Source of the DNA: an uncultured Planctomycetales bacterium
Lineage (GTDB): Bacteria; Planctomycetota; UBA1135
Reading direction: 5' to 3'
DNA length: 64,000 nucleotides
Assembly (NCBI GenBank): GCA_964637165.1
Contig: CAZWVI010000002.1
Coordinates: 119,470 to 183,469 of the forward strand
Shown here: positions 1-64,000 of the stretch, piece by piece
Layout: each line of letters begins with the position of its first letter
Position numbering within the stretch: the first letter of the stretch is position 1
Program-made: the position numbers and the translations under genes
Notes under the pieces: generated by a model
Databases searched by the model: none
What the model saw: only the letters and a program-made list of their open reading frames with translations
Told to the model about the DNA's origin: nothing

Positions 1-736
1 TTGCTGAGCAGTGCATACTCATTTCGCCCATTTCAGGCAGCAAGTAGTTCATTACTGTGAACATCGATTTTTTGACTACTCCACAGTAATCAGCGCGACC
101 GGCTACCAACACGATGCGGTTTTTGAAATCTAGACAAGCAATGCGTTTTGAAAACGTTCCATCGCGTTCTTCATCACAATGAAAACTTGGAGCGTTAATC
201 ATGGTCCATCGTTTGCCGGCTTCATCTTCAACGCCGTCGATGCCATGCATGAACATGTTGTGGCAAAAGAAGGAGTGGGTGGCGTATTCAGAAACTAAGC
301 GATAAGGCCGTGCGTATGAAGGATCGCTTCCGCAATAAACATCTTTTACATAAAGACGTCCACCCTTTTGGTTGAGGTGATCAATAACGCGAGCTAACAG
401 TGCTTCGAATTTTTCAGGGGCGAACTTTTTAAAGTCCGGCTTCCACCAAACTTTGTCCTCGAACTCTGGCCAAGCGACACCATAAGTATCTTTTACTGGG
501 CGACCAGTACAAGTTGGGTCGGTGTAGTAAACCAACGGCCCGTCAGTGCCAAGTTTAGTCGAGAATGCTTTTTGTTCATCCTCACCACCGCCTTCGCGAA
601 CACGTCCGCGGTCATTGGCAATAGCTTCTTGAAAAAGTTCGTCCTTACTTAGGTTGATGCGTAGCTCTTGACCTTTTAGGCCTAACAGAGCTTCAAGTTC
701 AGCGGCATGATTGCCTGTTGCAGTTTGATCTGACAT
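1..736 (-). CDS. pckA: Phosphoenolpyruvate carboxykinase (ATP), N-terminal part; runs off the left edge
   Basis: Absent from the ORF track because no stop lies in the window. My manual translation from ATG at 736 is open to base 1: MSDQTATGNH...TGRPVKD...YCGVVKKSMFTVMNYLLPEMGEMSMHCSA. This matches the PEPCK-ATP KK..F..MNYLLP and MHCSAN motifs. Confidence 0.92.
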   Translation of the reverse strand, partial: MSDQTATGNHAAELEALLGLKGQELRINLSKDELFQEAIANDRGRVREGGGEDEQKAFSTKLGTDGPLVYYTDPTCTGRPVKDTYGVAWPEFEDKVWWKPDFKKFAPEKFEALLARVIDHLNQKGGRLYVKDVYCGSDPSYARPYRLVSEYATHSFFCHNMFMHGIDGVEDEAGKRWTMINAPSFHCDEERDGTFSKRIACLDFKNRIVLVAGRADYCGVVKKSMFTVMNYLLPEMGEMSMHCSA

Positions 737-820
737 GTTTCCAGCTTTTTACGGGGTTTGGTAGCGGAACGACCGAAGATTGTACCCCACAAATGCTGCT
801 TATGCTGGTCCAATTCTGAA

Positions 821-3800
821 TTACTGTTGCTGCCAAAAAGCTCGGAATTGCTCACTGAATTTGCTGCCAAAGGCGGATTTAACACACTTTTTGGTCCATT
901 CAGCACTCGGCTCAAAGCGACCGACAGTAATCCAGTTCTTAGAATATTCCTTTTGAAGATTCCGGCAAAATTTCTGGAGCCCCTTGGGGTTCTGCTCCAA
1001 ACCATAAACCGCAAACGCAAAGCCCAGGTGCGCCAACTCCTCGCGGAAAACCAGTGCGCGATATTGATATAAATCTTCCAGGCTTGGGCGCGCCATTTTT
1101 ACTTTAGGTGGCTCATTCCCATAGGGCACACCAGTCCAGTCGTAGGCTTCAATTTGATTGCCACTTCCGCTCACGAATTCTGCTGCGCGGCTTCGCCATT
1201 CGGAGTGTGTCCAAGAATAAATAAATCCCGACATATTCCAGTAGCCGTAAACCAGGCTCCGCGCGCTTTCTTCTACAGCACAGGCAAGACCTTCGCTAAA
1301 CCATAAAGGTAATTGCCCATATTTTTGTCGCAACCAAAGATGGCAAATGTTGTGCAATCCCGAAAGTTCTGGAACTGCTTCGGCTTGGCTTCGTGGGTCG
1401 TCAAAGTAAACTGAGAAGGGCAAGTTCGGCAAGGTGAATCCGACGCTTTCTTTGGCCCCAATTAAGTAGCTAGATATTGTTGGAACGGCCTTAGCTGCAA
1501 CATCGCAAAGTTGCTGATAGGTTTCAAGGTCTCGCAATATGAAAACAGTTGGCGGTACCTCGTCCCTGGCTAATTTCAAATTCCCGAGCGCCTTTTCTAG
1601 ATGGCGAATGCCGTTTTCAATAGTCATTCCCGCGCGCTTGGTGGCACTCTTTCCAAGGTCGCTGTAAATTCTAAAACTACCCAAATCATCTTCAACAAAA
1701 CTTAACTTGTTTTGTTGGGCGAAAGTCTCAAAAGCACTAATTGCGGCTCGTTTTCGAGCACGTGGCCCGCCGTCAAGTGAAACGCTTTGCCAAAAGTCAC
1801 CAACTTTAGCCAGACTGCTAAGGCCGAGACTTTGAGAAATTGCAGTTAATTGCAAGTCGCTGGATACTCCCGAATCGAATCCCGGATTGCGACCACGACC
1901 AACTAGACTGGCTAGTGCCTCGGCGAATTTTCCCAAAGTTCCAGCGGGTTGTTTGATTAACCACAAGCCAAAAGCAAAGCGGGCGTAGGCACGGTTTTGT
2001 TCAAAACTTTGTCCGAAGCCACCAATAAGTGAAACTAAATCAGGGAGTTCAACGTTTAGTAAGTCGCTAGTTTTTTCACGCCATTCACTATGGTATTCGT
2101 CGCTTAATTTTTCCCAGCCGCGGTTACTGTATCCATAGATTTCCCCGACAATTGTATCTTGTAAGCCATAGCTAATTGATTCTGGTAGCCAAGCAGGAAA
2201 TGCACCAAAGCGGCGCGCGAATTCTAACTGGACAGCAAAGTGGGCTAGTTGCACATCTGGCCGTTTGATATTTTTGGTCGAACTGTCGTGGCGCACCAAG
2301 GCCAACATTAATCCGTGGTTCAGCATATGCGGACTGTCACTTGCTGCTTCAACCCAATCCCCGTCGCGTTTTCCAAGAGTTCTTTTTAAGGACTCACAAA
2401 CTGCCGTTTGACGTTTTTTTGAACCGGCAAGAACTAAGGTTAGTGGGGGGCGTTCACTATCTAAACCAGGGTCTCCAAATGCAGCGTCGAGTAATAAAAA
2501 CATATCGCTAATAAGTGCTGCAGTTTCTTGAGCCAGTTGGTTGCGGGTGGATGTCCATAAAGTCCAGCGCCCATGTTGGTCCATGATTGAACTCCATTCC
2601 TCGCCTTCAAAGTTATTGTCGAGGCTTAAGTAATCACTAGCAACCGGGCCAATATCTGCCTTGGTGGTCTTAACTTTTATTGGCACGACTGCCGCTAATG
2701 AACTGCTTGAATCTGCTTTGAATAAACAAAAATTACCGGATTCAGCTCCGTTTCCATTTGCTAATGGTGCCGCGACATAAAAATAGCTCGAAGTGATGCC
2801 TGCGACCGCCAGTACTTGAGTGGCAAATTTCCCACCTTCATAACTTCCATTTATGTCATCTTCGATTTCACACGACGGTAATGGATACAGTCGGCACCGT
2901 CCAGTTTCATTTGCGTTTGGCTCTCCGATCAAGAGTCCATGACCACTAGCAGCAAGTGAAGTTCCAAAAGCACCATCGGTTATTTCACCATCTATCGCTT
3001 TTAGTTCACGTCCGTCACGTCCGGAAAAAATTGTTACTTGACCACTGCCATTAATTGCTTGAGGTGCGCCGATAGCATAGTCAAAAACATTATCACGATT
3101 GAAGTCCGGAACGACCGAGATGCAAGTTCCAAAATCGCTTTGCTTAGGACCTTGATGTCGGCGAATTACTTCACCGCTGGCGCTTGAATAAATAATCGTT
3201 TGATTGGTGCTTGGATTGCTTGCGGCAAAGTCGCGCACTCCATCTTCATCGAGGTCCCCGAGTAGAAAAAGTTTTTCACCAAGGCGTTGTTCGGTGGAGT
3301 CGCCTAAGATTTCAAAAAGAAGTTGGCGATTGCGTCCTGAATATGCGCGAATTGTTCCGCATCGTTCACCTCCGCGGCCACTAAATCCTGGCGCGCCGAA
3401 TAAATAATCGATGCTGCCGTCACCATTTAAATCGCCAGGAACTACGATTGCGGCACCTTGTTCTTCGCCTTGTTCAAAGCCGTTGAATTGCCCAATCATC
3501 ACCCCGTTTTTGCCGCTAATCAAAACGACACTTCCGGTCTTCTGTTTATAGCCAGGGCCACCAACTAATATGTCGGGGAAGCCGTCACGATTGACATCTC
3601 CGGCTGAAGCAACCGACCAACCCATTTGCGCCGCACTTAACTTGCTGACAAAGTTGGTGAGTTTGTGTCCTTTGTCGCTTCCGTAAATGAATGCGGCGCC
3701 GGAATTTAGACCGGCCCCATTGGTTCCAGGCGCACCAACAATTAACTCTGGAATCCCATCTCCGTCCATGTCGCTAACCTCGGCAATTGCATGGCCAAAG

Positions 3801-3892
3801 CGAGCACCAGGGGCCGGCCCTGAAACGGAGTGAATGGCATCGCTGGACTGCGTGGCGAGCAACGCAACAAATAGGGGGGCAAATGGAACCAT
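821..3892 (-). CDS. Secreted FG-GAP (integrin-like) beta-propeller protein with two C-terminal peptidase-like (gluzincin/DUF1570-like) domains
   Basis: Signal-peptide-like N-terminus. Repeated FG-GAP/Ca-binding motifs (DMDGDGIPELIVGAP, DVNRDGFPDILVGGP, DLNGDGSIDYLFGAP, DFNRDNVFDYAIGAP). The C-terminal half has two similar segments (PAWLPESIS and PLWFSEGLA). Confidence 0.8.
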   Translation of the reverse strand: MVPFAPLFVALLATQSSDAIHSVSGPAPGARFGHAIAEVSDMDGDGIPELIVGAPGTNGAGLNSGAAFIYGSDKGHKLTNFVSKLSAAQMGWSVASAGDVNRDGFPDILVGGPGYKQKTGSVVLISGKNGVMIGQFNGFEQGEEQGAAIVVPGDLNGDGSIDYLFGAPGFSGRGGERCGTIRAYSGRNRQLLFEILGDSTEQRLGEKLFLLGDLDEDGVRDFAASNPSTNQTIIYSSASGEVIRRHQGPKQSDFGTCISVVPDFNRDNVFDYAIGAPQAINGSGQVTIFSGRDGRELKAIDGEITDGAFGTSLAASGHGLLIGEPNANETGRCRLYPLPSCEIEDDINGSYEGGKFATQVLAVAGITSSYFYVAAPLANGNGAESGNFCLFKADSSSSLAAVVPIKVKTTKADIGPVASDYLSLDNNFEGEEWSSIMDQHGRWTLWTSTRNQLAQETAALISDMFLLLDAAFGDPGLDSERPPLTLVLAGSKKRQTAVCESLKRTLGKRDGDWVEAASDSPHMLNHGLMLALVRHDSSTKNIKRPDVQLAHFAVQLEFARRFGAFPAWLPESISYGLQDTIVGEIYGYSNRGWEKLSDEYHSEWREKTSDLLNVELPDLVSLIGGFGQSFEQNRAYARFAFGLWLIKQPAGTLGKFAEALASLVGRGRNPGFDSGVSSDLQLTAISQSLGLSSLAKVGDFWQSVSLDGGPRARKRAAISAFETFAQQNKLSFVEDDLGSFRIYSDLGKSATKRAGMTIENGIRHLEKALGNLKLARDEVPPTVFILRDLETYQQLCDVAAKAVPTISSYLIGAKESVGFTLPNLPFSVYFDDPRSQAEAVPELSGLHNICHLWLRQKYGQLPLWFSEGLACAVEESARSLVYGYWNMSGFIYSWTHSEWRSRAAEFVSGSGNQIEAYDWTGVPYGNEPPKVKMARPSLEDLYQYRALVFREELAHLGFAFAVYGLEQNPKGLQKFCRNLQKEYSKNWITVGRFEPSAEWTKKCVKSAFGSKFSEQFRAFWQQQ

Positions 3893-3961
3893 GAACGCTT
3901 GATATTAGAGTTTAGTTATTTAAGCGTAACCAGCAATTATTGATTACAATCATTAGATGAT

Positions 3962-5077
3962 TTGTACAACCCTGATATTGCTGGGTTTTTGTCAGACGCC
4001 AATCGCGCCGAAACAATTGGAGCGGCCAACTCCTTTAGGCTTGAATTTTTGGTTGCTTCCAACAACGGTAAAGGCGGTGGCGTCTGCAAAATAAGTCTCG
4101 GCGGCAATTTACAGCAACTTTTTTTAGGTTCAGCTGGCGAATTGGTACGTAACGGCGCACCGATGGAAAGTAGTTCCAATTTTGAGATTGCCAGTATTAG
4201 TAAAATATTTACAGCTACCACTTGCTTGTTAATGTGTGAAGATGGTTTGTTGGATTTAGACCAAAGTATTGTCCAGTATGTGCCAAGTAGTTTGGTAAAT
4301 GGACTGCTAGTAATAAACGGCCATGACTACGGTCCAGAATTAACTTTGCGACAACTCTTGTCGCACACATCTGGGTTGCCAGATTACTGGTCCGACCCTC
4401 CCTTCGTCATTCCCGGAATGAACGCCTTTCTTTGGGATTACTTAAAGAAAACAAATCGGCTGTGGAAGCATCATGAAGTTTTCGCTTACGTGGATGACCT
4501 GAATCCACGCTTTGTGCCCGGCACTTCATGGCAATATTCGGATAGCAATTATGTTTTAGCTGGAATGATAATTGAGAACGTCACCGGAAAAACTCTCGAA
4601 GAAGTTTTTCAACAGAGAATTTATCAAGCCCTGGGAATCGAGGATACCTGGATGCGTTGGTTTGATCAGCCGCCGAGCACGCCGCCTAGTCAATCACATC
4701 GCTATGAGGGATCGAGCGATTTATATTCAATGAAACGTAATAGTGCAGATTGGGCTGGCGGCGGATTGGTTAGCAGTTGCCAGGACTTAGAGATGATTAT
4801 TGATGCCCTAGCGCGTGGCAAACTTTTTGAAAAACCAAGTACCATCGCCGCGATGAAAACTTGGGTTCTAACTGGCGAGGTCGGCGTTGAATATGGCCTC
4901 GGATTATTCCGTGTTGACCTTGGCAATCAACTGGGCTGGGTATGGGGGCACGAAGGTTACGGCAGTTCGTGGGCTTTTTATTACCCGACCAAGGATGCGA
5001 TTTTTACCGGCACCTTAAACCAAACGAATAGTGACTTTTGGCCACTATTAAAAGCGGTTGCCGCAGAGCTTAACTAG
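3962..5077 (+). CDS. Serine hydrolase, beta-lactamase class C/D-Ala-D-Ala carboxypeptidase family
   Basis: SxxK (ASISK), LLSHTSGL, YSDSNY and HEG motifs. The start is uncertain (see findings). Confidence 0.85.
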   Translation: MYNPDIAGFLSDANRAETIGAANSFRLEFLVASNNGKGGGVCKISLGGNLQQLFLGSAGELVRNGAPMESSSNFEIASISKIFTATTCLLMCEDGLLDLDQSIVQYVPSSLVNGLLVINGHDYGPELTLRQLLSHTSGLPDYWSDPPFVIPGMNAFLWDYLKKTNRLWKHHEVFAYVDDLNPRFVPGTSWQYSDSNYVLAGMIIENVTGKTLEEVFQQRIYQALGIEDTWMRWFDQPPSTPPSQSHRYEGSSDLYSMKRNSADWAGGGLVSSCQDLEMIIDALARGKLFEKPSTIAAMKTWVLTGEVGVEYGLGLFRVDLGNQLGWVWGHEGYGSSWAFYYPTKDAIFTGTLNQTNSDFWPLLKAVAAELN

Positions 5078-5903
5078 CTTGTTGTGATTGCGAATAGCGA
5101 ATGAGTTGCCCAATTCGGCTATTCAAATCTTCGCGTGAAACAATCATGTCAATTTGACCTTTTTCTAGGAGAAATTCCGCGCGTTGGAATCCTCCTGGAA
5201 GGTCTTGGCGAATCGTATTTTGAATTACTCGTGGTCCGGCAAAACCGATTAAGGCGCCTGGTTCACCAATCAAAATATCACACACGCTAGCAAAGCTGGC
5301 GGTAACTCCGCCGGTGGTGGGGTTGGTCATTACTGAAATACTAAAACCACCATTTTCTCCAAAGCGATGAAGTGCCGCGCAAGTTTTTGCCATTTGCATT
5401 AAGGAGATTGCACCTTCGTGCATGCGCGCTCCACCACTTGCTGAAAAAATAATTACAGGACAGCTATGTTCTTGTGCAAGCTCTACCGCGCGTGCAACTT
5501 TTTCGCCAACGATTTCACCCATTGAGCCACCCATGAAAGAAAAATCCAAAACCGCTAAAGATACTTGGTAGCCATCAATGTTGGCTAGGCCAGCGAGGCA
5601 TGCATCAGCGTTGCCAGTTTTAGCTTGGGCCTTTTCAATTTTTTCAGCATAGGGGATTTTATCGACAAAGCCGAGGCGATCTTCGGGGCGCAAATCGGTG
5701 AAGTGTTCAATAAAACTTCCTGGATCAACGGTCATCTCGATGCGCTGACGCGCACCGACAGTGTGGTGAAAATTACAATTCGGACAAACCAAATTGTTAG
5801 CCACCAACTCTTTGTTGTAGATGGTAGATCCACACTCAGAGCACTTGCTCCAAATGCCGGTGGGCATGTCTTTTTTCTTTTTACGTCCGAGTCGCCAAGC
5901 CAT
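5070..5903 (-). CDS. accD: Acetyl-CoA carboxylase carboxyltransferase beta subunit
   Basis: Zn ribbon CSEC...CPNC, DFSFMGGSMG, SGGARMHEG, PTTGGV.AS, GFAGPRVI. Confidence 0.97.
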   Translation of the reverse strand: MAWRLGRKKKKDMPTGIWSKCSECGSTIYNKELVANNLVCPNCNFHHTVGARQRIEMTVDPGSFIEHFTDLRPEDRLGFVDKIPYAEKIEKAQAKTGNADACLAGLANIDGYQVSLAVLDFSFMGGSMGEIVGEKVARAVELAQEHSCPVIIFSASGGARMHEGAISLMQMAKTCAALHRFGENGGFSISVMTNPTTGGVTASFASVCDILIGEPGALIGFAGPRVIQNTIRQDLPGGFQRAEFLLEKGQIDMIVSREDLNSRIGQLIRYSQSQQAS

Positions 5904-5920
5904 GCCGCTATTTTACCTGA

Positions 5921-8900
5921 TTAACTGAGTTGTAACTCGGCTAGGCTAGATAAAACCAGCTCCCAATTGACACAATCTTCTTGTATTCCATAACTTATGG
6001 TCACTGCTCGGACATAGGATTCCATTTGCAAACGATGGTGTTCTTCTTGCTTTGCGCAGTCTTCAAGGCACGACAATTGGTCAGTTTTGAAGTCGTAAAT
6101 CATGGCTTTAATGACTTGTCCACCGGCATCACGCTCGATCACAAGGCGGTCAATAAATCCATTCAAAAGCACTTGTTCACCATCGATCGTGTCAATAATC
6201 CTAAATGAATATTCTTGAAGCACTTCAAAGTCGTTGCCGCCATGTTCAACTGGACGGCTTAACTGTTGCCTAATTGAATTAACTGAAAGTGCGTTAGTGA
6301 ACACCTCAATCGCGCGATCAATTTGCTCCTCGCTGCCACCAAGTTTTTTAAGTAATTGGCGTTGCTTCGCATCGTCGGCAACAAAATCGTTCAGCCACTC
6401 AACTTGTTCAAACAGAGCGTGAACCAAAATACCATGCACTCGGGCAGCTGCGCCACTTCGGTCAAAGAGCTTGGCGATGGTGACTTTTTTATCGGCGATT
6501 GTTGAAGGAGCTTGGCGGGGCAGATGTCGTCGCTGTTCTGTTTCCTTGAGTTTAAGAGCAAGCGGTTTCCTTGGCTTTGCTTCGGGCAAGGCCTCGATGC
6601 CTTTATCCCAAGGTGTCGCCGTTTCCTCCTTCCAAATAATCTCGTCCTGCGAGGTCAGTTCACTTTCCTGAAATGCGCAGCGAAGAAGTCCCCCAATGTT
6701 TTTATTTATCTTGGCAGTATTTGGTTTTTCTGGATCAACCAGGTTGGGGACAATCATTTCCAGCACGCGTTTGGCGCGAGTCATCGCTACATAAAGGGTG
6801 CACATTTGTTCATGTACTAAATTTTCCTGATGCGCCCAATAGACTTTTTCAAGGTCAGGGTGAATCTGTAGCAAGCCTTTAGAGAGAGCCATGGTTACAG
6901 TTGCAAAGCCATCTTGCTCATCTGGTCTGTAAGCAAGCAGACGTGCGTGTTTGCCGCCAGGGATACTACCACTTAATTCTGGAAGGATTACCACATCAAA
7001 TTCTAATCCTTTCGACTTATGAATAGTCATAACTTTGATTGTGGCAGCGGTCGGCACTTCTACCTTCTTTTCGCGAACGAGCTTAATGAAGGCCGAGGTT
7101 CTTAAGCTAGACCGCAAATCAAAGGCGTGACCCAAATCAACCAACTGCTTGAGACGGCTAACATCCCACTGGCTTAAGTTGTCAAAGTCACCCTGCTGGT
7201 TGATGCGGTCGAGAAACGGACCAAAGCCATGCAGTTGCAATTCTTCTCGAACCGAATGAGATATTTTCTGACAAATGTTTTTGCTCGGCACCCCACCATT
7301 CAATTTATATTCAGTTGCCAAGAAACTAGTAGCGACATGGAAACCAGCGGCGGTATCGCCAGGGTGATCAGCTAGGTGCAAAAGAGATAAGACTGCAAGA
7401 ACTGCTTGCGAATCAGTTAGTTGATTGCCACCCTCTGCACTAGCAGGAAGATTTCGGTCTTGTAGTAATTTTACGATGCGAGAAATATCTTTGTTGCCTC
7501 TAGTCAAGATGCCGATTGATGCACCATTGTTTTCAAGGTGATATTTTTCAGCCAACTCAACAGCCCTTTGCAATGCGTAGCGACGTTTGCCAGCGGCGTT
7601 CTTGGCATATTTGACTTGCCGCAATCGAACTTTCCCTGGAAGTTCCTTTTTCGCGGCACTATGAACTGGCCATTCTTTTACCCAGGATTCGGCCGCTTCA
7701 AGGCCCTTTTCGTGATTGTAAAAGGCGTCATTGCCTTCTAACTTAGAGAAAAGTTTATTGACCGCCTCCATCACTACTTGGGATGAACGATAGGACTTGA
7801 ACAAGGGGTCTTGCTTGAGCTTAAACCGCTCAGCAAAGCCTTCCAACAAACGTGGTTCACCATTGCGCCATCTGTAAATGGCCTGTTTGCCATCGCCGAC
7901 ACAGAAAATATCTTGGCCAGTGCTTAACCCTTTGACCACCCTTTCAATTAGTGGCTTTAAGACACGCCATTGAATAACGCTGGTGTCCTGGAATTCATCC
8001 AAGAGCAAATGGTCCACCTTTCTACTTAATCTAAATGAACTGCTATTAGTGTCACCAAGAACATTATTGCCAGACAGGGCCAGCGGGAAATCTTCAAACA
8101 CATACTGGCCACGTTTGTTTTTAATTTCTCGATAATTAGCATCGAATTTTTCAAGCAGTTCCCTCATCGCCTTGTTGCGAGAGGCTAAAGCCGTTGAAAG
8201 ATGAACCTTTGCTTGCTGGTTTAGTCGTTGAAGAAATTCAACCCATTCACCAGGAAGAGTCATTTTCCTGTAAGTTGGAATGCCGTTTCTTACATTGGCG
8301 ATTGCGGTGTATTTAAAAAGTCCAGCCCAATCGCGATGCTTAATAAAATCACCTAAATCCGCTCGCAACTTTTTATCTGCCACGGCTAGTTGCCCGGCCT
8401 GGGTTAGTAAAGTTGAAAGGGACTCTAGTTCATCTACAAGACATGAGCTTTCGGTACTAGCAGGTGATGATTCCGGCTTAATTTGTTCCCAAGCAGTTGG
8501 CGAGCTGTCGCGGAGAGCATCGAGACCGGTCTTAATTAATTCAAGAGTTGTGTCATGGACGGATCGCTTGTTCTCACCTTCGTTAATATTTAATACTAGT
8601 CGGTTTAAATTCGAAATGCTCTCAGTTTTGAAAAGTTCAACAATAGCATCGATTCTTAGTTGTTGGTCAGCGTCATCTTCAATGATTGTCCAGTTGGCAT
8701 TCATGCCCAGCTCAAGTGCAAAAACTTTTGCTGATTCCACAAAGAAAGAATCGATAGTGCGCACATTGAAGGCATCTAACTCCCTAGTCAATTTAGCTAA
8801 GAGGTCATGACAAAGATCAGGAGTTATCTTGTCTCCAAGTCCCGTGGCATCTCTTAGTTCCTTAAGTTTTTCTTCATCAACTGGTGCTTCTGCCACCCAA

Positions 8901-9067
8901 GATAAAACGCGGTCCAAAATTTCTCCAGCCGCCTTGCGGGTGAAGGTAGTGGCCAAAATGTCGCTGGCGGAAATCTCATTAAAGAGCAGTTTTAGGAAAC
9001 GCCCGGCTAATTTGTAGGTTTTTCCAGTTCCCGCTGAAGCCAAATAAACTTGAGTGTCATTAGTCAT
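5921..9067 (-). CDS. addA: AddA-type UvrD helicase with C-terminal PD-(D/E)XK nuclease
   Basis: Walker A ASAGTGKT, TFTRKAAGE, LLDEFQDT, VGDGKQAIYRWR, MTIHKSKGLEF, LYVAMTRAK, then nuclease GFIDRL..DFKTD. ATG overlaps the addB stop (TAATG). Confidence 0.88.
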   Translation of the reverse strand: MTNDTQVYLASAGTGKTYKLAGRFLKLLFNEISASDILATTFTRKAAGEILDRVLSWVAEAPVDEEKLKELRDATGLGDKITPDLCHDLLAKLTRELDAFNVRTIDSFFVESAKVFALELGMNANWTIIEDDADQQLRIDAIVELFKTESISNLNRLVLNINEGENKRSVHDTTLELIKTGLDALRDSSPTAWEQIKPESSPASTESSCLVDELESLSTLLTQAGQLAVADKKLRADLGDFIKHRDWAGLFKYTAIANVRNGIPTYRKMTLPGEWVEFLQRLNQQAKVHLSTALASRNKAMRELLEKFDANYREIKNKRGQYVFEDFPLALSGNNVLGDTNSSSFRLSRKVDHLLLDEFQDTSVIQWRVLKPLIERVVKGLSTGQDIFCVGDGKQAIYRWRNGEPRLLEGFAERFKLKQDPLFKSYRSSQVVMEAVNKLFSKLEGNDAFYNHEKGLEAAESWVKEWPVHSAAKKELPGKVRLRQVKYAKNAAGKRRYALQRAVELAEKYHLENNGASIGILTRGNKDISRIVKLLQDRNLPASAEGGNQLTDSQAVLAVLSLLHLADHPGDTAAGFHVATSFLATEYKLNGGVPSKNICQKISHSVREELQLHGFGPFLDRINQQGDFDNLSQWDVSRLKQLVDLGHAFDLRSSLRTSAFIKLVREKKVEVPTAATIKVMTIHKSKGLEFDVVILPELSGSIPGGKHARLLAYRPDEQDGFATVTMALSKGLLQIHPDLEKVYWAHQENLVHEQMCTLYVAMTRAKRVLEMIVPNLVDPEKPNTAKINKNIGGLLRCAFQESELTSQDEIIWKEETATPWDKGIEALPEAKPRKPLALKLKETEQRRHLPRQAPSTIADKKVTIAKLFDRSGAAARVHGILVHALFEQVEWLNDFVADDAKQRQLLKKLGGSEEQIDRAIEVFTNALSVNSIRQQLSRPVEHGGNDFEVLQEYSFRIIDTIDGEQVLLNGFIDRLVIERDAGGQVIKAMIYDFKTDQLSCLEDCAKQEEHHRLQMESYVRAVTISYGIQEDCVNWELVLSSLAELQLS

Positions 9068-11850
9068 TATTCTTCCTCCTCATCGCTATCGACGTCACCG
9101 CCTAATAATCCGGTCCCAGCGATGGCGGCGAATATCGGTTCCCGAATATTGTCTGTTCCTTCCTTAAATGGCCATTCGGGCTTGAGCTCGTCGCTTGAAC
9201 TGGAGCTATCGTCGTTCCTTGAACGAATGGCGCGCAGGATATCGCCCGCCTGTTTTTCAGCCATTTCCCATGCCTCAGATCCATCATCTACTTTGGGCTC
9301 GTAGGCGCCAGAATCCTTTTCCGATTTGCCTAGATTCCAAATTCCGACAGTTGGTTTTTCACCATAGCCCCCTAGTTTTTTCGCAATCAATCGATAAAGA
9401 GGTAATTGCAACTTTTTCCACTCCTTCTTGTTTTTCAAATAAGGATATTGTTTTTTGTCCCCAGATTTGTAATCCAGAATTCGATATCCGTGATGCTCCT
9501 CATGTTTGTCGATACGGTCAATCTTTGCGCGCAAGAAAACTTTTTCGCCATTAAGCTCGACTTCGATCCCTTCCTTGGGAAGTTCAAGTTCAGCCTCAAC
9601 AATTCGCCAACCATTTTTTATCTCAGCCGCTTGTTGTTTAGCGAACACTTTTAACCGTTGTCGCATTTGCTCCACCTGCAGGTGAACTGCCGGAAGTGCG
9701 TCCTCCCCAAACAATATCTTGCTACGGTAATTAAGGCGTGAACACAGATAGTCGTAAATTTCCTCGGCCTTCTCGTTATCGCGGATTTCAATATCCTTCC
9801 CAAAGTCTTCTAGCACAATGTGAATCAAATTACCGTATAGCAACGGGTTCATTTCTTTGGCATTGTCTTCATCGGTATTTAAACCCAGGACGCGCTCAAG
9901 ATAAAAACTATAGGGTGAATAGAGATAACTTTCAAAATCGGTGACGCGCAGTGATTGGTCGTCGAAGGTGTCGGCGGCGCGCGGCAGAAGGTAGGCAGTT
10001 TGGTTTTTCTTCACCATCTCGGGTAAAGATTCATTGCGGTCCCCCAAGAAGGCCCGCATTCTTTCAGCAATCAATTCCTTGGAGCACCGAAACAATAAGC
10101 GGCTGGGTCGTCGCGGGTCGCCTTGGACAGAATTTCGTCCGCAAATTAATAACAAATCCTGGTGGGCGTTCCTCATTGCGGTTAATGAATAAGCATCTCG
10201 GGCAAAGCGCGAGTTGTTGTCGGGAATGCCCAAAGCCTCCCGCAGAGTGTTAGGTAAAAAAGCATCAGCATGCAAGGATTCAGGCACGAAACCTTCATTG
10301 AATCCGCAAACAATGCCAACCTTGGCGGGGTCCATGCGCATTTCCAGCCAGCCCATCAATTCAATAAAGCCCTTGTCGCTACTTTGCGGAAGCAACTGCG
10401 AGGCGGTTTCCCTTAAAAGTAATCGCAAGGTGGACGCTAACGGTTGATCTACAAATTCGCCGAGCTCTTCGGGCAGTGCTTCGAAACTATGCAGGAGGTT
10501 GGCGAATTTTTTAAGGCACTCAGCCGTTCCTGCATCTTTGGGGTTGTCGGGATTGAATTCACGCTCTCCCCAGACCAATTCAAAGAGCTTTTGGATTGTC
10601 GGTGCCCATTGCGCTGGAGTTTTACAAACATCAGCGGTGCTTGGCCCGAACTTTTGGTCCAGCAATTTCAACAACTTTGGAAGGTCTGAGTATTCGTAGC
10701 GATCGCGAAGCAATTCTCCCTTAATTACATGAGGGAGATGTTGTTTGAAGTAAGTGTCCAACTCCGCCGCCACATTGGGAACTTTGCAAGCACGCATGAA
10801 ATCGGCGTGCCGGCAAAGTGCGGCCAAATCGACCACCTTGCGCCCGTCCAACCAATTAGCCAATGCGTCAAGTAATCGCCAGGGAGGGGTTTTCTTTAAA
10901 AATTCACCCTCCGCCTTATGCGTTTTTATTCTATGCGAGTGAAGCACCCTCTCTAAATAAGGGTGAACTTCATCATCTAACACTGCAATTGAAATGTCCT
11001 TAGTTGAGAGCTCCTTTTTCTGGGCGAGAAATTCAGCAACGGCCTCAGCTTGATCAGTTGGTTGCCCAACCACTGTCCATTCGTTGTCATCGATTTCAAT
11101 TTCTAAATTAGGGTCAGTCCAAGCGTCTACATCAACACACCCAAACTTGTCAAAGCAGTTAGCCCTATTCTCAGGAGCAAAAACGAGGGCAGTAGCTTCG
11201 CTTTCGACCAATGCCAAAGCTTGGCGTTGTAATTTATTGAGGTCAATTACCCCAAGCAAAAAAATTGGATTGGTGTTTGATATTTGCCCACCTTCGATGG
11301 CTTCCTTTCTCGCTTGATGGGGATCGTATTGACCAATTTTAGCCAACTTTTCAAGATATTTGGCTTGGACTTTGGCCAGTACCTTCCATCTGCCCCGCTC
11401 CTGTTCATTGGGTAGCCCATGACACCGCTCAACCTCGGCAAAGGACAACATTTCCCCAGTTAGGTCGGAGTGCAGACGCCGTAGCGGCATGGCCAAACTC
11501 AACCAGGCATTAAGGTCATTAGGATTTGGCGCCTGCTGGATTAACGTTTTGATTTCCTTGGAGTCCAAACATTGTAGGCCGTGAACCCAGCACAGCATGC
11601 GCGTGAAATCGTTGGCGCGAGGTAAATCAAAATCGAATAGTTGGTCGCTTAGTTCACTGACGGTGACAATTCTCGGTTGGCCAATTTTATTGTGGGTAGC
11701 AAACCGTTCTTCAAGACCTCGGGCCGCGCGCCGACCTGGAAGCACAATGGTGATATTGTTGAGGTCGATTTCTGATTGAGAGAGAAACCAATTGTAAGTG
11801 GCATCTAGGTGGGGCTGGTCCCAGCCCAAAAATATCGGGGACGAAATCAC
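9067..11850 (-). CDS. addB: AddB-type inactive helicase/PD-(D/E)XK nuclease partner
   Basis: N-terminal VLPGRRA segment without a Walker A. C-terminal AKIDRID...LDYKSG...LQLPLY nuclease. Coupled directly upstream of addA. Confidence 0.8.
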   Translation of the reverse strand: MISSPIFLGWDQPHLDATYNWFLSQSEIDLNNITIVLPGRRAARGLEERFATHNKIGQPRIVTVSELSDQLFDFDLPRANDFTRMLCWVHGLQCLDSKEIKTLIQQAPNPNDLNAWLSLAMPLRRLHSDLTGEMLSFAEVERCHGLPNEQERGRWKVLAKVQAKYLEKLAKIGQYDPHQARKEAIEGGQISNTNPIFLLGVIDLNKLQRQALALVESEATALVFAPENRANCFDKFGCVDVDAWTDPNLEIEIDDNEWTVVGQPTDQAEAVAEFLAQKKELSTKDISIAVLDDEVHPYLERVLHSHRIKTHKAEGEFLKKTPPWRLLDALANWLDGRKVVDLAALCRHADFMRACKVPNVAAELDTYFKQHLPHVIKGELLRDRYEYSDLPKLLKLLDQKFGPSTADVCKTPAQWAPTIQKLFELVWGEREFNPDNPKDAGTAECLKKFANLLHSFEALPEELGEFVDQPLASTLRLLLRETASQLLPQSSDKGFIELMGWLEMRMDPAKVGIVCGFNEGFVPESLHADAFLPNTLREALGIPDNNSRFARDAYSLTAMRNAHQDLLLICGRNSVQGDPRRPSRLLFRCSKELIAERMRAFLGDRNESLPEMVKKNQTAYLLPRAADTFDDQSLRVTDFESYLYSPYSFYLERVLGLNTDEDNAKEMNPLLYGNLIHIVLEDFGKDIEIRDNEKAEEIYDYLCSRLNYRSKILFGEDALPAVHLQVEQMRQRLKVFAKQQAAEIKNGWRIVEAELELPKEGIEVELNGEKVFLRAKIDRIDKHEEHHGYRILDYKSGDKKQYPYLKNKKEWKKLQLPLYRLIAKKLGGYGEKPTVGIWNLGKSEKDSGAYEPKVDDGSEAWEMAEKQAGDILRAIRSRNDDSSSSSDELKPEWPFKEGTDNIREPIFAAIAGTGLLGGDVDSDEEEE

Positions 11851-11852
11851 CC

Positions 11853-13046
11853 CTAAAACATATCAGGCATGCCTGGGGCAGAGCAAGCAAAAAGTGAACT
11901 TGCTAGCATTAAAGCGTCAGCGCCACCTCCACTTTCTCCACGTAGGTTTAGGTGGCCATTTAGTTGTAGGTGCTCAGCAGTTTGGTGTCCAGAATAAAGA
12001 GCCGCGAGGCCGTTAATGGAAATGTCAAAGGAGGGGCTGCCACCTCGCTCCACTCTGGGAACGCCCGCATCAATCCGCAAACTCCAAGTACCATTATTCT
12101 CTTGAATTACATCGTCCTTAAGCGAGAAACAAGTTTCGCCTGAAATGCTTGGCGACCACCCGCGTTGCAGGAGTGCTTGCTCTACATTTACAATCCGTAA
12201 CATCCATTCTTCCCAAATTTCACGCTTCCAACCACGTTCAGGAAGTAAGTCAATTAGCGGCGACTGAACTCCACTTGGCCAAATTGCTTCGCCGCCCATT
12301 GAGTACAGTGATTTCAAAAAACCAGCCAGGGCGCGCCAGCCTTGGCCGCTACAAGCTACAGCATCTTGAATTTTATAAGTCACGCCAAAATCTAAGTCTT
12401 TGCGTTTGGCAACATAGCTGATGTATGCCTCAACATCACCACCACTATTTTTCAGTACCCAGACTTCTGGTTGTTGCTTCCATGGGTTAAAGATTCGCCG
12501 CCAAATGACCTCTGTGCGGTCTAGGTAGCCGTTCATGCTAGTGGCGTAGTTCTCGTAGCAAGCCTTAACACTGCCCAGGTCCTGGTCTTGAAAGCGGTGC
12601 AAACTTAAGTCGGAGTCAGAGTTGGCGCGTGGGAACAGATTTAGGGGTACCTTTGATTCAACTCGGTAGCCAGCCATTTCGTAGCCAACAGATCGATAGA
12701 GATTGAAGGTGGCAGGGTAAAGGGTCGACAGGGGAGTACCGGCTTGGTGTGCTTCGCCTAAACATTCACGCATCATTTCACGACAAACACCGCGCCCACG
12801 ATATTCTGGCGCAGTGCCCACCCCTGCAATTCCTAACATGGGAATTGACTTTCCATTAAAAAATTGCGCCATATGAATTAGTACCAAGGAAGCAGCAACC
12901 TCATTGTCTTTTTCGAAAACGCGAATATTTTCCACACCAACTCGTTGATGCCACTCGGGGACATCTTCTTCTGAGCAAGTGAATGAAGTGGCCATGAGCG
13001 GCCCGACTGTTACAAGATCACTATCTCTAAATGCGCGGTAACTCAT
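11853..13046 (-). CDS. Eis-like (enhanced intracellular survival) GNAT acetyltransferase with SCP2-like C-terminus
   Basis: GIAGVGTAPEYRGRG acetyl-CoA motif, STLYPAT..LYRSVGYE, MLRIVNVEQAL; about 400 aa tandem-GNAT architecture. Confidence 0.85.
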   Translation of the reverse strand: MSYRAFRDSDLVTVGPLMATSFTCSEEDVPEWHQRVGVENIRVFEKDNEVAASLVLIHMAQFFNGKSIPMLGIAGVGTAPEYRGRGVCREMMRECLGEAHQAGTPLSTLYPATFNLYRSVGYEMAGYRVESKVPLNLFPRANSDSDLSLHRFQDQDLGSVKACYENYATSMNGYLDRTEVIWRRIFNPWKQQPEVWVLKNSGGDVEAYISYVAKRKDLDFGVTYKIQDAVACSGQGWRALAGFLKSLYSMGGEAIWPSGVQSPLIDLLPERGWKREIWEEWMLRIVNVEQALLQRGWSPSISGETCFSLKDDVIQENNGTWSLRIDAGVPRVERGGSPSFDISINGLAALYSGHQTAEHLQLNGHLNLRGESGGGADALMLASSLFACSAPGMPDMF

Positions 13047-13705
13047 GCTTCACAACCATTGCCACTGTGATGACGCAATTTGGCAATTGAAGCTTCCATA
13101 TCCTGAGCACTGAATAGGTAGGTTCCAGCAACTAACACATTGGCCCCGGCATTAATGCAGTCTTTGGCGTTATCGCCGTTGATGCCGCCATCCATTTGAA
13201 TGTCGCCATCAAATCCCCACTCGCGAAGTTGCTCAACCTTGCGTAGGACCTCGGGCATAAATGATTGGCCACCAAAGCCGGCATGCACCGACATGATTAA
13301 AACCATGTCAATTTCATCAAGGTAGTCGCGCATTCCTTCCACGCCGTACGGAGGATTGACTGCTACTCCAGTGATGCAACCAGTTTGTTTATAAGTCTGA
13401 AGAGTCTTTTGAAAACAATGTTCAGCTGCTTCGTAGTGAAAGGTTAATACATCTGCGCCTGCGTTAGCGTATCGTTCAGCCCATTCGCCAGGGTTCTCGA
13501 TCATCAAGTGAACATCAAGAGGAATGTTTGATTTCGTTTTTATCGATGAAACAACCGGCAGGCCAATACTTAGATTGGGCACAAAGTGACCATCCATTAC
13601 ATCGACATGATGCCAATCCGCCCCCGCCGCTTCCGCGCGAGCAAGTTCGGCTTCCAGATTGGTGAAATCGCAGGCCAGCAGTGAGGGGGAGGTTTTGATT
13701 TTCAT
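13043..13705 (-). CDS. rpe: Ribulose-phosphate 3-epimerase
   Basis: PSLLACDF, HVDVMDGHFVPN, DVHLMI, MSVHAGFGGQ, MDGGI, VAGT. Confidence 0.97.
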   Translation of the reverse strand: MKIKTSPSLLACDFTNLEAELARAEAAGADWHHVDVMDGHFVPNLSIGLPVVSSIKTKSNIPLDVHLMIENPGEWAERYANAGADVLTFHYEAAEHCFQKTLQTYKQTGCITGVAVNPPYGVEGMRDYLDEIDMVLIMSVHAGFGGQSFMPEVLRKVEQLREWGFDGDIQMDGGINGDNAKDCINAGANVLVAGTYLFSAQDMEASIAKLRHHSGNGCEA

Positions 13706-13860
13706 CTGTGATGAAGATAACGTAGCCAGGCATCGTCTAGATAAGTCACCTTCAAAGATAATCTGGTAAGGCTCAAACCGCGATTTGGATTTACCTGATG
13801 CGCACAGTAGTGCTCTGGTGAGAAGTAGCAGCAGGGTTCTCGCGCGGATATGCTTTTAGC

Positions 13861-14154
13861 ATGCAAGAGTTTTCACTCCTTGAGAATCTAAAGCAGTTCT
13901 ACGCGGAATCTCCAGTCCTTGGCACCATAATTGCCTTGGTGGCACTCGCTGGAATGATTGCAGTAGTACGCAAAGCACTGAAAATTGCTGCCGGTCTAAT
14001 TGCTATTGCAATTATTGCTATTGCCGCCTCGTGGGCGTTACGCGGCACTGACGCTACCCAAGAGACGATTGAGGATTCAATTGAGGGAGTCAGTGAGCAC
14101 ATTAAAGACTCGGTGGAAGGGGACCTCCAGCCGCTTGAGCAGTTAAATCGCTAG
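13861..14154 (+). CDS. Small hypothetical membrane protein
   Basis: 97 aa, two hydrophobic helices and an acidic tail; no family recognised. Confidence 0.65.
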   Translation: MQEFSLLENLKQFYAESPVLGTIIALVALAGMIAVVRKALKIAAGLIAIAIIAIAASWALRGTDATQETIEDSIEGVSEHIKDSVEGDLQPLEQLNR

Positions 14155-14224
14155 ATTTGGCCGACCACAGGTCAGCAGAGATTGGATATTTGTGGTAGAT
14201 TTGAGGAGAATCCTACTCCCCTAA

Positions 14225-15581
14225 ATTACCTTAAAAGCCGCCACTCTCGCATTCTTGCTGTTGTTTGTTGCAACAGAATCCGTAGCCGCTCAAGCTTTAG
14301 CAACCCATTTCCTGGAAGCTGAACGCTTGGATGATGGTCGCACTCTATTGACCGATGCCGGCACTAAGTCGCAAGTAATTGGCGCGGTAATGATGGTGGA
14401 TAGTGACGGAAGTTTAGAGCACAGTTGGCAGCGGGCTTTGCAGTATCCGCACTCATCTGAATTTATCAACGACCAAGACATCATGATTACCGATACCAAG
14501 CATGATCGGGTAATAGTCTTGGCACCAAATGGTGAAATGAAATGGACTAGCCATAATTATGAGCCATTTTCAGATGGCAGTACCTTGCTTTACCCAAATG
14601 ATGCAACGCTGCTGCCAAACGGCAACATGCTCATATCTGACATGGACAACAATCGAGTGATTGAACTTGATTGGTAGGGAAATATCCATTGGCAATTTGG
14701 GCAAACTGGAATTGTCGGAAGTGATGGCACTCATTTGAGTGGGCCACATAGCCCCGAACGACTCGCTAACGGCAACACCTTGATTGCCGACGCGCACAAC
14801 GACCGTCTCATCGAAGTCGATTCAGCCGGCACAATTGTGTGGGAGCTCGGTCCGCAACTTTCAGGCGGATATGTGTTGGATAGCCCTCGCGATATTGATT
14901 TACTTCCCAACGGAAATTTTGCGGTGGCTGCATTTCATAATTACGATGTAATCATTGTTAACCGCAACGGTTGGATTAGTTGGCGTCAAAGTTTTAGCGC
15001 ACCTCCTTACGATGTCGATTATCTTGATACTGGCAATTTGCTAATTAGCGTTGGCTCCGTTCAAGAATGGGACACCAATGGCAATTTAATTTGGCGTTAT
15101 CCACCACTAGAAAAAAACCGGGTTGAGCCGTTTGTATTAACCAACCTCGCCTGCCTGGATTGACACATCAGTAAACCGATCCCCGTGGCTTCAGCATCGT
15201 GAGCACATGTTGTTGAAGGATATGTTGTTCGCTCCAAGTTTGTCCTTGGGCGGTGATCACACCGTTGGGGGATACATAACCGCAGTGCTTGATGCCGGAA
15301 TTAATAACGCCAAAAAAACAGCAACCCTTTCTTTAGGCGCGAGTGCCGGAGCAATTCCAGCCAACGGGGGCGGTTGGGGAAATTTAGTTTCCGACTTGGT
15401 TATGAATGCCACCAGGAAAACTGTAAACCTAAATCAAAACGGTCGGGTTAATAGTGCTTGGTCAATTCCTAACACTCCAGCGTTGGCCGGGCTGACCTTG
15501 TTCGCCCAAGCTCAGGTTAAAGTGAGCAATGGGCCGGTGCCATCCAAGTTTAGCCCGGTTCAAATCTTAGTAATTAACTAG
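14225..15581 (+). pseudogene. Disrupted secreted arylsulfotransferase-like/NHL-type beta-propeller protein with a C-terminal beta-sandwich, in three fragments
   Basis: ORFs 14255-14677 and 14735-15163 share one frame, separated by TAG 14675-14677 inside a repeat (VIELDW*GNIHWQFG). About six P-x-D/S...NGN-x-LI-x-D repeats. A second stop (TGA 15161) and a +1 frameshift precede 15207-15581. A signal peptide (ITLKAATLAFLLLF) starts at ATT 14225. Confidence 0.75.
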
Positions 15582-15618
15582 GATAAGTTATTTAGGCTCG
15601 TCGGATAAATTTGCAGGC

Positions 15619-16797
15619 CTAAGCTAAAGCAACAATTCCGGGCAATTCTTTGCCCTCAAGCATTTCGAGAAATGCCCCGCCACCAGTAGAGATGTGGCTG
15701 ACCTTTTCAGTTGCGCCGACTAGTTTGACGGCCGCAACTGAATCGCCACCCCCGACCACTGACATGCAATCACTTTCAGCCACCGCACTTGCAATGCACG
15801 CGGTTCCGGCACGGAAAGGCTCCATTTCAAAAACACCCATCGGGCCATTCCACACGACGGTTCTGGCACCTGCCACTACTTCAGCGAAGCGTTTTTGAGT
15901 TTCTGGCCCAATGTCCAAACCCATCCACCCCTTGGGAACCATAGGGCTGTGTACTTCCTTGTTAGCATCGACCGCAAAGTTATCTGCGCAAACGTGGTCG
16001 CTTGGCAAATGTAACTTAATGCCGCGCTGGTCACATTCTTCGAGAATTGTTTGGGCGGTACTAATGCGATCTTCTTCACACAAACTGTTCCCAACACCGA
16101 TGCCTTGAGCGCGCAAAAAGGTGTAGGCCATGCCGCCGCCAATTAAAACTTCATCTACTTTTTCGAGTAGGTTCTCAAGCACAATAATTTTGTCGCTGAC
16201 TTTTGCGCCACCAATGATTGCCACTAAAGGACGGCGAGGTTTAGCGAAAGCCTGATTAAAGGAATCAATTTCCTTTTGTAGTAACAACCCAGTGGCAGTC
16301 TCAGACATTAAGGCTGGCACGCCGGCGGTTGAGGCGTGAGCGCGATGGCAAGTACCAAATGCGTCCTGTATAAAACAATCAGCCATTGCGGCTAAAGTTT
16401 TCGATAACTCAGGGTCATTGCTGGTTTCACCGGCTTCAAACCGTAAGTTTTCCAACACTAAAACTTCGCCAGGATTTAGGTTTGCTGCTGCTGTTTGGGC
16501 AGAGCTACCCACAATATCGGCAACATGTTTCACGATTACCTTATCGCCCAGCAGTTTTTGTAAATGCTCGGCAATCGGTGCCATGCGCAGTTCTTCAACT
16601 ACTTCACCTTTCGGGCGGCCGCGGTGCGATGCCACCACCGCACTCCCTCCAGCATTAAGAATCGCCCGCAATGTCGGCAATGCCGCCACGATACGGGTGT
16701 CATCGGTAATTGCGCCATCTTGCATCGGGACGTTGAAGTCCACTCGCACAAAGGCACGCTTGCCGGACAAGTCCAGCTCGGAAAGAGTACGTGGCAT
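15619..16797 (-). CDS. pgk: Phosphoglycerate kinase
   Basis: RVDFNVP, SHRGRP, LENLRF, DAFGTCHRAHAS, GGAKVSDK, WNGPMGVFE, GGGDS, HISTGGGA. Confidence 0.98.
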   Translation of the reverse strand: MPRTLSELDLSGKRAFVRVDFNVPMQDGAITDDTRIVAALPTLRAILNAGGSAVVASHRGRPKGEVVEELRMAPIAEHLQKLLGDKVIVKHVADIVGSSAQTAAANLNPGEVLVLENLRFEAGETSNDPELSKTLAAMADCFIQDAFGTCHRAHASTAGVPALMSETATGLLLQKEIDSFNQAFAKPRRPLVAIIGGAKVSDKIIVLENLLEKVDEVLIGGGMAYTFLRAQGIGVGNSLCEEDRISTAQTILEECDQRGIKLHLPSDHVCADNFAVDANKEVHSPMVPKGWMGLDIGPETQKRFAEVVAGARTVVWNGPMGVFEMEPFRAGTACIASAVAESDCMSVVGGGDSVAAVKLVGATEKVSHISTGGGAFLEMLEGKELPGIVALA

Positions 16798-16825
16798 CAG
16801 ACTCGCTAAAAAATCAGCAGCCGCT

Positions 16826-17833
16826 TTAACCTAAGTTATGTGATTTGTAAGCCAAATCGCAAACACGGTTCGAGTAACCCCATTCGTTGTCATACCAGGA
16901 GACCACCTTAATCATGTTTGAGTCCATGACCATGGTTGACTTGGCATCGTAAATTGACGAGTGAGGGTTTTGCAAGATGTCACTAGAAACAAGTGGGTCT
17001 TCAGAGTACTCAAGAACACCTTTCATGTCTCCGTCGGCGCAAGCTTTAACGGCTGCGTTTACTTCATCGACAGTCACTTCCTTGTCAAGCACGGCAACGA
17101 GGTCCACGACTGAACCATTTGGAACAGGAACACGCATCGACATACCATCTAATTTACCGTTTAATTCTGGCAACACTTTGCCAACTGCGCGTGCCGCGCC
17201 GGTTGAGGTTGGAATGATGTTGCAAGCAGCGGCGCGTGCACGGCGCAAATCACCATGTGGCAAATCTAAGATGCGCTGGTCATTGGTGTAAGCATGGGTG
17301 GTGGTCATTAAGCCGCGACGGATTCCAAACGCCTGATGCAATGCCTTTGCCAAAGGTGCTAAGCAGTTTGTAGTACAGGAGGCATTTGAAATGATTTTGT
17401 CTTCTGCCTTTAGATCTTCATCGTTTACTCCAAGCACAATCATGTTGTCGATTGCGTCCTTGGGTGGAACGGTTAGCACAACTTTCTTGGCGCCAGCATC
17501 GATGTGCTTTTGGCAAGCTTCGCGAGTGGCGAAAATTCCAGTGGCCTCAATCACAAAGTCGATATTCAAATCGCCCCATGGCAGATTGGCAGGATCGCGC
17601 TCAGCAAGAGCTTTAAGAGGTTTGCCATTGACAACTAATTCACCATCGCCAACTTTAACCGTGCCGTCGAAACGGCCGCCTACGGTGTCGTAGCGAAGCA
17701 GGTGAGCCAGAGTGGCTGGGTCAGTCAGGTCGTTAATCGCAACAACTTCAAAGTCGTTACTACGAGTCTGCATGATGCGGAAGACATTCCGGCCGATGCG
17801 ACCGAAACCGTTGATGGCAATGCGAATGGCCAT
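16826..17833 (-). CDS. gap: Type I glyceraldehyde-3-phosphate dehydrogenase
   Basis: INGFGRIGR, catalytic [18 protein letters not shown]. Confidence 0.98.
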
Positions 17834-17910
17834 GATTTTCTTTGTTTTTTCTTGGGTTTCGCCGAAAAGGGCTTCTCGGCGTGGGAGGAATAGGGGATTC
17901 TACCCTAAGT

Positions 17911-18855
17911 ATGGTTTCTTCGCCTCCCCAACTTGCCAACCTCACGGGCTTTAATGTCTTTGGTGGCTGGCCCGCCACCGACCGAGTAATGCTCGCCTGC
18001 TCTGGTGGTGCTGATTCCACCTACTTGGCCTGGGCTTGGCAAGCTTTTGCCACCAGTTTGGCGGAGCCTCCATTGGCGACCGCAATAGTAATTAACCACG
18101 GGTGTCGCCCCGAAAGTTTTGCCGATGCCCAACAAGCGGCGGCGAACTTACAGCAACTAGGCTTGGAGGTCGAGGTGCGCACTCTAGACTCAGTGCGGGA
18201 GACCGAGAACAATTTGCGCATCAGTCGGTATCAGGCTTTTGCAGAGTTCGCCCTTGAAAGCGATTCGCGAATTTTATTAACTGCCCACAACGCTGACGAT
18301 GTGGCTGAAACAGTGCTCCTGCGAATTATGCGTGGCACGGGCTTGCGAGGATTATCCGGAATTCCACAACAAAGAACAATCACCCTTGCTAATGGCCAAT
18401 TGCTTCAATTGCGCCGACCACTACTGAGTTTACGCAGCAATGAAATTCGTAGTACGTTAAGTGCAAACAATATTACTTGGGTCGAAGACCTAACTAACCA
18501 AGACTCGAGTTATGCACGACGGAATTATCTTCGCCAAGAAATTTTGCCGCATCTTGAAAAAATCTCCACTGGCGATCCAATAAAAGCATTACTTCGCTTA
18601 GCCTCTGAGGCAAGTGACCGTAATCAGTCGCTTGACGAATTGTTAAGTAGCTCCATTGAGTGGAAATCACTTCCAAGTTATTATCGCCGACAAGTAATTG
18701 CTCAACAGTTGCGCCAACTGCACGAAACAGTAAGTCCGGCAAGATTGGTGGATTTGGAGCAAGCCCTCCTTAAAACCGGCAAGGTGGGGGTGTCAGTACA
18801 CCATCAACTTCGATTAATCAGCTCGGGACAACTTGAGTCTGCCCAGCGGAATTGA
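17911..18855 (+). CDS. tilS: tRNA(Ile)-lysidine synthetase, short form without the C-terminal domains
   Basis: PP-loop CSGGADS, TAHNADDVAETVLLRIMRG, RPLL, EDLTN...RRNYLR. I place the start at ATG 17911 rather than 17842. Confidence 0.88.
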   Translation: MVSSPPQLANLTGFNVFGGWPATDRVMLACSGGADSTYLAWAWQAFATSLAEPPLATAIVINHGCRPESFADAQQAAANLQQLGLEVEVRTLDSVRETENNLRISRYQAFAEFALESDSRILLTAHNADDVAETVLLRIMRGTGLRGLSGIPQQRTITLANGQLLQLRRPLLSLRSNEIRSTLSANNITWVEDLTNQDSSYARRNYLRQEILPHLEKISTGDPIKALLRLASEASDRNQSLDELLSSSIEWKSLPSYYRRQVIAQQLRQLHETVSPARLVDLEQALLKTGKVGVSVHHQLRLISSGQLESAQRN

Positions 18856-19048
18856 GGCAAGGTTTTGCGCCGACATCAAATCCTTGCTCCACGTGCTCAC
18901 ATCTACGGTACTTGTGTTGCGAGAAAAATAATCCCTCCACTTGGTAGAAAGGGTCGGCATTATTTTTGAGCACTTTCGTCGTCCAAACTACCACCATTGG
19001 TGGCATGGATAGGGATTTCAATGCAAACCGTCCCTGCGAGCGGCAAGA

Positions 19049-19354
19049 ATGAAGCATGCAGATTATTTAGTAAATTGCTCAATTTCAGGGAGGAAGCAAT
19101 GTAATGAAAATGAAATTGGCTAGTCAATCATTTTAGATGAATTGTCATATTTTTTGTTGGCAGGGGGCCAACCAAGTTTTTGGGTTCATGGGCAGGGTCA
19201 TTTAAATACTAATGCAACCGCTGCAGCCTTTTTGCATTCCAACGTCATTCTTTCATCTTTACTTGGTCGCGATCTTTACTTTCAGGCCGCAGTTCAGAGT
19301 GCAGATGGAGCGGCATCATTTAGTCGCGTGCGAAAAGTTAGTGTTATTCCTTAA
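19049..19354 (+). pseudogene. Relic of the C-terminal beta-sandwich domain of a secreted protein
   Basis: The frame of ORF 19142-19354 extends upstream through TAG 19121-19123 (ADYLVNCSISG...IG*SIILDEL). It ends LLGRDLYFQAAV...FSRVRKVSVIP, resembling the end of 15207-15581 (LAGLTLFAQAQV...FSPVQILVIN). No signal peptide and no upstream gene body. Confidence 0.5.
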
Positions 19355-20466
19355 AACCGCTCACTAGATTCATGCATCACCAAGCTACTATTGGTGTGCG
19401 GTAGCAAACGGGAGTAACCTTCGCTCTCTAGCCATTCATGAATTACAGAAAGTGGCACCGCTAAGCCCATGTGGGTTACGACTTGTGGACGGAAACTTCC
19501 GTGAGTATAAATTTTGGCAAAGATGCCGACCAACTCATGGGTCTCCTCGAGGAAAACGCCGCCGCCGGAATTGCCGAAGTAGGCAGGGCTTGAAATCATC
19601 CACAACTCTTGTCCACCGACTTCCCAGTCGGTGCGAGTAACTTCGCCACGGGTTGCTTGTGCAGCGGTGCCTAGCGGACAACCAACTGTGTATATAGGGG
19701 AGAAGGATTCCACTTCTTGATCCCTCTCAAATGGCGCTAAACGGGCGATTGGGCCAAGTTCGATTTCTGTTTCAATAATCATCAACGCCAAATCAGTTGG
19801 TATGTCCTCGCAAACCATTTTGGCTTCTAAGCGCAACTCTTCCCCATTCACTTCTAGAAAGGAATCAATTACTTCATTATGCATGTCGTCAACCCCAGTT
19901 CTCTCTGACAAGATGTCTCGAACTACGTGGTATGAAGTCAAGGCGTAGTAACGGTTACTGTTTGTGTCACTTTCCCTGAAGAACAAAACGGCTGAACCTA
20001 CGGCATCAGCACCTGCAAGTTGTAGAACTGGGTGCAAAATATCTTGGCGCAATTCAGCTCTAGCGAGACGAGGGTCGCACAGCTGTCGATCCTTTGCTGC
20101 TGCGGCGTTCCTGGCCTGTAATTCGCCACGCAGCAATTGCAAAGTGCGGCGCATTTCAGATTGCGATTCCCAAGCATCGGCAAGCTCGCTTTGCATGTTT
20201 TCAACATCGCAATAACTCCCAAGTAGCAAGCCTTCTTGGTTTGAGAAGTCTTGCTCAAGCCTGCCGAGATTGCCACTTAATTGGGCAACTTCTGCGCGTA
20301 ATGCAGCTATTCTCTGGTCATTATCCCCAGTATTTTCGCGCAGTGCGCTTAAATCAGGGAGCAGGAGTCCGCTCAAGCCTGCAATGGGCAAAAGAGCCAA
20401 AGTCAATACTCCTAGCTTAGAGAAGCCAGCAGTTTTTTGGGTGTTTCTAGGAAGACGCAATTTCAT
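19351..20466 (-). CDS. Membrane-anchored trypsin-like (S1) serine protease with a coiled-coil stalk, no PDZ
   Basis: N-terminal TM and coiled coil; triad in ALTSYHVV (H), PTDLAL (D) and GNSGGG (S). Confidence 0.85.
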   Translation of the reverse strand: MKLRLPRNTQKTAGFSKLGVLTLALLPIAGLSGLLLPDLSALRENTGDNDQRIAALRAEVAQLSGNLGRLEQDFSNQEGLLLGSYCDVENMQSELADAWESQSEMRRTLQLLRGELQARNAAAAKDRQLCDPRLARAELRQDILHPVLQLAGADAVGSAVLFFRESDTNSNRYYALTSYHVVRDILSERTGVDDMHNEVIDSFLEVNGEELRLEAKMVCEDIPTDLALMIIETEIELGPIARLAPFERDQEVESFSPIYTVGCPLGTAAQATRGEVTRTDWEVGGQELWMISSPAYFGNSGGGVFLEETHELVGIFAKIYTHGSFRPQVVTHMGLAVPLSVIHEWLESEGYSRLLPHTNSSLVMHESSERF

Positions 20467-20528
20467 TACGCCTTTCTATCGGACAAAGCGACTTCCTAGG
20501 TTGAGGGAAAAAATTGGAAATACCGACT

Positions 20529-20537
20529 TGCTACAAT
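20529..20537 (+). promoter_or_regulatory. Candidate extended -10 promoter (TGcTACAAT) for ribBA
   Basis: TG-n-TACAAT ends 36 nt upstream of the ribBA start; no convincing -35. Confidence 0.45.
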
Positions 20538-20573
20538 AAACGGCAATAGGAGGGCAGAATCCTCTTTCAAAAA

Positions 20574-21815
20574 ATGATGTACGCCTCTGTTGAAGAAGCC
20601 ATTGAAGACATTCGCCAAGGGCGTATGTTAATCCTAGTTGATGACCCTCGTCGTGAAAATGAGGGCGATGTGGTGATGGCGGGCAGTGCTGTTACCCCCG
20701 AAGCTATTAACTTCATGCGCAAGAAGGGTGGCGGTTTGATTTGCCTAGCAATGGAGGGCGAGATTTGCGACCAACTCGGTCTGCGGCCGCAAGTGGCGAA
20801 TAACACTTCGTCTATGGGCACTGCATTCCTTGAGTCAATCGAGGCTCGTAGTGGCGTAACCACGGGTATTTCGGCTGGCGACCGCGCGCGCACAATTCAG
20901 GTCGCTTGCGACCCCAATGCCAAGCCGGAAGATCTTGCGCGGCCAGGGCACATGTTTCCGCTACGCGCTCGTGATGGTGGGGTTCTAGTACGCCCCGGTC
21001 AAACCGAAGGCTCAGTCGATTTGGCAAAGCTTGCCGGCCTTCGCGGCACTGGAGTTATCTGTGAAATCATGAACGATGACGGTTCGATGGCACGCATGCC
21101 TGAACTAGAGGTTTTCGCTCAGAAGCACGATTTAAAAATCCTCACCGTTGAAGACTTAATTGAGTATCGCCGCCGCCGCGAAAAGTTAATAAAACGTCAA
21201 GTTGATGACGTGCGCCTGCCTACGCCGCATGGCGATTTTTATGTGCATCTTTATGAATCGCAAACCGATGGTAAAGAGCACGTTGCCCTGACGTATAACT
21301 GGCCGCACGCGCCGGAAGATGCCAAGGAGAAATTCCTTAAACAGGATGAAGCTGTAACCGTGCGAGTGCACTCTGAATGTCTGACTGGAGATCTGCTCGG
21401 TTCCTTGCGTTGCGATTGTGGGCCACAACTTCACGCTGCCATGGAGGCCGTTGCCAAAGCCGGCAAGGGAGTGGTGCTATATGTTCGCCAGGAAGGACGT
21501 GGTATCGGATTGGCAAATAAATTGAGGGCCTACAAATTGCAGGACGAGGGGCAGGACACGGTAGAAGCAAATGAACACCTTGGCTTCCCGCCTGATATGC
21601 GCGAATACGGAATTGGTGCACAGGTCCTAAATGACTTAGGCGTTCGGCAAATGCGTCTATTGACCAATAACCCTAAAAAATTAAGCGGATTGCGTGGCTA
21701 CGGTTTAGAAATTACCGAGCAAATCCCATTAGCTACTGACCCTCAGGAACATAACCTTCGCTACTTGCAGGCTAAACGTGACAAATTGGGACACATTTTG
21801 CCGCATGTGGAGTAG
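20574..21815 (+). CDS. ribBA: Bifunctional DHBP synthase/GTP cyclohydrolase II
   Basis: DDPRRENEGD, RPGHMFPL, GQTEGSVDL, RVHSECLTGD..GSLRCDCG, QEGRGIGL, TNNP.K. Confidence 0.97.
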   Translation: MMYASVEEAIEDIRQGRMLILVDDPRRENEGDVVMAGSAVTPEAINFMRKKGGGLICLAMEGEICDQLGLRPQVANNTSSMGTAFLESIEARSGVTTGISAGDRARTIQVACDPNAKPEDLARPGHMFPLRARDGGVLVRPGQTEGSVDLAKLAGLRGTGVICEIMNDDGSMARMPELEVFAQKHDLKILTVEDLIEYRRRREKLIKRQVDDVRLPTPHGDFYVHLYESQTDGKEHVALTYNWPHAPEDAKEKFLKQDEAVTVRVHSECLTGDLLGSLRCDCGPQLHAAMEAVAKAGKGVVLYVRQEGRGIGLANKLRAYKLQDEGQDTVEANEHLGFPPDMREYGIGAQVLNDLGVRQMRLLTNNPKKLSGLRGYGLEITEQIPLATDPQEHNLRYLQAKRDKLGHILPHVE

Positions 21816-21856
21816 GATTTAGGGAAGATTCATCTCTCGGCTCGCGTCCAAACGGC

Positions 21857-22468
21857 GTGCAGCCCGCAATCGCCATGACTCAAGCCGAAAACAGTTCTCG
21901 CCAATCGAAATCAGTCCTTTCAGGTTCTGAGTGGCGTCAGCCAGGCAAATTGGAGCAATTGTTTACTGAATTTGCTCCCAAGGTTTACGGGTTGGCTATT
22001 CGCTGTGGCTTGGACCATTCCGAAGCTGAGGATGGGGTTCAGGAAGTGTTTTTGAAGGTGCAGCGGCGCATTGACACCTTTCGTGGCGAGGCCAAGCTGT
22101 CCACCTGGCTTTATCAAGTAGCTTTAAATACGCTGCTTGATCACCGCCGCAAGGTCGTGCGGCAAACACGTCACTCTTCCCTGCAGGTGGTTACCGATGA
22201 CCGCGGCGAAGTAAACGCTGGCAAGTCTTCGGATCGTGGCCCCAGTGAATCTGCATCCGCTGAAGAGAGCAAGCAACTTGTTCGTGCCTGTTTAGATAAA
22301 TTGCCACCCAAGTTCCGCGAGGTATTAATTCTGCGCGAGCTGGAGGGGCTGTCTTATCGCGATATTGCGCGCATAGTTGGAGTTGCCCAGGGCACCATCG
22401 AATCGCGCATATTTCGTGCGCGCACTCGTTTGGCCAATGAATTGAAGAAAATGGAGGAGGCTCTGTGA
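21857..22468 (+). CDS. ECF-type RNA polymerase sigma factor
   Basis: AEDGVQEVF...FRGEAKLSTWLYQVALN (region 2); LRELEGLSYRDIA...GTIESRIFRAR (region 4). Alternative start ATG 21875. Confidence 0.93.
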   Translation: MQPAIAMTQAENSSRQSKSVLSGSEWRQPGKLEQLFTEFAPKVYGLAIRCGLDHSEAEDGVQEVFLKVQRRIDTFRGEAKLSTWLYQVALNTLLDHRRKVVRQTRHSSLQVVTDDRGEVNAGKSSDRGPSESASAEESKQLVRACLDKLPPKFREVLILRELEGLSYRDIARIVGVAQGTIESRIFRARTRLANELKKMEEAL

Positions 22469-22899
22469 TGGAAGCATGTTCTAAATGGGGATCACGGGTG
22501 AGCGCTTGGTTTGATGGCGAAGCCTCTGAAATGGAATCAAAAGAGATTCGCGCCCATTTGCGCGATTGCGCTGGTTGCCGGGCCGCGGTTTCCAATTGGG
22601 GAAGTCAGCGAGATCTGTTTGCTGAACTTCAGCCTGAAGCAGTTTCGGGTGAAGGCTTGGAACGCATGACCCGCCGCTTCGAGTCTGGCCTCGCCGCCGA
22701 AGTACATGGCATGTCCACTGCTCTACGAGTTTGGACCACCGCCGCCGCGATTTTGGTACTGGTCTTAGCCGGTAGCTTCGTCGCTGAAAGAGTATTCGTC
22801 CCTGGTGAAGCGATGGCGGCCACTCCGCGAGATATTGATAAGGCGGTTGAACAGATTTTGGAACGCCCGCTTAGTGTTCGACCTGCGAATTCCCAATGA
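22465..22899 (+). CDS. zf-HC2 (ZAS) transmembrane anti-sigma factor
   Basis: AWFDGE...HLRDCAGC motif and one TM helix; 4-nt overlap with the sigma gene. Confidence 0.88.
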   Translation: MMEACSKWGSRVSAWFDGEASEMESKEIRAHLRDCAGCRAAVSNWGSQRDLFAELQPEAVSGEGLERMTRRFESGLAAEVHGMSTALRVWTTAAAILVLVLAGSFVAERVFVPGEAMAATPRDIDKAVEQILERPLSVRPANSQ

Positions 22900-23243
22900 G
22901 TCAATTGTCGCGGTTCGTGTTGCCGGTTCTTTTAACTTTTGTCGCCGGATTGTTGGTCGGTTTGATGCTGGCTCCCCAGCACAATTCACCGCGCAGCGGC
23001 GCCTTAGATTCAGATTTAGTCGCGTGGGAAGAAGCGATGGCAAAGTCGCGAAATTTGACCGCTGAGCAACGTACCGACATGCGGGTTTTATTGGCTTATT
23101 ATCAACGTCAACGCGAAAAGCTGTTCGATGCACAAAGATCCGCAATTGAACCTCAGTTGAGCGAGCTCGACTACCGCTTCGAAAGCTTAATCCAAGAGCG
23201 AATATTGGGCGGAAGATTTCTTTCCGAGGGCTCACCTCGCTAA
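22896..23243 (+). CDS. Membrane-anchored periplasmic helical protein, Spy/CpxP/heavy-metal-sensor-like
   Basis: N-terminal TM, an LTAEQ motif and a helical charged body; usual third gene of ECF/anti-sigma modules. Confidence 0.55.
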   Translation: MSQLSRFVLPVLLTFVAGLLVGLMLAPQHNSPRSGALDSDLVAWEEAMAKSRNLTAEQRTDMRVLLAYYQRQREKLFDAQRSAIEPQLSELDYRFESLIQERILGGRFLSEGSPR

Positions 23244-23257
23244 TCTGATAGGCGACG

Positions 23258-25036
23258 ATGGCACGTACCCTCGGCATACACCTGCGGCCTGACGGCTGGT
23301 CCTACGCTCTACTTGACGGTAGTGCGCGTAAATGGTCGGTTAAAAAGCACGCACAAGGCGGGCTCGACGTATCTTCAGCTGACCCTACTAGCGCCTTAGC
23401 CACAGCACTAAGTCGTGGCCTCAAGGGTGTGGGCAAAGTTGAAAAAGTGATTATGGCTTTGCCCTCGGTGGATACCGTTTTACGCGAATTATCTCTGCCA
23501 TTTAATGATCGTGAAAAAATCCATCAAGTTCTTAAGTTCGAAGTTGAATCAGAGCTTTACCACCTCGATGTAGATGATGTTGTTTGCGATTACTTAGAGT
23601 TGGCAGATGACCGCGCAACCGCTAGCTTGATGGTGGCGGCGGTTCCCAAAACACAAATTGCAACGTCTTTGGCGGTTGCTGAAAAAGCTGGCCGTGACCC
23701 TGAATTGCTAGAGCTTGATTTGGGTGCCTTGGCAACAGCGATTAGCACCCACCCATTGCCGGCCAGCGAAGAGGCTGAAGTTCACGCATATTTATTAGTC
23801 GGTTCTTTCGCTAGCATGTTAATCGTGCGAAGTGCTGATGGGATAAAGGCGGCGCGTACCATTCACTTGGGGTGGCGTGAGTTGGCTCGTGGCCTTGAAG
23901 ATGGCGAGGTCGCTCCTGTTGAAGTCGATTCTGAAAATTCCGAGGCTGCCCAAGAAAGTGCCAGTGAAGAATCCGAAGAGGCCGCGCCCTTATTGTTTGG
24001 TGCCGACCTTGCCCTGCCACTTCACATTGATTTTGAAACAATAATTGCGGAGGCATCTCCCGAAAGGCTTGCCACATTCCAACGCAAACTTTGTGGAGAA
24101 GTGCGCCGAGGCTTGGCTGCCGTTAGTGGTGTGAGTATTGCGCAATTACACTTGCTTGGCACACCAATTCCGGGCTTAGATCAAAGTTTGGCCACCAAGT
24201 TGGGTGTTATTGCAACGCCACTTCCACTTGGCGTAGTCGCCGACGACGCAATTGACTTGACGCAAATTCCAGATGTGATTGCATTAGGCGCGGCCTTGCG
24301 CGGCCTTGGTTTGAAACCGTCCTTAATGGATTTTCGTCAGGAAGAGTTTCGTCAAGCTAGCAGCCTCGAAAAAGTTGAAGGAGCCTTAACGTTGATGTTG
24401 GTCGGTTTAATCGCATTCTTCTTGGTTGATGGGGTCGTGCTGTTGCAAAAGAAGCGCACCTTAATGCAGGACACCGATTTGCTTTTTGAAAGGTCAGCAC
24501 AATATGTTGACCGCTTAAACGAAGAGCTGCCTGAAGATCCGCCAGATGGATGGCGGGTGAAAACATCATTTGCTGGGTTGGAAATTTCCGACTTGCAGCG
24601 GGTCCAATCATTGAAGGGCAGAGTAAATAAGGCCAAGGTTAAGCTCGACGAAATGGTCGGCGCTGCCGGTGTGCAATTGCCTAATTCATGCTTGAATGCT
24701 TGGCGACTGGTTAGCGATGTGCTGGCTGAAGAGCTTGCCAACTACAATGGTCGCTGGATGTTGGAATCATTGGAATTGAATTCAATTGAGGGGCGTAAGA
24801 ACCGCTATCCAAGCCATGTCGAGGCTTCGATTGAATTAACCATTCACGGAGATAATCAAGCCGACTTGCGCGCCTTTGAGCAATTGCAAGGGGCCTTCAA
24901 TCGTCATGATTGGCTTATTGATAAAGCCGAAGCTCCGAAGGGGTTTCAAAACGACAATGAATCGGTCCCAAGTGCCCGCACTGGAATTATTAAAGTTAAA
25001 ATCGACACTGAAAAAGCTCGGGGTAGTGACGCATGA
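23258..25036 (+). CDS. PilM/GspL-like actin-fold protein with TM and periplasmic (PilN-like) C-terminus
   Basis: TLGIHLRP..., LRELSLPF..REKIHQVLKFEVE, VMVAAVPK, DPELLELD, GAALRG...MDFRQEEF, then a TM segment. Confidence 0.7.
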   Translation: MARTLGIHLRPDGWSYALLDGSARKWSVKKHAQGGLDVSSADPTSALATALSRGLKGVGKVEKVIMALPSVDTVLRELSLPFNDREKIHQVLKFEVESELYHLDVDDVVCDYLELADDRATASLMVAAVPKTQIATSLAVAEKAGRDPELLELDLGALATAISTHPLPASEEAEVHAYLLVGSFASMLIVRSADGIKAARTIHLGWRELARGLEDGEVAPVEVDSENSEAAQESASEESEEAAPLLFGADLALPLHIDFETIIAEASPERLATFQRKLCGEVRRGLAAVSGVSIAQLHLLGTPIPGLDQSLATKLGVIATPLPLGVVADDAIDLTQIPDVIALGAALRGLGLKPSLMDFRQEEFRQASSLEKVEGALTLMLVGLIAFFLVDGVVLLQKKRTLMQDTDLLFERSAQYVDRLNEELPEDPPDGWRVKTSFAGLEISDLQRVQSLKGRVNKAKVKLDEMVGAAGVQLPNSCLNAWRLVSDVLAEELANYNGRWMLESLELNSIEGRKNRYPSHVEASIELTIHGDNQADLRAFEQLQGAFNRHDWLIDKAEAPKGFQNDNESVPSARTGIIKVKIDTEKARGSDA

Positions 25037-25572
25037 GTAATAAATCTACCTTGATTCTTTTGGTTGTTTTAACCGTTCTAGCTGGCGGCTTCCGTTGGTT
25101 TATGCAAACTCAGCATGGCGAGTATGAAAGTGGTCTTTCACGACATAAGAAAACGTATACCGAAATCCGTGGCATGGTCGATGATTTACGCGACCGCCGC
25201 AAGCAAGTGATTTTGGGCGATGCTCAAGAGTTCATTCTTGGTTACTTAAACGAGCAGGCTGGCCGAGTGCATATTGGTCAAATTAATGCTCCAGAGAAGA
25301 AAAGCCCAAAGACCAATTACACTGACCATAACTTTGTAGTTGAATTTGAAAAGGGCAAGGAGGCGATGTCGCGCCAAGCGCTAGCTGGATTTATGTTTAA
25401 TGTGGAGTCACAAAAACGCGCCATGCGTTTACGTACTACTGGTTTGAAGATTCGCCCTGATACTGGCGATCGACGTATGTCCAAGGGGGTGCCCAAAGGT
25501 GCCGATCGCGCAGATATTTGGCGCGTGGACAACTTGGCATTCACCCGCCGCCTGCCGCGGGAAAAGGATTAA
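25033..25572 (+). CDS. GspM/PilO-like bitopic membrane protein
   Basis: N-terminal TM, coiled coil and small alpha/beta domain; coupled to the GspL-like gene. The call rests largely on context. Confidence 0.5.
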   Translation: MSNKSTLILLVVLTVLAGGFRWFMQTQHGEYESGLSRHKKTYTEIRGMVDDLRDRRKQVILGDAQEFILGYLNEQAGRVHIGQINAPEKKSPKTNYTDHNFVVEFEKGKEAMSRQALAGFMFNVESQKRAMRLRTTGLKIRPDTGDRRMSKGVPKGADRADIWRVDNLAFTRRLPREKD

Positions 25573-26607
25573 CTACATAAACCGGCGAATAAAGGAAAGA
25601 GCGCCTTCCTTCCAGGGAACGCGGTGTCCGGTGCCAGACTGTCTCATTTGGTGTCGGTTGGCGAGATACCACTCGTAGGTTCGAATTAGCGTGTCCGCGT
25701 TGGAGTATTTAGGGTTCCACCCTAGCTTGTTTATGGCATCGCAATTTACCCAGGAGTCTTGATTGGCGGTGCCCCAGACCCATTTATAAAGTGGCGAAAG
25801 ATGAAAGAACTCCAAAACAGCGAGACATGACTTAGCGAAGATTGCAGGGGTCGCCAAAACGGCACTACCTGAATTGGCATGTGCGAATAAAGTGTTTAGG
25901 TCTTCCTTTACGCTTGAGAATTTCGGCGCACCCACATTGAATGCGGTATTGCACAGTTGTTCAGGTGCGGTGGCCAATAAAACTACCGCACTTGCAGCGT
26001 CGGAAACATCTAAAAGTTGATAGCGATTTTTGCCATTACCAATTACTGGAATGCGTCGCCCTTCGCGTACCCAATCGAAGAGTATTTGGAATACACCTAA
26101 GCGTTCCGGCCCAATAAAAGTTTTTGGTCGTAAGACTGGAACGCATAATCCTGCAACTCTAGCTTGTTCACATAATTTCTCGGCAGCGACTTTGCTTTCG
26201 CCATAAGGTCCAACCCCGTGAAGTTTGTCAGATTCAATAAGTGGGTGGTGGTCGGGGATTCCATAAACAGCAGTAGATGAAATATGTACCACTCGCGGCA
26301 CCTTACATTCCTTGGCGACATCTAATACTGCTTGAGTGCCGTTTAGATTTACCGAGCGAATTTCTTCAGCTTTCCAAAGAGGCAGAGCTGCGGCAGAATG
26401 GACGACTACATCCGCATCTTCGAAAGCAATTTTTAATAATTCACGGTCGCGGACATCTCCTTGAATGCATTGCGTGGTGATTGCAGTCGGTGGGATTTCT
26501 GTTTCCTGAATAGGCTCTAAATCAAATAACACTAAGTCCACTGCACCAAAAGCGCGCGCAATGTGAAAGCCGAAGAATCCGGCTCCACCGGTGATGACTA
26601 CTTTCAT
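25573..26607 (-). CDS. NAD-dependent epimerase/dehydratase (extended SDR)
   Basis: TGGAGFFG, HISSTAVYG, YGESK (YxxxK). Confidence 0.88.
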   Translation of the reverse strand: MKVVITGGAGFFGFHIARAFGAVDLVLFDLEPIQETEIPPTAITTQCIQGDVRDRELLKIAFEDADVVVHSAAALPLWKAEEIRSVNLNGTQAVLDVAKECKVPRVVHISSTAVYGIPDHHPLIESDKLHGVGPYGESKVAAEKLCEQARVAGLCVPVLRPKTFIGPERLGVFQILFDWVREGRRIPVIGNGKNRYQLLDVSDAASAVVLLATAPEQLCNTAFNVGAPKFSSVKEDLNTLFAHANSGSAVLATPAIFAKSCLAVLEFFHLSPLYKWVWGTANQDSWVNCDAINKLGWNPKYSNADTLIRTYEWYLANRHQMRQSGTGHRVPWKEGALSFIRRFM

Positions 26608-26620
26608 TACAAGATTATGT

Positions 26621-27520
26621 TTAACCTAAGTAAACCACTTTAGCGACCACGCCTAAGTAACCTAACAATGTGATTAACAATGGAATGTCAGTTAGTAACA
26701 CTCGGTTGGGGTTTTGTCCTAAATCTTGGCGGTAAACTAAGTGCAAATACCGCAGCATTCCATAAAGCACAAATGGAAGCGTCCAAACCATGCCAGGTTG
26801 GCCTGCACGCGAGTCCAAGGCGACTTCGAGTTGCAAGAGTGTGCTTGGAAGTAAGGTGTAAAGCGCGTAGGTCACCACTGTGGATGAAGCAACAACTGCG
26901 ATCATTAAGTCGAGTCCTGGGCCCGCGTATTTTTCTAACAAGGGTCGCGTTTTGCTGTCCTCGCCTAAGGCAAGTAGCTCAGCTTTGCGTTTGCACAGCG
27001 CAAGGAACAAGGCAATTTCTACCGAGCAGGCGACAAGCCAAGGGGACAATGGAACTCCTATCGCCCAAACTCCAGCTAACACTCTTAATAGGAAACCCGT
27101 TGCAATGCAGAAAACATCTAGGATTACAACATGTTTAAGGCGCGCGCTATAGATGACCTGCAGAAGCAAGTAGCCGCCAATCGCTTTGGTTATCGGGGGC
27201 AAGTACTGAGATGAAATAAGGAACGCTGCAACAGCTAGGAGTAATGCGCAAACGACTGCCGCTTTAGGGCTGAGTGCTCCCGATGCAATCGCTCGCTGGC
27301 ATTTTATTGGGTGAACTTTGTCACGTTCTCGATCCAGTACATCGTTGATTAAATAAATCGCGGAAGCGGCGCAGCAGAAACAGAGAAAAGCAACTGCTGC
27401 GTTGGTTAATAAGTTAATGTTGGTGACCTCGCCGCTAAAGGCTAAACCAATAAACACAACCAAGTTCTTGGACCATTGGCGGGGACGTAGGGCTCGTAGC
27501 AGTGGAGGCATTGAATCCAT
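26621..27520 (-). CDS. UbiA-family prenyltransferase, decaprenyl-phosphate phosphoribosyltransferase-like
   Basis: LRPRQWSKNL, YLINDVLDRERDKVHP.KCQRAIASG, KRKAEL; multiple TMs. Confidence 0.85.
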   Translation of the reverse strand: MDSMPPLLRALRPRQWSKNLVVFIGLAFSGEVTNINLLTNAAVAFLCFCCAASAIYLINDVLDRERDKVHPIKCQRAIASGALSPKAAVVCALLLAVAAFLISSQYLPPITKAIGGYLLLQVIYSARLKHVVILDVFCIATGFLLRVLAGVWAIGVPLSPWLVACSVEIALFLALCKRKAELLALGEDSKTRPLLEKYAGPGLDLMIAVVASSTVVTYALYTLLPSTLLQLEVALDSRAGQPGMVWTLPFVLYGMLRYLHLVYRQDLGQNPNRVLLTDIPLLITLLGYLGVVAKVVYLG

Positions 27521-27529
27521 AATACTGAA

Positions 27530-28345
27530 TTAGGGCCGCGGCTTAACACCCATTAAGCCACGCCAGGCGCTGTAATAGCGAGTGGCAGCATTAAGTTTTG
27601 GTGGGGTGCGGAATATGTCAAGTTGCGGATCTTCAACCTGATCCAGTAGCAGGCGTGACCTGACAATCGCGGCTCGAAGTCCGCGTCGAAGCCTTGCCCC
27701 AAGATGATTCCTTAAAGTTAGGCCTTCGTTTAGTAGTTCATTTGCCCAACGTGCTTCAGTTGCTAAAAAACGATCGATAGCTGGAGTGCGCACACCTAAT
27801 TTCAATTCATCAAGAGTTAGACCAGCTTTTTTAAGGTCGGAAATTGGTAGCGGAAATTTATCATCTCTAATAAATTCAGGCAATTTGCATAAAACCCAAG
27901 TTAGTGCTAGCCCCATTCCAAACCTCTCGGCAGGAATAATCGCTTCGTCACTTCTTCGACCAGCAACGGATAAGAAACACTTGCCTGTAATCGATGCGCG
28001 CGGAAGTAGCCAGGCCATTAATTCGCCGCGGTTTTGTGGTTGGTTGGGCCACGGTTTATTTAGCAGTTGGGCTAGCTGCCGAATGTCGCAGTGGGGAATT
28101 TCGCCTCCGCGTACGCTACACCAACTTGCCAGCATTAGCGGTCCATCTGGCCGCCCAAGTAACATGTCATTAAGCGAATTGGTGAGTTGCTCTCCGCCCT
28201 TGGGTATAGCATCGAAGGCCAGGGCGAATAGTGGGTCCATTGCGCGCAGCACTGAATGTGGCATAAGGCGCGGGCCAGGATAAAAATCTCCCACGGCCTG
28301 TCGGGCTAGCCTGCCAGCAAAGCGTTGCGAGTGATTCAGGTTCAT
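27530..28345 (-). CDS. Squalene/phytoene synthase-fold protein with degenerate Asp-rich motifs
   Basis: FGMGLALTWVLCKLPEFIRDDKFPLPISDL aligns by eye to the family consensus G.A.QLTNILRD..ED...GR.YLP. The C-terminal DIFRTPPKL also fits. Confidence 0.65.
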   Translation of the reverse strand: MNLNHSQRFAGRLARQAVGDFYPGPRLMPHSVLRAMDPLFALAFDAIPKGGEQLTNSLNDMLLGRPDGPLMLASWCSVRGGEIPHCDIRQLAQLLNKPWPNQPQNRGELMAWLLPRASITGKCFLSVAGRRSDEAIIPAERFGMGLALTWVLCKLPEFIRDDKFPLPISDLKKAGLTLDELKLGVRTPAIDRFLATEARWANELLNEGLTLRNHLGARLRRGLRAAIVRSRLLLDQVEDPQLDIFRTPPKLNAATRYYSAWRGLMGVKPRP

Positions 28346-28400
28346 CTTTTGAAGGAGGCTTTGGATTAAACCCCCTCACAGGTTACAGTTTTGTTTATCG

Positions 28401-28415
28401 AGGGAGTAACTCCCT
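28401..28415. promoter_or_regulatory. Perfect short palindrome AGGGAG-TAA-CTCCCT over the putative RBS of the histidine kinase
   Basis: 6-bp inverted repeat in the 78-nt divergent intergenic gap; function inferred. Confidence 0.35.
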
Positions 28416-28423
28416 ACAGATAG

Positions 28424-29152
28424 ATGGAAAAAACCGCTGACCACGAGCTGGCCCACTTTGCCCACGACCTGCGAAATCTGCTGACTACTGTAATTGGTCA
28501 TGCCGACTTGCAAGCGGAGAGCCAAGCTGCCGCCGTCGATCCAGCATTGCTGGGCAGTTTGCGTTCAATTAGTGCCTCGGCTAGCCGCGCCGCTGCCCTT
28601 TGTGAGGAAATGCTGGTTCAAGCACGAGATGGCGAGGCCACTCTTGAATTAATTGATTTGAGTGAAGTGGCGAAATCTGCTGGTCGGCTTTTCGAGGCAA
28701 ATATTGACCGGCGGATTAAGTTTGAGCTAATTTTTTGCAATGAGGCCATGGTGCTGGCTGATTTTCATCGCTGCGAGCGGGCGGTATTGAATTTATTGTG
28801 GAATGCGCGTGATGCGGTATTGGCCTCTTTGTCTGACGATGATGGCAATCGAACCGGCAAAATCAGGCTTGAATGCGCCTTTAATGGTGGTTTTGTCGAT
28901 TTGCAAGTGGCGGATTCTGGCGCCGGCCTTCCCGAGGGTCGCATCGGAGACTTGACCTCCGCATTTCGCAGTTCACAACAAGATGATCAAGTCCGCGGAC
29001 TTGGTTTGCACTCGGTGGCGTTTGCTATGGCTAGTTTTAGCGGGAAACTTTTAGGCGACAACAACTCCGAGCAGGGAGGTGCGCGACTCACTTTGCAGTT
29101 GCCGTTCCAAAAAAAACCTAACTCCCTTACAAATACCGCAAATAAAGTCTAA
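28424..29152 (+). CDS. Sensor-less histidine kinase (HisKA + HATPase only)
   Basis: H-box AHDLRNLL at residue 13, N-box LNLLWNARDA, DSGAG, GLGL; no TM or PAS domain. Confidence 0.85.
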   Translation: MEKTADHELAHFAHDLRNLLTTVIGHADLQAESQAAAVDPALLGSLRSISASASRAAALCEEMLVQARDGEATLELIDLSEVAKSAGRLFEANIDRRIKFELIFCNEAMVLADFHRCERAVLNLLWNARDAVLASLSDDDGNRTGKIRLECAFNGGFVDLQVADSGAGLPEGRIGDLTSAFRSSQQDDQVRGLGLHSVAFAMASFSGKLLGDNNSEQGGARLTLQLPFQKKPNSLTNTANKV

Positions 29153-29217
29153 AATAAGCGGTCATTTTGTCCGTACCCTTCGGTCAAATCTAACACCCAA
29201 ACACACCCCACAAAGGC

Positions 29218-31065
29218 ATGACTACCACTGCCGAACAAGATTCCGCTCCTGAGAGCTTAGAGGAAGTTGTAATCCGTTTCGCTGGAGATTCTGGCGATGG
29301 AATGCAGTTAACAGGAACTCAGTTCACTAACACCTCGGCTGCGCTGGGCAACGACCTCGCCACCTTCCCAGATTATCCAGCTGAAATCCGTGCTCCTATT
29401 GGAACGTTGTTCGGAGTTTCTGGGTTCCAGGTGCGCTTCTCAGCCAAGGATATTCACACTCCTGGCGATTCGCCAGACGTGCTAGTAGCCATGAACCCGG
29501 CGGCTCTCAGGGTGAACGTTGACGAACTAAAGCCTGGTGGCTTGTTAATTGTTAATACGGGAAACTTTGGCACCAAGGATTTGGAAAAGGCGAATTACGA
29601 GTCCAACCCATTAGAGGTTGGTGATTTAAGTGAGCGTTTCCAAGTAATTGAGCTCGACCTGAACGAGGCAACTTTGCACGCAACCGCTGAGAGTGGTTTG
29701 TCTAAAAAAGATGCTCTGCGTTCCAAGAACTTGCTCGCGTTGGGAATGCTTTACTGGGTTTACTCGCGACCACTTACTAATACTGAGAACTGGCTCGAAA
29801 CTAAGTTTGGCAAAAAGCCTGATGTGTTGGCGGCCAACTTGGCGGCCTTGCGCGCTGGTCACTCCATCGCCGAAAACTCGGAGTTGTTCCAGACTCAGTA
29901 CCAGGTCGCGCCGGCACCTTTGGAAGCTGGGCTTTACCGCAACATAATGGGTAATGCTGCGACTGCACTTGGTTTGGTTGCCGCATCGCGACTAAGCAAG
30001 TTGCCATTGTTTTTGGGTACTTACCCGATTACGCCGGCAACTGATATTCTGCACGCACTTTCGCGCTATAAGAATTTCGGGGTAGTGACTTTCCAGGCCG
30101 AAGACGAAATAGCTGGAATTTGTACCGCAATCGGCGCATCTTTTGCTGGTTCATTAGCGGTCACGACAACTTCGGGTCCTGGACTTGCGCTTAAGGGCGA
30201 GGCGCTTGGCTTAGCGGTAATTACCGAACTGCCATTGGTGGTGGTTGACGTTCAGCGCGGTGGTCCATCAACGGGCCTGCCTACGAAGACCGAGCAATCA
30301 GACTTGCTCCAAGCAATTTTTGGTCGTCATGGTGAATGTCCTGTGCCAGTAATTGCCGCGCAATCGCCAGCCGATTGCTTTATGGCAGCGATTGAAGCCA
30401 GCAAGATGGCGCTGAAGTACATGACTCCGGTGGTTTTGCTGACTGATGGCTACATTGCCAACGGTGCTGAACCGTTCCGGGTGCCACGCGAAGAGGAGCT
30501 TGAGCGCTTTCCGGTTACTCATCACACCGATGCCGAGAACTTCCAAGCTTACTCACGTGATCCTGAAACTTTGGCACGGCCGTGGGCAGTGCCTGGAACG
30601 CCAGGTCTGGAACACCGTGTCGGCGGTCTTGAAAAAGATGACGACGGCAACGTTTGTTACGACCCTGACAACCACCAACGGATGGTTGAGCTCCGTGAGA
30701 AAAAGGTAATGGGAATTGCTGATTCTTATGAGCCGCTTGAGGTTTACGGCAACAAACAAGGAAAATTGCTTGTGCTTGGTTGGGGGTCAACTTACGGGTC
30801 GATTCGTGGCGCAATTGAAAAAGCACTCCAAGAGGGCAAAGATGTGGCGCAACTCCACTTGCGCAATGTTTGGCCACTTCCACAGGACTTGGGCGAAATC
30901 ATGAGTAATTATGAAACCGTGCTCATCCCCGAAATGAACCGTGGACAATTGTCCCGTTTGATACGCGCTGAATACCTACGCGAAGTTGAAACTTTGTGGA
31001 AGGTAAAGGGGCGTCCGTTCACCACAACTGAAATTAGCGAGAAGATTGAGTCCATCTTGGGCTGA
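29218..31065 (+). CDS. korA: 2-oxoacid:ferredoxin oxidoreductase alpha subunit (gamma-alpha fusion)
   Basis: RFAGDSGDGMQLTG, YPAEIRAP, YPITPAT, QAEDEIAG, TSGPG.ALK, VQRGGPSTG.PTK.EQSD. Substrate specificity cannot be read from sequence. Confidence 0.93.
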   Translation: MTTTAEQDSAPESLEEVVIRFAGDSGDGMQLTGTQFTNTSAALGNDLATFPDYPAEIRAPIGTLFGVSGFQVRFSAKDIHTPGDSPDVLVAMNPAALRVNVDELKPGGLLIVNTGNFGTKDLEKANYESNPLEVGDLSERFQVIELDLNEATLHATAESGLSKKDALRSKNLLALGMLYWVYSRPLTNTENWLETKFGKKPDVLAANLAALRAGHSIAENSELFQTQYQVAPAPLEAGLYRNIMGNAATALGLVAASRLSKLPLFLGTYPITPATDILHALSRYKNFGVVTFQAEDEIAGICTAIGASFAGSLAVTTTSGPGLALKGEALGLAVITELPLVVVDVQRGGPSTGLPTKTEQSDLLQAIFGRHGECPVPVIAAQSPADCFMAAIEASKMALKYMTPVVLLTDGYIANGAEPFRVPREEELERFPVTHHTDAENFQAYSRDPETLARPWAVPGTPGLEHRVGGLEKDDDGNVCYDPDNHQRMVELREKKVMGIADSYEPLEVYGNKQGKLLVLGWGSTYGSIRGAIEKALQEGKDVAQLHLRNVWPLPQDLGEIMSNYETVLIPEMNRGQLSRLIRAEYLREVETLWKVKGRPFTTTEISEKIESILG

Positions 31066-31078
31066 GGAGAATAGAAAA

Positions 31079-32080
31079 ATGACTGTTGAAGCTCCCACCT
31101 ACAAAAAGAAGGATTTCGTTTCGAACCAAGAGGTCCGTTGGTGTCCCGGCTGTGGTGATTACGCCATGCTTTCAAGTATGCAAGGCGTGTTCGCCTCGCT
31201 TGGTGTTCCGAAGGAAAAGTTTGCAGTGGTTGCGGGGATTGGCTGTTCAAGTCGCCTGCCTTACTACATTGATTCTTACGGATTCCACGGGATTCACGGC
31301 CGCGCGCCGGCGATTGCCTCGGGCATTAAAGCGGCAAATCCGGATTTGGATGTGTGGATTGGAACCGGCGATGGTGATGCACTGTCGATTGGTGGTAATC
31401 ACATTATTCATGCTGCTCGCCGTAACTTAAACATGGTTGTGGTGATGTTTAATAACCGAATTTACGGTTTAACTAAGGGTCAGTACTCACCGACTACCGA
31501 GCCGGGAACCAAAACACCGTCCTCGCCATTTGGTAACTTGGACAACCCGTTCAATCCAATTAGCTTGATGTTGGGTGCCGGCGCGAGCTTTGTGGCGCGC
31601 ACGGTTGATGTTCAACCAAAACACATGAAAGAAGTTTTTGCGGCGGCGCATGCGCACCAAGGATTTTCTTTCGTTGAAGTTTTGCAAAACTGTGTCATTT
31701 TTAATGACAAGGTGTTTGAGCATGTTACTGCTAAAGACATACGCAGTGACCGCCAAGTTGATTTGATTCCAGGTCAACCGATGGTTTATGGAAAGGAAAA
31801 GGATAAGGGCTTGAAAATATTGCCTAGTAGCATAGAAGTATGCTCGGCTGAAGATGCTGATAGCTGGAATTCTTCCGGTGAAACTGGCGCAAACGCCTAT
31901 CGCCTCTGCCAAGGAAGCGAAACCGGCGAACTACCAGTACCGATTGGAGTCTTCCGTCAGGTCGATGCTCCGATTCTTGAAAACGACATTCATGCTCAAA
32001 TTGCTGATGCGCGCGAGAAAATGGGGGAAGGAACCCTCGATTCATTGTTGCGGATGGGTGAAACTTGGGAAGTTGAATAA
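31079..32080 (+). CDS. korB: 2-oxoacid:ferredoxin oxidoreductase beta (TPP-binding) subunit
   Basis: WCPGCGD, GIGCSSR, HGRA, GDGDALSIGGNH, NNRIYGLTKGQ.SPT; start placed at ATG 31079. Confidence 0.93.
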   Translation: MTVEAPTYKKKDFVSNQEVRWCPGCGDYAMLSSMQGVFASLGVPKEKFAVVAGIGCSSRLPYYIDSYGFHGIHGRAPAIASGIKAANPDLDVWIGTGDGDALSIGGNHIIHAARRNLNMVVVMFNNRIYGLTKGQYSPTTEPGTKTPSSPFGNLDNPFNPISLMLGAGASFVARTVDVQPKHMKEVFAAAHAHQGFSFVEVLQNCVIFNDKVFEHVTAKDIRSDRQVDLIPGQPMVYGKEKDKGLKILPSSIEVCSAEDADSWNSSGETGANAYRLCQGSETGELPVPIGVFRQVDAPILENDIHAQIADAREKMGEGTLDSLLRMGETWEVE

Positions 32081-32089
32081 GCACCAAAC

Positions 32090-32503
32090 TTGTACTTCGA
32101 TTACCTAAACGTTCTGGTATTCCTGCTTGCGGGAATGTCCTTCGTTGTCCTCAACATGGTTGTGGGCGCGTTTTTGCGACCTTCACGCAAAGACGACGAG
32201 GGCTTGGAACCGTATGAGTGTGGCGAAGAACCGATTGGTGATAACACTTTTCGTTTCGATATTCGTTATTACACTGTAGCTTTGGTTTACGTGGTGTTTG
32301 CGGTCGAAATTGCGTTTTTGTTTCCATGGGCGCGAGTGTTAAAGGAAGCATTTGCCGATCCTGAGATTGGCGGGGTGGCCTTGTTCGAGGGGTTAATTTT
32401 CGTGGCCATTTTGTTGTTGGGCCTTGCCTATGTATGGGTGAAGGGCGACCTCGATTGGGTGCGCAGTTTCCAAGGACAAAAAAAATTAGGTGAGGAAGAA
32501 TAG
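32090..32503 (+). CDS. nuoA: Complex I subunit A
   Basis: PYECGE loop, [14 protein letters not shown], three TMs. Confidence 0.93.
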
Positions 32504-32505
32504 TT

Positions 32506-33039
32506 ATGGGTTTGCTTAACGAAAAGTTTAGTGAGAACTTAATCACCACTCGGGTGGATTGGTTATTGAATTGGGCGCGTTTAAGTTCACTTTGGCCAAT
32601 GACTTTTGGTCTGGCGTGTTGCGCGATTGAAATGATGGCGGTCGGCGCCGCACGATTTGATATTGACCGCTTTGGCGCAGGCGCATTTCGTGCGACTCCG
32701 CGTCAAGCTGACTTAATGATTGTTGCTGGAACAGTAAACTTTAAAATGGGTGAACGGGTCAAGCGTTTGTATGACCAAATGGCCGAGCCTAAATACGTAA
32801 TAGCGATGGGTGCCTGCGCCACCGGCGGCGGACCTTACTACGAATACGGCTACACCGTAATGAAAGGTGTCGATCGAATTATTCCAGTTGATGTGTTTAT
32901 TGCTGGCTGCCCGCCACGTCCGGAAGCATTGCTTGAGGGGTTGATGATGCTTCAAGAAAAAATCCGCCGGCAGGATGTTTTGATTAAACCCGAGTTTCCG
33001 CCTTTGCCTGAAACTTCAACCGAAGAAGTAGTAGCTTAA
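32506..33039 (+). CDS. nuoB: Complex I subunit B (N2 cluster)
   Basis: [35 protein letters not shown]. Confidence 0.96.
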
Positions 33040-33043
33040 AATT

Positions 33044-33634
33044 ATGCCTGAAACCGGATGGGGCCCAATGGAGAATTTGTTCGCAGCCGCGAGCAAAGTT
33101 TGCGATTCATTAAATAGCTCCGGTTGGGAAGTTGAGTTGAATCAACCGAACTTGCCAGTGTTTGCGCCAGACGATGAGGCTAAGCGCCTTAAGAAAAAAG
33201 CGCGTGAAGAGAATCCGGAATTTGAATGGCGCGGTGACCCGTGGATTTTATTAAAGGACCACTTGGCGATTGCCGATGTTTGTCAGCACCTGCGCGATGA
33301 GCTTGGCTGGGAGCAAATAATTGATGTGACCGCCATGGATTTTGATGCTGAAGATTCAGACTTGTGCGGCGTTTACCAATTCTTGTCGCTGTCTTTGAAG
33401 GCGCGCCTAACTATTGAAGTACGCATTCCTAAAGATGCGTGCCAAATTCCAAGTGTCGCGAAAATTTATCCTGGCGCGGACTGGCACGAGCGTGAAGCTA
33501 TGGAAATGTTCGGCATCACTTATGAAGGGCACCCTGACCCGCGCAACATTTTGTTGCCAGATGCTTGGGAAGGCTTTCCTTTGCGCAAGGACTATCAGTT
33601 CCCTGATGAGTACAACGGAGTGTCATGCAAGTAG
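33044..33634 (+). CDS. nuoC: Complex I subunit C
   Basis: ADWHEREAMEMFGI.YEGHPDPRNILLP..WEGFPLRKDY. Confidence 0.93.
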   Translation: MPETGWGPMENLFAAASKVCDSLNSSGWEVELNQPNLPVFAPDDEAKRLKKKAREENPEFEWRGDPWILLKDHLAIADVCQHLRDELGWEQIIDVTAMDFDAEDSDLCGVYQFLSLSLKARLTIEVRIPKDACQIPSVAKIYPGADWHEREAMEMFGITYEGHPDPRNILLPDAWEGFPLRKDYQFPDEYNGVSCK

Positions 33635-34776
33635 CCGATAACGAACGTCTAGTTGAACTTGATGTCCGGACTCAGGATGTTGAAATCAATATGGGACCAC
33701 AACACCCGGCTACCCACGGGGTGTTGCGAGTTTTGCTGCGCGCCGATGGCGAAATCTTGACCGGTGCCCAATCCCACTTGGGATATCTGCACCGCTGCGC
33801 TGAAAAGATTGGCGAGAACGTTGATTGGATTCAGTACTTGCCGTACACCGATCGCTACGACTACCTATCAGCGATGAATAACAATCTTGGTTATTCTTTA
33901 GCGGTAGAAAAATTGTTGGGTCAAGATGCACCACCCCGCGCTCAATATCTGCGCGTGATACTCGCCGAATTAAACCGTATCGCCAGCCACTTGGTCGCGG
34001 TCGGAACTTACGGATTAGACATTGGTGCATTTACTCCCTTCTTTTACGCATTGCGTGAACGCGAAACGATTCTTGATCTTTTCGAAAAGATTTGCGGCGC
34101 GCGCTTGACTTATACATTTATCCGTCCAGGTGGATTAATGAACGATGCGCCCGAAGGTTGGTTAGAACAAGTTGCCGAGTTCTGTGAAATTCTCGATGAG
34201 AAGTGGCTTGATTACTGGAACTTGTTGGTTGAAAATAAAATCTTCATCGAACGTACTGCAAATGTTGGTGTGGTTAATGAGGAGCAAGCGATTGCTTGGG
34301 GCTGTACGGGTCCAATGCTGCGCGGCTCTGGAGTTGATTGGGATTTGCGTCGCGACCAACCCTACTTGGTTTACGACGAGCTTGATTTCGATGTGATTGT
34401 CGGCAAAGGCTATCGCGGTGAAGTCGGCGATTGTTTTGACCGCAACTACGTGCGTATGTTTGAAATGGTGCAATCGAATCGCATGATCAAACAATGTTTA
34501 GCCCAGATGCCTAAAGGTGAAGTGCAAAACGAAAATGTTGGCATGACATTGCAAGTACCACCGGGTCGTGCTTATGTTGGAATTGAAAATCCACGCGGCG
34601 AACTCGGTCACTGGCTGGTCAGTAACGGCGACAAGATTGCCAAGCGTTGCCGGGTGCGTGCTCCTTCATTCGTAAACTTAGCCTTAGTTGAGCATATGTT
34701 GCCAGGTTGCATGTTGGCAGATGCCGCTGCAATTATTGGCTCAGTTGATATCGTAATCGGAGAAACCGACCGATGA
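33625..34776 (+). CDS. nuoD: Complex I subunit D
   Basis: NMGPQHPATHGVLR, GYLHR..EK, DRYDY, TGPMLRGSG, ENPRGELG, D..IGETDR. Confidence 0.95.
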   Translation: MQVADNERLVELDVRTQDVEINMGPQHPATHGVLRVLLRADGEILTGAQSHLGYLHRCAEKIGENVDWIQYLPYTDRYDYLSAMNNNLGYSLAVEKLLGQDAPPRAQYLRVILAELNRIASHLVAVGTYGLDIGAFTPFFYALRERETILDLFEKICGARLTYTFIRPGGLMNDAPEGWLEQVAEFCEILDEKWLDYWNLLVENKIFIERTANVGVVNEEQAIAWGCTGPMLRGSGVDWDLRRDQPYLVYDELDFDVIVGKGYRGEVGDCFDRNYVRMFEMVQSNRMIKQCLAQMPKGEVQNENVGMTLQVPPGRAYVGIENPRGELGHWLVSNGDKIAKRCRVRAPSFVNLALVEHMLPGCMLADAAAIIGSVDIVIGETDR

Positions 34777-35807
34777 TTGAAAACCTCTTCTTCGCTGTTA
34801 TTGGTTTCGCGATTTGGATGGGTTTAGTCTCAGTGATCGCGATTGTGGCGGTGTGGCTTGAGCGAAAAATTGCCGGCCACATTCAAGTTCGCTTTGGACC
34901 AATGTATGTTGGCGGTTGGCACGGGTGGGCTCAATCCTTGGCCGATGGAATTAAATTAATTTTGAAGGAAGATGTCATCTTGAAAGATGCCGATCGCCCT
35001 TTATTTAAACTCGCACCATCAATTGTATTGGGCGCAGCGATGGCGGCTTTTGTGGCGGTGCCACTTGGCCCCGGAATTGTTGCGGCTGATATCGATTTAG
35101 GAATCTTCTTTATTCTTTCGGTAACTTCTCTGTGCACCATCGGCGTCCTTATGGCCGGTTGGGGTTCTTACAACAAGTGGAGTCTTTACGGCGCGATGCG
35201 CGAAGCGGCGCAGGTCGCTTCCTATGAAATTCCACTTGGCCTTTCATTGATGATGCCAGTTATGTACTACGGCACTTTTTCATTAAGTACTGCCGCCGAA
35301 GCCCAGTCAGGGTGGGGCGGAATGCATTGGTATTTGTTCAGTGATTCATTTTGGTTGGCGATTCCATCTTTTATTCTGTTTTATACTGCAGCCCTAGCTG
35401 AAACGAAACGCGCCCCATTCGATTTGCCCGAATCAGAATCGGAATTGGTCGCAGGTTTTCATACGGAATATTCTGGGATCCGTTTTTCCTTCTTCTTCAT
35501 GGAAGAATACGCCGCGATGTTCTTGATGTCGGCGGTCGGCACCGCCTTCTGGTTCGGCGGCTGGAACTTCCCAGGTCTTTACTTGCTGGAAGGAACACTT
35601 CTTTATTACCCAATCGCAATTGCAATTTTTGTAACTAAGGCAATGTTCTTAGTGATGACAATGATGTGGGTGCGGTGGACGGTTCCGCGGATTCGCATCG
35701 ACCAAGTAATGACTGTCGGTTACAAGTACTTGACACCACTCTGCCTCATCCTAATTCTGTTCGCCTCAGTTTGGGAATACTTAAAAGCAATGGTGTTCAC
35801 CGGATAA
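34773..35807 (+). CDS. nuoH: Complex I subunit H
   Basis: ERKIAGHIQVRFGP, QSLADGIKL, SYEIP, AETKRAPFDLPESESELVAGFHTEYSG, PRIRIDQ. Confidence 0.96.
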   Translation: MIENLFFAVIGFAIWMGLVSVIAIVAVWLERKIAGHIQVRFGPMYVGGWHGWAQSLADGIKLILKEDVILKDADRPLFKLAPSIVLGAAMAAFVAVPLGPGIVAADIDLGIFFILSVTSLCTIGVLMAGWGSYNKWSLYGAMREAAQVASYEIPLGLSLMMPVMYYGTFSLSTAAEAQSGWGGMHWYLFSDSFWLAIPSFILFYTAALAETKRAPFDLPESESELVAGFHTEYSGIRFSFFFMEEYAAMFLMSAVGTAFWFGGWNFPGLYLLEGTLLYYPIAIAIFVTKAMFLVMTMMWVRWTVPRIRIDQVMTVGYKYLTPLCLILILFASVWEYLKAMVFTG

Positions 35808-35811
35808 TCTC

Positions 35812-36408
35812 ATGAGCAATAACTTGTTAGAACCGGAAGGTCGCGCCAATCAGCGAAGTTGGTGGGGCAATATTGTGGATGCTTTTAATTCCACAGTAGC
35901 TGGAATGAAAATTACTTGGCGGCACCTTTGGTCGAAGCCAGTAACTGTTCAATACCCCGATGAGAAACCGCAAATTGATGGTCGTTATCGTGGCGTTCAT
36001 TACCTAGAGCAAGATCTGTGCATTTATTGCCAAGCTTGTGCTAAAGCATGCCCAGTCGATTGCATCGAAATGGTCGCTGACCGGCACGGCAAAGAGTTGG
36101 AGTGGCAACAATTCACTTTGGATTACCAAAAGTGCATGTTCTGCGAATTGTGTGTTTACCCGTGCCCAAAGGATTGCATCCACATGGGTGACGAGTATGT
36201 TTACGTTTCTGAAGACCGCACTGATTTGGTTAAGGAATTGTTGACTTACACAGGCTTGACCGAAGAACAAAAAGTTCGCATTGCTGAGGCTGAAGCCAAG
36301 AAGGCCGCCAAGAAGGCTGCGGCCGCGGCCAAGAAAGCCGCAGCGGCTGCCGAAGCCGCCAAGCAAGAATCAGCAGACTCAAAGCCGGAGGATAAAACAG
36401 ATGGGTGA
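35812..36408 (+). CDS. nuoI: Complex I subunit I (2x[4Fe-4S]) with an Ala/Lys-rich C-terminal tail
   Basis: TVQYPDE, CIYCQACAKACP, CMFCELCVYPCP. Confidence 0.93.
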   Translation: MSNNLLEPEGRANQRSWWGNIVDAFNSTVAGMKITWRHLWSKPVTVQYPDEKPQIDGRYRGVHYLEQDLCIYCQACAKACPVDCIEMVADRHGKELEWQQFTLDYQKCMFCELCVYPCPKDCIHMGDEYVYVSEDRTDLVKELLTYTGLTEEQKVRIAEAEAKKAAKKAAAAAKKAAAAAEAAKQESADSKPEDKTDG

Positions 36409-36910
36409 AATAACGGCATTCTGGTTTTTCGCAATTCTCACAATTGGATGCGCACTGCTTTCCTTGTTCCACCGCAACGTTGTGCATAGCGCGTTTGCCT
36501 TGATGGGAACATTGGTTGGAGTCGCTGGATTGTTTTTGTGTTTAGGAGCCGACTTCTTGGCAATGACCCAAATCTTGGTTTATGCCGGTGGTATTTTAGT
36601 TTTAATCCTGTTTGGATTAATGCTAACCAAGCCCGAGCCTAACGAACGTAAGCTTGGAAAGATCTGGGGAAATTTTGCGCTACTTGCAGTAATCGCAATG
36701 TTGTTCCGCGAAAAGTGGACAGGTACTTGGAATCAAATCGCCAGCGAAGACTTGGCGACACCCGTGGCCACCGCGCGCGAAATCGGCTTAGAGCTTTTGC
36801 GTCGCGATTCATGGTTGTTAGCCTTTGAATTTGCCTCGGTGATTTTGTTGGCCGCACTAATCGGTTCAGTTTACATTGCGCGCCGTCGCTTTAACCGAGG
36901 AGAAATGTAA
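36401..36910 (+). CDS. nuoJ: Complex I subunit J
   Basis: NVVHSAF, QILVYAGGILVLILF, FEFASVILLAALIG; start placed at ATG 36401. Confidence 0.92.
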   Translation: MGEITAFWFFAILTIGCALLSLFHRNVVHSAFALMGTLVGVAGLFLCLGADFLAMTQILVYAGGILVLILFGLMLTKPEPNERKLGKIWGNFALLAVIAMLFREKWTGTWNQIASEDLATPVATAREIGLELLRRDSWLLAFEFASVILLAALIGSVYIARRRFNRGEM

Positions 36911-37221
36911 TGGGACTTTCCGCTTACCTTTCCGTTGCCGCATTACTTTTTATCATCGGCTTGGTGATGGTTGCCTCGCGCAGGAATTTAATTTACGTTC
37001 TAATGGGACTTGAATTAATTCTTAACGCCGCCAACATTAACTTTATTGCATTCAATCGTTTTAACCCAGATGCGGCAACCAACTTGGACGGCAACTTGGC
37101 TGCTATGTTTGTAATAATCCTCGCCGCTGCCGAAGCAGCAATTGCTCTGGCGATTGTTTTAAACGTTTACTCTCTGTTCGACACTGTACGCCCCGATGAC
37201 ATCGACGGCATGAAAGACTGA
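36910..37221 (+). CDS. nuoK: Complex I subunit K
   Basis: RRNLIYVLMGLELILNAANINF, AAAEAAIALAI. Confidence 0.95.
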   Translation: MGLSAYLSVAALLFIIGLVMVASRRNLIYVLMGLELILNAANINFIAFNRFNPDAATNLDGNLAAMFVIILAAAEAAIALAIVLNVYSLFDTVRPDDIDGMKD

Positions 37222-37222
37222 T

Positions 37223-39370
37223 ATGTTTATTCCATCTGAAGAACACGGGCTTTCATCAAACGCTTGGGCATGGCTGATGGCGGTGCCATTATTGCCACTT
37301 GCTGGATGGTTGTTGCAAGTTTTCTTTGGCCGCAAATTTCCACGCCAAGGCGACTGGTTGCCAACCACCACCATGGCCGCCGCCGCAGGAATTGCCATCT
37401 GGCACTTCATTCAAGTATTGGGCATGCACGCCGAACCGGCCGCCGGTGAATGGTTAGTTAATCATTTATCCAACGCGCCAAGCTGGAAATTCTTTTCGAG
37501 CAATCCTGATTTCACAACCGGTCTTGCTGGATTTAAGGCTGGATTCCTTTACGACAACCTCTCGGCATCATTGCTGGCGATGGTCGCATTGGTTTCCTTC
37601 TTAGTGCATTTATTCTCAGCCGGATATATGCAAGGGGATAGCCGCTACAACATCTTCTTCTCCAACCTGTCGCTGTTTAGTTTTGCGATGTTGGGGCTGG
37701 TACTTAGCGACAATTTATTCTTCTTCTTTGTCTTCTGGGAAATTATGGGTTTGTGCTCTTACTTGTTGATTGGCCACTTGGCCCTCGACAAAAAAGCACC
37801 ACGCCAACAAGCTGCTTGGGCAAGCCTTAAAGCCTTCATGACCACGCGGATTGGCGATGTCTGTTTATTCATCGGTATGATGATGATGTGGAAAGCCTTT
37901 GGCACACTAAGTTTTAGTGGCTTGTACGCCGCCGTTAGTGAACATGTTGCAGCCAACGGTTGGAATGGCTTATCTGCCGATGGTGAAAACCTTCACCTAA
38001 CCGCCGCCGGAGTAATGATGTTCCTCGGTGCAGTTGGTAAATCAGCGCAGTTCCCGCTGCACGTGTGGTTGCCAGATGCCATGGAAGGTCCAACTCCAGT
38101 TAGCGCAATGATCCACGCCGCAACCATGGTTGCGGCCGGTGTTTACCTAACTGGTCGAATCTTTCTGTTGATGTCTCCCGAAGCGCAATTAGTGGTTGCA
38201 CTGATTGGTGGCTTTACCGCCATCTTTGCCGCGACCATTGGTATCACTCAATTCGACATTAAAAAGGTTCTAGCTTATTCAACCATTTCACAACTCGGCT
38301 ACATGATTTGTGCAATCGGAGTTGGCGGAGTCGCGGCCGGCTTATTTCACATGCTAACTCACGCTTTCTTCAAGGCGTGTTTGTTCCTTGGCTCCGGCTC
38401 AGTTATTCACGGCTGCCACCATGAACAAGACATGCGCAAGATGGGGGGCTTACGCAAAAAAATGCCAATCACATGGATAACCATGTTGGTTAGTACTTTG
38501 GCAATTTCAGGCGTACCATTTTTCGCTGGTTACTATTCCAAAGATGCCATCATTGCGAAAACATTAGAACGCAGTATGGTTGAAGGAAGTTGGCTGTGGT
38601 CAGCGCCCTTCTACTTGTTAGTAGCCGCCGCAGCGATTACCGCCTTCTATATGTTCCGTCTGATTTTTATGACCTTCCATGGTGAGGCGCGTAGCCATTC
38701 ATCTGAAGAAGCCCATGAATCACCGTGGACTATGACCGTGCCGTTGATGGTGCTTGGTTTGCTCGCAATTCTCGGTGGAAAGTTCTGGATCTTAGATCCA
38801 CTCCATGCAATTTCTGGTGGGGAGCACCCATGGTTCTTGCACCTAGTCGCCAACCCAATTGGATTTGGTGCCGCGGCCGTGAACGTAACTGAAACTCAAG
38901 TGCACCATGCTCACCATAGTGCAATGATTATTAGTTTGATTGCTGCTGGGACTGGAATCTTGTTGGCCTGCTTGTTCTACCTTTGGAAAGTGTTCAACGC
39001 CGATAAATTGGCCAATGCCCTTGGCGCTTTATACCGCTTAGTATTGGACAAGTATCGCTTCGATGAACTTTACCAAAAGACTTTCATCCGTTGGACTACC
39101 CAGCTAAGTACTTTGCTTTACTGGGTCGACCGCAACATCATCGATGGGGTGGTCAATGGAGTCGGTGCAATCATGCATGGCTTCAGCAAACTCTCTGCCG
39201 CCGCCGATCGCAACATCGTCGATGGTCTAGTTAATTTGGTTGGCGAAACTACGGTTTCCGCCGGCCAACTTGTGCGCCGGTTACAGACCGGCCGCATTCA
39301 GCAATACGCGTACATGACCTTTGTCGGTGTCGCGCTAATCGCCGCAGTCGTTCTGTTGGAACTCATCTAA
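37223..39370 (+). CDS. nuoL: Complex I subunit L
   Basis: WEIMGLCSYLLIG, TRIGD, GKSAQFPLHVWLPDAMEGPTPVSAMIHAATMVAAG, KKVLAYSTISQLG. Confidence 0.96.
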   Translation: MFIPSEEHGLSSNAWAWLMAVPLLPLAGWLLQVFFGRKFPRQGDWLPTTTMAAAAGIAIWHFIQVLGMHAEPAAGEWLVNHLSNAPSWKFFSSNPDFTTGLAGFKAGFLYDNLSASLLAMVALVSFLVHLFSAGYMQGDSRYNIFFSNLSLFSFAMLGLVLSDNLFFFFVFWEIMGLCSYLLIGHLALDKKAPRQQAAWASLKAFMTTRIGDVCLFIGMMMMWKAFGTLSFSGLYAAVSEHVAANGWNGLSADGENLHLTAAGVMMFLGAVGKSAQFPLHVWLPDAMEGPTPVSAMIHAATMVAAGVYLTGRIFLLMSPEAQLVVALIGGFTAIFAATIGITQFDIKKVLAYSTISQLGYMICAIGVGGVAAGLFHMLTHAFFKACLFLGSGSVIHGCHHEQDMRKMGGLRKKMPITWITMLVSTLAISGVPFFAGYYSKDAIIAKTLERSMVEGSWLWSAPFYLLVAAAAITAFYMFRLIFMTFHGEARSHSSEEAHESPWTMTVPLMVLGLLAILGGKFWILDPLHAISGGEHPWFLHLVANPIGFGAAAVNVTETQVHHAHHSAMIISLIAAGTGILLACLFYLWKVFNADKLANALGALYRLVLDKYRFDELYQKTFIRWTTQLSTLLYWVDRNIIDGVVNGVGAIMHGFSKLSAAADRNIVDGLVNLVGETTVSAGQLVRRLQTGRIQQYAYMTFVGVALIAAVVLLELI

Positions 39371-39382
39371 GCGTTTCTCAAA

Positions 39383-40927
39383 ATGCTCGAAAACCACCTA
39401 CTTTCGCTCATCACCTTCATGCCATTAATCGGCATGGTGATGATTCTGATTACCCCGCGCGAGCAAGTCAACGCCATTCGTTGGATTTCCGCTTTAGCCA
39501 CGGGTGCCACTTTAGTGTTGACCACCTACTTATTGTTTGGTCCCTTTGACACTGCAGTTGCAGGAATGCAACTTACGGAAACCGCCAATTGGATTCCGGC
39601 CTTCAACATCAAATATCAATTAGGAATTGACGGCCTCTCATTGCCGTTGGTCTTTCTGTCGACGCTAATTCACTTCATTGCAGTGTTTTCCTCGTGGTCG
39701 ATTAAAAAATCGCCAAAGGGTTATTTCGCATTGTTGATGTTGCTTGAAGTCGGGGTGAACGGAGTATTTGTCGCAACGGACTTCTTCCTGTTCTACGTGT
39801 TCTGGGAAATCATGTTGCTCCCGATGTACTTCCTAATCGGAATTTGGGGTGGCAAACGCCGTGAATACGCAGCAATTAAGTTTTTCCTCTACACCTTGGC
39901 TGGTTCGGTATTAATGCTAATCGCCATGATTGCGGTTTGGCTTAAGTCAGGCGGCTACGACGGCGGAACTTTTGACATCATTGCCTTACAACAAATGGCA
40001 CCGCAATGGGCGGCTGATGCGACCACCTTCTTAGGAATGAAATTCACTACTTGGATTTTCTGGTTCCTATTCATTGGTTTCGCAATCAAAATTCCAGTCT
40101 TCCCATTCCACACCTGGCTTCCAGATGCGCACGTCCAAGCGCCGACCCCGATATCGGTAATTCTTGCGGGCATCTTGCTAAAGCTTGGAGCATACGGAAT
40201 GTTGCGCATCAACTTCCCGCTGGCTCCCGACGCCTTCCACACTTTTGCTTATGCACTAGCAGTGCTTGGAGCGATTAACGTGGTCTATGGCGCATACGTC
40301 GCGATGGGGCAAACCGACTTCAAACGTATGGTTGCCTACTCCTCGGTTAGCCACATGGGTTACTTCCTCGTCGGCGTTGGCGCGATGGGAATTGCCGGGG
40401 TCTCTGACGGCGCCGCATTCACTGCCCTAAACGGCGCAGTACTACAGCTGTTCACTCACGGAACCTCCTCAGCAATGTTGTTCCTCTTGGTAGGTGTGAT
40501 TTACGATCGCGCCCATCACCGCGACCTCAACAACTTCGGCGGCCTTGGTCGCGTGATGCCGTGGTACCTCGGCATGTCCATCGTGGGCTTCTTCGCCGCG
40601 CTAGGCTTGCCCGGCATGAGTGGCTTTATCTCCGAAGCAATGACCTTGATGGGGGCTTACGAAGCCTACCCAGTATTGGTAATCATTAGTACCTTGGGAA
40701 TTTTGATGACCGCGGCCTTTTTGCTTTACGCGATTCAAAGAGTCTTCCTGGGCAACACCCCCGACAAATATTTGGACTACAAAGATTTGTCAGGCCGTGA
40801 ACTTTTCTGTCTAGTTCCATTCGCAGCACTTTGTATTGCAGTTGGAATTTTCCCAACTATCATCTTGGATGTAATGGCCAGTTCACTGGAGCTATTGCAA
40901 ACTAGCTTGATGGTGCAGGTGGGCTAA
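39383..40927 (+). CDS. nuoM: Complex I subunit M
   Basis: FWEIMLLPMYFLI, IKIPVFPFHTWLPDAHVQAPT, KRMVAYSSVSHMG. Confidence 0.96.
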   Translation: MLENHLLSLITFMPLIGMVMILITPREQVNAIRWISALATGATLVLTTYLLFGPFDTAVAGMQLTETANWIPAFNIKYQLGIDGLSLPLVFLSTLIHFIAVFSSWSIKKSPKGYFALLMLLEVGVNGVFVATDFFLFYVFWEIMLLPMYFLIGIWGGKRREYAAIKFFLYTLAGSVLMLIAMIAVWLKSGGYDGGTFDIIALQQMAPQWAADATTFLGMKFTTWIFWFLFIGFAIKIPVFPFHTWLPDAHVQAPTPISVILAGILLKLGAYGMLRINFPLAPDAFHTFAYALAVLGAINVVYGAYVAMGQTDFKRMVAYSSVSHMGYFLVGVGAMGIAGVSDGAAFTALNGAVLQLFTHGTSSAMLFLLVGVIYDRAHHRDLNNFGGLGRVMPWYLGMSIVGFFAALGLPGMSGFISEAMTLMGAYEAYPVLVIISTLGILMTAAFLLYAIQRVFLGNTPDKYLDYKDLSGRELFCLVPFAALCIAVGIFPTIILDVMASSLELLQTSLMVQVG

Positions 40928-40929
40928 TC

Positions 40930-42420
40930 ATGCCTGAAGCAATGTCATACCTAGACGCAATTAAGCACATCTTCCCTGAGCTCGCAATGACTTGCGCTTT
41001 GTGTTTGGTGTTGGTTTGGGAGATGGCCTTTCCGAAACGCAATGGTGAGAAGGCAATTCTTACCTTAGGCTTCTTGGGCATAACTTCGTGGTTGTTAATT
41101 CAACGACTGAATTGGCACCCGGCGACCGTGTTTGGAATGGTGCGAGTCGATTACTTCGCCACTATCTTTAAATTGTTTATTGTCGCCTGCACTGCGTGCG
41201 TGGTGATTTACGACATTCAGGACCGCCGCCACCAAGGTGCCGGCAAAGGCGAAACGTGGTTCCTACTGCTAACTGCATGTTTGGGCAGTTTCTTCCTGGT
41301 TGGCACAACTCACATGTTGTTGCTGTATCTTGGATTAGAAACGCTTGGCTTGTGCTCTTACGCCTTGGCAGGAATTCACAAACGCGATCGCCTCGGAGCC
41401 GAAGCCGCCCTCAAATACGTGATTTACGGGGCGCTGGCCTCGGGGGTCATGTTGTTTGGAATAAGTTTGCTGTATGGATTGAGCGGCTCTTTAGATGTGC
41501 GCGATATGACTTCAATGGTCGCCACACTTTCGGCTGATGGCCGCATTGCTGAACTCTTCCTCCCAACATTAATGTTGTTGGTGGGATTCGGATTCAAGTT
41601 GTCACTGTTCCCATTTCAATGGTGGGCACCAGATGTTTACCAAGGTGTTTCAACTCCGGTTGCGGGCTTTCTAGCAGTTGGTTCAAAAGGTGTCGCCTTA
41701 GCGGCAATGATTAGAATTTTTGCGGTGTTGTTTGGCGAGTTGATTCCGTTGAATAATGGTGTAATCGCTGATGCCGACTTTATGCAAATTCTGATTGTAT
41801 TACTTGGTGTGCTTGCAGCCGTCACAATGATTTTCGGCAACTTGGCAGCTTTACGCCAAGACAATTTAAAGCGCATGTTGGCATATTCGTCAATTGGCCA
41901 CGCGGGATACATGTTGGTCGGAGTAAGTTTAATGACACCGTCCGGCTTTGAAGCGGCCTTGCTTTACGCATTGGTTTACTTTCCAATGACCTTAGGTGCA
42001 TTTGGCGCGATTCAATATTTCGCTAATCAAAGTGGCACAGAAAGTATTAGTGGCCTTAAAGGGCTTGGCTTTAAACACCCAATTGCTGGTGCCGCTACGA
42101 TTGTTTTCTTGGCGGCCTTGACTGGTCTGCCACCAACGGCTGGTTTTGCCGGAAAGTTATATCTCATGACCGCCGCCTGGGATGGTGGCATGTTTGTTTT
42201 GACTTTAATCATTGCCTTGATGTCTGTGGTGTCATTGTTCTACTACTTCCGCATTGCCAAGGCCTTGTATCTTGCGAAAGAGAAAACAACCGCGTCGGTT
42301 GTTTCATTGCCATTAATGAGTGGACTTTTAACTTTGTTAGCCGCCGCCACCATTTACTTCATGGACTTTGATTTGTTAGTTGCAGTTGCTAAGAGTGGTA
42401 TCATTAGCATGAACTTTTAG
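40930..42420 (+). CDS. nuoN: Complex I subunit N
   Basis: EAALKY, FKLSLFPFQWWAPDVYQG, KRMLAYSSIGHAGY, GLPPTAGF.GK. Confidence 0.95.
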   Translation: MPEAMSYLDAIKHIFPELAMTCALCLVLVWEMAFPKRNGEKAILTLGFLGITSWLLIQRLNWHPATVFGMVRVDYFATIFKLFIVACTACVVIYDIQDRRHQGAGKGETWFLLLTACLGSFFLVGTTHMLLLYLGLETLGLCSYALAGIHKRDRLGAEAALKYVIYGALASGVMLFGISLLYGLSGSLDVRDMTSMVATLSADGRIAELFLPTLMLLVGFGFKLSLFPFQWWAPDVYQGVSTPVAGFLAVGSKGVALAAMIRIFAVLFGELIPLNNGVIADADFMQILIVLLGVLAAVTMIFGNLAALRQDNLKRMLAYSSIGHAGYMLVGVSLMTPSGFEAALLYALVYFPMTLGAFGAIQYFANQSGTESISGLKGLGFKHPIAGAATIVFLAALTGLPPTAGFAGKLYLMTAAWDGGMFVLTLIIALMSVVSLFYYFRIAKALYLAKEKTTASVVSLPLMSGLLTLLAAATIYFMDFDLLVAVAKSGIISMNF

Positions 42421-42432
42421 AAATCACTAAAT

Positions 42433-42476
42433 AAAAAAATGGTCAATACCTTTTTAGGGTATTGACCATTTTTTTT
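42433..42476. terminator. Bidirectional intrinsic terminator ending the kor-nuo operon
   Basis: AAAAAAATGGTCAATACC...GGTATTGACCATTTTTTT inverted repeat with A/T tracts on both sides, between convergent genes. Confidence 0.9.
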
Positions 42477-42487
42477 GAGAACAAGCT

Positions 42488-42901
42488 CTAGCGACTGCAG
42501 CGGTGCCCATGCGAGGAGTTCCGCCCGTGCTGGCTCCGCATTTTGCGGTGCATTTTTTGCATTTTCATCATTCCGCGGCGGCCCATTTTTCGACTGCGCA
42601 TTCCATGAACCATGCGGCGCGATCCTTTTTGGCTGCGCATTCCGCGTTGCCCGTGTTGACTGCGTTGCATACCGCGTTGTCCATTACGCATGCGCGACTT
42701 CATACCGCGTTGCTGGCCACCACGCTGCGATTTGCGCGCTTGTTGGCCGCGGCGATTGCCACGATATTGCCGGCCCTCTTGTGCTTGATGGTGCGGTTCA
42801 CAGTCTTGTTTTTCCGCCCGGTGGTGGTGGTGGTGATGCTCTGCTGGCTCTTGAGGAAGCGCCGCACAGGGCATGAAAGCTAGAATTACAGTAATTAACA
42901 T
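42488..42901 (-). CDS. Secreted low-complexity His/Arg/Gly/Met/Gln-rich protein
   Basis: ATG start, signal-peptide-like N-terminus, HHHHHH tract and QRGM repeats; flanked by a terminator. The opposite-strand ORFs look like shadows. Confidence 0.65.
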   Translation of the reverse strand: MLITVILAFMPCAALPQEPAEHHHHHHRAEKQDCEPHHQAQEGRQYRGNRRGQQARKSQRGGQQRGMKSRMRNGQRGMQRSQHGQRGMRSQKGSRRMVHGMRSRKMGRRGMMKMQKMHRKMRSQHGRNSSHGHRCSR

Positions 42902-42948
42902 TTTTTGATGAGGTCCAATGATTATTGGGGGGTGCTAAATAAACCCAC

Positions 42949-44088
42949 CTAGTGGGTGATGGTTTCGCCTGAAATGACCACTTCGGAGTCATTTTCAAGC
43001 AAACGCCCAGGAGCCATTTCATCAACTGAAAGCCCATCACATACAGCATCGGCCAACATTCGCCCGGCGGCCGGTGCGCAGGTAATTCCGTGGCCACCGA
43101 GACCGGCTAACCAATAGGCTCCGTTTACGCGCGGGTCAGGGCCAATTACGAAGCGGCTGTCTTTTGCGAAGGTGCGCATGCCAGCCCACAAAAAGGCAAC
43201 TCCAACATTGGCGAATTGCGGTAGCCAGCGGGCAGTTTTTTTGGCGATCAACTCTAGAACCGAGTTGTCGGCAACTTCACCTTCGTCTGGATTAACAAGG
43301 TCTTGATCGCAGCCCGAAATTAACAGTCCACCACTTTCTGGTCGGAAATAATATTCGTCACCATGAATCCACACCACTGGCCAATCTTCAACGCCAGCAA
43401 TTGCCTCGGTTACTAATAGGTGGCGGCGTTTTGGTGTTAGCGTCAGGTTTAGTGCTGACGCTTCACTCATGCGCTGCGCCCATGCACCGTTAGCGATTAC
43501 GACACGATCACTTTTGATTAGGCTTCCATCGGTTAATAACACGCCGCAAACTTGTCGCTCCTCATGGATTAGCGCGGCAACTTCACAATTTAAGCGCAAT
43601 TCACAGCCCATACTTTTTGCGCCTTGCAAAAATGCCTGGTGGATTGTTGAAAGGTCGAAGACACCTTCGTTTGGCAGAGAAATAACATTTGCCAAAGTGT
43701 CGCTTAAGGCCGGCACACGTTGCTTAAGTTGGTCGGCGCCATCGGCTTGTTGGCCTTTGATGCAAGCGGGGGTCGACGACCACTGCTTAAGATGCCCTTG
43801 GTCTTCAGGGCTTGCCGCTAAAAATAATCCGCAGGTCTTGAATAATTCCCGATCACAAAAGTCGGTTGGGGGATTGCGGTAAAAGTCTAGCGACTCAGTT
43901 GCCAGCGCATGTAAGGCTGGGTCGGACATTGCCGTCCGCAAAATAGCGGCGTTGCGTCCGCTTGAATGGCGGTCGCATGCGTCGTCCTTGTCGATGCAAA
44001 TCACCGCTTCGCCACGCTTAGCTAGGTGCCAGGCTGCGGAAGCACCAGCGATGCCAGCGCCGATTACGATGATTGGTGAGGGGGTCAT
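42949..44088 (-). CDS. FAD-dependent oxidoreductase, DAO/glycine-sarcosine oxidase family
   Basis: IGAGIAG, SSGRNAAIL, VIANGAWA, WAGMR, GLGGHGITCAP. Confidence 0.88.
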   Translation of the reverse strand: MTPSPIIVIGAGIAGASAAWHLAKRGEAVICIDKDDACDRHSSGRNAAILRTAMSDPALHALATESLDFYRNPPTDFCDRELFKTCGLFLAASPEDQGHLKQWSSTPACIKGQQADGADQLKQRVPALSDTLANVISLPNEGVFDLSTIHQAFLQGAKSMGCELRLNCEVAALIHEERQVCGVLLTDGSLIKSDRVVIANGAWAQRMSEASALNLTLTPKRRHLLVTEAIAGVEDWPVVWIHGDEYYFRPESGGLLISGCDQDLVNPDEGEVADNSVLELIAKKTARWLPQFANVGVAFLWAGMRTFAKDSRFVIGPDPRVNGAYWLAGLGGHGITCAPAAGRMLADAVCDGLSVDEMAPGRLLENDSEVVISGETITH

Positions 44089-44132
44089 GGAAAGGGGAGG
44101 TTAAGAACTAACCGCGCCCTTAATCTAATGTC

Positions 44133-45593
44133 GTGATGAAGACTTCAATAGCCCTGTTCCTAGCACTTTTTGCGAGCTCCTTTGGGGCCGCTCAGGCATT
44201 CGCGCAAGCAGCGCCGGCCAGCCCTTCTCAGGATTCTGAGCAGGGATTTGACCAGGAGGCCTTGGACGCAAAAGTCGCCGAAATTTTGCCGCGCGTAGAA
44301 GAATTGCGTGGCTGGAAATTTGACCATAGTGTGCCGGCAGGGGTTAATACCCCAGACGAATTCCTTGAATTCGCCTCGGCCGAATATGAGAGTGAATACG
44401 GCGCCGAGAAAATGAAGGCGATTACTGATGCCTATATCATGTTCGGGCTTTTTGATGAAGGCCAAGATTTGTTAGAGGTTTCGATGGAATTATTGCGCGG
44501 CCAAGTCGGTGGTTATTACGACCCTAAAACTAAAAAGTTTTACATGATGTCAACCTTCAATCAAGGTGGCTTAGCTGACATCATTATGGCGCATGAATTA
44601 ACTCACGCGCTTGATGATCAACGCTTTCATTTAGACGAAATGTTTGCTGAGGCGATGGACCTAAATGACGATGCGGTCTTTGCCTTGCGCGCGGTAGTCG
44701 AGGGTAGTGGCACATCTCTAATGAATTTGTATACGATGCAAGGAATGCTGGCCGGTTATTTGAAAATGGAGCCAGCTGAAATGATGGAAATGATGGAAGG
44801 TGCTTCTGAATCATTGGAAGGCGCGCCACCGTTTTTGATTATGACCATGGCCTTGCCATACCTTGAAGGGAATAAGTTTTTAGTTAAACAGTCAAGCATT
44901 CTGGCAGCGGCGACCATGACTCCCAAGAACGATGATCTTGATCAAGCCTTTAACAACCCGCCGGTTTCATCTGAGCAAGTTTTACATCCGGAGAAATATT
45001 GGGACGCAGACAAATTAGATCTTCCGGTTGAAATAAAGCATCCAGATTACTTAGCAGTATTGCCTGGTGTGCAAACTAATTACACGGCATTAGGAGGCGG
45101 GGTAATTTTTGCCATCATCTTGATGTTGGTTTTGATTCGCAAAAACCCCAGCCTTGCCGGTTTGGCGTGTGCGTCATCTTTGATCATTGCGGTGATTCAA
45201 GCACGTGGTGATTCTTGGGAAATAATGGAGCAAAACACCTTAGGTGAAATTGGTTGCTTTATTTTGACCGCTGACGAATTGCCTAACATGGCAACTGCTG
45301 AAGGTCAGATGGCGACCATGACCAATGAAGCTGCGAGTGGTTGGGGAGGTGATAGTTACACGCTATTAAAAGCTCCCAATGGCGGCCAGTTGATGGTTTG
45401 GGCAACTGTTTGGGATAGCCCAGAAGATTGCGGAGAATTTTCATCAGAGTTTCACATGATGAATGATGAAAATAAATTTATGGTTAATGTTGATGAATAT
45501 GAATCCGCAGTTGTAGTTGCCTACGCGGACGAATTAGCGGCCGAGTACGCCGAACTTGTTTGTCAAAAATTGGCAACCGCAAATAACTTTTAA
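44133..45593 (+). CDS. Secreted zinc metallopeptidase-like protein (HEXXH)
   Basis: Signal peptide, GGYYDPKTKKFY, AHELTHALDDQ, VVEGSG (third ligand), PY.EG..F, SSEQVLHPEKY, TLGE, GWGGD. Confidence 0.72.
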   Translation: MMKTSIALFLALFASSFGAAQAFAQAAPASPSQDSEQGFDQEALDAKVAEILPRVEELRGWKFDHSVPAGVNTPDEFLEFASAEYESEYGAEKMKAITDAYIMFGLFDEGQDLLEVSMELLRGQVGGYYDPKTKKFYMMSTFNQGGLADIIMAHELTHALDDQRFHLDEMFAEAMDLNDDAVFALRAVVEGSGTSLMNLYTMQGMLAGYLKMEPAEMMEMMEGASESLEGAPPFLIMTMALPYLEGNKFLVKQSSILAAATMTPKNDDLDQAFNNPPVSSEQVLHPEKYWDADKLDLPVEIKHPDYLAVLPGVQTNYTALGGGVIFAIILMLVLIRKNPSLAGLACASSLIIAVIQARGDSWEIMEQNTLGEIGCFILTADELPNMATAEGQMATMTNEAASGWGGDSYTLLKAPNGGQLMVWATVWDSPEDCGEFSSEFHMMNDENKFMVNVDEYESAVVVAYADELAAEYAELVCQKLATANNF

Positions 45594-45598
45594 CCAGA

Positions 45599-47269
45599 AT
45601 GATAAGCAACGTACTTTTGGGCAGTTTGCTTTTAACTGTCCAGCTTGAGCAACCCTTGGTTGAAGAGGCTGAAATTAAGCAAGCAGCAGTGGCGACTGCC
45701 GAAGCGCATGCCACTGAAGTGGCCACCCAAATAATGGCCAATGGTGGTAACGCAATTGATGCGGCCGTGGCGGCATCTTTTGCTTTGGCAGTTACCTTTC
45801 CAGCGGCGGGCAATATTGGCGGCGGCGGCTTTATGCTTTATCGCGAACCATCAGGCTTAGTTTGGTTTTTAGATTTTCGCGAAGTCGCACCGGCGGCGGC
45901 CGCCGCGGATATGTATTTAGATGATGCTGGCAAACCGACAAAGAAATTGTCCACTCACGGTTGGAAGGCGGCCGGAGTACCTGGCAGTGTCTTTGGCATG
46001 TATTGGGCGCATCGTGAATGGGGAAAACTTTCTTGGGCTGAGTTGCTTGAACCGGCGATTAAATTGGCGCGCGATGGCTTTCCGGTTTCTGCGCGCGAAC
46101 ACCGAGTCTTAGGTTATTCGGCCAAGTATTTAAAGCGGGATCCTTTAGCGCGCTTGCGTCTTTTAGATGACCAGGGCAATGCTCGACCTGAAGGCTCAAT
46201 TTTGCGGCAGCCGGAATTAGCCGCGACCTTAACTGCGATTGCTGAAGAAGGCCAAGATGCATTTCGCCGCGGAAAAATAATTGAAGAGTTGTTGGCCGCA
46301 TCGGATGCCGGCGGTGGAATTCTTGCCGCACAAGATTTCGAAAATTATCAAGCGCGTATTCGTCCGGTGCAGCGAATCCATTGGAATGGTATGGACATTT
46401 ACGCGCCGACTGCTCCGTCGAGTGGGGGAGTTTTCTTGGAGCAAACTTTGGGCATGTTGAGTCATTTCCAATTGGGCCATTGGGGTTGGGACGACATGCG
46501 TGGCGTGCACGTGCTTGGTGAAGTTGAAGCGCGCGCTTTTTCAGATCGCAATCGTTGGCTAGGTGATCCGGCCAGTTTGGATTTTGATCCGCGACGCTTG
46601 GTCGAGCCTGATTACATTGCGCAAATGGCCGCCAAAATTTCACCGAACCGGGCGACTTTGCCGGCGCAATTACATGCCGGCGAGTGGACTGAATCTGAAG
46701 AGACGACTCACTATTCAGTGATAGGACCAGATGGCGGAGCGGTTTCGGTCACGACCACTTTGAACAGTAGTTACGGTGCCAAGATTATGGCTCCCGGTGG
46801 CTTTTTGATGAATAATGAGATGGACGACTTTGCCGCTAATCCCGGCCAAGCAAACCAATTTGGTTTGGTTCAGGGGGAGTACAACGCGGTGGTTCCTGGA
46901 AACCGTCCCTTGTCTTCAATGTGTCCAACAATTGTGGTGAAGAATGGAGAAGTTGATGCGGTGCTTGGGTCGCCGGGCGGGCCAACTATTTTGACAACCG
47001 TTCTACAAGTTTTGCTTAACCGTTACACCTACGGAATGTCGCCCCGCAAAGCGGTACTGGCACCTCGCTTTCATCGCCAAGACCGCCCTGCCCAAATAAG
47101 TTATGAAGCCCAACGCTTGAGTGTTTCCGGCTTGTCGAAGTTGCGCAGTATTGGGCAAGCAGTGAAGAAGCGCGGCTTACTTGGCGATGTGAATGCGGTG
47201 TTTAGAAGTCGTGGTGGCGAACTCGAAGCGGTCGCCGAGTATGGACTCGGCAAGACTATCGAAATGTGA
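45599..47269 (+). CDS. ggt: Gamma-glutamyltransferase
   Basis: GGNAIDAAVA, GNIGGGGF, DFREVAP, autocleavage ETTHYSV, NNEMDDF, RPLSSM.PT, GSPGG. Confidence 0.93.
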   Translation: MISNVLLGSLLLTVQLEQPLVEEAEIKQAAVATAEAHATEVATQIMANGGNAIDAAVAASFALAVTFPAAGNIGGGGFMLYREPSGLVWFLDFREVAPAAAAADMYLDDAGKPTKKLSTHGWKAAGVPGSVFGMYWAHREWGKLSWAELLEPAIKLARDGFPVSAREHRVLGYSAKYLKRDPLARLRLLDDQGNARPEGSILRQPELAATLTAIAEEGQDAFRRGKIIEELLAASDAGGGILAAQDFENYQARIRPVQRIHWNGMDIYAPTAPSSGGVFLEQTLGMLSHFQLGHWGWDDMRGVHVLGEVEARAFSDRNRWLGDPASLDFDPRRLVEPDYIAQMAAKISPNRATLPAQLHAGEWTESEETTHYSVIGPDGGAVSVTTTLNSSYGAKIMAPGGFLMNNEMDDFAANPGQANQFGLVQGEYNAVVPGNRPLSSMCPTIVVKNGEVDAVLGSPGGPTILTTVLQVLLNRYTYGMSPRKAVLAPRFHRQDRPAQISYEAQRLSVSGLSKLRSIGQAVKKRGLLGDVNAVFRSRGGELEAVAEYGLGKTIEM

Positions 47270-47298
47270 CCCATTAATTGGGGTCAGAGTCTGGAGCT
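47267..47298. repeat. REP-like palindromic repeat, copy 1
   Basis: TGACCCATTAATTGGGGTCAGAGTCTGGAGCT; 28/32 identical to 50933-50964; hairpin TGACCCA-N5-TGGGGTCA. Confidence 0.8.
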
Positions 47299-50200
47299 AG
47301 AAATTGATGTCGATGGAGCTCGTTTGGCCCGAGCGGACATCTACTTGGGTTTCTCGCTCAACCCCACCTTTTTGCGCGATGATTTTGTAAACCCCAGGAG
47401 CGTGTGAACCTAGGTCAACATTGCCTGCCGGAATAATCCCGCGTAAAGCAAGCGGGACATTGCCGCGTCCATCGCTGGCAACATGGTCGCCATTAGAGTT
47501 GATTAACACTACTTTGTCGGCATTAACTAGGTCGCCGTTTTCCAGGATTGAAACTCGAACTTTCCCGCCTTGTTCAAGATTAATTTTGCAAACAGTGGTT
47601 TCACCGGCAGAAACTGCGACTTTGGTGAGGGTGGCGGATGCGTAACCATCGGCTTTAACTTCAACATCCCAAAGCCCTGGTTCTAAACCTTCAAGTAGCG
47701 AGGAGGCCCCTTCGTCAGTAACTCGTCCCCAAGATTGCTTGCTTTTGGAATCATTATCTTCTTTGGTTTTTTCACTTGGCCAGGCCGAAGTGGAGAACCA
47801 TGTTTGCTTAGTATCTCCGGAGAATGAAACTTGAATATCAATGATTCCTCCTAGTGGTAGCTTGATATCGCCGAGGTCAAAGTCGTCGCCCTCACGCAAG
47901 GTGAACGTTTTACTGGTCACTTCACTGAATGATCCAACGCCATCAACTTTCCCGCCTTTGACCACAACTTGATAACGGCCAGCGGAAATGCGTTCGAACT
48001 CAAAGAAACCATCATCGTTTGATTGGCACCAGCCCGCGCGACTACCGTTGCGGCCGCCGCCGAACATCATCGACATCATGCCTTGGTTTTGATTCATGCC
48101 GCGTAATGTGAGGCTAAGGTCGGGGACAGGCATTCCAGACCCTTCGGCAATCAAGCGTCCACGGACGTTTGAAACAGGTATTTCCAAAAGCAGGAAGTCT
48201 TCTGCGGCATCCATTACTTCAACTTCAAGCGCTCCATTCCAATCACCGGTATCGATTTGGGCACGGTATTCTCCCGGCTCAAGAGACTTGAAAACGAACT
48301 TGCCATCTTTGTTACTGCGAGCCGTTGACATTCCAAAGTCGAGCATTCCAGAATTCGCTTTCAGCATCAGAATGTTGGCATTGGGGACTGGTATTCCTCT
48401 ATCTAGAACTTCACCTTCTACACGACAACCACCGGCAGATGAATCAATTATGTCAAGTTGGGTGACTTCATTTTCTCGAACGTTGGCAGTGGTTATCTTT
48501 GAACCGGATAGCATTGTCATTATGTCGCCGGTGAAAAGTGACTCATCATCAAGTGCGGCAGTAACCATAATGTAAGATCCAGCTTTCATGTTTGACATGG
48601 TGTAAACACCGTCACCATTAGCAGCAGTTTGTTGAAAATCCTTAGCTTGCATTGAAGCTGCGCCAACCATGCGGCCGGGTAATGGATTATTATTACGGTC
48701 ATAAACTGTGCCAGTTAGAGTTCCACCAAAGGGCACTTCAACTTTGATTCCAGTCCGTTGTTCGTGCTGTTCTAAGGCTTCTACTTTTGATGACGCTGCA
48801 GCATATCCATCAGCTAAAACATTTACATGGTCGGCACCTGATTCAACGCCGTGAACCGTGAAGAATCCATCACTGTCCGTTTCGGCCATTGCCACACTGT
48901 CACCCATGCCTTGCAGCATTGCCATAAACCCCGATTCCTCACCTTTGCCAGCTGTTACAACTGCGCCGGCAATTGGGTTGCTAGTTCCAGCTTCAACAAC
49001 CCGACCAGAAACACTCGCGCCCGGTTCGAGGCTAAGCACAACATCTTTTGTAATTTTGTTTTCAGCAACGATAACTGCCGGCGACTTTGAGCTGGTAAAG
49101 CCTTCGGCTTGAGTAGTTAAATACCACGCGCCGGGAGGAAGGCCGGTAATTTCGAAACTACCTTGGTCGTTGTCGACAAAGTACGAAGCTTGGGCTTTTT
49201 GCCGCCAAGAGTTAGTGCTTCTGATGAGTTGCTCGCCATCGTTAAGCCAGCTTACTTCAGGTTCAGGTTTGGAGTTCGCCTCAACGCCATCTGAAATGTA
49301 TCCGAGGCTTTGAATCTGAGCAGTCATAGCTTGAGAATCTCTGGCCATTTCTCCGCGTATCAAACATATCGAAACAGCTTGGTCGTCAATGGAGTTAATA
49401 ACCTTGCCGCGAATTCCGCCCGGTTTGGAAATTTGCAGAACTGGTTGATGTTCATCCTTTAAATTATTGAGTGAAAAATCAAAATGCGCGTAGCCTTTAG
49501 CTTCAACTCGTAACTTAGCTTGCTTCCATGCAGGGATTTTAAATTCACCCTTGGCATTGGTTGTAGTGAAGGTTGTTTCTGGAATTAATTCGGGAAGTAT
49601 TTCTTGAGCAGCCTCCATTAATATTCCCCCGGGACGATTCATGCGACTGCGCTCGCTACCACGGTCTTCGGTTGAAGTTGGGATAGCCATCAATTTGACC
49701 ATGGCTCTGACAACGGGTTTGCCAACGCTGTCTACAATTCTTCCAGAAACAGTTTGGCTAGTGTTTATTACTAATGGACCGGCGAGAGAACCATTGCCAT
49801 TAACTTGGGCACTGCCTGGCGCACTGCGCCCTTGTTGCCCCTGCGCCATCAGTAAGTAGCTGGCATTTGGCAATTGAGTAAACCGGTATTGACCTTTACT
49901 ATTACTGGTGGCGGTCCACAGCATTGGATCCCGCACAAATGGAATTGTTAAGCGCAAATCAAGCGGTAAAGCAATGACGTCGGCGCCAGTAATTGCTTTA
50001 TCTTCAGTGTCAAGAATTTCACCTTCTAAAGTGCCGAGTTGAAATAGCTTGACTTGAATATTGTTTTCAGTACTGGGAGCCAATGGACCAAACTCACGCA
50101 TTCCTCCTTCGACTCCGCCTCGCCAAGCATTTACCGTAAGAGGTATTCCAGCCGGTACTGCCTCAATCTCAAATGTGCCGCTAGCATCGGAGTAGATTCG

Positions 50201-50872
50201 TTCCATGAAGAAACTACGGTTGCGAAATGCTGACAATAAATATTTCACGCCAGGGCCGATTAAGACTTCGGCGCCAGCAACGGCACTGCCATTTGCGTCT
50301 ACAACTTTGCCGCTAACGCTGGCTGCGGCAACCGTGCGCACGATTACTGGGCTGTCCGAGTTGTTCAAGTTCTCGCTTAAAACTCGCTGGCGGCGTGGTG
50401 TTAAACGTTGCTTGGTTCTTGCAGTTAAATAAATCGTACGGCCTTGAAGGCCACGTAAATTAAAACGACCTTCATGGTCTGCAAATACAGAAGCCATCGG
50501 CTCTAAATTGAAATCTAAGGGCTTTTCAAAAATTTCAGTTATGTCGCTAGTGAAGTCAAATAGTGGAAATGGAACTGAGTAGGCTGCCACCCAACAACCG
50601 GATACCGCCTGATTGTTTTCATCAACTACAATTCCGGACATCTTGTGTTTGCCAAGACCAACCTTTTCTTGTCGGTTGTTAAAGCTTGGCAATTCAACAC
50701 TGTTAATTCTTGAGCCGGCATCGCTATTAGATTCGGCTACATCTTGATTGTTATTTAGCGTAGAAAATTCCAGTTGATCAAGATTATGTTCTTGTTCATC
50801 GGTGGGCGAGAATAGCAGCCACGCCAAGGCGGCTGCTAGAGCGAGAAGTAGGGGAATGAGAACCTTGCGCAT
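47297..50872 (-). CDS. Large membrane-anchored protein of tandem carboxypeptidase-regulatory-like (transthyretin-fold) repeats
   Basis: N-terminal TM; about 10 repeats of G.V.D..G.PV.GA.V...TD..G.F.I..L.PG.Y.L...A.G. Confidence 0.8.
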   Translation of the reverse strand: MRKVLIPLLLALAAALAWLLFSPTDEQEHNLDQLEFSTLNNNQDVAESNSDAGSRINSVELPSFNNRQEKVGLGKHKMSGIVVDENNQAVSGCWVAAYSVPFPLFDFTSDITEIFEKPLDFNLEPMASVFADHEGRFNLRGLQGRTIYLTARTKQRLTPRRQRVLSENLNNSDSPVIVRTVAAASVSGKVVDANGSAVAGAEVLIGPGVKYLLSAFRNRSFFMERIYSDASGTFEIEAVPAGIPLTVNAWRGGVEGGMREFGPLAPSTENNIQVKLFQLGTLEGEILDTEDKAITGADVIALPLDLRLTIPFVRDPMLWTATSNSKGQYRFTQLPNASYLLMAQGQQGRSAPGSAQVNGNGSLAGPLVINTSQTVSGRIVDSVGKPVVRAMVKLMAIPTSTEDRGSERSRMNRPGGILMEAAQEILPELIPETTFTTTNAKGEFKIPAWKQAKLRVEAKGYAHFDFSLNNLKDEHQPVLQISKPGGIRGKVINSIDDQAVSICLIRGEMARDSQAMTAQIQSLGYISDGVEANSKPEPEVSWLNDGEQLIRSTNSWRQKAQASYFVDNDQGSFEITGLPPGAWYLTTQAEGFTSSKSPAVIVAENKITKDVVLSLEPGASVSGRVVEAGTSNPIAGAVVTAGKGEESGFMAMLQGMGDSVAMAETDSDGFFTVHGVESGADHVNVLADGYAAASSKVEALEQHEQRTGIKVEVPFGGTLTGTVYDRNNNPLPGRMVGAASMQAKDFQQTAANGDGVYTMSNMKAGSYIMVTAALDDESLFTGDIMTMLSGSKITTANVRENEVTQLDIIDSSAGGCRVEGEVLDRGIPVPNANILMLKANSGMLDFGMSTARSNKDGKFVFKSLEPGEYRAQIDTGDWNGALEVEVMDAAEDFLLLEIPVSNVRGRLIAEGSGMPVPDLSLTLRGMNQNQGMMSMMFGGGRNGSRAGWCQSNDDGFFEFERISAGRYQVVVKGGKVDGVGSFSEVTSKTFTLREGDDFDLGDIKLPLGGIIDIQVSFSGDTKQTWFSTSAWPSEKTKEDNDSKSKQSWGRVTDEGASSLLEGLEPGLWDVEVKADGYASATLTKVAVSAGETTVCKINLEQGGKVRVSILENGDLVNADKVVLINSNGDHVASDGRGNVPLALRGIIPAGNVDLGSHAPGVYKIIAQKGGVERETQVDVRSGQTSSIDINF

Positions 50873-50932
50873 GACTTAATAGGCTACGCTCAACTAGGTA
50901 TTTTGAAGGTTAAAAAGAGCTAGATTATCTAA

Positions 50933-50964
50933 TGACCCAGTATTTGGGGTCAGAGTTTGCAGCT
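50933..50964. repeat. REP-like palindromic repeat, copy 2
   Basis: TGACCCAGTATTTGGGGTCAGAGTTTGCAGCT; same orientation as copy 1; abuts the mrp stop codon. Confidence 0.8.
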
Positions 50965-52016
50965 TACTGTAAAACCTTTAGTTCAAGTGACTTGCGGTTT
51001 TCGACTGCTTTTAGCATATTGGCACAGATATCGTTAAAGGCCTTGCCAATGTCACTATCTGGCTCGGAGACCGCAGCTGGAATACCGGCATCGCCACCGG
51101 CGCGCACACTCGGCTCAAGCGGCACACTGCCTAAGAATGGAACTTTGTAAGCCTCGGCGGTTTTTAGACCGCCGCCGTGGCCGAAAATATCGCCGCACAT
51201 GTTCTCGGCAACTCCAAGCACTGGGCACTTAACTTGCTCACACATTCCAATCGCACGTCGCACATCAGTTAAGGAAACTTCTTGTGGCATGGTTACAACC
51301 ACCGCACCAGTTAGCGGCACTAAGTTTGCTAATGAAATTTGCGCGTCGCCAGTTCCTGGTGGCATATCTACGAGTAAGAAATCAAGCGGCCCCCAATCAA
51401 CATCTTTTAGAAATTGTTCAATAGCCTTGTGCAGCATTGGTCCACGCCACATGACTGGGGTGCCATCTTCAAGTAGATAACCAATAGAAATTGTTTTCAC
51501 GCCGTGAGCTTCCTTGGGAATAATTTGCTGGCCCTCTTTTAATTGCGGCCGCCCTGATAATCCCATCATTACTGGAATGTTGGGACCATAAATATCTGCA
51601 TCAAGTAGTCCAACTTTAAAACCTTGGGCAGCAAGTGAGGTCGCTAAGTTCACCGCGCAAGTTGATTTGCCAACGCCGCCCTTACCTGAAGTAACCGCGA
51701 TGACATGTTCAATTCCTTTGCCTTCAATCGCCGAAACTTGGGCGGCTGGCGGGGCAGCTTCCGGGGCCATAGCGCGCAATTCAACGTTGACATTTTCAAC
51801 GCCATCAATCGCGGCAATCGCGGCATGGGCTTCGCGGCGGATTTCGTCGCCACTTGGCCGCGGTGGGGTGTTGAGTTGCACCACAACTTTGACCGCGCCA
51901 CCACAAGTCGTGATGTCTTGGACAAAGCCCAGCTCGACAATATTCTTGCCGCCGTTGTCGGGGTCTTGCACCTTACTAAGGGCGCTTTGGATGGTGGAAT
52001 CAGTTATTTCAGACAT
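50964..52016 (-). CDS. mrp: Mrp/NBP35 (ApbC) Fe-S cluster carrier ATPase
   Basis: N-terminal DUF59-like domain, SGKGGVGKST, DADIYGP, MWRGPM, DMPPGTGD, ENM. Confidence 0.93.
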   Translation of the reverse strand: MSEITDSTIQSALSKVQDPDNGGKNIVELGFVQDITTCGGAVKVVVQLNTPPRPSGDEIRREAHAAIAAIDGVENVNVELRAMAPEAAPPAAQVSAIEGKGIEHVIAVTSGKGGVGKSTCAVNLATSLAAQGFKVGLLDADIYGPNIPVMMGLSGRPQLKEGQQIIPKEAHGVKTISIGYLLEDGTPVMWRGPMLHKAIEQFLKDVDWGPLDFLLVDMPPGTGDAQISLANLVPLTGAVVVTMPQEVSLTDVRRAIGMCEQVKCPVLGVAENMCGDIFGHGGGLKTAEAYKVPFLGSVPLEPSVRAGGDAGIPAAVSEPDSDIGKAFNDICANMLKAVENRKSLELKVLQ

Positions 52017-52118
52017 GTTGTTAGTCTTTGGTAGCGTAAATCGCCAAGGTGGACGAGGGTGAAGCTAGGATTAAGCCACGATGGCCGAGACTCAACCCTT
52101 GATTGCGGCCTAAACGGC

Positions 52119-53231
52119 GTGCAAGAGCATAAGAATACAAAAAATACCGCGGTTGTGTTGCTTTCGGGCGGACTCGATTCTGCCACAGTTAGCGCCAAGC
52201 TGATTGCCGATGGCTACGAGGTCATCGCTCTGAGTATCGATTATGGCCAACGGCACGTAGTGGAATTGGCCGCCGCCCAAAAACTCGCCCGACTACTCGG
52301 GGTGAAGGAGCATGTGGTTATGCCGATGGACATGAATGTCATCGGGGCCTCGGCTCTTACTGACGACAGAATCGAGGTCCCCAAGGATGATGACGCTAAT
52401 GCCGCAGTTGCCGCCGATATACCGATCACTTATGTGCCAGCGCGCAACACAATTTTCTTGTCGTTGGCCCTTGCTTTGGCGGAATCCCGTGGTGCCCATC
52501 ACATTGGAATCGGGGTCAATGCTCTCGACTATTCTGGTTATCCAGATTGCCGGCCAGAATTCATCGCGGCTTTCGAAAAGCTCGTCAATTTAGCGACTCG
52601 TGAAGGTGTTGAAGGTCGTTCCATAAAATTGCTAACCCCATTGCAGGATTTGAGCAAAGTTGAAATTTTGCAGTTGGCGCGTAAGTTGGCGGTTCCGGTC
52701 GATGAATGCATTTCTTGTTATGACCCACGGCCGAAAGCTTGTGGTGAATGCGATTCATGCCGCTTGCGAATTCAAGCGGAGGCAAAATTATCGCAATGGA
52801 ATTTTCGCGCACCACAGTCGGTCGCAGAAATAGTTGATTTGCGCCACCGCAACTTGCGCCAAAATCAAGCTCGTGAAACCGCTTTCTATCCTGAGGTAGA
52901 TGAACTTGCTAGCACTCGCCATTTGATGGCAGAAGTTGACGGCCAACTGGCTGGGTGTGCAACTTTGCAAGTGGACCCGTCGAGTAACGAATCGTGTCGT
53001 TTGCGAATTCGTGGAATGGCCGTGGACGAGCAGTATCGCGGCATTGGGTTAGGCTCGGCGATGGTGCGTTGGTGCCAAAGTTTGGCTGCCGAAAGTGGCG
53101 ATGGGATTTGGTGTAACGCGCGGATTTTGGCGGTTCCAATGTATGCGCGTTGCGGATTTAAAGTTGCTTCGGATATTTTTGAAATTGAAAACATAGGACC
53201 TCACTACAACATGGAGTGGCAAAATGACTAA
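52119..53231 (+). CDS. queC: 7-cyano-7-deazaguanine synthase QueC fused in frame to a C-terminal GNAT acetyltransferase
   Basis: LLSGGLDS, YVPARNTIFL, DYSGYPDCRPEF, Zn site CISCY...CGECDSCRLR. About 140 further aa follow, with RGMAVDEQYRGIGLG, WCNAR..A..MYARCGF and GPHY. Start placed at GTG 52119. Confidence 0.9.
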   Translation: MQEHKNTKNTAVVLLSGGLDSATVSAKLIADGYEVIALSIDYGQRHVVELAAAQKLARLLGVKEHVVMPMDMNVIGASALTDDRIEVPKDDDANAAVAADIPITYVPARNTIFLSLALALAESRGAHHIGIGVNALDYSGYPDCRPEFIAAFEKLVNLATREGVEGRSIKLLTPLQDLSKVEILQLARKLAVPVDECISCYDPRPKACGECDSCRLRIQAEAKLSQWNFRAPQSVAEIVDLRHRNLRQNQARETAFYPEVDELASTRHLMAEVDGQLAGCATLQVDPSSNESCRLRIRGMAVDEQYRGIGLGSAMVRWCQSLAAESGDGIWCNARILAVPMYARCGFKVASDIFEIENIGPHYNMEWQND

Positions 53232-54042
53232 TGAAAAACCTGTACCGCCGGAGTGGACTTCGGCACTTGAACGACTCATGCAAGTGATTGACACCTTGCG
53301 TTCACCAGACGGCTGCCCATGGGACGGCAAGCAAACAGTAGAAAGTCTTGCCCCGCATTTGGTTGAAGAGTGTCATGAAATGTTGGACGCGGTCGCGCGC
53401 AATGACATGGAAAATCTTTGCGAAGAACTTGGCGATTTGTTGATGGGTGTTTTGATGGTTGCCCGCGTTGCTTCTGAAGACCGTGGCTTCAACCCGGCCG
53501 ATGTTGCGAATGGAATTGTCAAAAAATTAATTCGTCGCCACCCGCATGTCTATGGCGAAACAGAAGTCAGTGGCACTGGTGAAGTGTTGCGGAATTGGGA
53601 GGCGATTAAAAAGGAAGAAAAGCGTGAGAAGGGTGAAGATGAATCAGCCCTTACCGGAGTGCCGGCCAGTCTGCCAGCTTTGTTGCGCGCCTATCGAGTG
53701 GGGCAAAAAGCCTCCGGCGCCGGCTTTGACTGGCCCGATCTATTGGGTCCCGAAGAAAAGGTCGAGGAAGAATGGGAGGAATTTCGCGAGGCGGTTGAGG
53801 CCGGCGACAAACAAGGAGCTGAGCACGAATTGGGCGATTTGCTATTTGCCGTCGTGAACCTCGCGCGCAAGATGAAAATCGAACCTGAATTGGCCCTGCG
53901 TGGAACAATCGAACGCTTTTCATCACGCTTTCGTTATATCGAACGGGAAAGTCCCAAGCCATTAGCCGATTCAACGCTTGAAGAAATGGATTGCCTCTGG
54001 GACCAGGCCAAGGAGCTGGAAGCAAAAGGCGAACTAAGTTGA
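53224..54042 (+). CDS. mazG: Nucleoside triphosphate pyrophosphohydrolase MazG (tandem domain)
   Basis: LRSPDGCPWD, VEECHE, EELGDLL, KLIRRHPHV, EEEWEE, ELGDLLF. Confidence 0.95.
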   Translation: MTNEKPVPPEWTSALERLMQVIDTLRSPDGCPWDGKQTVESLAPHLVEECHEMLDAVARNDMENLCEELGDLLMGVLMVARVASEDRGFNPADVANGIVKKLIRRHPHVYGETEVSGTGEVLRNWEAIKKEEKREKGEDESALTGVPASLPALLRAYRVGQKASGAGFDWPDLLGPEEKVEEEWEEFREAVEAGDKQGAEHELGDLLFAVVNLARKMKIEPELALRGTIERFSSRFRYIERESPKPLADSTLEEMDCLWDQAKELEAKGELS

Positions 54043-54061
54043 GCATTAATCCTTTGCTCGC

Positions 54062-54090
54062 TTGACCATAACGCTCAGCCCCTCTATACT
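54062..54090 (+). promoter_or_regulatory. Sigma70-type promoter for tRNA-Asp
   Basis: TTGACC-17 nt-TATACT, ending 14 nt upstream of the tRNA. Confidence 0.8.
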
Positions 54091-54104
54091 TTTCCGCCCT
54101 GAGC

Positions 54105-54181
54105 GGGGATGTGGCGCAATTGGTTAGCGTACCAGACTGTCGATCTGGAAGTTGCGGGTTCGAGTCCCGTCATCCTCGCCA
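54105..54181 (+). tRNA. tRNA-Asp (GTC)
   Basis: Acceptor GGGGATG/CATCCTC, G73, encoded CCA; anticodon arm CCAGA-CTGTCGA-TCTGG; GTTCGAGTC T-loop. Confidence 0.97.
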
Positions 54182-54191
54182 TTTAAACAGG

Positions 54192-54227
54192 AAGAGAGCC
54201 GTCCATTCGTGGACGGCTCTCTTTTTT
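54192..54227. terminator. Intrinsic terminator after tRNA-Asp, probably bidirectional
   Basis: AAGAGAGCCGTCCA-TTCG-TGGACGGCTCTCTT perfect 14-bp stem, UUCG loop, T tract. Confidence 0.9.
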
Positions 54228-54244
54228 ATTGGGTCCAGGGCTGC

Positions 54245-55003
54245 CTAGGGCTTTTTCAAGCGGACTTCAATTGGGTCAGGATTGCCGTCCCACTCAATCG
54301 TCTTTTCGACCTTGCCCTTGTAGTTCGAATTACTCGCGGTGACGATGTAAGTGCCCACCGCTCGGGTGAATTTGACTTCCCCGGAATCGTCGGCGCGCTG
54401 GGTTTTGCCCACGTTGCCACTGCCAATTACTCGCATCGGCTTACTGCCGGGTTTAGGTTTCATGGTTACTAGCGCGTTATCGCACAAGTAGCCAAGGTGA
54501 TCTAGGATCAGCATGGTGCAAATTGGAGTAATTTCAATTTTGACGGTGCGCTCATCAGTCGCCCCCGGGGTTGCACTTTTTAAGTCCACCAACTTTGGTT
54601 CAAAACCGTTGCCGGTAATTAGTAAATACTTCGGCTGACTGTCGGCAGTGGCCATGAAATGCACACGCCCATGCTTGGGGCTTTTGTAAGTAGCAATCAC
54701 ATCGCGGCGGCGCGGCTCACGCATGTATTCAGGTGCCGGGCGATTGGCCAGCAACATCGTGCGCGCTCCGGCAATCGCTAAATCTTTTTGATTGCGTAAG
54801 TGCACAACATACAAGCTTGACTGTCCGTCAGGCCCAGCAATTTTAGACATTTTGGTCGGTGCTTTAGTCGCTTGCGGTGCTTCGTCCGGCCGCAGAGTCT
54901 CAGCGATGGTGGCGTTTGGGTCAACCGGCGGTGCCGGGTTTCCACAAGCTGCGAAAATTAAAGCCGCAAGTGTGGCAATGATTATTGGTGAGCGATGTTT
55001 CAT
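54245..55003 (-). CDS. Hypothetical lipoprotein with transthyretin/carboxypeptidase-regulatory-like domains
   Basis: Lipobox LIFAAC, Pro-rich linker, C-terminal ADDSGEVKF..AVGTYIVTAS repeat-like segment. Confidence 0.65.
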   Translation of the reverse strand: MKHRSPIIIATLAALIFAACGNPAPPVDPNATIAETLRPDEAPQATKAPTKMSKIAGPDGQSSLYVVHLRNQKDLAIAGARTMLLANRPAPEYMREPRRRDVIATYKSPKHGRVHFMATADSQPKYLLITGNGFEPKLVDLKSATPGATDERTVKIEITPICTMLILDHLGYLCDNALVTMKPKPGSKPMRVIGSGNVGKTQRADDSGEVKFTRAVGTYIVTASNSNYKGKVEKTIEWDGNPDPIEVRLKKP

Positions 55004-56211
55004 TTTAATTCAGGTATGTGAAGGCGTTCAGTTGCACGAACCGCGTCCATGCTCATGTCTTCAAGCTTCAATTCTGCTTCGGCGGCGAGAGCTTCCTCGA
55101 TGCGTCCGTAGATGACCGGATGCTCCGGCTGGAATACGGTACAACAATCGGGTGCAGGTAGGTTAGATGTTTCGAAAGTGCCAATCTTGATTGCAAGATC
55201 AATCGCTTCCTGTTTATCGTAGGTAACCAGTGGCCGCAGTACGGGCAGCCCTGAAGCCTCTTCGATTACGCGAATGTTTTCCAGAGTCTGGCTAGCCACT
55301 TGGCCAACACTTTCACCGGTGATTAGTGCTTTTGATTTACCGCGAAAAGCTAGTTTAGTGGCAATTCGCTGCATTGCGCGGCGATAGAGCACGGTGCGGT
55401 AGCTGGCTGGGCAGTTGTCGCGAATCGCTTCTTGAATTTCTGTGAAGGGCACGATGTGCAAGGTCGATTGCGGTTGCCACTTGGCTAAATTTTCAACTTG
55501 TTGAATTACTTTGTCGCGAGTGCGTGGGCCAACGTGCGGGTACGAATAAAAACTAACAAAATCAACGCGCATGCCGCGTTTCATTGACAACCATGCGGCT
55601 ACTGGCGAATCAATTCCGCCAGAAAGCAAACACATTACACGGCCCATTACGCCTACTGGTAAGCCGCCCTGGCCCGGTTTGCGGCCAGAAAAAACCCAGG
55701 TGCCTTCGTCGCGAATATCAACCTCAAGTTCTAGTACCGGCGCATTTAAGTTGACGCGCAACTTGTCAAACTGCGGAACCACCAAGTTGCCGATCTCGCG
55801 TTCGCATTCAATCGAAGTGTGCGGAAAAGCTTTGCAAGCGCGATTCACACTCACCCTAAATGGTACTTCTTTTAAGCCAACACATTGAGTCTCAAGAGCT
55901 TCACTAATTAGTTCTTTGCCGCGTTCGGCAATCGCTGCGAAATCGGGCTCAACTTCCCAAGCCGTACTGATGTTTGACAAACCAAACACCCGCGCGGCGG
56001 CGGCTTCGATACGACTTGGGCTAGCATCGGCGTGCACCAACATGCGACCGCGGATGCGGCGTACTTGAACATTGTCAAAATCTTTAAGCGCAACACGTAA
56101 ATTTCGCTCTAAGCGTTTCTCGAACATTGCACGATTACCACCCTTTAGGGCGATTTCGTGGTAGCGAACTATTAAAGCGCTAGATTTTTTTGTGGTTGTT
56201 CTATCACACAT
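55000..56211 (-). CDS. thiI: tRNA 4-thiouridine(8) synthase, without rhodanese domain
   Basis: VRYHEIALKGGNR, THUMP domain, GGLPVG, LLSGGIDSPVA, TGESVGQVASQT, RPLV..DK, PDCC. Confidence 0.95.
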   Translation of the reverse strand: MCDRTTTKKSSALIVRYHEIALKGGNRAMFEKRLERNLRVALKDFDNVQVRRIRGRMLVHADASPSRIEAAAARVFGLSNISTAWEVEPDFAAIAERGKELISEALETQCVGLKEVPFRVSVNRACKAFPHTSIECEREIGNLVVPQFDKLRVNLNAPVLELEVDIRDEGTWVFSGRKPGQGGLPVGVMGRVMCLLSGGIDSPVAAWLSMKRGMRVDFVSFYSYPHVGPRTRDKVIQQVENLAKWQPQSTLHIVPFTEIQEAIRDNCPASYRTVLYRRAMQRIATKLAFRGKSKALITGESVGQVASQTLENIRVIEEASGLPVLRPLVTYDKQEAIDLAIKIGTFETSNLPAPDCCTVFQPEHPVIYGRIEEALAAEAELKLEDMSMDAVRATERLHIPELK

Positions 56212-56242
56212 GGGTCCGCTATTTTAGAATAGTCGCTTCCTT

Positions 56243-56319
56243 GGGCGATTAGCTCAGTTGGCTAGAGCACCTCCCTTACAAGGAGGGGGTCGGGGGTTCG
56301 AGCCCCTCATCGCCTACCA
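56243..56319 (+). tRNA. tRNA-Val (TAC)
   Basis: Acceptor GGGCGAT/ATCGCCT, A73, CCA; anticodon arm CCTCC-CTTACAA-GGAGG; GTTCGAGCC T-loop. Confidence 0.97.
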
Positions 56320-56376
56320 AGGACTAGCGGCGTCCCTTTTTCTATAACAGGGGGCGCCGTCGTTCGAATTAACATC

Positions 56377-58197
56377 ATGTTTGCCAGCCTCCTCCTAGCC
56401 GCTGCACCACTTTTGCAGGGAGAAGTCGTCGCCACCGCGCGCTTCGTTCCAGATTCAGCCCCTGCCGGCGCCCCGGTTGAACTTCACGTGATGCTGGATA
56501 TTGCACCCGGCTTCCACGTTTACCACCCGGATCAAAACCCTATGGACGGGATTCCGGTTTCGGTCAATGTTCCGACTGGATTTTCCGCAAACGGAGAGCT
56601 TAAGTCATTATCTGCTCCTGACTTACATGAGGACATATTTGGTAGCACCACGGTTGCATACCTGTGGCTGACCGGCAAGGCAGAATTGGTTTTGCCACTA
56701 ATAAAGGATTCTGGGAACCTCGGGGCTCATGACGTAGCGGTCGAGGTCGGCGTGCAGGTTTGCGATGACAGCCTGTGTTTTCCGCCATCGACGGTAAAGA
56801 CCAAGGCAACTTTTGAGGGTGAGGATGGCGAATTTGTAGCATCAGGAAGTACCGAAATAACTGTAGAGTTTCCGTCTTCAGTTGAATCAGTGCAAAGCGG
56901 CGAAAGCAAAGAGGACCCCAGTTTGTGGGCCTTTTTACTTCTGGCAATTGGTGGTGGATTATTCGCACTGATGATGCCCTGCACTTATCCGATGATCCCA
57001 ATTACGATCAGCTTCTTTACCAAGCAAGCTGATGCGCGCGGTGGCAACGTTATGCCTCTAAGTTTGGCGTACGGCGGCGGCATCGTTGCAATCTTTGTTT
57101 TGATTGGCGTGATGATTGGACCGTTGGTGTTGGCTTTTGCAACGCACGCGGTAACTAACTTGGTAATCGGTGCAATGTTCTTGGTGTTCGCCTTGGCATT
57201 GTTTGGAGTTATTACTCTGAATCCACCGCAAGCTTTGATGGGCGCCGCAGGTAAGGCCTCGGCAACGGGTGGATACTTAGGTGTGTTCTTAATGGGTGCC
57301 ACCTTGGTCATCACTTCCTTCACCTGCACCGCACCATTCGTTGGTAGCTTGTTGTCCTTTGGAGCAAGTAGTGGGAGTATGTTGCGAGTCGCGTTAGGAA
57401 TGGGAGTGTTCGGCTTAACCATGGCCATCCCTTTTGTGTTTTTATCTTTGGTCCCAGGCAAAATAAAACAAATGCCACAATCGGGCCAATGGATGGACAC
57501 CATTAAGGTAACTTTAGGATTTGTTGAACTGGCGGCCGCGTTGAAGTTCATTTCTAATGCCGACATCGTTTGGGGTCTTGAGTTGTTGTCGCGCGAAACT
57601 TTCCTCGCTGCATGGACAATTATCATGTTGGCCGCAGCCTTGTACTTGTTCGGAGTACTACGCAAAGGTCCTAAGCCCAAAGTCGGCGCCAAGCGCGCAT
57701 TCACCGGTTTGTGTTTTGTAGCGTTCTCCGCCTATTGCGCATGGGGCTGGAACGGCGCTCAGATGGACACGGTTATGACTGCCATTATTCCTAACTATCA
57801 CAGTAGTGGCGAGCATAAAGCCGCCCACGCGGTGGTTATTGATGATTTGGAGGCCGCTAAAACTCAAGCTGTCGAATCCGGAAAATTAGTCTTGGTGAAT
57901 TTCACCGGCCACACCTGAGTGAATTGTCGCGCGATGGAAGAGAATATCTTCCCGCAACCGGCGGTCGCCGGAATCTTAGATGGCATGGTTGAAGCGCGTT
58001 TACATTACGACAGTAATGACGATGCTGTGAAGACTGAAGTTAAGCGCTTGCAGGATGAAATGGTGCAGAGTTTCGCCACACCAATTTACTTGGTGCTTGA
58101 CCCAACAAGCGGCGAAGTTTTAGCGCGCCGCGATGGTGCGTTAATGGACGAGACCAAGTTTGCGAATTGGTTGTCGAGCGCGCTTACCGATAAGTAG
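56377..58197 (+). CDS. dsbD: Three-domain thiol:disulfide interchange protein DsbD; putative selenoprotein (in-frame TGA 57916-57918 read as Sec in UxxC)
   Basis: Signal peptide; alpha-domain CDDSLC; TM domain PCTYP and FTCTAP. The two ORF-track pieces are contiguous in one frame, giving NFTGHT-U-VNCRAMEE (606 aa in total). Confidence 0.88.
57931..57955 (+). promoter_or_regulatory. Putative bacterial SECIS element
   Basis: GCG-AU bulge-GGAAGA-GAAUA loop-UCUUCC-CGC; the loop starts with G, 24 nt after the UGA. Confidence 0.7.
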
Positions 58198-58973
58198 TGT
58201 TTCAAAAACTGCGCTGTGTGCCTGGTGATGGCTTGGGAAATACTTTCTTAATCGTCATGCAGGCCGACTTGGAGCGCATCGGTAGCGACATGCCGGCGCT
58301 AGCCGCGCAATTATGCAATGAATGCGATGGCTTGTTGTTGGTCGGTCCAAGTAACAATGACCGCCCGATGAGTTTGCGAATAATCAATCGTGACGGCAGC
58401 GATGGTGGAATTTGTTTTAATGGGCTGCGCGTTGCAGCTTTATGGACCCATCAAAAAGAAGGTGCTTTCGTTATGGACGGCCATCATGTCGAATGGCAAA
58501 TGTTGTCTGACAATGTAGTTGAGTTGCATTTACAAGCCAACGAACTTTCCGATGAATTAACTTTGCAACACATTCACACTTCGGTTGCTGAGGGAATAAA
58601 AGTTCCGTTTTGGAATCCACATGCGGTCTTTCCGATGGATGAAATTAATGAATTCGATTTGCAATCATTGGCAATCGAAGTGCGGGCTCAAGTTGATCTA
58701 TTTCCAGATGGTGTAAATGTTGAGCTAATAGCACCGGCGGGCGAGCGCGGATTGCAAATGCGCGTTGACGAACGAGGTGTCGGAGAGACCCAAGCGTGCG
58801 GTTCTGGGGCGGTCGCAGTGGCCCTTTTGGCGTGGGCTCAAGCGGCTCCGAGGGAGCTTGCGGTGAGTATGCCAGGCGGGATTATTGTGCTTTCTCCGGC
58901 CTCTGGTGGCGGCATTTTGTTGGCTGCCGAAGCAACTTTGGGCGAAGCTTTTGACGCTCACCTAAGTCTTTAA
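58197..58973 (+). CDS. dapF: Diaminopimelate epimerase-family protein (divergent)
   Basis: GLGNTF, NRDGS...CFNG, NPH, GVNVE, DERGVGETQACGSG; both catalytic Cys present. The GTG start overlaps the dsbD TAG. Confidence 0.7.
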   Translation: MFQKLRCVPGDGLGNTFLIVMQADLERIGSDMPALAAQLCNECDGLLLVGPSNNDRPMSLRIINRDGSDGGICFNGLRVAALWTHQKEGAFVMDGHHVEWQMLSDNVVELHLQANELSDELTLQHIHTSVAEGIKVPFWNPHAVFPMDEINEFDLQSLAIEVRAQVDLFPDGVNVELIAPAGERGLQMRVDERGVGETQACGSGAVAVALLAWAQAAPRELAVSMPGGIIVLSPASGGGILLAAEATLGEAFDAHLSL

Positions 58974-59088
58974 TTTTCAACAACTTAGCTAATCCAGATA
59001 GGGTATTTTAGGCTTCCAAAAGAAGCCCCGCAATGGTGAAATATGGCCACCTGCGCAAGGCCGTACTACCCCTTGCGTTTGCTGCTAA

Positions 59089-61566
59089 ATGAGCGAAAAA
59101 CAATCCCCCTCCGCCGCTCCGATTGGCAATTGCCAAATCGAGCGTGAAATGAGTGAGTCATACCTCACTTATGCACTTTCTGTTATTCATGATCGCGCCC
59201 TTCCAGATGTCCGTGACGGTTTAAAACCATCACAACGACGCATCTTGGTGGCGATGCACGATTTGAATTTGCGCCCCAATGCCAAGTATCGCAAGTGCGC
59301 AAAGATCGCTGGTGACACCAGTGGTAACTATCACCCACACGGTGAATCGGTCATCTATCCAACGCTAGTGCGTATGGCGCAGCCATTTCGTTTGCGCTCA
59401 CCATTAGTTGATGGGCAAGGTAACTTTGGTTCTATTGACGGCGACCCGCCCGCTGCGATGCGTTACACCGAAGCACGTTTGGCCGGACCGGCTGAAGAGA
59501 TGTTGGTTGACATTGCGAAGGACACCGTTGACCGTCGAACTAACTACGACGAAACGCGGCTCGAACCAGTGGTGCTGCCTGGGCGTTTTCCAAACTTGCT
59601 AGTCAATGGTTCGGAAGGAATTGCGGTTGGTATGAGTACTGCATTACCTCCGCATAACCCGACCGAAGTTTTTAATGCAGTTCGGTTGCTGTTGGATAAT
59701 CCTGATTGCAATGCCAGCGACATTATGGAAATCATGCCGGGTCCAGATTTCCCGACTGGCGGAATAATTTGCGGCCGTCAGGGAATCGTTCAAGCCTACA
59801 CTCAAGGTGCTGGCCGCATTACTTTGCGCGCACGAATTCACCACGAAGAGCCAGAGGGTCGTGGTCGTGAAAAGTTAGTTATTACTGAAATTCCTTACGA
59901 ACGTGAGAAGTCGGCAATTATTGAAAAGATTGCTGATGCGGTAAAGGATGAACGTATTGAAGGCATTCACGATATTCGTGACGAGTCTGACCGTACTGGA
60001 ATGCGCGTGGTTATCGAACTGAAAAAAGATGCTGACCACATCGTGGTTGAGAATTTGCTTTACAAGTTCAGTCCACTGCAAACTACTTACAGTATTCGTA
60101 ATACGGTACTAATTGATGGCCGCCCGAAGCAGGTGGGGGTCAAGACCTTGCTCGAGTGCTACCGCGATCACCGCTTCGAAGTAATTCGCCGCCGCACCCA
60201 GTTCTTGCTGGATAAAGCTGAGGCGCGTTTACACATTCTCGAAGGATTGATGATTGCGATTCAGGCCATCGATGAAGTCGTTGAAATAATTAAGACTTCA
60301 AAAGATACCGGTCATGCGCGCGGGCGTTTGGAAGAACGCTTCTCCTTAAGCGAGCGCCAGTCGCAAGCGATTGTTGATATGCGCTTGGGTCGTTTGACTG
60401 GACTTGAAGTTCACAAACTGCAAGAGGAAATCGATAGTCTGCACATCGACATCGCATGGTACATGCGGGTGTTGGCTGAAGATGAATTGGTGGTGAATTA
60501 CATCCGCGAGGACATTGATGAAATGGAGGCCAAGTATGGTCACCCACGTCAAAGTGAAATCGGTGGTTCAATTCAAGATTTCTTAACCGAGGATTTAATC
60601 AATGAAGAAACAGTAGTTGTAACAATTTCTCGTTCAGGTCGAATTAAGCGAACTCCGGCCGACACTTACCGCGCACAAACCCGTGGCGGTCGTGGAATTA
60701 AGGGTGGCAAATCGAAAGATGGCGACACCGTTTCGCAGTTGTTCGTCTGCTCGACTCATGATTACTTGCTAATCGTTACCGACCGCGGGCGTTTGTACTG
60801 GTTGAAGGTTTACCGTTTGCCAGACTTGGACCGCACCGCGCAAGGTCGTTCAATTCGTAACTTGATTGAGGGCATTCAGCCAGACGAGGAAATTCGCAGC
60901 ATCCGCGCGACACGTGATTTCACTGAAGCTGATTACTTAATGTTTGCGACCGCCCAGGGTAAGGTGAAGAAAACTGAACTTAAGGCTTACTCGCGACCAC
61001 GCACCGCTGGAATCATCGCGACCAAACTCGCTGAAGATGACAAGTTAGTCGGTATGCGATTGGTGAGCGATGGCGATGAAGTGATGCTGTGTACTGCCGG
61101 CGGACAAGTCGTGCGCTTTAAGGAAGAACAAGCACGACCAATGGGACGTAACGCGGCTGGTGTTCGCGGCGCTCGCCTAAAAGAGGGCGATCGCGTAGTT
61201 TCAATTGTTTGTGGAACTGAGGAGGAATTGCTGTTGCTCGCTTGTGAAAATGGTTACGGAAAACGCACTCGCATCGGTGAATTTCGTTTAACTAATCGCG
61301 GCTCGCAAGGAGTTGTCGGAATAAAAACTACCGAACGTAATGGTCGCGTAGTAAACGCCCTTAATGCAAGTCGCTGTGACGATGTGTTGTTCATGACCAT
61401 TAGTGGCATGATGGTGCGCACCGTGGCCGAAGAAATCTCACAACAAGGGCGTTCAACGCAAGGAGTGCGCTTGGTGAATTTGAAGGACGATGACAAGTTG
61501 GTGCGCATGGCGCCAGTGGTCCGCGAAGAAGAAAGTGATGACGAATCTGGAGAAAGCGATGAGTGA
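59089..61566 (+). CDS. gyrA: DNA gyrase subunit A
   Basis: [24 protein letters not shown] (catalytic Tyr), GyrA-box QTRGGRG, C-terminal beta-pinwheel. Confidence 0.96.
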
Positions 61567-62041
61567 AACTCTGCAACAAATTAAAGCTGACATTAAGGAC
61601 GCAATGCGCGCCCGTGACAAAGTAAAGCTCGAGTGTTTGCGCGGCTTGGTTAATGAAGCAAAAAATGCTGGAATCGAAAAAGGCAGTGCTAACGATGGTG
61701 CTGGAATTTCCTGTCCATCGGAACGCATGAGCGAAAACGAAGTTGTCAAGCTTTTGCAAAAGGTGCATAAGCGTCGCAAAGAGGCGGCTCAGATGTTTAT
61801 CGATGGGGAGCGTCAGGATTTGGCTGACATTGACTTGGCTGAAGCCAAAGTAATCGAAACCTATTTGCCTAAGGCGATGGAGTCCGCAGAGTTGGAAGCA
61901 TTGCTCAAAGAAGTTATTGCTGAAATTGGTGCTGAAACAATGAAGGACATGGGTGCGGTTATGAAAGCCGCTGGCCCAAAGATTGCTGGCCGCGCCGACG
62001 GCGGCACCGTTTCTGGAGTCGTTCGTAATTTATTGTCATGA
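61559..62041 (+). CDS. GatB/YqeY domain protein
   Basis: [29 protein letters not shown]...[20 protein letters not shown]; start placed at ATG 61559. Confidence 0.9.
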
Positions 62042-62679
62042 GCAGAAAGAAAATTATTTTGATGGTGCTGCTTTGGGGCACAATTGTTGGCATGGGTGTT
62101 CATCGCCTAATGCTCGCAGTTGGAGATCGTGCCGGAAAGGAACGAGTTGCGATGGCCGCAAAGGTTGAAGCGCGAGTTGCCACTAAGGAATTGATGACCC
62201 GCCTGAAAACTCAACTTCAGTCGGCAATGAAGCAGGGTGGACCAGCGGCGGCCTTCGAAGTTTGCCAAGCGGTAGCTCAAGATATGACTAATTCGTACGC
62301 AAATGAACTAGGCAAAGGTTTTCATATTGGTCGCACCGGATTGAAATTACGGAATCAAAAAAATGCCCCTAACAACTGGGAGCAGGGTTGGATGGAACGC
62401 GCTGCGCAATTCAGCACCGCCGAACAACCTTTGGCGGTTTATGAAAAAGTAACCACCAACGATGAGTACGATCGCGAGCTGCATTATTTCACACCAATCT
62501 ATATGGCAGATGTTTGCTTGAATTGCCACGGCAACAGCGAACAAATCCCAGCAGGTGTGCAAGACTTGTTAAACAAGCGTTACCCAGATGATCAGGCGAT
62601 TAATTTTGCCGCCGGGGAGTTTCGCGGTATTGTCGGGGTAACGGTAAACCTTGACAACTGGACCCCACCAACAAATTAA
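62038..62679 (+). CDS. Membrane-anchored c-type heme protein, Tll0287/DUF3365-like
   Basis: N-terminal TM, GGPAAAFEVC, R.G..LRN.KNAP..WE, CLNCHG, YPDDQAINF..GEFRG. Confidence 0.82.
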   Translation: MSRKKIILMVLLWGTIVGMGVHRLMLAVGDRAGKERVAMAAKVEARVATKELMTRLKTQLQSAMKQGGPAAAFEVCQAVAQDMTNSYANELGKGFHIGRTGLKLRNQKNAPNNWEQGWMERAAQFSTAEQPLAVYEKVTTNDEYDRELHYFTPIYMADVCLNCHGNSEQIPAGVQDLLNKRYPDDQAINFAAGEFRGIVGVTVNLDNWTPPTN

Positions 62680-64000
62680 AGAACGCAGCGCAGTCCGCGG
62701 TTCTCTAATAACCGCAATCTGGACCTTAGCCTCCAGAATGTTGGGCTTTGTCCGCGATATGCTGATGACCTCCAGCTTCGGAATGGGAGCTGAATTCGGC
62801 GCTTTTGCTTTTGCCTGGGTGATTCCCAACTTATTTCGTCGCTTGTTCGGCGAAGGGGCGGTGGGGGCAGCGATTCAACCGGCCTTGGCTCGCCAAGCTA
62901 AAGAGCATGGGGAAGAATCGGCGCATCGCTTGTTTGCGCGTTTTAGTGGTTGGTTGGCCTTGAGTTTATTTGTCTTGGTGCTAATCGGTGAAGCTGTTTT
63001 ATTTACTCAATTCGATGGTGTTAAAAGCAATAACGAACAAGGTCTCATGGTTTTGTTCACGATTTTATTATTGCCTTATGCAATGTTCATTTGCATGTCG
63101 GCTTTAGCAACTGCTCCGCAACAATTGCATGGCCGCTTCTTCGCGCCAGCTGCCGCTCCGGTAATTCTGAATTTAATTTGGATCTCGTGCTTGGCCTGGG
63201 GTGCCTTCACCACTGCCGATTTGAGCCGGCCAGCTCTACTTGGTTTTTTATGCGTGGCAATTTTGGGTGCCGGAATAATCCAGTGGTTATTTCAATTACC
63301 AGGAGTGCGTAAAAGTTCTTACCCGCTGCGTCCGAGTTTGGCATTCGCCGATGGCTCCGGTCGCCGCGCGGTAAAAGCATTCTTGCCGGCAGTTTTGGGC
63401 TTGGCAGCAGTTCAACTAAACATGGCCGTTGACCAAGGATTGGTTTGGAGTTTGGTTGGACCAGAAGCGAATTCATTTTGTTACATCGCTAATCGCTTGT
63501 TGCAATTGCCCTTGGCCTTAGTCGCCATTTCAATTGCGACGGCGGCGATGCCACTTTTTTCTAACTTGGCAGCGAGCCAAGAATATCAACGAATAAGTCG
63601 CGCTTTGGGTCGAGCCTCTGAAGCATCATTGTTATTGATAACCGCCGCCGGCGCCGGCTTAGCAGTATTGGCGCCGATGGTTTTGACCGTGCTATTCGAT
63701 CATGGTGCGTATCAATCAGCCGATACGCCTTTGTTAAGTTTGACCTTGCGTTGTTATTTGTTGTGTTTGCCGGCAGCTGCATTAGCTGGATTGTTGACCA
63801 GAGTTCGTCAAGCATGTGGCGATTATCGGGGACCAGCACGCGCTGCTTTATGGAGTGTGCCGGTAAACCTAGGCCTCGATGTAATTCTCTTGCCAAAAAT
63901 TGGTGTTCCTGCGGCCGGTATCGCAACGGCTGCAGCCTTAACTGTGCAAGTGGTGATATTGCAAAGTGGCTTATCAAAATTGGGAATAAGCAATCCGATT
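62651..64000 (+). CDS. murJ: Lipid II flippase MurJ (MviN); runs off the right edge
   Basis: Not in the ORF track because no stop lies in the window. Spot translation from TTG 62651 gives SRMLGFVRD, PNLFRRLFGEGA, ANRLLQLPLAL and many TMs. Confidence 0.9.
   Translation, partial: MTTGPHQQIKERSAVRGSLITAIWTLASRMLGFVRDMLMTSSFGMGAEFGAFAFAWVIPNLFRRLFGEGAVGAAIQPALARQAKEHGEESAHRLFARFSGWLALSLFVLVLIGEAVLFTQFDGVKSNNEQGLMVLFTILLLPYAMFICMSALATAPQQLHGRFFAPAAAPVILNLIWISCLAWGAFTTADLSRPALLGFLCVAILGAGIIQWLFQLPGVRKSSYPLRPSLAFADGSGRRAVKAFLPAVLGLAAVQLNMAVDQGLVWSLVGPEANSFCYIANRLLQLPLALVAISIATAAMPLFSNLAASQEYQRISRALGRASEASLLLITAAGAGLAVLAPMVLTVLFDHGAYQSADTPLLSLTLRCYLLCLPAAALAGLLTRVRQACGDYRGPARAALWSVPVNLGLDVILLPKIGVPAAGIATAAALTVQVVILQSGLSKLGISNPI

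Follow-up and report, generated by a model that had tools for sequence, protein, structure and literature searches.

A planctomycete korAB-nuo gene unit suggests a ferredoxin-fed complex I without the NADH module

The question raised by the locus described here is whether a complex I that lacks its NADH module receives electrons from the two-subunit 2-oxoacid oxidoreductase (KorAB) encoded immediately upstream, and by which route. The 13-gene unit korA-korB-nuoABCDHIJKLMN spans positions 29218-42420, on the + strand, of the window (the whole 64,000-nt stretch of DNA that was analysed), and the host is a marine planctomycete with a 2.45-Mb, 89% complete assembly. Pfam agrees with the initial annotation's naming of all 13 ORFs (Table 1). 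The explanation that we favour, and hold to be rather probable, is that KorAB oxidizes 2-oxoglutarate in the TCA cycle and that a soluble ferredoxin carries the electrons to a headless, proton-pumping Nuo and on to quinone, with a Na+-NQR taking NADH. The evidence that this headless complex I is fed by ferredoxin is good, though genomic rather than biochemical. The ferredoxin-feeding idea and similar clusters are already published (Thermoproteus tenax 2011, Zixibacteria 2013, and the Bacteroidota headless NDH-1).

Table 1. Features of the korAB-nuo unit and its flanks (positions of the window)
Feature	Position	Strand	Description
spacer upstream of korA	29153..29217	+	65 nt; preceded by a histidine kinase gene
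korA	29218..31065	+	615 aa; fused gamma/alpha subunit, two-subunit 2-oxoacid:ferredoxin (acceptor) oxidoreductase
korB	31079..32080	+	333 aa; TPP- and [4Fe-4S]-binding beta subunit
nuoA	32090..32503	+	Oxidored_q4; TTG start, 9 nt past korB stop
nuoB	32506..33039	+	Oxidored_q6; cluster N2 ligands
nuoC	33044..33634	+	Complex1_30kDa, residues 75-188 only
nuoD	33625..34776	+	Complex1_49kDa; quinone-site subunit, complex-I type
nuoH	34773..35807	+	NADHdh; start overlaps nuoD stop (ATGA)
nuoI	35812..36408	+	Fer4; 2x[4Fe-4S], two CxxCxxCxxxCP motifs
nuoJ	36401..36910	+	Oxidored_q3
nuoK	36910..37221	+	Oxidored_q2
nuoL	37223..39370	+	Proton_antipo_M/N + NADH5_C
nuoM	39383..40927	+	Proton_antipo_M
nuoN	40930..42420	+	Proton_antipo_M
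intrinsic terminator hairpin	42433..42475	.	20 bp; A7 and T8 flanks

The unit is as compact as first described, with every junction a gap or overlap of at most 13 nt. Gaps separate korA/korB (13 nt), korB/nuoA (9 nt, as originally read and upheld on rereading the sequence), nuoA/nuoB (2 nt), nuoB/nuoC (4 nt), nuoH/nuoI (4 nt), nuoK/nuoL (1 nt), nuoL/nuoM (12 nt), and nuoM/nuoN (2 nt), and overlaps join nuoC/nuoD (10 nt), nuoD/nuoH (4 nt, ATGA), nuoI/nuoJ (8 nt), and nuoJ/nuoK (1 nt). The nuoD/nuoH overlap therefore leaves no room for nuoE/F/G at that position, again in line with the original claim. Reading of the sequence also refined two starts: korB to the ATG at 31079, with GGAG 8 nt upstream (TTG 31046 discarded), and nuoJ to the ATG at 36401, with an RBS (TTG 36281 discarded). 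The nuoA start is kept in four relatives as TTG/GTG-MYFDY, with TTG here and GTG in the relative G138. The single closing terminator that had been proposed holds on the basis of one strong hairpin (dG -24.2 kcal/mol, z = -6.4; 0/200 shuffles fold as well), which could be active in both directions. This hairpin is the entire basis for that count, because a generic terminator scanner missed it and returned matches that are not above chance (31 terminator-like matches vs 25 expected). At the other end, the spacer in front of korA is the sole promoter space for the unit, barring read-through from the histidine kinase gene; one weak sigma-70-like match lies at 29126-29155, but the region as a whole shows no excess of them (8 vs 17.7 expected). 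To judge from the sequence, korAB and nuo are probably co-transcribed.

KorA contains the POR, POR_N, and PFOR_II Pfam domains, scores 676 bits against the NCBIfam model TIGR03710 (OAFO_sf, cut-off 483), and has as its closest solved structure the Magnetococcus OGOR KorA (6N2N), which it matches over its full length with 298 bits. Since KorA reaches only this subfamily model (“2-oxoacid:acceptor”), substrate specificity is not fixed by it; 2-oxoglutarate is the likely substrate. KorB carries a TPP_enzyme_C domain and no ferredoxin (delta) domain, and its residues C22, C25, C56, and C205 as well as the GDGD motif are invariant across 16 homologues. It is the sole KorB-type match in the genome at E<=1e-30, making korB a single-copy gene.

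The conserved residues show a quinone-type Q-module with its catalytic features intact. NuoB retains the N2 ligands (CCAIE at residue 38, C104, and GCPP at 134), NuoD has the GPQHP motif and passes the TIGR01962 cut-off (467 bits vs 459), and NuoL passes that of NF005141 (630 bits vs 556). Assignment of NuoD as a hydrogenase subunit was considered and ruled out, as the protein has no NiFe Cys motifs. NuoC has a charged N-terminal insertion on sequence reading, and NuoI ends in an Ala/Lys-rich tail of ~45 aa, AEAEAKKAAKKAAAAAKKAAAAAEAAK, that is kept throughout the planctomycete 11-subunit clade whether kor is linked or not. This basic tail may serve to attract ferredoxin.

The lack of an N-module, initially deduced from the operon, extends to the genome: the whole assembly (89% complete) contains no NuoE, NuoF, or NuoG domain, with no match to any of PF01512, PF01257, and PF10588, and encodes one NuoD, whereas control genomes gave matches in each NuoE/F/G and NuoD search. 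Likewise, no C-terminal domain of 2-oxoglutarate dehydrogenase (OGDH) E1 was found in the assembly. At 89% completeness, neither absence is absolute. Motif searches gave one SucD and two ORFs resembling citrate synthase; the GHAGA motif, which is common to ATP-citrate lyase and SucD, marks SucD alone. A complete nqrABCDEF set with apbE is present, and NADH therefore has its own quinone reductase; the genome also encodes a cbb3 oxidase with a CcoN-CcoO fusion.

With no OGDH E1, a single korB, and GHAGA confined to SucD, the TCA cycle needs KorAB, operating in the oxidative direction. The opposite arrangement, in which a pmf-driven Nuo would pass electrons from quinol to ferredoxin and KorAB would be a 2-oxoglutarate synthase carrying out reductive carboxylation of succinyl-CoA, is very improbable. 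Enzymes of the KorAB type are reversible OGORs, 6N2N comes from an rTCA organism, and some complex I variants of autotrophs have been proposed to run backwards, towards ferredoxin. However, the GHAGA result gives this arrangement no ATP-citrate lyase signal beyond SucD, no duplicated NuoM of the kind tied to reverse-flow proposals is present, and the citrate synthases, NQR, and cbb3 oxidase indicate a heterotroph that respires. With no OGDH found, the oxidative cycle would be broken without forward KorAB. Electron flow is probably forward.

Synteny among relatives shows a kor-nuo linkage that is both conserved and of repeated, independent occurrence. Kor genes run co-directionally into nuoA in this genome (G000) and two close relatives, in G138 of the same family, in G053 and G018 of another family, and in G256 and G004, which have a different nuo and kor lineage. 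The linkage thus spans three Planctomycetota lineages and occurs also in a Flavobacteriaceae MAG, while G271 has a different two-subunit OFOR upstream of nuoA. The NuoB, NuoD, and KorAB trees follow taxonomy, and because the unlinked G286 and family f2 fall between linked groups, the fusion must have arisen at least twice. Linkage is rare, being found in about 6 of the ~100 planctomycete genomes with both systems and in 0 of 63 assessable metagenome contigs; most relatives have the same Nuo clade, NuoI tail included, without it. As a minority state, it is dispensable for whatever both enzymes do. G138 additionally encodes a stand-alone NuoE-NuoF fusion protein elsewhere in its genome.

This independent recurrence fits a functional coupling in which the OFOR would supply low-potential electrons. 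An alternative view is that korAB and nuo share a transcript only as members of a respiratory/TCA regulon, with another donor to Nuo or with Nuo acting as a cation/proton antiporter. We consider that view unlikely, even though most genomes with both systems have no linkage, the genome encodes further ferredoxin-reducing enzymes, and an antiporter role has been suggested for the Prevotella headless NDH-I (PMC6560451). Retention of all Fe-S ligands and quinone-site motifs argues for a redox enzyme, and it is OFOR genes specifically that the independent fusions involve, namely KorAB (three planctomycete lineages) and the distinct OFOR of G271; an archaeon and Zixibacteria likewise have OFOR genes within such operons or next to them (PMC3189178, PMC3903129). 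This specificity makes generic co-regulation hard to uphold.

In the favoured explanation, KorAB would be the only enzyme of the cell that oxidizes 2-oxoglutarate (2-oxoglutarate + CoA -> succinyl-CoA + CO2), and its electrons would pass to a small, soluble, acidic ferredoxin. The obvious candidate is an 88-aa FdxA-like 7Fe ferredoxin with 20 acidic residues and 1 basic residue, whose gene lies on contig C10 and neither in nor close to the korAB-nuo operon. The 11-subunit Nuo would re-oxidize the ferredoxin at the NuoI/NuoC/NuoB face, which would be exposed because NuoEFG is absent. From there, electrons would travel through the two NuoI clusters to N2 in NuoB and to quinone at NuoD/NuoH, with the antiporter-like NuoLMN subunits pumping protons meanwhile. 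Na+-NQR would handle NADH separately, and the electrons would end at the cbb3 oxidase. With korAB and nuo on one transcript, reduced ferredoxin would be produced in step with the cell's ability to re-oxidize it.

The initial annotation had KorAB replacing the N-module and feeding Nuo via ferredoxin or directly. The missing N-module and a functional coupling of the two enzymes find support, whereas replacement of the N-module with direct transfer does not: nothing distinguishes linked from unlinked KorAB. Direct transfer would have KorAB stand in for the N-module by docking where NuoI, NuoC, and NuoB are exposed, so that the two enzymes together become a membrane-bound 2-oxoglutarate:quinone oxidoreductase and free ferredoxin plays no part. 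The 9-nt spacer and gene order do put KorAB at the input-module position; KorB, which has a single [4Fe-4S] cluster and lacks a delta domain, depends on an Fe-S protein from outside, and NuoI, a 2x[4Fe-4S] protein, is a possible one. On soil contigs L056 and L060, nuoB-nuoCD-nuoI' adjoins korAB without membrane subunits. The authors who described the fqo/oor cluster of T. tenax (TTX_0203-0215; Siebers et al. 2011, PMC3189178) already asked whether its OOR is soluble and separate or takes the place of an input module. Against docking, KorA (615-635 aa) and KorB (330-349 aa) are equally long in linked and unlinked genomes and thus have no extra docking segment, the linked KorAB are ordinary, vertically inherited copies in the KorAB tree, and Nuo, with its NuoI tail, does not differ where kor is distant. 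The genome also encodes a second OFOR-like enzyme, equipped with a ferredoxin domain, whose electrons likewise require an outlet. These equal lengths, the role of KorAB as the sole TCA copy, the acidic ferredoxin, and the unlinked relatives with the same Nuo favour a ferredoxin shuttle, and direct docking is quite improbable.

To our knowledge, ferredoxin oxidation by a headless complex I has been demonstrated both biochemically and structurally only for the cyanobacterial/chloroplast NDH-1, in which ferredoxin binds near NdhI (PMC12170339), and we know of no ferredoxin:quinone activity measured for a bacterial headless Nuo outside cyanobacteria (cf. PMC6560451, PMC11238625). The NDH-1 enzyme uses oxygenic-phototroph-specific subunits (NdhS, V, O, and others), and the planctomycete NuoD scores higher against canonical complex I (363 bits for its nearest match, the mitochondrial/bacterial 49-kDa subunit) than against cyanobacterial NdhH, which comes next (310 bits). 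The T. tenax cluster resembles the planctomycete unit in grouping 2-oxoacid oxidoreductase genes with an 11-subunit-type complex I without NuoEFG/FpoF. However, it is archaeal and Fqo-like, with oor mid-cluster and an OorD (delta) subunit, whereas the planctomycete unit is bacterial and of the complex-I NuoD type, with a delta-less, two-subunit KorAB upstream of nuoA.

The headless NDH-1 of Bacteroidota, Chlorobi, and Ignavibacteria has the same gene set and order (NuoABCDHIJKLMN, D then H), with ferredoxin as presumed donor in examples from Prevotella (PMC6560451) and Ignavibacteria-like MAGs (PMC6338057). It too coexists with a Na+-NQR that takes over NADH oxidation, as in Prevotella, which pairs NQR with headless NDH-I (PMC6560451). 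The planctomycete Nuo is nevertheless a different lineage in the trees, its NuoD sharing ~47% identity with that of the Flavobacteriaceae MAG, with separate nuoC and nuoD genes and a NuoI Lys/Ala tail specific to the planctomycete clade, and korAB linkage is not described in the papers on the Bacteroidota type (PMC6560451, PMC6338057). Zixibacteria RBG-1 (Castelle et al. 2013, PMC3903129) has an 11-subunit complex I clustered with oxoglutarate: and pyruvate:ferredoxin oxidoreductases and shares an OGOR in the TCA cycle, no ATP-citrate lyase, and ferredoxin as the proposed donor; its cluster is large and loose and also holds NfnAB and Mvh/Hdr, whereas the planctomycete one is a compact 13 genes of korAB and nuo only.

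In Desulfitobacterium (PMC11238625), PFOR and ferredoxin are co-expressed with a rotenone-sensitive 11-subunit enzyme, and a similar path from OFOR through ferredoxin and headless complex I to menaquinone has been proposed on the strength of rotenone inhibition and proteome co-expression. That organism is a strictly anaerobic Firmicute with PFOR as the donor enzyme and no genetic linkage. In Campylobacterota, too, a 2-oxoacid oxidoreductase is reported to provide a low-potential carrier for an NADH-independent complex I, in the order OOR, flavodoxin, complex I (Weerakoon and Olson 2008, cited in PMC4453560 and PMC11238625). Two other genes stand there in place of nuoE/F, and nuoG is retained, whereas the planctomycete position is empty. 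Finally, in Mycobacterium tuberculosis, also a bacterium that respires, a two-subunit KorAB closes the TCA cycle in its oxidative form (PMC2773412), and an FdxA-type 7Fe ferredoxin family occurs in the same genome, although mycobacteria have a 14-subunit Nuo and a korAB that is not fused to nuo.

The korA-korB-nuoABCDHIJKLMN unit is a compact run of 13 genes on one strand, and the gene calls of the initial annotation are borne out by agreeing Pfam families for every open reading frame (ORF). KorA matches POR, POR_N, and PFOR_II, KorB matches TPP_enzyme_C, and all 11 core subunits of the headless complex I (NuoA, B, C, D, H, I, J, K, L, M, and N) score above the Pfam cut-off within the unit. 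On reading of the sequence, the korB start is placed at an ATG with GGAG upstream, and that of nuoJ likewise at an ATG. All 12 junctions are gaps of ≤13 nt or overlaps, including, as claimed at the outset, a 9-nt same-strand spacer between korB and nuoA and an overlap of nuoD with nuoH, which measures 4 nt (ATGA). The ORF layout holds no extra genes inside the unit. The nuoA start (TTG, or GTG in the same-family genome G138) leads into MYFDY and is kept in four relatives, with spacers of 9, 22, 22, and 40 nt. The terminator said to close the unit is a 20-bp hairpin 3′ of nuoN flanked by A7 and T8 (dG -24.2 kcal/mol, z = -6.4); a generic promoter/terminator motif scan performed at or below chance and was excluded from the evidence. 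Between this terminator and a DAO-family gene lies a 137-aa ORF that has no Pfam match, sits in repeat-rich DNA with overlapping plus-strand ORFs, and may not be a real gene.

Coordinates of the kor-nuo unit, its neighbors, and related loci
Feature	Contig or locus	Position	Strand
Squalene/phytoene-synthase-family gene	Window	27530-28345	-
Histidine kinase	Window	28424-29152	+
korA-nuoN unit	Window	29218-42420	+
korB start (ATG)	Window	31079	+
NuoI C-terminus, containing the Ala/Lys-rich tail	Window	36282-36408	+
nuoJ start (ATG)	Window	36401	+
ORF 3′ of the terminator	Window	42488-42901	-
CcoN-CcoO fusion	Host contig C2	207427-209769	+
Second OFOR-type protein	Host contig C7	61773-63338	+
OFOR upstream of nuoA in G271	L037	5046-7656	-
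NuoE-NuoF fusion of G138	L042	5545-7128	+
nuo-kor segment, soil metagenome	L056	561-7000	
nuo-kor segment, soil metagenome	L060	225-7017	

KorAB is a predicted member of the two-subunit OAFO_sf/MmOGOR type of 2-oxoacid:ferredoxin oxidoreductases (OFORs). In its Pfam architecture, the alpha subunit is a fusion of gamma, alpha, and domain II, the beta subunit bears the TPP site, and the delta ferredoxin domain is missing. KorA scores 676 bits against NCBIfam TIGR03710 (OAFO_sf, “2-oxoacid:acceptor oxidoreductase subunit alpha”; cut-off 483), and subfamily-level models alone were passed, with the 2-oxoglutarate equivalogs under cut-off; a specificity for 2-oxoglutarate gains indirect support from the lack of a 2-oxoglutarate dehydrogenase E1 match in the genome. 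The nearest solved structure to KorA is 6N2N_A (Magnetococcus OGOR), matched over its full length. Residues C22, C25, C56, and C205 of KorB are invariant across 16 sequences and, by analogy with MmOGOR, presumably ligate a single [4Fe-4S] cluster. The KorB-type gene occurs in a single copy in the host genome.

The claimed lack of NuoEFG extends to the whole 2.45-Mb, 38-contig host assembly (89% complete), in which PF01257, PF01512, and PF10588 gave no match and controls were positive. The Q-module of the headless Nuo is predicted to be redox-competent; motif checks place the N2 ligands in NuoB and two 4Fe-4S motifs in NuoI, and NuoD, which is present in one copy in the genome, is of the complex-I, quinone type, with a GPQHP motif, no NiFe cysteines, and a passing TIGR01962 score. 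NuoD aligns with 363 bits to the mitochondrial 49-kDa subunit and with 310 bits to NdhH. A grouping with cyanobacterial NDH-1 is opposed by scores of 359 against the NdhH model (cut-off 583) and 82 against ndhI (cut-off 302), and the Fpo/Fqo type by those against FpoD (339, cut-off 600), FpoI (68, cut-off 180), and FpoL (465, cut-off 1050); no FpoF-like gene is found in the korA-nuoN unit. In complex I of the Campylobacterota type, nuoG is kept, and a pair of unrelated genes sits between it and nuoD in place of nuoE and nuoF. Here, in contrast, nuoD overlaps nuoH and no NuoG domain was found in the assembly, which does not fit this type. The unit instead belongs with the OFOR genes clustered to headless complex I, of the Thermoproteus tenax fqo/oor kind, in a same-strand, directly abutting form.

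The host, whose nearest named relatives are the marine Planctomycetota MAGs Arabian9_MAG_53 and UBA7888, is described by its gene content as a putative respiring heterotroph. Besides NuoEFG, the E1 domain of 2-oxoglutarate dehydrogenase (OGDH) was not found in the 89% complete assembly. The genes present include a complete nqrABCDEF set with apbE, two citrate-synthase-like ORFs and one SucD (by motif search), one small FdxA-like 7Fe ferredoxin on contig C10 (88 aa, 20 acidic vs 1 basic residue), and a cbb3 oxidase with a fused CcoN-CcoO (780 aa, COX1 + FixO) encoded ~24 kb past the window end. The E1-alpha of another 2-oxoacid dehydrogenase is also present, and the GHAGA motif common to ATP-citrate lyase and SucD marked no protein of the genome besides SucD. 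A gene for a CcoG-like Fe-S protein lies 3′ of the CcoN-CcoO fusion. In such an organism, NADH would be oxidized by Na+-NQR, and the 2-oxoglutarate step would yield reduced ferredoxin needing an outlet.

A shuttle in which KorAB reduces a soluble ferredoxin that in turn feeds the headless Nuo and the quinone pool is considered fairly probable. The initial annotation had proposed that KorAB replaces the N-module, with electrons passing via ferredoxin or directly; a ferredoxin-fed headless complex I is the part that is favored, while direct replacement by KorAB is not. Under direct replacement, KorAB would be physically attached, docked on the NuoI/NuoC face and perhaps guided there by a basic NuoI tail and a charged NuoC insertion, and the assembly would act as a 2-oxoglutarate:quinone oxidoreductase pumping protons from a TCA-cycle step. 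Bacterial complex I would thereby gain a new class of input module. No ferredoxin gene is found in or beside the operon, NuoI being the only 4Fe-4S protein of ≤260 aa in the window region. Docking is very unlikely given that KorA and KorB have equal lengths in linked and unlinked genomes, with no docking-specific extension, that the NuoI tail is independent of kor adjacency, and that the genome encodes both the soluble ferredoxin and a second OFOR-type protein. The latter (521 aa) combines an N-terminal 2x4Fe-4S ferredoxin domain with a TPP-binding beta domain and is potentially another low-potential electron source. These same features favor the ferredoxin shuttle.

The NuoI tail is rich in Ala and Lys (AKKAAKKAAAAAKK...) and is kept across the planctomycete families f1, f2, f14, f21, and f48 (loci L014, L034-L041, L046, and L047). 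The whole planctomycete 11-subunit clade has it, with or without an adjacent kor, and it is missing from the 14-subunit NuoI of G256 as well as from the kor-linked NuoI of G256 and G004. A tail that tracks kor linkage is rejected on this distribution, which points to a clade feature rather than a KorAB-specific adaptor. The tail could plausibly attract an acidic carrier.

Linkage, defined as korAB co-directional with and directly upstream of nuoA, was found among 301 sampled Planctomycetota genomes (KorB match in 245, NuoB match in 219) by comparing coordinates by eye and then fetching loci. It is present in the window genome and two close relatives, in G138, in G053 and G018 of another family, and in G256 and G004. 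In G191, korAB and nuo are divergent neighbors, with an extra OFOR close by that is similar to one in G271. The G271 enzyme is a different two-subunit OFOR (alpha, 601 aa, POR + POR_N, 22% identity to KorA; beta, 289 aa) that immediately precedes nuoA on the same strand. A case from beyond the Planctomycetota is a Flavobacteriaceae MAG that carries korB-nuoA-B-C-D. The linkage is nevertheless rare, being found in ~6 of ~100 planctomycete genomes with both systems, and of the contigs with the 80 best-matching KorB loci from metagenomes, 63 were assessable and none has nuoA after korB. KorAB relatives therefore do not generally share this arrangement. nuoD is followed directly by nuoH in all examined members of the planctomycete headless Nuo clade, and many relatives within the same taxonomic order also carry a canonical Nuo copy with NuoF next to NuoD.

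The NuoB, NuoD, and KorA+KorB trees agree with taxonomy. Family f1, which is linked except for its basal member G286, is sister to the unlinked f2, and the linked f21 branches apart, which suggests that vertically inherited genes were fused on at least two occasions. A single transferred kor-nuo cassette for all linked cases is ruled out in f1 and f21 by these taxonomy-following trees. In G256 and G004 (loci L023 and L027), both KorAB and the kor-linked headless Nuo are long-branch outliers within their own family, and a horizontally acquired cassette is therefore a plausible source; both genomes also hold a canonical complex I with NuoF.

In two soil metagenome contigs (L056 and L060), korA-korB is preceded at a distance of ~950 nt by same-strand genes for NuoB, a NuoCD fusion, and a NuoI-like protein. 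Neither nuoA nor nuoH lies in the segment, and nothing co-directional is found 5′ of nuoB in L056; in the stretch covered, KorAB appears to have a Q-module as its neighbor but no membrane arm. Two small ORFs between the nuoI-like gene and korA in L060 were rejected as genes, having no Pfam match or TM segment and looking like high-GC noise. G138 encodes a stand-alone NuoE-NuoF fusion (527 aa; 2Fe-2S_thioredx + Complex1_51K + SLBB + NADH_4Fe-4S) whose gene adjoins one for an M16 peptidase and is distant from the headless nuo operon; the window's genome yielded no counterpart.

That the headless 11-subunit Nuo takes its electrons from ferredoxin is commonly presumed (PMC6338057, PMC4453560). Prevotella has a headless Nuo alongside NQR (PMC6560451), and in Desulfitobacterium, rotenone sensitivity and co-expression suggest electron flow from PFOR via ferredoxin to the complex (PMC11238625). 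Clusters of OFOR genes with the complex are published for Zixibacteria RBG-1 (PMC3903129) and for Thermoproteus tenax; the T. tenax study explicitly raised the question of whether OOR takes the place of the input module (PMC3189178). The literature search found no paper on a korAB-nuo operon in Planctomycetota. The compact 13-gene planctomycete form, which appears to have evolved independently, is an addition to an already published kind of cluster with a putative ferredoxin-fed function, and its immediate impact is limited because the idea is in print and the organism is uncultured. Its value lies in naming a concrete donor pathway for the widespread headless complex I of non-photosynthetic bacteria (KorAB, FdxA, and Nuo membranes) that is open to reconstitution. 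The case is also clean on four points: NADH has its own enzyme in NQR, OGDH is lacking, the oxidase is of the cbb3 type, and the fusion appears independent in several lineages. Should electrons indeed pass from ferredoxin to quinone in this way, the 2-oxoglutarate step would bring aerobic marine planctomycetes more proton-pumping energy than an NADH-linked OGDH, and the argument would carry over to the many relatives whose Nuo belongs to this clade but is not linked to kor.

Upstream of korA and divergent from it lies a squalene/phytoene-synthase-family gene in which Pfam SQS_PSY spans the C-terminal half only and the HpnC/HpnD models fall far below cut-off. It holds the same place in L003, L004, and G138 (51-56% identity), and the surroundings of nuo in family f21 and in unlinked genomes showed none. 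NDUFAF6 of eukaryotes is a member of the same family, which makes a role as an assembly factor conceivable. The intervening histidine kinase is short, with HisKA and HATPase_c and no sensor domain, and ends 65 nt 5′ of korA. It recurs in the two closest relatives (42-48% identity) and is missing in G138, where the SQS-like gene directly abuts korA.

Follow-up and report, generated by a model that had tools for sequence, protein, structure and literature searches.

One described case of a QueC that carries another catalytic domain is the Gat-QueC found in phage 9g and its relatives, a fusion of a glutamine amidotransferase with QueC that makes the archaeosine base for DNA and that sets a precedent on two points—QueC tolerates fusion, and the fused partner can serve the same pathway (PMC5567051, PMC10516641). 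Other QueC-like proteins, QatC of Qat and Cap9 of type IV CBASS, act in defence. Here, we analysed a stretch of 64,000 nucleotides from an uncultured Planctomycetales bacterium (the window), in which a queC gene reads in frame into a gene for a GNAT acetyltransferase and is followed by mazG and a tRNA-Asp. Like Gat-QueC, the window protein joins a second catalytic domain to QueC; unlike it, the partner is a C-terminal acetyl-CoA transferase rather than a nitrogen-supplying class-II amidotransferase at the N-terminus, and the context is one of chromosomal housekeeping, without DpdA. A literature search yielded no description of a QueC-GNAT or a QueC-MazG fusion.

The fusion gene occupies positions 52119..53231 of the forward strand as a single open reading frame that encodes a canonical QueC and then, with the frame unchanged, a complete GNAT domain. 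The longest frame (52059..53231, +) begins at the first GTG and encodes 390 aa. Translation probably starts instead at the GTG at 52119, which would yield a protein of 370 aa, because homologues start there, because the same protein cluster contains a 370-aa form, and because residues 1–22 of the long form have pLDDT values below 50. In databases, the fused protein is named plain ‘QueC’, and its second activity stays hidden. The sequence-only reading of this DNA had described an intact QueC running without a stop codon into a complete GNAT, and this description is upheld by Pfam, by NCBIfam, and by four independent metagenome assemblies. It had also allowed that the junction might be an assembly error or a one-off stop loss, a suspicion that gains some substance from the fact that a small indel is the sole difference between fused and separate forms of these genes. 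However, over positions 52000–54131 the Logan contigs built from four runs of marine metagenomes show 0 mismatches and 0 indels, and the 390-aa protein recurs identically on contigs from four data sources (JGI, NCBI, ENA, and Logan), so the junction is not an artefact of assembly or sequencing. Nor is it a one-off—the fused architecture is found in at least 36 diverged protein clusters (50–67% identity), and in 36 of these all catalytic residues of both halves are kept. A frameshift introduced by sequencing or assembly, or a recent stop loss heading toward pseudogenisation, is thus so improbable that we discarded it, and we regard the fusion as a genuine bifunctional protein of one lineage.

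The QueC domain (52146..52778, +; aa 30–240 in 390-aa numbering) matches Pfam PF06508 with an E-value of 1e-70 and scores 207.8 bits against the NCBIfam QueC equivalog TIGR00364, for which the cutoff is 150.3. Its PP-loop LLSGGLDS (aa 34–41) and zinc cysteines C220, C228, C231, and C234 are invariant among 36 fused homologues, and Foldseek matches this half to 2pg3 and 3bl5 (E ~1e-13). Given its full-length PP-loop ATPase domain with SGGLDS, its four zinc cysteines, an HMM score at equivalog level, and the match in structure, the N-terminal half is, as far as its sequence tells, an ordinary, orthodox QueC, one that would convert 7-carboxy-7-deazaguanine (CDG) to preQ0 for tRNA queuosine with ATP and ammonia. 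It departs from canonical QueC in its extra C-terminal GNAT domain, in the replacement of the tail GF..AG..DP..Y after CxxCxxCRLR by a helix that leads into the GNAT, and in the lack of other que genes nearby. An inventory of these genes, which the sequence-only reading had called for, covered the 64-kb window only; there, queD, queE, queF, tgt, and queA are all absent, as is folE, and gluQ was not seen. Rfam scans of the window, both at the gathering threshold and with E-values up to 1, returned tRNAs only, and a preQ1 riboswitch or other leader RNA element was accordingly rejected.

We also compared the protein with QueC homologues of other function. It shares the PP-loop fold with the defence proteins QatC and Cap9, as reflected in a Foldseek match to 9nto_B, but reaches only 14.9 bits on the QatC model against a cutoff of 280. 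PADLOC assigned it to the generic QueC model alone and returned no match for mazG or the downstream gene, and partner defence genes (for QatA, QatB, and QatD, or for a CD-NTase) are missing; with both model match and partners absent, a defence-type QueC was rejected. A Dpd-type cluster for 7-deazaguanine modification of DNA was likewise rejected, since none of the window ORFs scanned matched the TGT family or DpdA.

The second half of the protein, a GNAT domain whose acetyl-CoA motif A (R/Q-x-x-G-x-G/A) reads YRGIGLGS (52794..53228, +; aa 246–390), is assigned to the GAT/YitI subfamily, whose members are small-molecule enzymes and for which, to our knowledge, no physiological substrate has been established. 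It matches PF00583, PF13508, and PF13673 (Pfam GNAT match at aa 271–367, E = 1e-12), and its best counterparts in both sequence and structure are GAT/YitI enzymes (2bsw, 2jdc), with phmmer reaching 2bsw at E = 1.4e-15 and Foldseek superposing the two with a TM score of 0.84 and an rmsd of 2.2 Å. Size agrees as well (~145 aa), although identity is only ~28–30% and the window GNAT, in contrast to these enzymes, is fused to queC or, in relatives, overlaps it. We take Arg21, Arg73, Arg111, Tyr118, and His138 to be the active site of GAT, with the arginine triad binding anionic substrates; the roles of these residues were reportedly worked out by Siehl et al. in J Biol Chem in 2007. The equivalents in the window protein—R267, R318, R355, Y362, and H382, aligned to GAT in that order—do not vary among the homologues, whether fused or free-standing. 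On these grounds, the C-terminal half is predicted to be an N-acetyltransferase of the GAT/YitI subfamily that depends on acetyl-CoA and is catalytically intact, and because the arginine triad, the histidine base, and the tyrosine acid are conserved, its acceptor would be a small anionic amine, resembling an amino acid or an aminophosphonate.

The closest relatives of this GNAT (50–61% identity) are free-standing genes of marine archaea with no queC near them, where they occupy a conserved context of GCV-H, RNase H, then the GNAT, an aminotransferase, AdoMet decarboxylase, and deoxyhypusine synthase. At 73 of the 80 best metagenome GNAT loci, neither queC nor mazG lies within 5 kb. As the free-standing forms keep the active-site residues and nest within the planctomycete GNATs in the tree, the enzyme apparently works without QueC. 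The proposal of the sequence-only reading that preQ1 or queuosine is the acetyl acceptor is therefore disfavoured, both by the GAT-type arginine triad and by relatives that mostly lack queC and mazG as neighbours.

A different possibility is that the GNAT has a queuosine-linked macromolecule as its substrate, acetylating either a lysine of QueC, as a form of self-regulation by the level of acetyl-CoA, or an amine carried by a tRNA, for example the free alpha-amine of the glutamyl-queuosine in tRNA-Asp. In the AF2 model (mean pLDDT 86, pTM 0.69), the C-terminal helix of QueC (232–243) leads almost directly into the first GNAT strand (247–250), and given this pTM and the short, well-predicted junction, inter-domain geometry could be fixed. 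An apparently rigid junction of this kind would hold the GNAT near QueC. Native GAT enzymes, moreover, weakly acetylate L-Asp and L-Glu, and a tRNA-Asp gene lies nearby. Against this stand the small-molecule character of the subfamily, the identical active site of archaeal homologues that have no QueC partner, the failure to see gluQ in the window, and the nature of the tRNA-Asp adjacency, which is inherited synteny around a tRNA with a promoter-like site of its own (see below). We consider an acceptor of this kind quite unlikely.

The fused clusters all come, apparently, from one marine Planctomycetota lineage. In sister lineages, queC (228–238 aa) and the GNAT gene (148–155 aa) are separate and in different frames, with overlaps of 4–43 nt (4, 8, or 43); of the arrangement that the sequence-only reading had named as evidence against itself, separate and unlinked genes in relatives, the separation was thus found, whereas the genes still overlap. 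Junction sequences vary among fused groups, and in one of these the junction matches the N-terminal sequence of its sister group's separate GNAT. Fitch parsimony on a neighbour-joining tree of QueC gave 8 changes between the fused and unfused states, with 6–10 over 100 bootstraps versus 22–36 when labels were shuffled. The fusion is recurrent, having formed or split several times, with at least 6 transitions. In the mechanism that we propose, queC and the GNAT gene were translationally coupled neighbours within a planctomycete queC-mazG operon of long standing, and the fusion was produced by small indels that changed the frame where the stop of one gene overlaps the start of the next. The state has flipped several times between fused and overlapping-but-separate.

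Gene order is uniform within the lineage: queC-GNAT-mazG is kept in all nine lineage contexts examined, and a block of ~20 kb is collinear across the lineage, so synteny within it says little. Beyond the lineage, 80 GTDB queC loci of other bacteria (13 of them from other Planctomycetota) had neither such a GNAT nor mazG within 6 kb, and adjacency of queC to either gene in other bacteria was rejected on this count of 0/80. We also searched 1.84 billion representatives of 50%-identity clusters exhaustively with HMMER. This recovered one two-domain representative, P0033, which belongs to the same family, and the remaining top matches contained QueC alone or QueC joined to different partners, on which basis QueC-GNAT fusions of independent origin outside the lineage were rejected. 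Of the fusions and synteny that the sequence-only reading hoped to find, then, those within the lineage materialised, in recurrence and in constant gene order, but those in other lineages did not in these searches.

Immediately downstream, mazG (53224..54042, +) encodes a canonical two-domain nucleoside triphosphate pyrophosphohydrolase of the PRK09562 type (300 bits against a cutoff of 208, with PF03819 matched in two stretches), a protein class whose housekeeping role is debated. Its overlap with the fusion gene is 8 nt, as first read, because the mazG ATG at 53224 sits within CAAAATGACTAA. The tRNA-Asp(GUC) gene was also correctly placed after mazG (54105..54181, +), yet its proposed membership of the unit did not hold up. 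A putative sigma-70-like promoter, TTGACC-17 nt-TATACT, which matches the consensus at 10 of 12 positions, is found at 54062..54090 (+), 15 nt upstream of the tRNA; the tRNA gene keeps to mazG rather than to queC, even where two genes part mazG from the GNAT; and in the cultured planctomycete strain Pla163 it lies 4.3 kb from the QueC-MazG gene. For these reasons, we rejected tRNA-Asp as an operon member; it is probably a transcription unit of its own, followed by an intrinsic terminator hairpin (54189..54226, +) with a 17 bp stem, a UUCG loop, and a T-run (−28.1 kcal/mol, z −7.3). A metatranscriptome search for signs of co-transcription found the locus in none of the RNA runs. On the other side of queC, the divergent neighbour is mrp/apbC, for an Fe-S carrier ATPase (50964..52016, −), and its position next to queC is conserved in both of the planctomycete lineages considered here.

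The second of these is a distant high-GC lineage that includes Pla163, in which QueC is fused directly to MazG in at least 17 clusters and in which Mrp, QueC, and MazG are only 44–54% identical to those of the window. The two loci have an ancestral arrangement in common (divergent mrp, queC, mazG, and later tRNA-Asp), and in both QueC is joined to its downstream neighbour; the QueC-MazG proteins differ in lacking the GNAT, in having a variable linker of 20–35 aa, and in keeping the canonical QueC tail. The link between queC and mazG is therefore old, and these direct fusions lend independent weight to the link that had been drawn from the window. The Pla163 protein is annotated as ‘nucleoside triphosphate pyrophosphohydrolase’. 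Downstream of its gene are ORFs of 160–178 aa with no Pfam match, and a hidden GNAT at this position was rejected.

Taken as a whole, we lean, with modest confidence, toward a bifunctional, lineage-specific protein that arose by operon compaction and whose halves probably act separately. The two halves would catalyse chemically separate reactions, and the main effect of fusion would be fixed 1:1 co-expression. Three considerations run counter to separate function. Repeated fusion, together with overlap or fusion that is unbroken while QueC has diverged to ~60% identity, is a classic signature of functional linkage, and QueC-MazG fusions from the same locus suggest that operon partners cooperate. 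The short, well-predicted junction and the pTM of 0.69, too, could mean that the two domains are held in a fixed geometry. MazG or the GNAT might have a role linked to deazaguanines.

The most developed form of this objection is that QueC, MazG and, in the window lineage, the GNAT cooperate in a functional 7-deazaguanine module, which we hold to be a tentative alternative. MazG could hydrolyse deazapurine (d)NTPs made by salvage enzymes acting on preQ0 or preQ1, or could instead tune the GTP/dGTP pool feeding the pathway, and acetylation by the GNAT could serve to inactivate or mark an amine or a by-product of the pathway. Besides both kinds of fusion and the adjacency, often overlapping, of queC and mazG in 9/9 lineage contexts, phage preQ0/deazaguanine clusters with an embedded MazG-type gene speak for such a module (PMC6893657, PMC10516641), and acylation of the preQ1 amine has a precedent in the N-formylation that preQ1 undergoes in phage DNA (PMC10516641). 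On the other hand, because both lineages share the divergent mrp and the downstream tRNA-Asp, the queC-mazG adjacency is one inherited arrangement rather than independent convergence. The mazG gene is an ordinary housekeeping two-domain equivalog, different from phage MazG proteins, which are of a single-domain type, and in one sublineage two unrelated genes intervene between it and the GNAT. The pathway genes and riboswitch sought in the 64 kb are absent, and the GNAT has an active site apparently made for anionic amines and persists in archaea without queC. A more specific version strikes us as improbable: QueC, the GAT-type GNAT, and MazG would together make up a module of three enzymes, so far unrecognised, for handling free 7-deazaguanine compounds in Planctomycetes, in which the GNAT would N-acetylate an amine belonging to the pathway or to its tRNA product (such as preQ1, CPH4, or the glutamyl moiety of glutamyl-Q) and MazG would destroy salvage-made deazapurine nucleotides.

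If the link between these genes is only genomic, the locus would be a clean natural case of overlapping stop and start codons giving rise to repeated gene fusion and splitting, and a caution that a Rosetta-stone fusion is not proof of shared function. If the three-enzyme module were true, this cooperation would have left two Rosetta-stone records, one in the fusion of QueC with the GNAT and the other in its fusion with MazG. Both fusions, of which the one with MazG occurs in a lineage, that of Pla163, available in culture and with a complete sequence, are leads that might tie the GNAT and MazG to 7-deazaguanine metabolism.

The queC-GNAT gene is a single open reading frame on the forward strand, running from a GTG at 52059 to 53231, in which Pfam places a QueC domain at residues 30-240 (E 1e-70; residue numbers are those of the 390-aa form from 52059) and GNAT models at about residues 268-387; its score against the QueC equivalog TIGR00364 of NCBIfam is 207.8 bits (cutoff 150.3). 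The true start is likely the GTG at 52119, as the sequence-only reading had it: homologues start at the equivalent position with M-x-x-x-K-D-T-K-K, a 370-aa form is present in the same 90% cluster as the window protein, and AF2 predicts disorder over residues 1-22 of the long form. That QueC reads into the GNAT without a stop was borne out, and the assembly error considered for the junction can be dismissed. Independently assembled contigs from four marine metagenome runs match 52000-54131 with zero differences, and the identical protein is recorded in JGI, NCBI, ENA and Logan assemblies, so the junction is no artefact. No RNA runs containing the locus were found.

Both halves of the protein look active, to judge from conserved residues. 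The PP-loop SGGLDS and the four zinc cysteines of QueC are invariant in 36 fused proteins, and the GNAT half is most like glyphosate N-acetyltransferase (GAT), with a phmmer match to 2bsw at E 1.4e-15 and a Foldseek superposition of TM 0.84 and rmsd 2.2 Å over 143 columns. In the alignment to 2bsw, GAT Arg21, Arg73, Arg111, Tyr118 and His138 correspond to R267, R318, R355, Y362 and H382, all of which are invariant in the fused proteins and in free-standing relatives. The three GAT arginines reportedly form a positive pocket for the substrate carboxylate and phosphonate, with His138 said to act as base and Tyr118 as acid in catalysis, and native GAT enzymes are said to prefer small anionic amines. 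An arginine-lined pocket of this type would not be an expected fit for preQ1 or queuine. In the AF2 model, made from a 36-sequence alignment (mean pLDDT 86, pTM 0.69), the C-terminal QueC helix (232-243) runs near-directly into GNAT strand 1 (247-250), and a long flexible inter-domain linker is therefore absent; a Foldseek search found no solved structure spanning both domains.

Searching 5.8 billion proteins yielded 36 further clusters with the QueC-GNAT architecture (361-432 aa, 50-67% identity), whose named members are Planctomycetota MAGs; one 387-aa member is named merely 'QueC' at NCBI. When 1.84 billion representatives of 50%-identity clusters were scanned exhaustively with HMMER, a sole two-domain representative emerged, P0033, of the same family as the window protein, the other top matches covering the QueC half only. 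Neither search found an independent QueC-GNAT fusion outside the lineage, the marine Planctomycetota group of the window. Other QueC architectures among the top matches (P0209, P0280, P0259, P0241, P0385, P0389, P0457, P0388 and P0410) were QueC with a radical SAM partner that is probably QueE, QueC with an NAD-dependent epimerase/dehydratase, an intein-containing QueC, QueC with a SAM methyltransferase, and PilZ with QueC.

The nearest unfused QueCs belong to the same lineage and neighbourhood, with the QueC part about 68-70% identical: downstream of a queC of 228-238 aa lies a distinct GNAT gene (148-155 aa) in a different frame, and the overlap between the two measures 4 nt (TTGA type), 8 nt or 43 nt. 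Separate genes thus do occur in relatives, but overlapping rather than unlinked, and the order queC, GNAT, mazG is kept in each of the nine contexts examined, five unfused and four fused. The fusion junctions fall into at least seven classes, unlike in length and sequence. One class reads …AEREFAQKAALHTHVDAGRTWHVRHRNLR; in its sister group QueC ends in …AETAFQATLS* and the GNAT begins MNIPELLTHVDVERTWHVRHRNLR, and the fused class is plainly the sister group's separate arrangement joined via a small indel. On a neighbour-joining tree of 84 QueC domains (37 fused), Fitch parsimony requires eight changes between the fused and unfused states (6-10 over 100 bootstraps), against 22-36 with shuffled labels; the pair has therefore repeatedly fused or split. 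The 36 further clusters argue against a one-off stop loss.

With just the GNAT domain as query, a protein search recovered free-standing homologues 143-155 aa long at 50-60% identity, some of them named Candidatus Poseidoniales archaeon or from Tara Oceans. For the 80 best loci of a metagenome scan with the GNAT alignment, only in two (L093 and L139) is the GNAT flanked by queC upstream and by mazG downstream; 73 have neither gene within 5 kb, and five are too short upstream to judge. The archaeal GAT-type loci (L089-L172, e.g. L089 5001-5438 and L091 5001-5453) are marine and Poseidoniales-like, their GNATs are 50-61% identical to the planctomycete domain, and their usual order is GCV-H, RNase H, membrane protein, GNAT, aminotransferase, AdoMet decarboxylase, deoxyhypusine synthase and enolase. 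The free-standing genes are nested within the planctomycete queC-linked GNATs on the GNAT tree, which suggests that the planctomycete GNAT was exported by horizontal transfer, from bacterium to archaeon, and kept alone in the recipients. Conversely, in 80 queC loci of GTDB genomes, including 13 other Planctomycetota, neither a GNAT of this kind nor a mazG lies within 6 kb. The GAT-like arginines and the free-standing near relatives without queC together speak against acetylation of preQ1 or Q by the GNAT.

The mazG gene starts at an ATG at 53224 (forward strand) within CAAAATGACTAA, confirming the 8-nt overlap with the fusion gene, and encodes an ordinary two-domain MazG (PRK09562, 300 bits; cutoff 208). 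Among the longer QueC matches were two QueC-MazG fusions (P0212 and P0236), and a follow-up search turned up at least 17 clusters of this kind, the fuller ones of 444-553 aa, also given as 509-553 aa; databases variously name them QueC or NTP pyrophosphohydrolase. They occur in organisms of 72-74% GC, including the cultured Planctomycetes bacterium Pla163, which has a complete genome (L174 8001-9593, CP036290.1; further loci are L175 8001-9575 and L173 1266-2795). Their gene adjoins mrp/apbC divergently, as the window's queC does, and tRNA-Asp(GTC) lies 4.3 kb downstream, past an unknown gene and an ABC transporter. Since this is shared although the Mrp, QueC and MazG proteins have just 44-54% identity to those of the window, the pairing of queC with mazG beside mrp is an old one in planctomycetes; one branch fused queC to mazG, and in the other a GNAT came to lie between the two and was fused to QueC repeatedly. 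MazG-type genes embedded in phage preQ0 clusters are also on record (PMC6893657; PMC10516641), and the literature searched gave no description of a QueC-GNAT or QueC-MazG fusion. A genuine functional module of QueC with MazG, perhaps also with the GNAT, is a live if rather unlikely alternative, given how the linkage persists and that this locus has a second, independent type of fusion; the link between QueC and MazG drawn earlier gains some real support here, but queC-mazG is one inherited adjacency, not convergence, and mazG is of the standard housekeeping type.

The tRNA-Asp(GTC) at 54105-54181 looks like its own transcription unit, with a promoter-like TTGACC-17 nt-TATACT ending 15 nt before it and a 17-bp hairpin terminator (-28.1 kcal/mol) 3' of it. 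It always follows mazG, even where 3.7 kb separate mazG from the GNAT (in one sublineage, L084 7240-10778, 608-aa PAD_porph, agmatine/peptidylarginine deiminase-type, and 568-aa FG-GAP genes), and its proposed membership of the system was not sustained. Logan contigs of three runs carry a second mazG/tRNA-Asp variant (53719-54131) meeting the window sequence at the tRNA and nowhere else; related strains that co-occur have the tRNA-Asp sequence in common, and assemblies break there. The whole lineage block is collinear (GGT, CarboxypepD_reg-repeat protein, mrp on the reverse strand, queC/GNAT, mazG, tRNA-Asp, an unknown gene and thiI, both reverse, tRNA-Val, dsbD, dapF, gyrA), and synteny within the lineage therefore says little. 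The repeat protein (47297-50872, reverse; about 1190 aa, secreted, many CarboxypepD_reg-like beta-sandwich repeats) lies upstream of mrp throughout, and the unknown gene (54245-55003, reverse), kept between tRNA-Asp and thiI with a 4-nt thiI overlap, encodes a predicted 252-aa lipoprotein with no family match beyond a faint C-terminal CarboxypepD_reg.

The 64-kb window is otherwise ordinary chromosome (addAB-like genes, accD, rpe, pgk, gap, tilS, ribBA, an ECF sigma factor, 2-oxoacid:ferredoxin oxidoreductase, the nuo operon, GGT, mrp, thiI, dsbD, dapF, gyrA). Among the ORFs scanned it contains no queD, queE, queF, tgt, queA or dpdA; no preQ1 riboswitch was found in it, and no defence-system signature at the locus. 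A second, Eis-like acetyltransferase (11853-13046, reverse, 397 aa) adjoins rpe and the addAB-like genes (5921-11850), and four successive small ORFs of 97-142 aa (13861-15581, forward) have no NCBIfam match.

On balance we lean towards compaction of a tightly packed operon, which would have produced a single bifunctional protein, fusion and fission being easy because the queC and GNAT genes overlap. The orthodox QueC half would make preQ0 for tRNA queuosine, and the intact GAT/YitI-type half would acetylate an amine that is small, probably anionic and unconnected with deazaguanines. The queC-GNAT architecture merits brief biochemical study, not a strong claim.

Follow-up and report, generated by a model that had tools for sequence, protein, structure and literature searches.

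A TGA codon most likely read as selenocysteine in the DsbD active site of a marine planctomycete and related species

The gene studied here contains an in-frame TGA codon, and the question is whether this codon ends a protein or is translated. It is found in a window of 64,000 nt (the whole stretch of DNA which we have analyzed) from an uncultured marine planctomycete. The original prediction proposed a DsbD protein with selenocysteine (Sec) in a UxxC gamma domain, split in two by gene callers. Our results agree: The UGA is most likely read as Sec in the DsbD active site, both in this planctomycete and in about 70 related species. A single Sec-containing DsbD is the preferred reading because TGA and Cys codons are paired at one position (72 versus 8 species), the frame is conserved, the protein is colinear with E. 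coli DsbD, and there are RNA constraints specific to Sec forms. We give a probability of about 0.88 to the complete reading: a DsbD with UGA read as Sec at the CxxC motif of the gamma domain, a two-hairpin RNA element, and hairpin 2 as the SelB site. The choice of Sec as the inserted residue is suggested by sequence comparison.

The gene and its reading frame

The region around the TGA codes for ...LVLVNFTGHT(UGA)VNCRAMEENIFPQPAVAG..., in frame with the ATG at 56377. This ATG is the first start codon following the preceding stop, and an upstream tRNA-Val gene ends at 56319. As had been proposed, the TGA falls on the first Cys of a thioredoxin CxxC motif (NFTGHT-UGA-VNCRAME), where the sequence and the alignment of homologues agree. 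The extension of the frame has also been confirmed: It continues for 92 further codons up to a TAG, and the final G of this stop also opens the GTG start codon of the next ORF (58197–58973; DAP_epimerase, dapF). Gene callers give two products instead, of 513 aa and of 87/92 aa. The downstream piece as called starts at the ATG of MEENIF, so it lacks both active-site residues. TGA is the terminator of 11 of the 41 other long ORFs in the window, therefore the genetic code is standard. The main features are listed in Table 1.

Table 1. Features of the recoded dsbD gene (positions in the window)
Feature	Position	Strand	Remarks
Full recoded ORF	56377–58197	+	606 sense codons, Sec = codon 514, then TAG
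N-terminal hydrophobic stretch, probably a signal peptide	56377–56433	+	Hydropathy scan
DsbD alpha domain, N-terminal, predicted periplasmic	56443–56802	+	Pfam DsbD_N, residues 23–142
Alpha Cys pair C129 / C134	56761–56763 / 56776–56778	+	Align with E. coli C103/C109
DsbD transmembrane (beta) domain	56926–57555	+	Pfam DsbD_TM, residues 184–393, E 3.5e-22
Beta C202 (MPCTYPM) / C317 (SFTCTAPF)	56980–56982 / 57325–57327	+	Align with E. coli C163/C285
Gamma domain, thioredoxin-like, U514-V-N-C517	57841–58104	+	Pfam Thioredoxin_7, residues 489–576
In-frame UGA, predicted Sec U514	57916–57918	+	Replaces E. coli DsbD Cys461
Resolving Cys C517 of UxxC	57925–57927	+	E. coli C464; TGY in 71/71 Sec-type sequences
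Hairpin 1, GCG / AU / GGAAGA / GAAUA / UCUUCC / CGC	57931–57955	+	Covaries, loop variable; proposed structured spacer
Hairpin 2, CCGGC-GGUC-GCCGG	57958–57971	+	Loop 57963–57966; candidate SelB-binding apical SECIS hairpin
True stop TAG	58195–58197	+	1-base overlap with GTG start of dapF

Pfam and colinear BLASTP matches give the alpha-beta-gamma domain order which is expected of the DsbD family. The six essential redox positions are all kept: C129, C134, C202 and C317 are invariant across an alignment of 21 homologues, while the UGA codon aligns with C461 and C517 with C464 in the BLASTP comparison. In a hydropathy scan, the N-terminus resembles a signal peptide and there are six strong segments for the membrane, where the DsbD family has eight helices; two weaker stretches can be seen by eye, outside the scan output. 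The alpha and gamma domains would both be located in the periplasm. The NCBIfam DsbD profile NF001419 covers residues 117–601 with 161 bits and misses its 330-bit cut-off, so the protein belongs to a distant subfamily of the DsbD superfamily and is not an equivalog of the enterobacterial type.

The TGA position among relatives

The pairing of TGA with Cys codons in homologues, proposed originally as a check, has been studied in 80 loci from the closest species-representative genomes, which are Planctomycetota MAGs with few exceptions. The column of the first Cys in the CxxC motif has TGA in 72 of these loci, as in the window, and TGC or TGT in the other 8; TAA or TAG are found in none. The 72 species which conserve the TGA have proteins with 44–67% identity and an intact downstream frame. 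Past this position, all loci keep a conserved open frame of 84–114 codons with a common pattern (VNCRxMEE..F..P.V...EARLH), and the downstream piece invariably follows at once, without a change of frame. The same situation is seen in proteins: 63 of the best 120 matches have the Cys motif, while the remainder, about half, stop exactly at ...NFTGxT, one residue before CxxC. The Cys homologues are single full-length proteins with the motif FTGxTCVNCRxME, in agreement with the form (FTG..CVNCR.ME) expected for them. A tree of the forms usable among these 120 matches (56 truncated and 59 with Cys) has at least 16 switches between TGA and a Cys codon. The identical gene, including its TGA, is present in four separate assemblies (ENA ERZ23498983; JGI 3300008954, 3300007512 and 3300007770). 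The pairing at a single column, together with the conserved frame, is far beyond chance.

Two hairpins after the UGA

In the published model, a bacterial SECIS (bSECIS) has an apical loop of 3–9 nt with a G in its first two positions, a stem of 4–16 bp, a distance of 16–37 nt from the UGA and a minimum free energy of −7.5 kcal/mol or lower (PMC13188914). The SECIS-like hairpin originally noticed, hairpin 1, does exist, and in the window it agrees with all of these rules: It has a 5-nt loop starting with G and a stem of 6 + 3 bp, its base is 12 nt and its loop 23 nt past the UGA, and its folding energy is −9.6 kcal/mol (z = −3.4 compared to shuffled sequences). It also covaries, with 10 double changes at pair 31–39, and the synonymous choice between GUC and GUG follows the partner base (Fisher p = 0.0012). 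What is not conserved is the loop, with 40 different sequences in 67 species; a G is found in the first two positions of 50, and is absent in 17. Part of this hairpin is an automatic consequence of the conserved M-E-E...F-P codons, also present in Cys forms.

The original prediction did not include a second hairpin, located 3′ of the first one. Hairpin 2, with its canonical GGUC loop, agrees with the rules for loop, stem and energy, but its distance to the UGA, 44 nt, is outside the range. Its pairing reaches 93%, with compensatory double changes at four of the five pairs. No pair has one-sided variation alone; a one-sided change is found in one sequence, at pair 53–58. The loop is GGUC in 65 of 67 sequences. 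The codons beneath the hairpin in Sec forms are essentially fixed: Pro CCG 55/60, Ala GCG 63/64, Val GUC 66/68 and Ala GCC 59/63. For control Ala codons of this gene, GCG is used in only 42/71 and 35/69 cases. An Ala-Val-Ala motif is present in 61 of 71 Sec forms, versus 8 of 63 proteins with Cys. The stem survives variants which change the amino acids, for example PEVSG, encoded by GCCCGGA-GGUC-UCCGGGC, and four loci without hairpin 2 have a GGUC loop at the position of hairpin 1 instead. RNA-level selection acts on both hairpins, and this pattern suggests that hairpin 2 is the likely SelB site.

A long-range stem between the UGA region (columns 7–20) and columns 50–61 was also considered. 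It is 93% paired, yet its changes are only one-sided C/U changes. We have rejected it as a conserved structure because it is broken where hairpin 2 has compensatory changes; it may be an alternative conformer ahead of the arrival of the ribosome. Rfam detects no SECIS family, either in the whole window at the gathering threshold or in 57850–58050 under permissive conditions; the only matches are two tRNAs and sub-threshold noise.

The mechanism we propose is as follows. The product would be a single transmembrane thiol:disulfide reductase of 606 residues, with a periplasmic alpha, a membrane beta and a periplasmic gamma domain. The bacterial SelB/tRNA-Sec pathway would insert Sec, the N-terminal nucleophile of the gamma CxxC motif, under the guidance of an RNA element in the 55 nt after the UGA. 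SelB would bind hairpin 2, while hairpin 1 would fold out as a spacer. The GGUC hairpin would then be separated from the UGA by about 14 unpaired nt; the corresponding distance in fdhF is 11 nt. If the relay works like that of E. coli DsbD, cytoplasmic thioredoxin would hand its electrons to C202/C317, from where they would reach U514/C517, C129/C134 and finally periplasmic partners, U514 making transient selenenylsulfide links.

Alternative readings and known systems

Complete Sec machinery is present in some Planctomycetes (PMC4807772). We have found no selA, selB, selD or tRNA-Sec gene in the window, in the 10 kb past each of its ends, or in the 80 loci, which is weak evidence either way because the search covers about 84 kb of one genome besides these loci. 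E. coli SelA and SelD give no tblastn match in the window or the 80 loci. For SelB, weak matches to the G domain in about 20 loci correspond to FeoB. According to Pfam, none of the ten window ORFs with a size similar to SelA, SelB or SelD is one of these proteins. Other ORFs joined by a TGA and followed by a GGUC hairpin were also sought in the window and the loci: Every extra match inspected is an Arg-rich, off-frame artefact of high GC content.

A nonsense mutation in a pseudogene, or an error in sequencing or assembly of TGC or TGT, has nothing in its favor beyond the single base which separates these codons from TGA. We consider it refuted: Four assemblies, obtained independently in different projects, have the same TGA, and it is kept in 72 species in spite of their divergence, always with an intact frame downstream. 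The UGA might also be a real stop, as annotated by gene callers (513 aa + 87 aa), which would leave a DsbD with alpha and beta domains and a separate small protein instead of gamma. This seems very unlikely in view of a codon which is always TGA, in 72 species, and of a downstream piece always in frame and directly adjacent, which as called lacks both active-site residues; moreover, the Cys homologues are single full-length proteins. Somewhat less improbable, but still with little to recommend it, is the reading of the UGA as Cys or Trp with neither SelB nor selenium. Near-cognate read-through of UGA occurs in bacteria, and the lack of Sec machinery in the regions searched would agree with it. 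Nevertheless, it does not explain why an fdhF-type GGUC hairpin is tied to TGA-type genes and decayed in those of Cys type. The repeated switches between TGA and Cys codons are the usual pattern of selenoproteins, and with low-level read-through most of the product would have no gamma domain.

The alternative which deserves more attention, although we consider it doubtful, accepts Sec insertion and takes hairpin 1 as the SECIS bound by SelB, leaving hairpin 2 as an accessory element, such as a pausing or insulating structure. Hairpin 1 follows every formal bSECIS rule in the window and covaries, and its base, 12 nt past the UGA, is near the 11 nt of fdhF, at the position of the minimal fdhF hairpin; the GGUC of hairpin 2, on the other hand, lies beyond the published 16–37 nt (PMC13188914). 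Against this stand the variety of loop sequences in hairpin 1, without the expected G in 17 of 67, and the fact that Cys forms retain much of it through their M-E-E...F-P codons. The constraint which is both sequence-specific and Sec-specific falls on hairpin 2, and where hairpin 2 is missing, in four loci, GGUC has been acquired in the loop of hairpin 1. Hairpin 2 is still our preferred SelB site.

If the UGA is recoded, gene callers cut DsbD in two, and in dozens of Planctomycetota genomes the annotation of this gene consists of a truncated DsbD and a small orphan ORF. No NCBIfam model marks the Sec-DsbD gene as a selenoprotein, so selenoproteome counts and functional calls of DsbD are off for this phylum. 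The marine planctomycetes with a TGA-type dsbD are probable selenium users. The natural switches between Sec and Cys, at least 16 in one clade, provide matched pairs for studying what selenium contributes to a disulfide relay which works in an oxidising compartment. Predictors of bacterial SECIS elements would have to search a wider range if a SelB-type loop can lie 44 nt past the UGA, with a spacer hairpin in between. Neither a report nor a model of a full-length Sec-DsbD was found in the literature and NCBIfam. We tentatively suggest, at somewhat less than even odds, that this may be the first full-length Sec-containing DsbD relay, dominant in a large Planctomycetota clade, with a composite two-hairpin SECIS whose GGUC lies 44 nt past the UGA behind a covarying spacer hairpin, the loop having moved to the first hairpin in a few relatives.

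Several known systems are related to this gene. E. coli DsbD (DipZ, b4136) has the same order of three domains, and BLASTP gives a colinear alignment over 589 residues (23% identity, E 6e-26), in which DWCVAC of its gamma domain aligns with the U514-V-N-C517 region. Its position 461 is Cys, while Sec is predicted in the planctomycete protein; in E. coli DsbD, this position exchanges with the membrane domain as well as with the alpha domain. No cytochrome c maturation or dsb genes adjoin the dsbD of the window. The closest solved structure to the gamma domain by sequence is PDB 3F9U (E 5.9e-7), a putative exported cytochrome c biogenesis-related thioredoxin-like protein, where FTGYGCVNCRKME aligns with FTGHT(U)VNCRAME; this is a single-domain protein with Cys.

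The family of Sec-containing thiol:disulfide interchange proteins reportedly goes back to the work of Kryukov and Gladyshev in 2004. It has been described as "Thiol:disulfide interchange protein" or GOS "Trx-like 2" (cd02953, with UxxC; PMC1794560, PMC2398784, PMC13188914). As had been anticipated, a Sec family of this kind is already known: Its members have a thioredoxin domain of DsbD-gamma type with Sec first in UxxC, and U aligns to U between the window gamma domain and the Geobacter metallireducens protein (27% identity over 89 residues, E 6e-7). Nevertheless, the genome examples, from Geobacter and Syntrophus, have about 190 aa and the motif NPGUIGC; they stand alone, lacking alpha and membrane domains, unlike the three-domain protein of the window with its 606 residues. 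The contrast is based on these genome examples, since some of the 22 GOS "Trx-like 2" reads could be fragments of full-length Sec-DsbD.

TsoB (NF045694) is also a selenoprotein with a membrane domain of DsbD type, to which the window protein scores 120 bits (residues 181–535), through the membrane domain only and far from the 805-bit cut-off. TsoB is similar to a rhodanese/DsbD fusion, with a rhodanese domain and a UxxxxU motif (PMC13188914), and has no UxxC in a gamma domain. Finally, the SECIS of E. coli fdhF is likewise part of the coding sequence and follows the UGA directly on its 3′ side. Its short stem, rich in G+C, carries a GGUC tetraloop, and the apical loop in the E. coli genome is UGCA-GGUC-UGCA. 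The fdhF loop starts at +22 (taking the U of UGA as +1), versus +48 in the window, where a separate 25-nt hairpin lies in between; in four relatives the GGUC loop is found at +30.

An in-frame UGA in a gene for DsbD

The features of the gene and its surroundings are listed in the table. The TGA codon falls within NFTGHT-U-VNCRAME, at the first position of the CxxC motif, and the frame continues up to a TAG which shares one base with the start of dapF, as the original prediction proposed. Four metagenomes, assembled separately and drawn from two data sources, contain the gene and its TGA base for base, which excludes a sequencing or assembly error, including a misread TGC or TGT. The genetic code is standard, since TGA terminates 11 of the 41 other long ORFs in the window.

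Features of the DsbD gene, its product and the surrounding region (window coordinates unless residues are given)
Feature	Position	Strand	Details
DsbD-type ORF, 5' part	ATG 56377 to ...KLVLVNFTGHT	+	Uninterrupted frame
In-frame TGA	57916-57918	+	Directly after ...KLVLVNFTGHT
Post-TGA frame	92 codons to TAG 58195-58197	+	Begins VNCRAMEENIFPQPAVAG
Hairpin 1	57931-57955		GCG / AU bulge / GGAAGA / GAAUA loop / UCUUCC / CGC
Hairpin 2	57958-57971	+	CCGGC-GGUC-GCCGG; absent from the original prediction
Next ORF, DAP epimerase	First base is the last base of TAG 58195-58197		GTG start
tRNA-Val(TAC)	56243-56319	+	Ends 57 nt ahead of the DsbD start codon; not tRNA-Sec
tRNA-Asp(GTC)	54105-54181	+	2 kb upstream of DsbD; not tRNA-Sec
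DsbD_N	Residues 23-142		Pfam
DsbD_TM	Residues 184-393		Pfam, E 3.5e-22
Thioredoxin_7	Residues 489-576		Pfam
QueC fusion	52059-53231	+	7-cyano-7-deazaguanine synthase fused to a C-terminal GNAT acetyltransferase domain
486-aa ORF	44133-45593	+	Flanked by FAD oxidoreductase and gamma-glutamyltranspeptidase; no Pfam match at E <= 1e-5
1191-aa protein	47297-50872	-	CarboxypepD_reg-like and other Ig-like repeats

Domain searches were run on the protein with cysteine substituted at the UGA. The NCBIfam DsbD profile matches residues 117-601 with 161 bits, under its 330-bit cut-off, so the protein belongs to a distant subfamily. It is colinear with E. coli K-12 DsbD (NC_000913.3) over 589 residues (BLASTP, 23% identity, E 6e-26). 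C129/C134 align with C103/C109 of the E. coli protein (mature numbering), C202 with C163, C317 with C285, the UGA (residue 514) with C461, and C517 with C464. In the hydropathy scan the N-terminus resembles a signal sequence and six membrane segments stand out strongly; two further weaker hydrophobic stretches, seen by eye only, are not flagged by it. An eight-helix topology as in DsbD would be consistent with this profile. The nearest solved structure to the thioredoxin-like gamma domain is PDB 3F9U, whose FTGYGCVNCRKME aligns with FTGHT-U-VNCRAME.

No selA, selB, selD or tRNA-Sec gene is found in the window, in the 10 kb past each end or in 80 related loci; this search covers about 84 kb of the window's genome and is uninformative either way. 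Weak SelB matches in the loci correspond to FeoB. A full Sec machinery has been reported for some Planctomycetes (PMC4807772).

Outside the window, about 4.2 kb before its start, the contig has a 321-codon frame that is interrupted by an in-frame TAG (...WFGGG*VHPAIH...). Two independent assemblies (L089, 17795-18760, and the corresponding position in L090) have gene calls of 104 aa and 209 aa there. The protein is repeat-rich and BNR/sialidase-like by eye; this may be a pseudogene or a candidate for read-through.

TGA and cysteine forms among relatives

A protein search gave 1,682 homologues. The ends of the 120 best were inspected: about half terminate at ...NFTG[HYF]T, one residue short of the CxxC, and the remaining ones have an uninterrupted FTGxTCVNC. 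We have compared the DNA of the 80 species-representative genomes that match best; almost all are Planctomycetota MAGs (44-67% protein identity). Cys/TGA pairing is found at the aligned column, with TGA in 72 loci and TGC or TGT in eight; none of the 80 has TAA or TAG. The frame after the TGA is open and conserved for 84-114 codons in all TGA-type loci. In a neighbour-joining analysis of 115 homologues the two types are intermixed, and parsimony requires at least 16 switches between them. Such interspersed forms are usual for Sec/Cys pairs. The Sec-type DsbD is widespread in Planctomycetota and systematically mis-annotated.

The codons next to the UGA are biased. The Thr codon right before it is ACA in 31 of 60 TGA-type genes, compared with 1 of 71 for the Thr at -4 and 0 of 7 in Cys-type loci, and the Val codon right after it is GUG in 48 of 51 TGA-type genes. 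This suggests that the immediate UGA context is under selection. The window has ACC (57913-57915) and GUG (57919-57921).

One locus (L016, JBLIMI010000149.1) is labelled Candidatus Paceibacteria, yet its TGA-DsbD is of the planctomycete type and has the same SECIS; this contig is probably mis-binned. A convergent feoB about 2 kb downstream of DsbD is recurrent in relatives (4904-7096 (-) in locus L036, and about 20 other loci). The window has no feoB next to DsbD, and dapF and then gyrA are found downstream instead.

Two hairpins downstream of the UGA

A gap-free alignment of 69 nt around the UGA was made with 67 TGA-type genes. Hairpin 1, described as SECIS-like in the original prediction, has a folding energy of -9.6 kcal/mol (z = -3.4 relative to dinucleotide-shuffled sequences). 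Its upper stem shows good pairing, with ten compensatory double changes in the pair of columns 31-39, and the synonymous GUC/GUG choice at Val +10 follows the base with which it pairs, eight nucleotides upstream (Fisher p = 0.0012). Much of the stem is accounted for by M-E-E...F-P codons, which are common to the Cys forms.

Hairpin 2 shows 93% pairing, with changes at four of its five pairs that are compensatory double substitutions only, and 65 of the 67 genes have GGUC as the loop. Synonymous sites under it are fixed (Pro CCG 55/60, Ala GCG 63/64, Val GUC 66/68, Ala GCC 59/63), while equally conserved upstream Ala codons of the same gene are GCG in only 42/71 and 35/69 cases. Ala-Val-Ala is encoded here by 61/71 Sec-type genes, but is found in only 4/8 Cys-type loci and in 8/63 proteins of the Cys type; the hairpin itself is gone from half of the Cys-type loci. 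Amino acid variants (PEVSG, AAVAA) restore the stem. Four TGA-type loci without hairpin 2, a single sequence subgroup with NEEKVFPS, have a GGUC tetraloop at the hairpin 1 position (+30), and the few remaining exceptions carry loops of GGUCA, GGUCG or AGUU. Since the exceptions also keep the pattern, every TGA-type gene has a loop of the form xGUx no more than 60 nt from the UGA.

Hairpin 2 is probably the SelB-binding part. Its GGUC loop is shared with the E. coli fdhF SECIS, whose apical hairpin, taken from the genome, is UGCA-GGUC-UGCA. According to work on E. coli and Moorella SelB, it is the G-U of this loop that the protein recognises. It is less likely that hairpin 1 binds SelB, with hairpin 2 as an accessory: the hairpin 1 loop, 23 nt from the UGA, respects the 16-37 nt allowed between UGA and apical loop in bacterial SECIS elements (PMC13188914), which hairpin 2 exceeds (44 nt), but the hairpin 1 loop has 40 distinct sequences among the 67 genes, and 17 of the 67 have no G at its first two positions. 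Hairpin 1 exists as originally described, folds and covaries; the conserved GGUC loop, however, sits on hairpin 2. With hairpin 1 folded, the base of hairpin 2 would be about 14 unpaired nucleotides from the UGA, compared with 11 in fdhF, and hairpin 1 would then be a structured spacer. The spacing rule in general use would be stretched by such an arrangement. Many sequences could also form a long-range stem that joins the UGA region to columns 50-61, and RNAfold chooses it in about half, but it shows no compensatory change and is disrupted precisely where there is covariation in hairpin 2; it may be a conformation adopted ahead of the ribosome.

TGA/Cys pairing, the conserved frame, colinearity with DsbD and the Sec-specific RNA constraint strongly support a real selenoprotein gene, as first suggested. 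Judging from the sequences, we give a probability of about 0.88 to decoding of the UGA as selenocysteine by SelB/tRNA-Sec. By analogy with E. coli DsbD, electrons would pass from thioredoxin to C202/C317, U514/C517, C129/C134 and periplasmic partners, with U514 in the role of the exposed nucleophile C461.

Relation to known selenoproteins

Sec at a CxxC motif is the commonest type of selenoprotein. What deserves the attention of specialists here is that Sec occurs in a DsbD, that natural switches between Sec and Cys are many, and that the SECIS has two hairpins. No full-length Sec-DsbD was found in the literature searched, including a 2026 review of prokaryotic selenoproteins (PMC13188914), and NCBIfam has no model for it. 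A selenoprotein family named thiol:disulfide interchange protein has been on record since 2004 (PMC1794560, PMC2398784, PMC13188914). The GOS survey calls it 'Trx-like 2', defined by cd02953 and a UxxC motif; its 22 GOS reads may be fragments of full-length Sec-DsbD. We take cd02953 to be the DsbD-gamma domain (CDD). TsoB, a rhodanese/DsbD-fusion selenoprotein, has only the membrane domain in common with the window protein (120 bits against an 805-bit cut-off).

The published Geobacter and Syntrophus members of the family, about 190 aa long, stand alone and have an NPGUIGC motif, whereas the window protein is a three-domain membrane protein. The Geobacter member is 27% identical to its gamma domain, with U opposite U. 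The caution that the family may not be new is thus justified for the UxxC domain, but the full-length membrane architecture lies outside the known family: the three-domain DsbD is a new architecture for Sec in a thioredoxin-fold UxxC.
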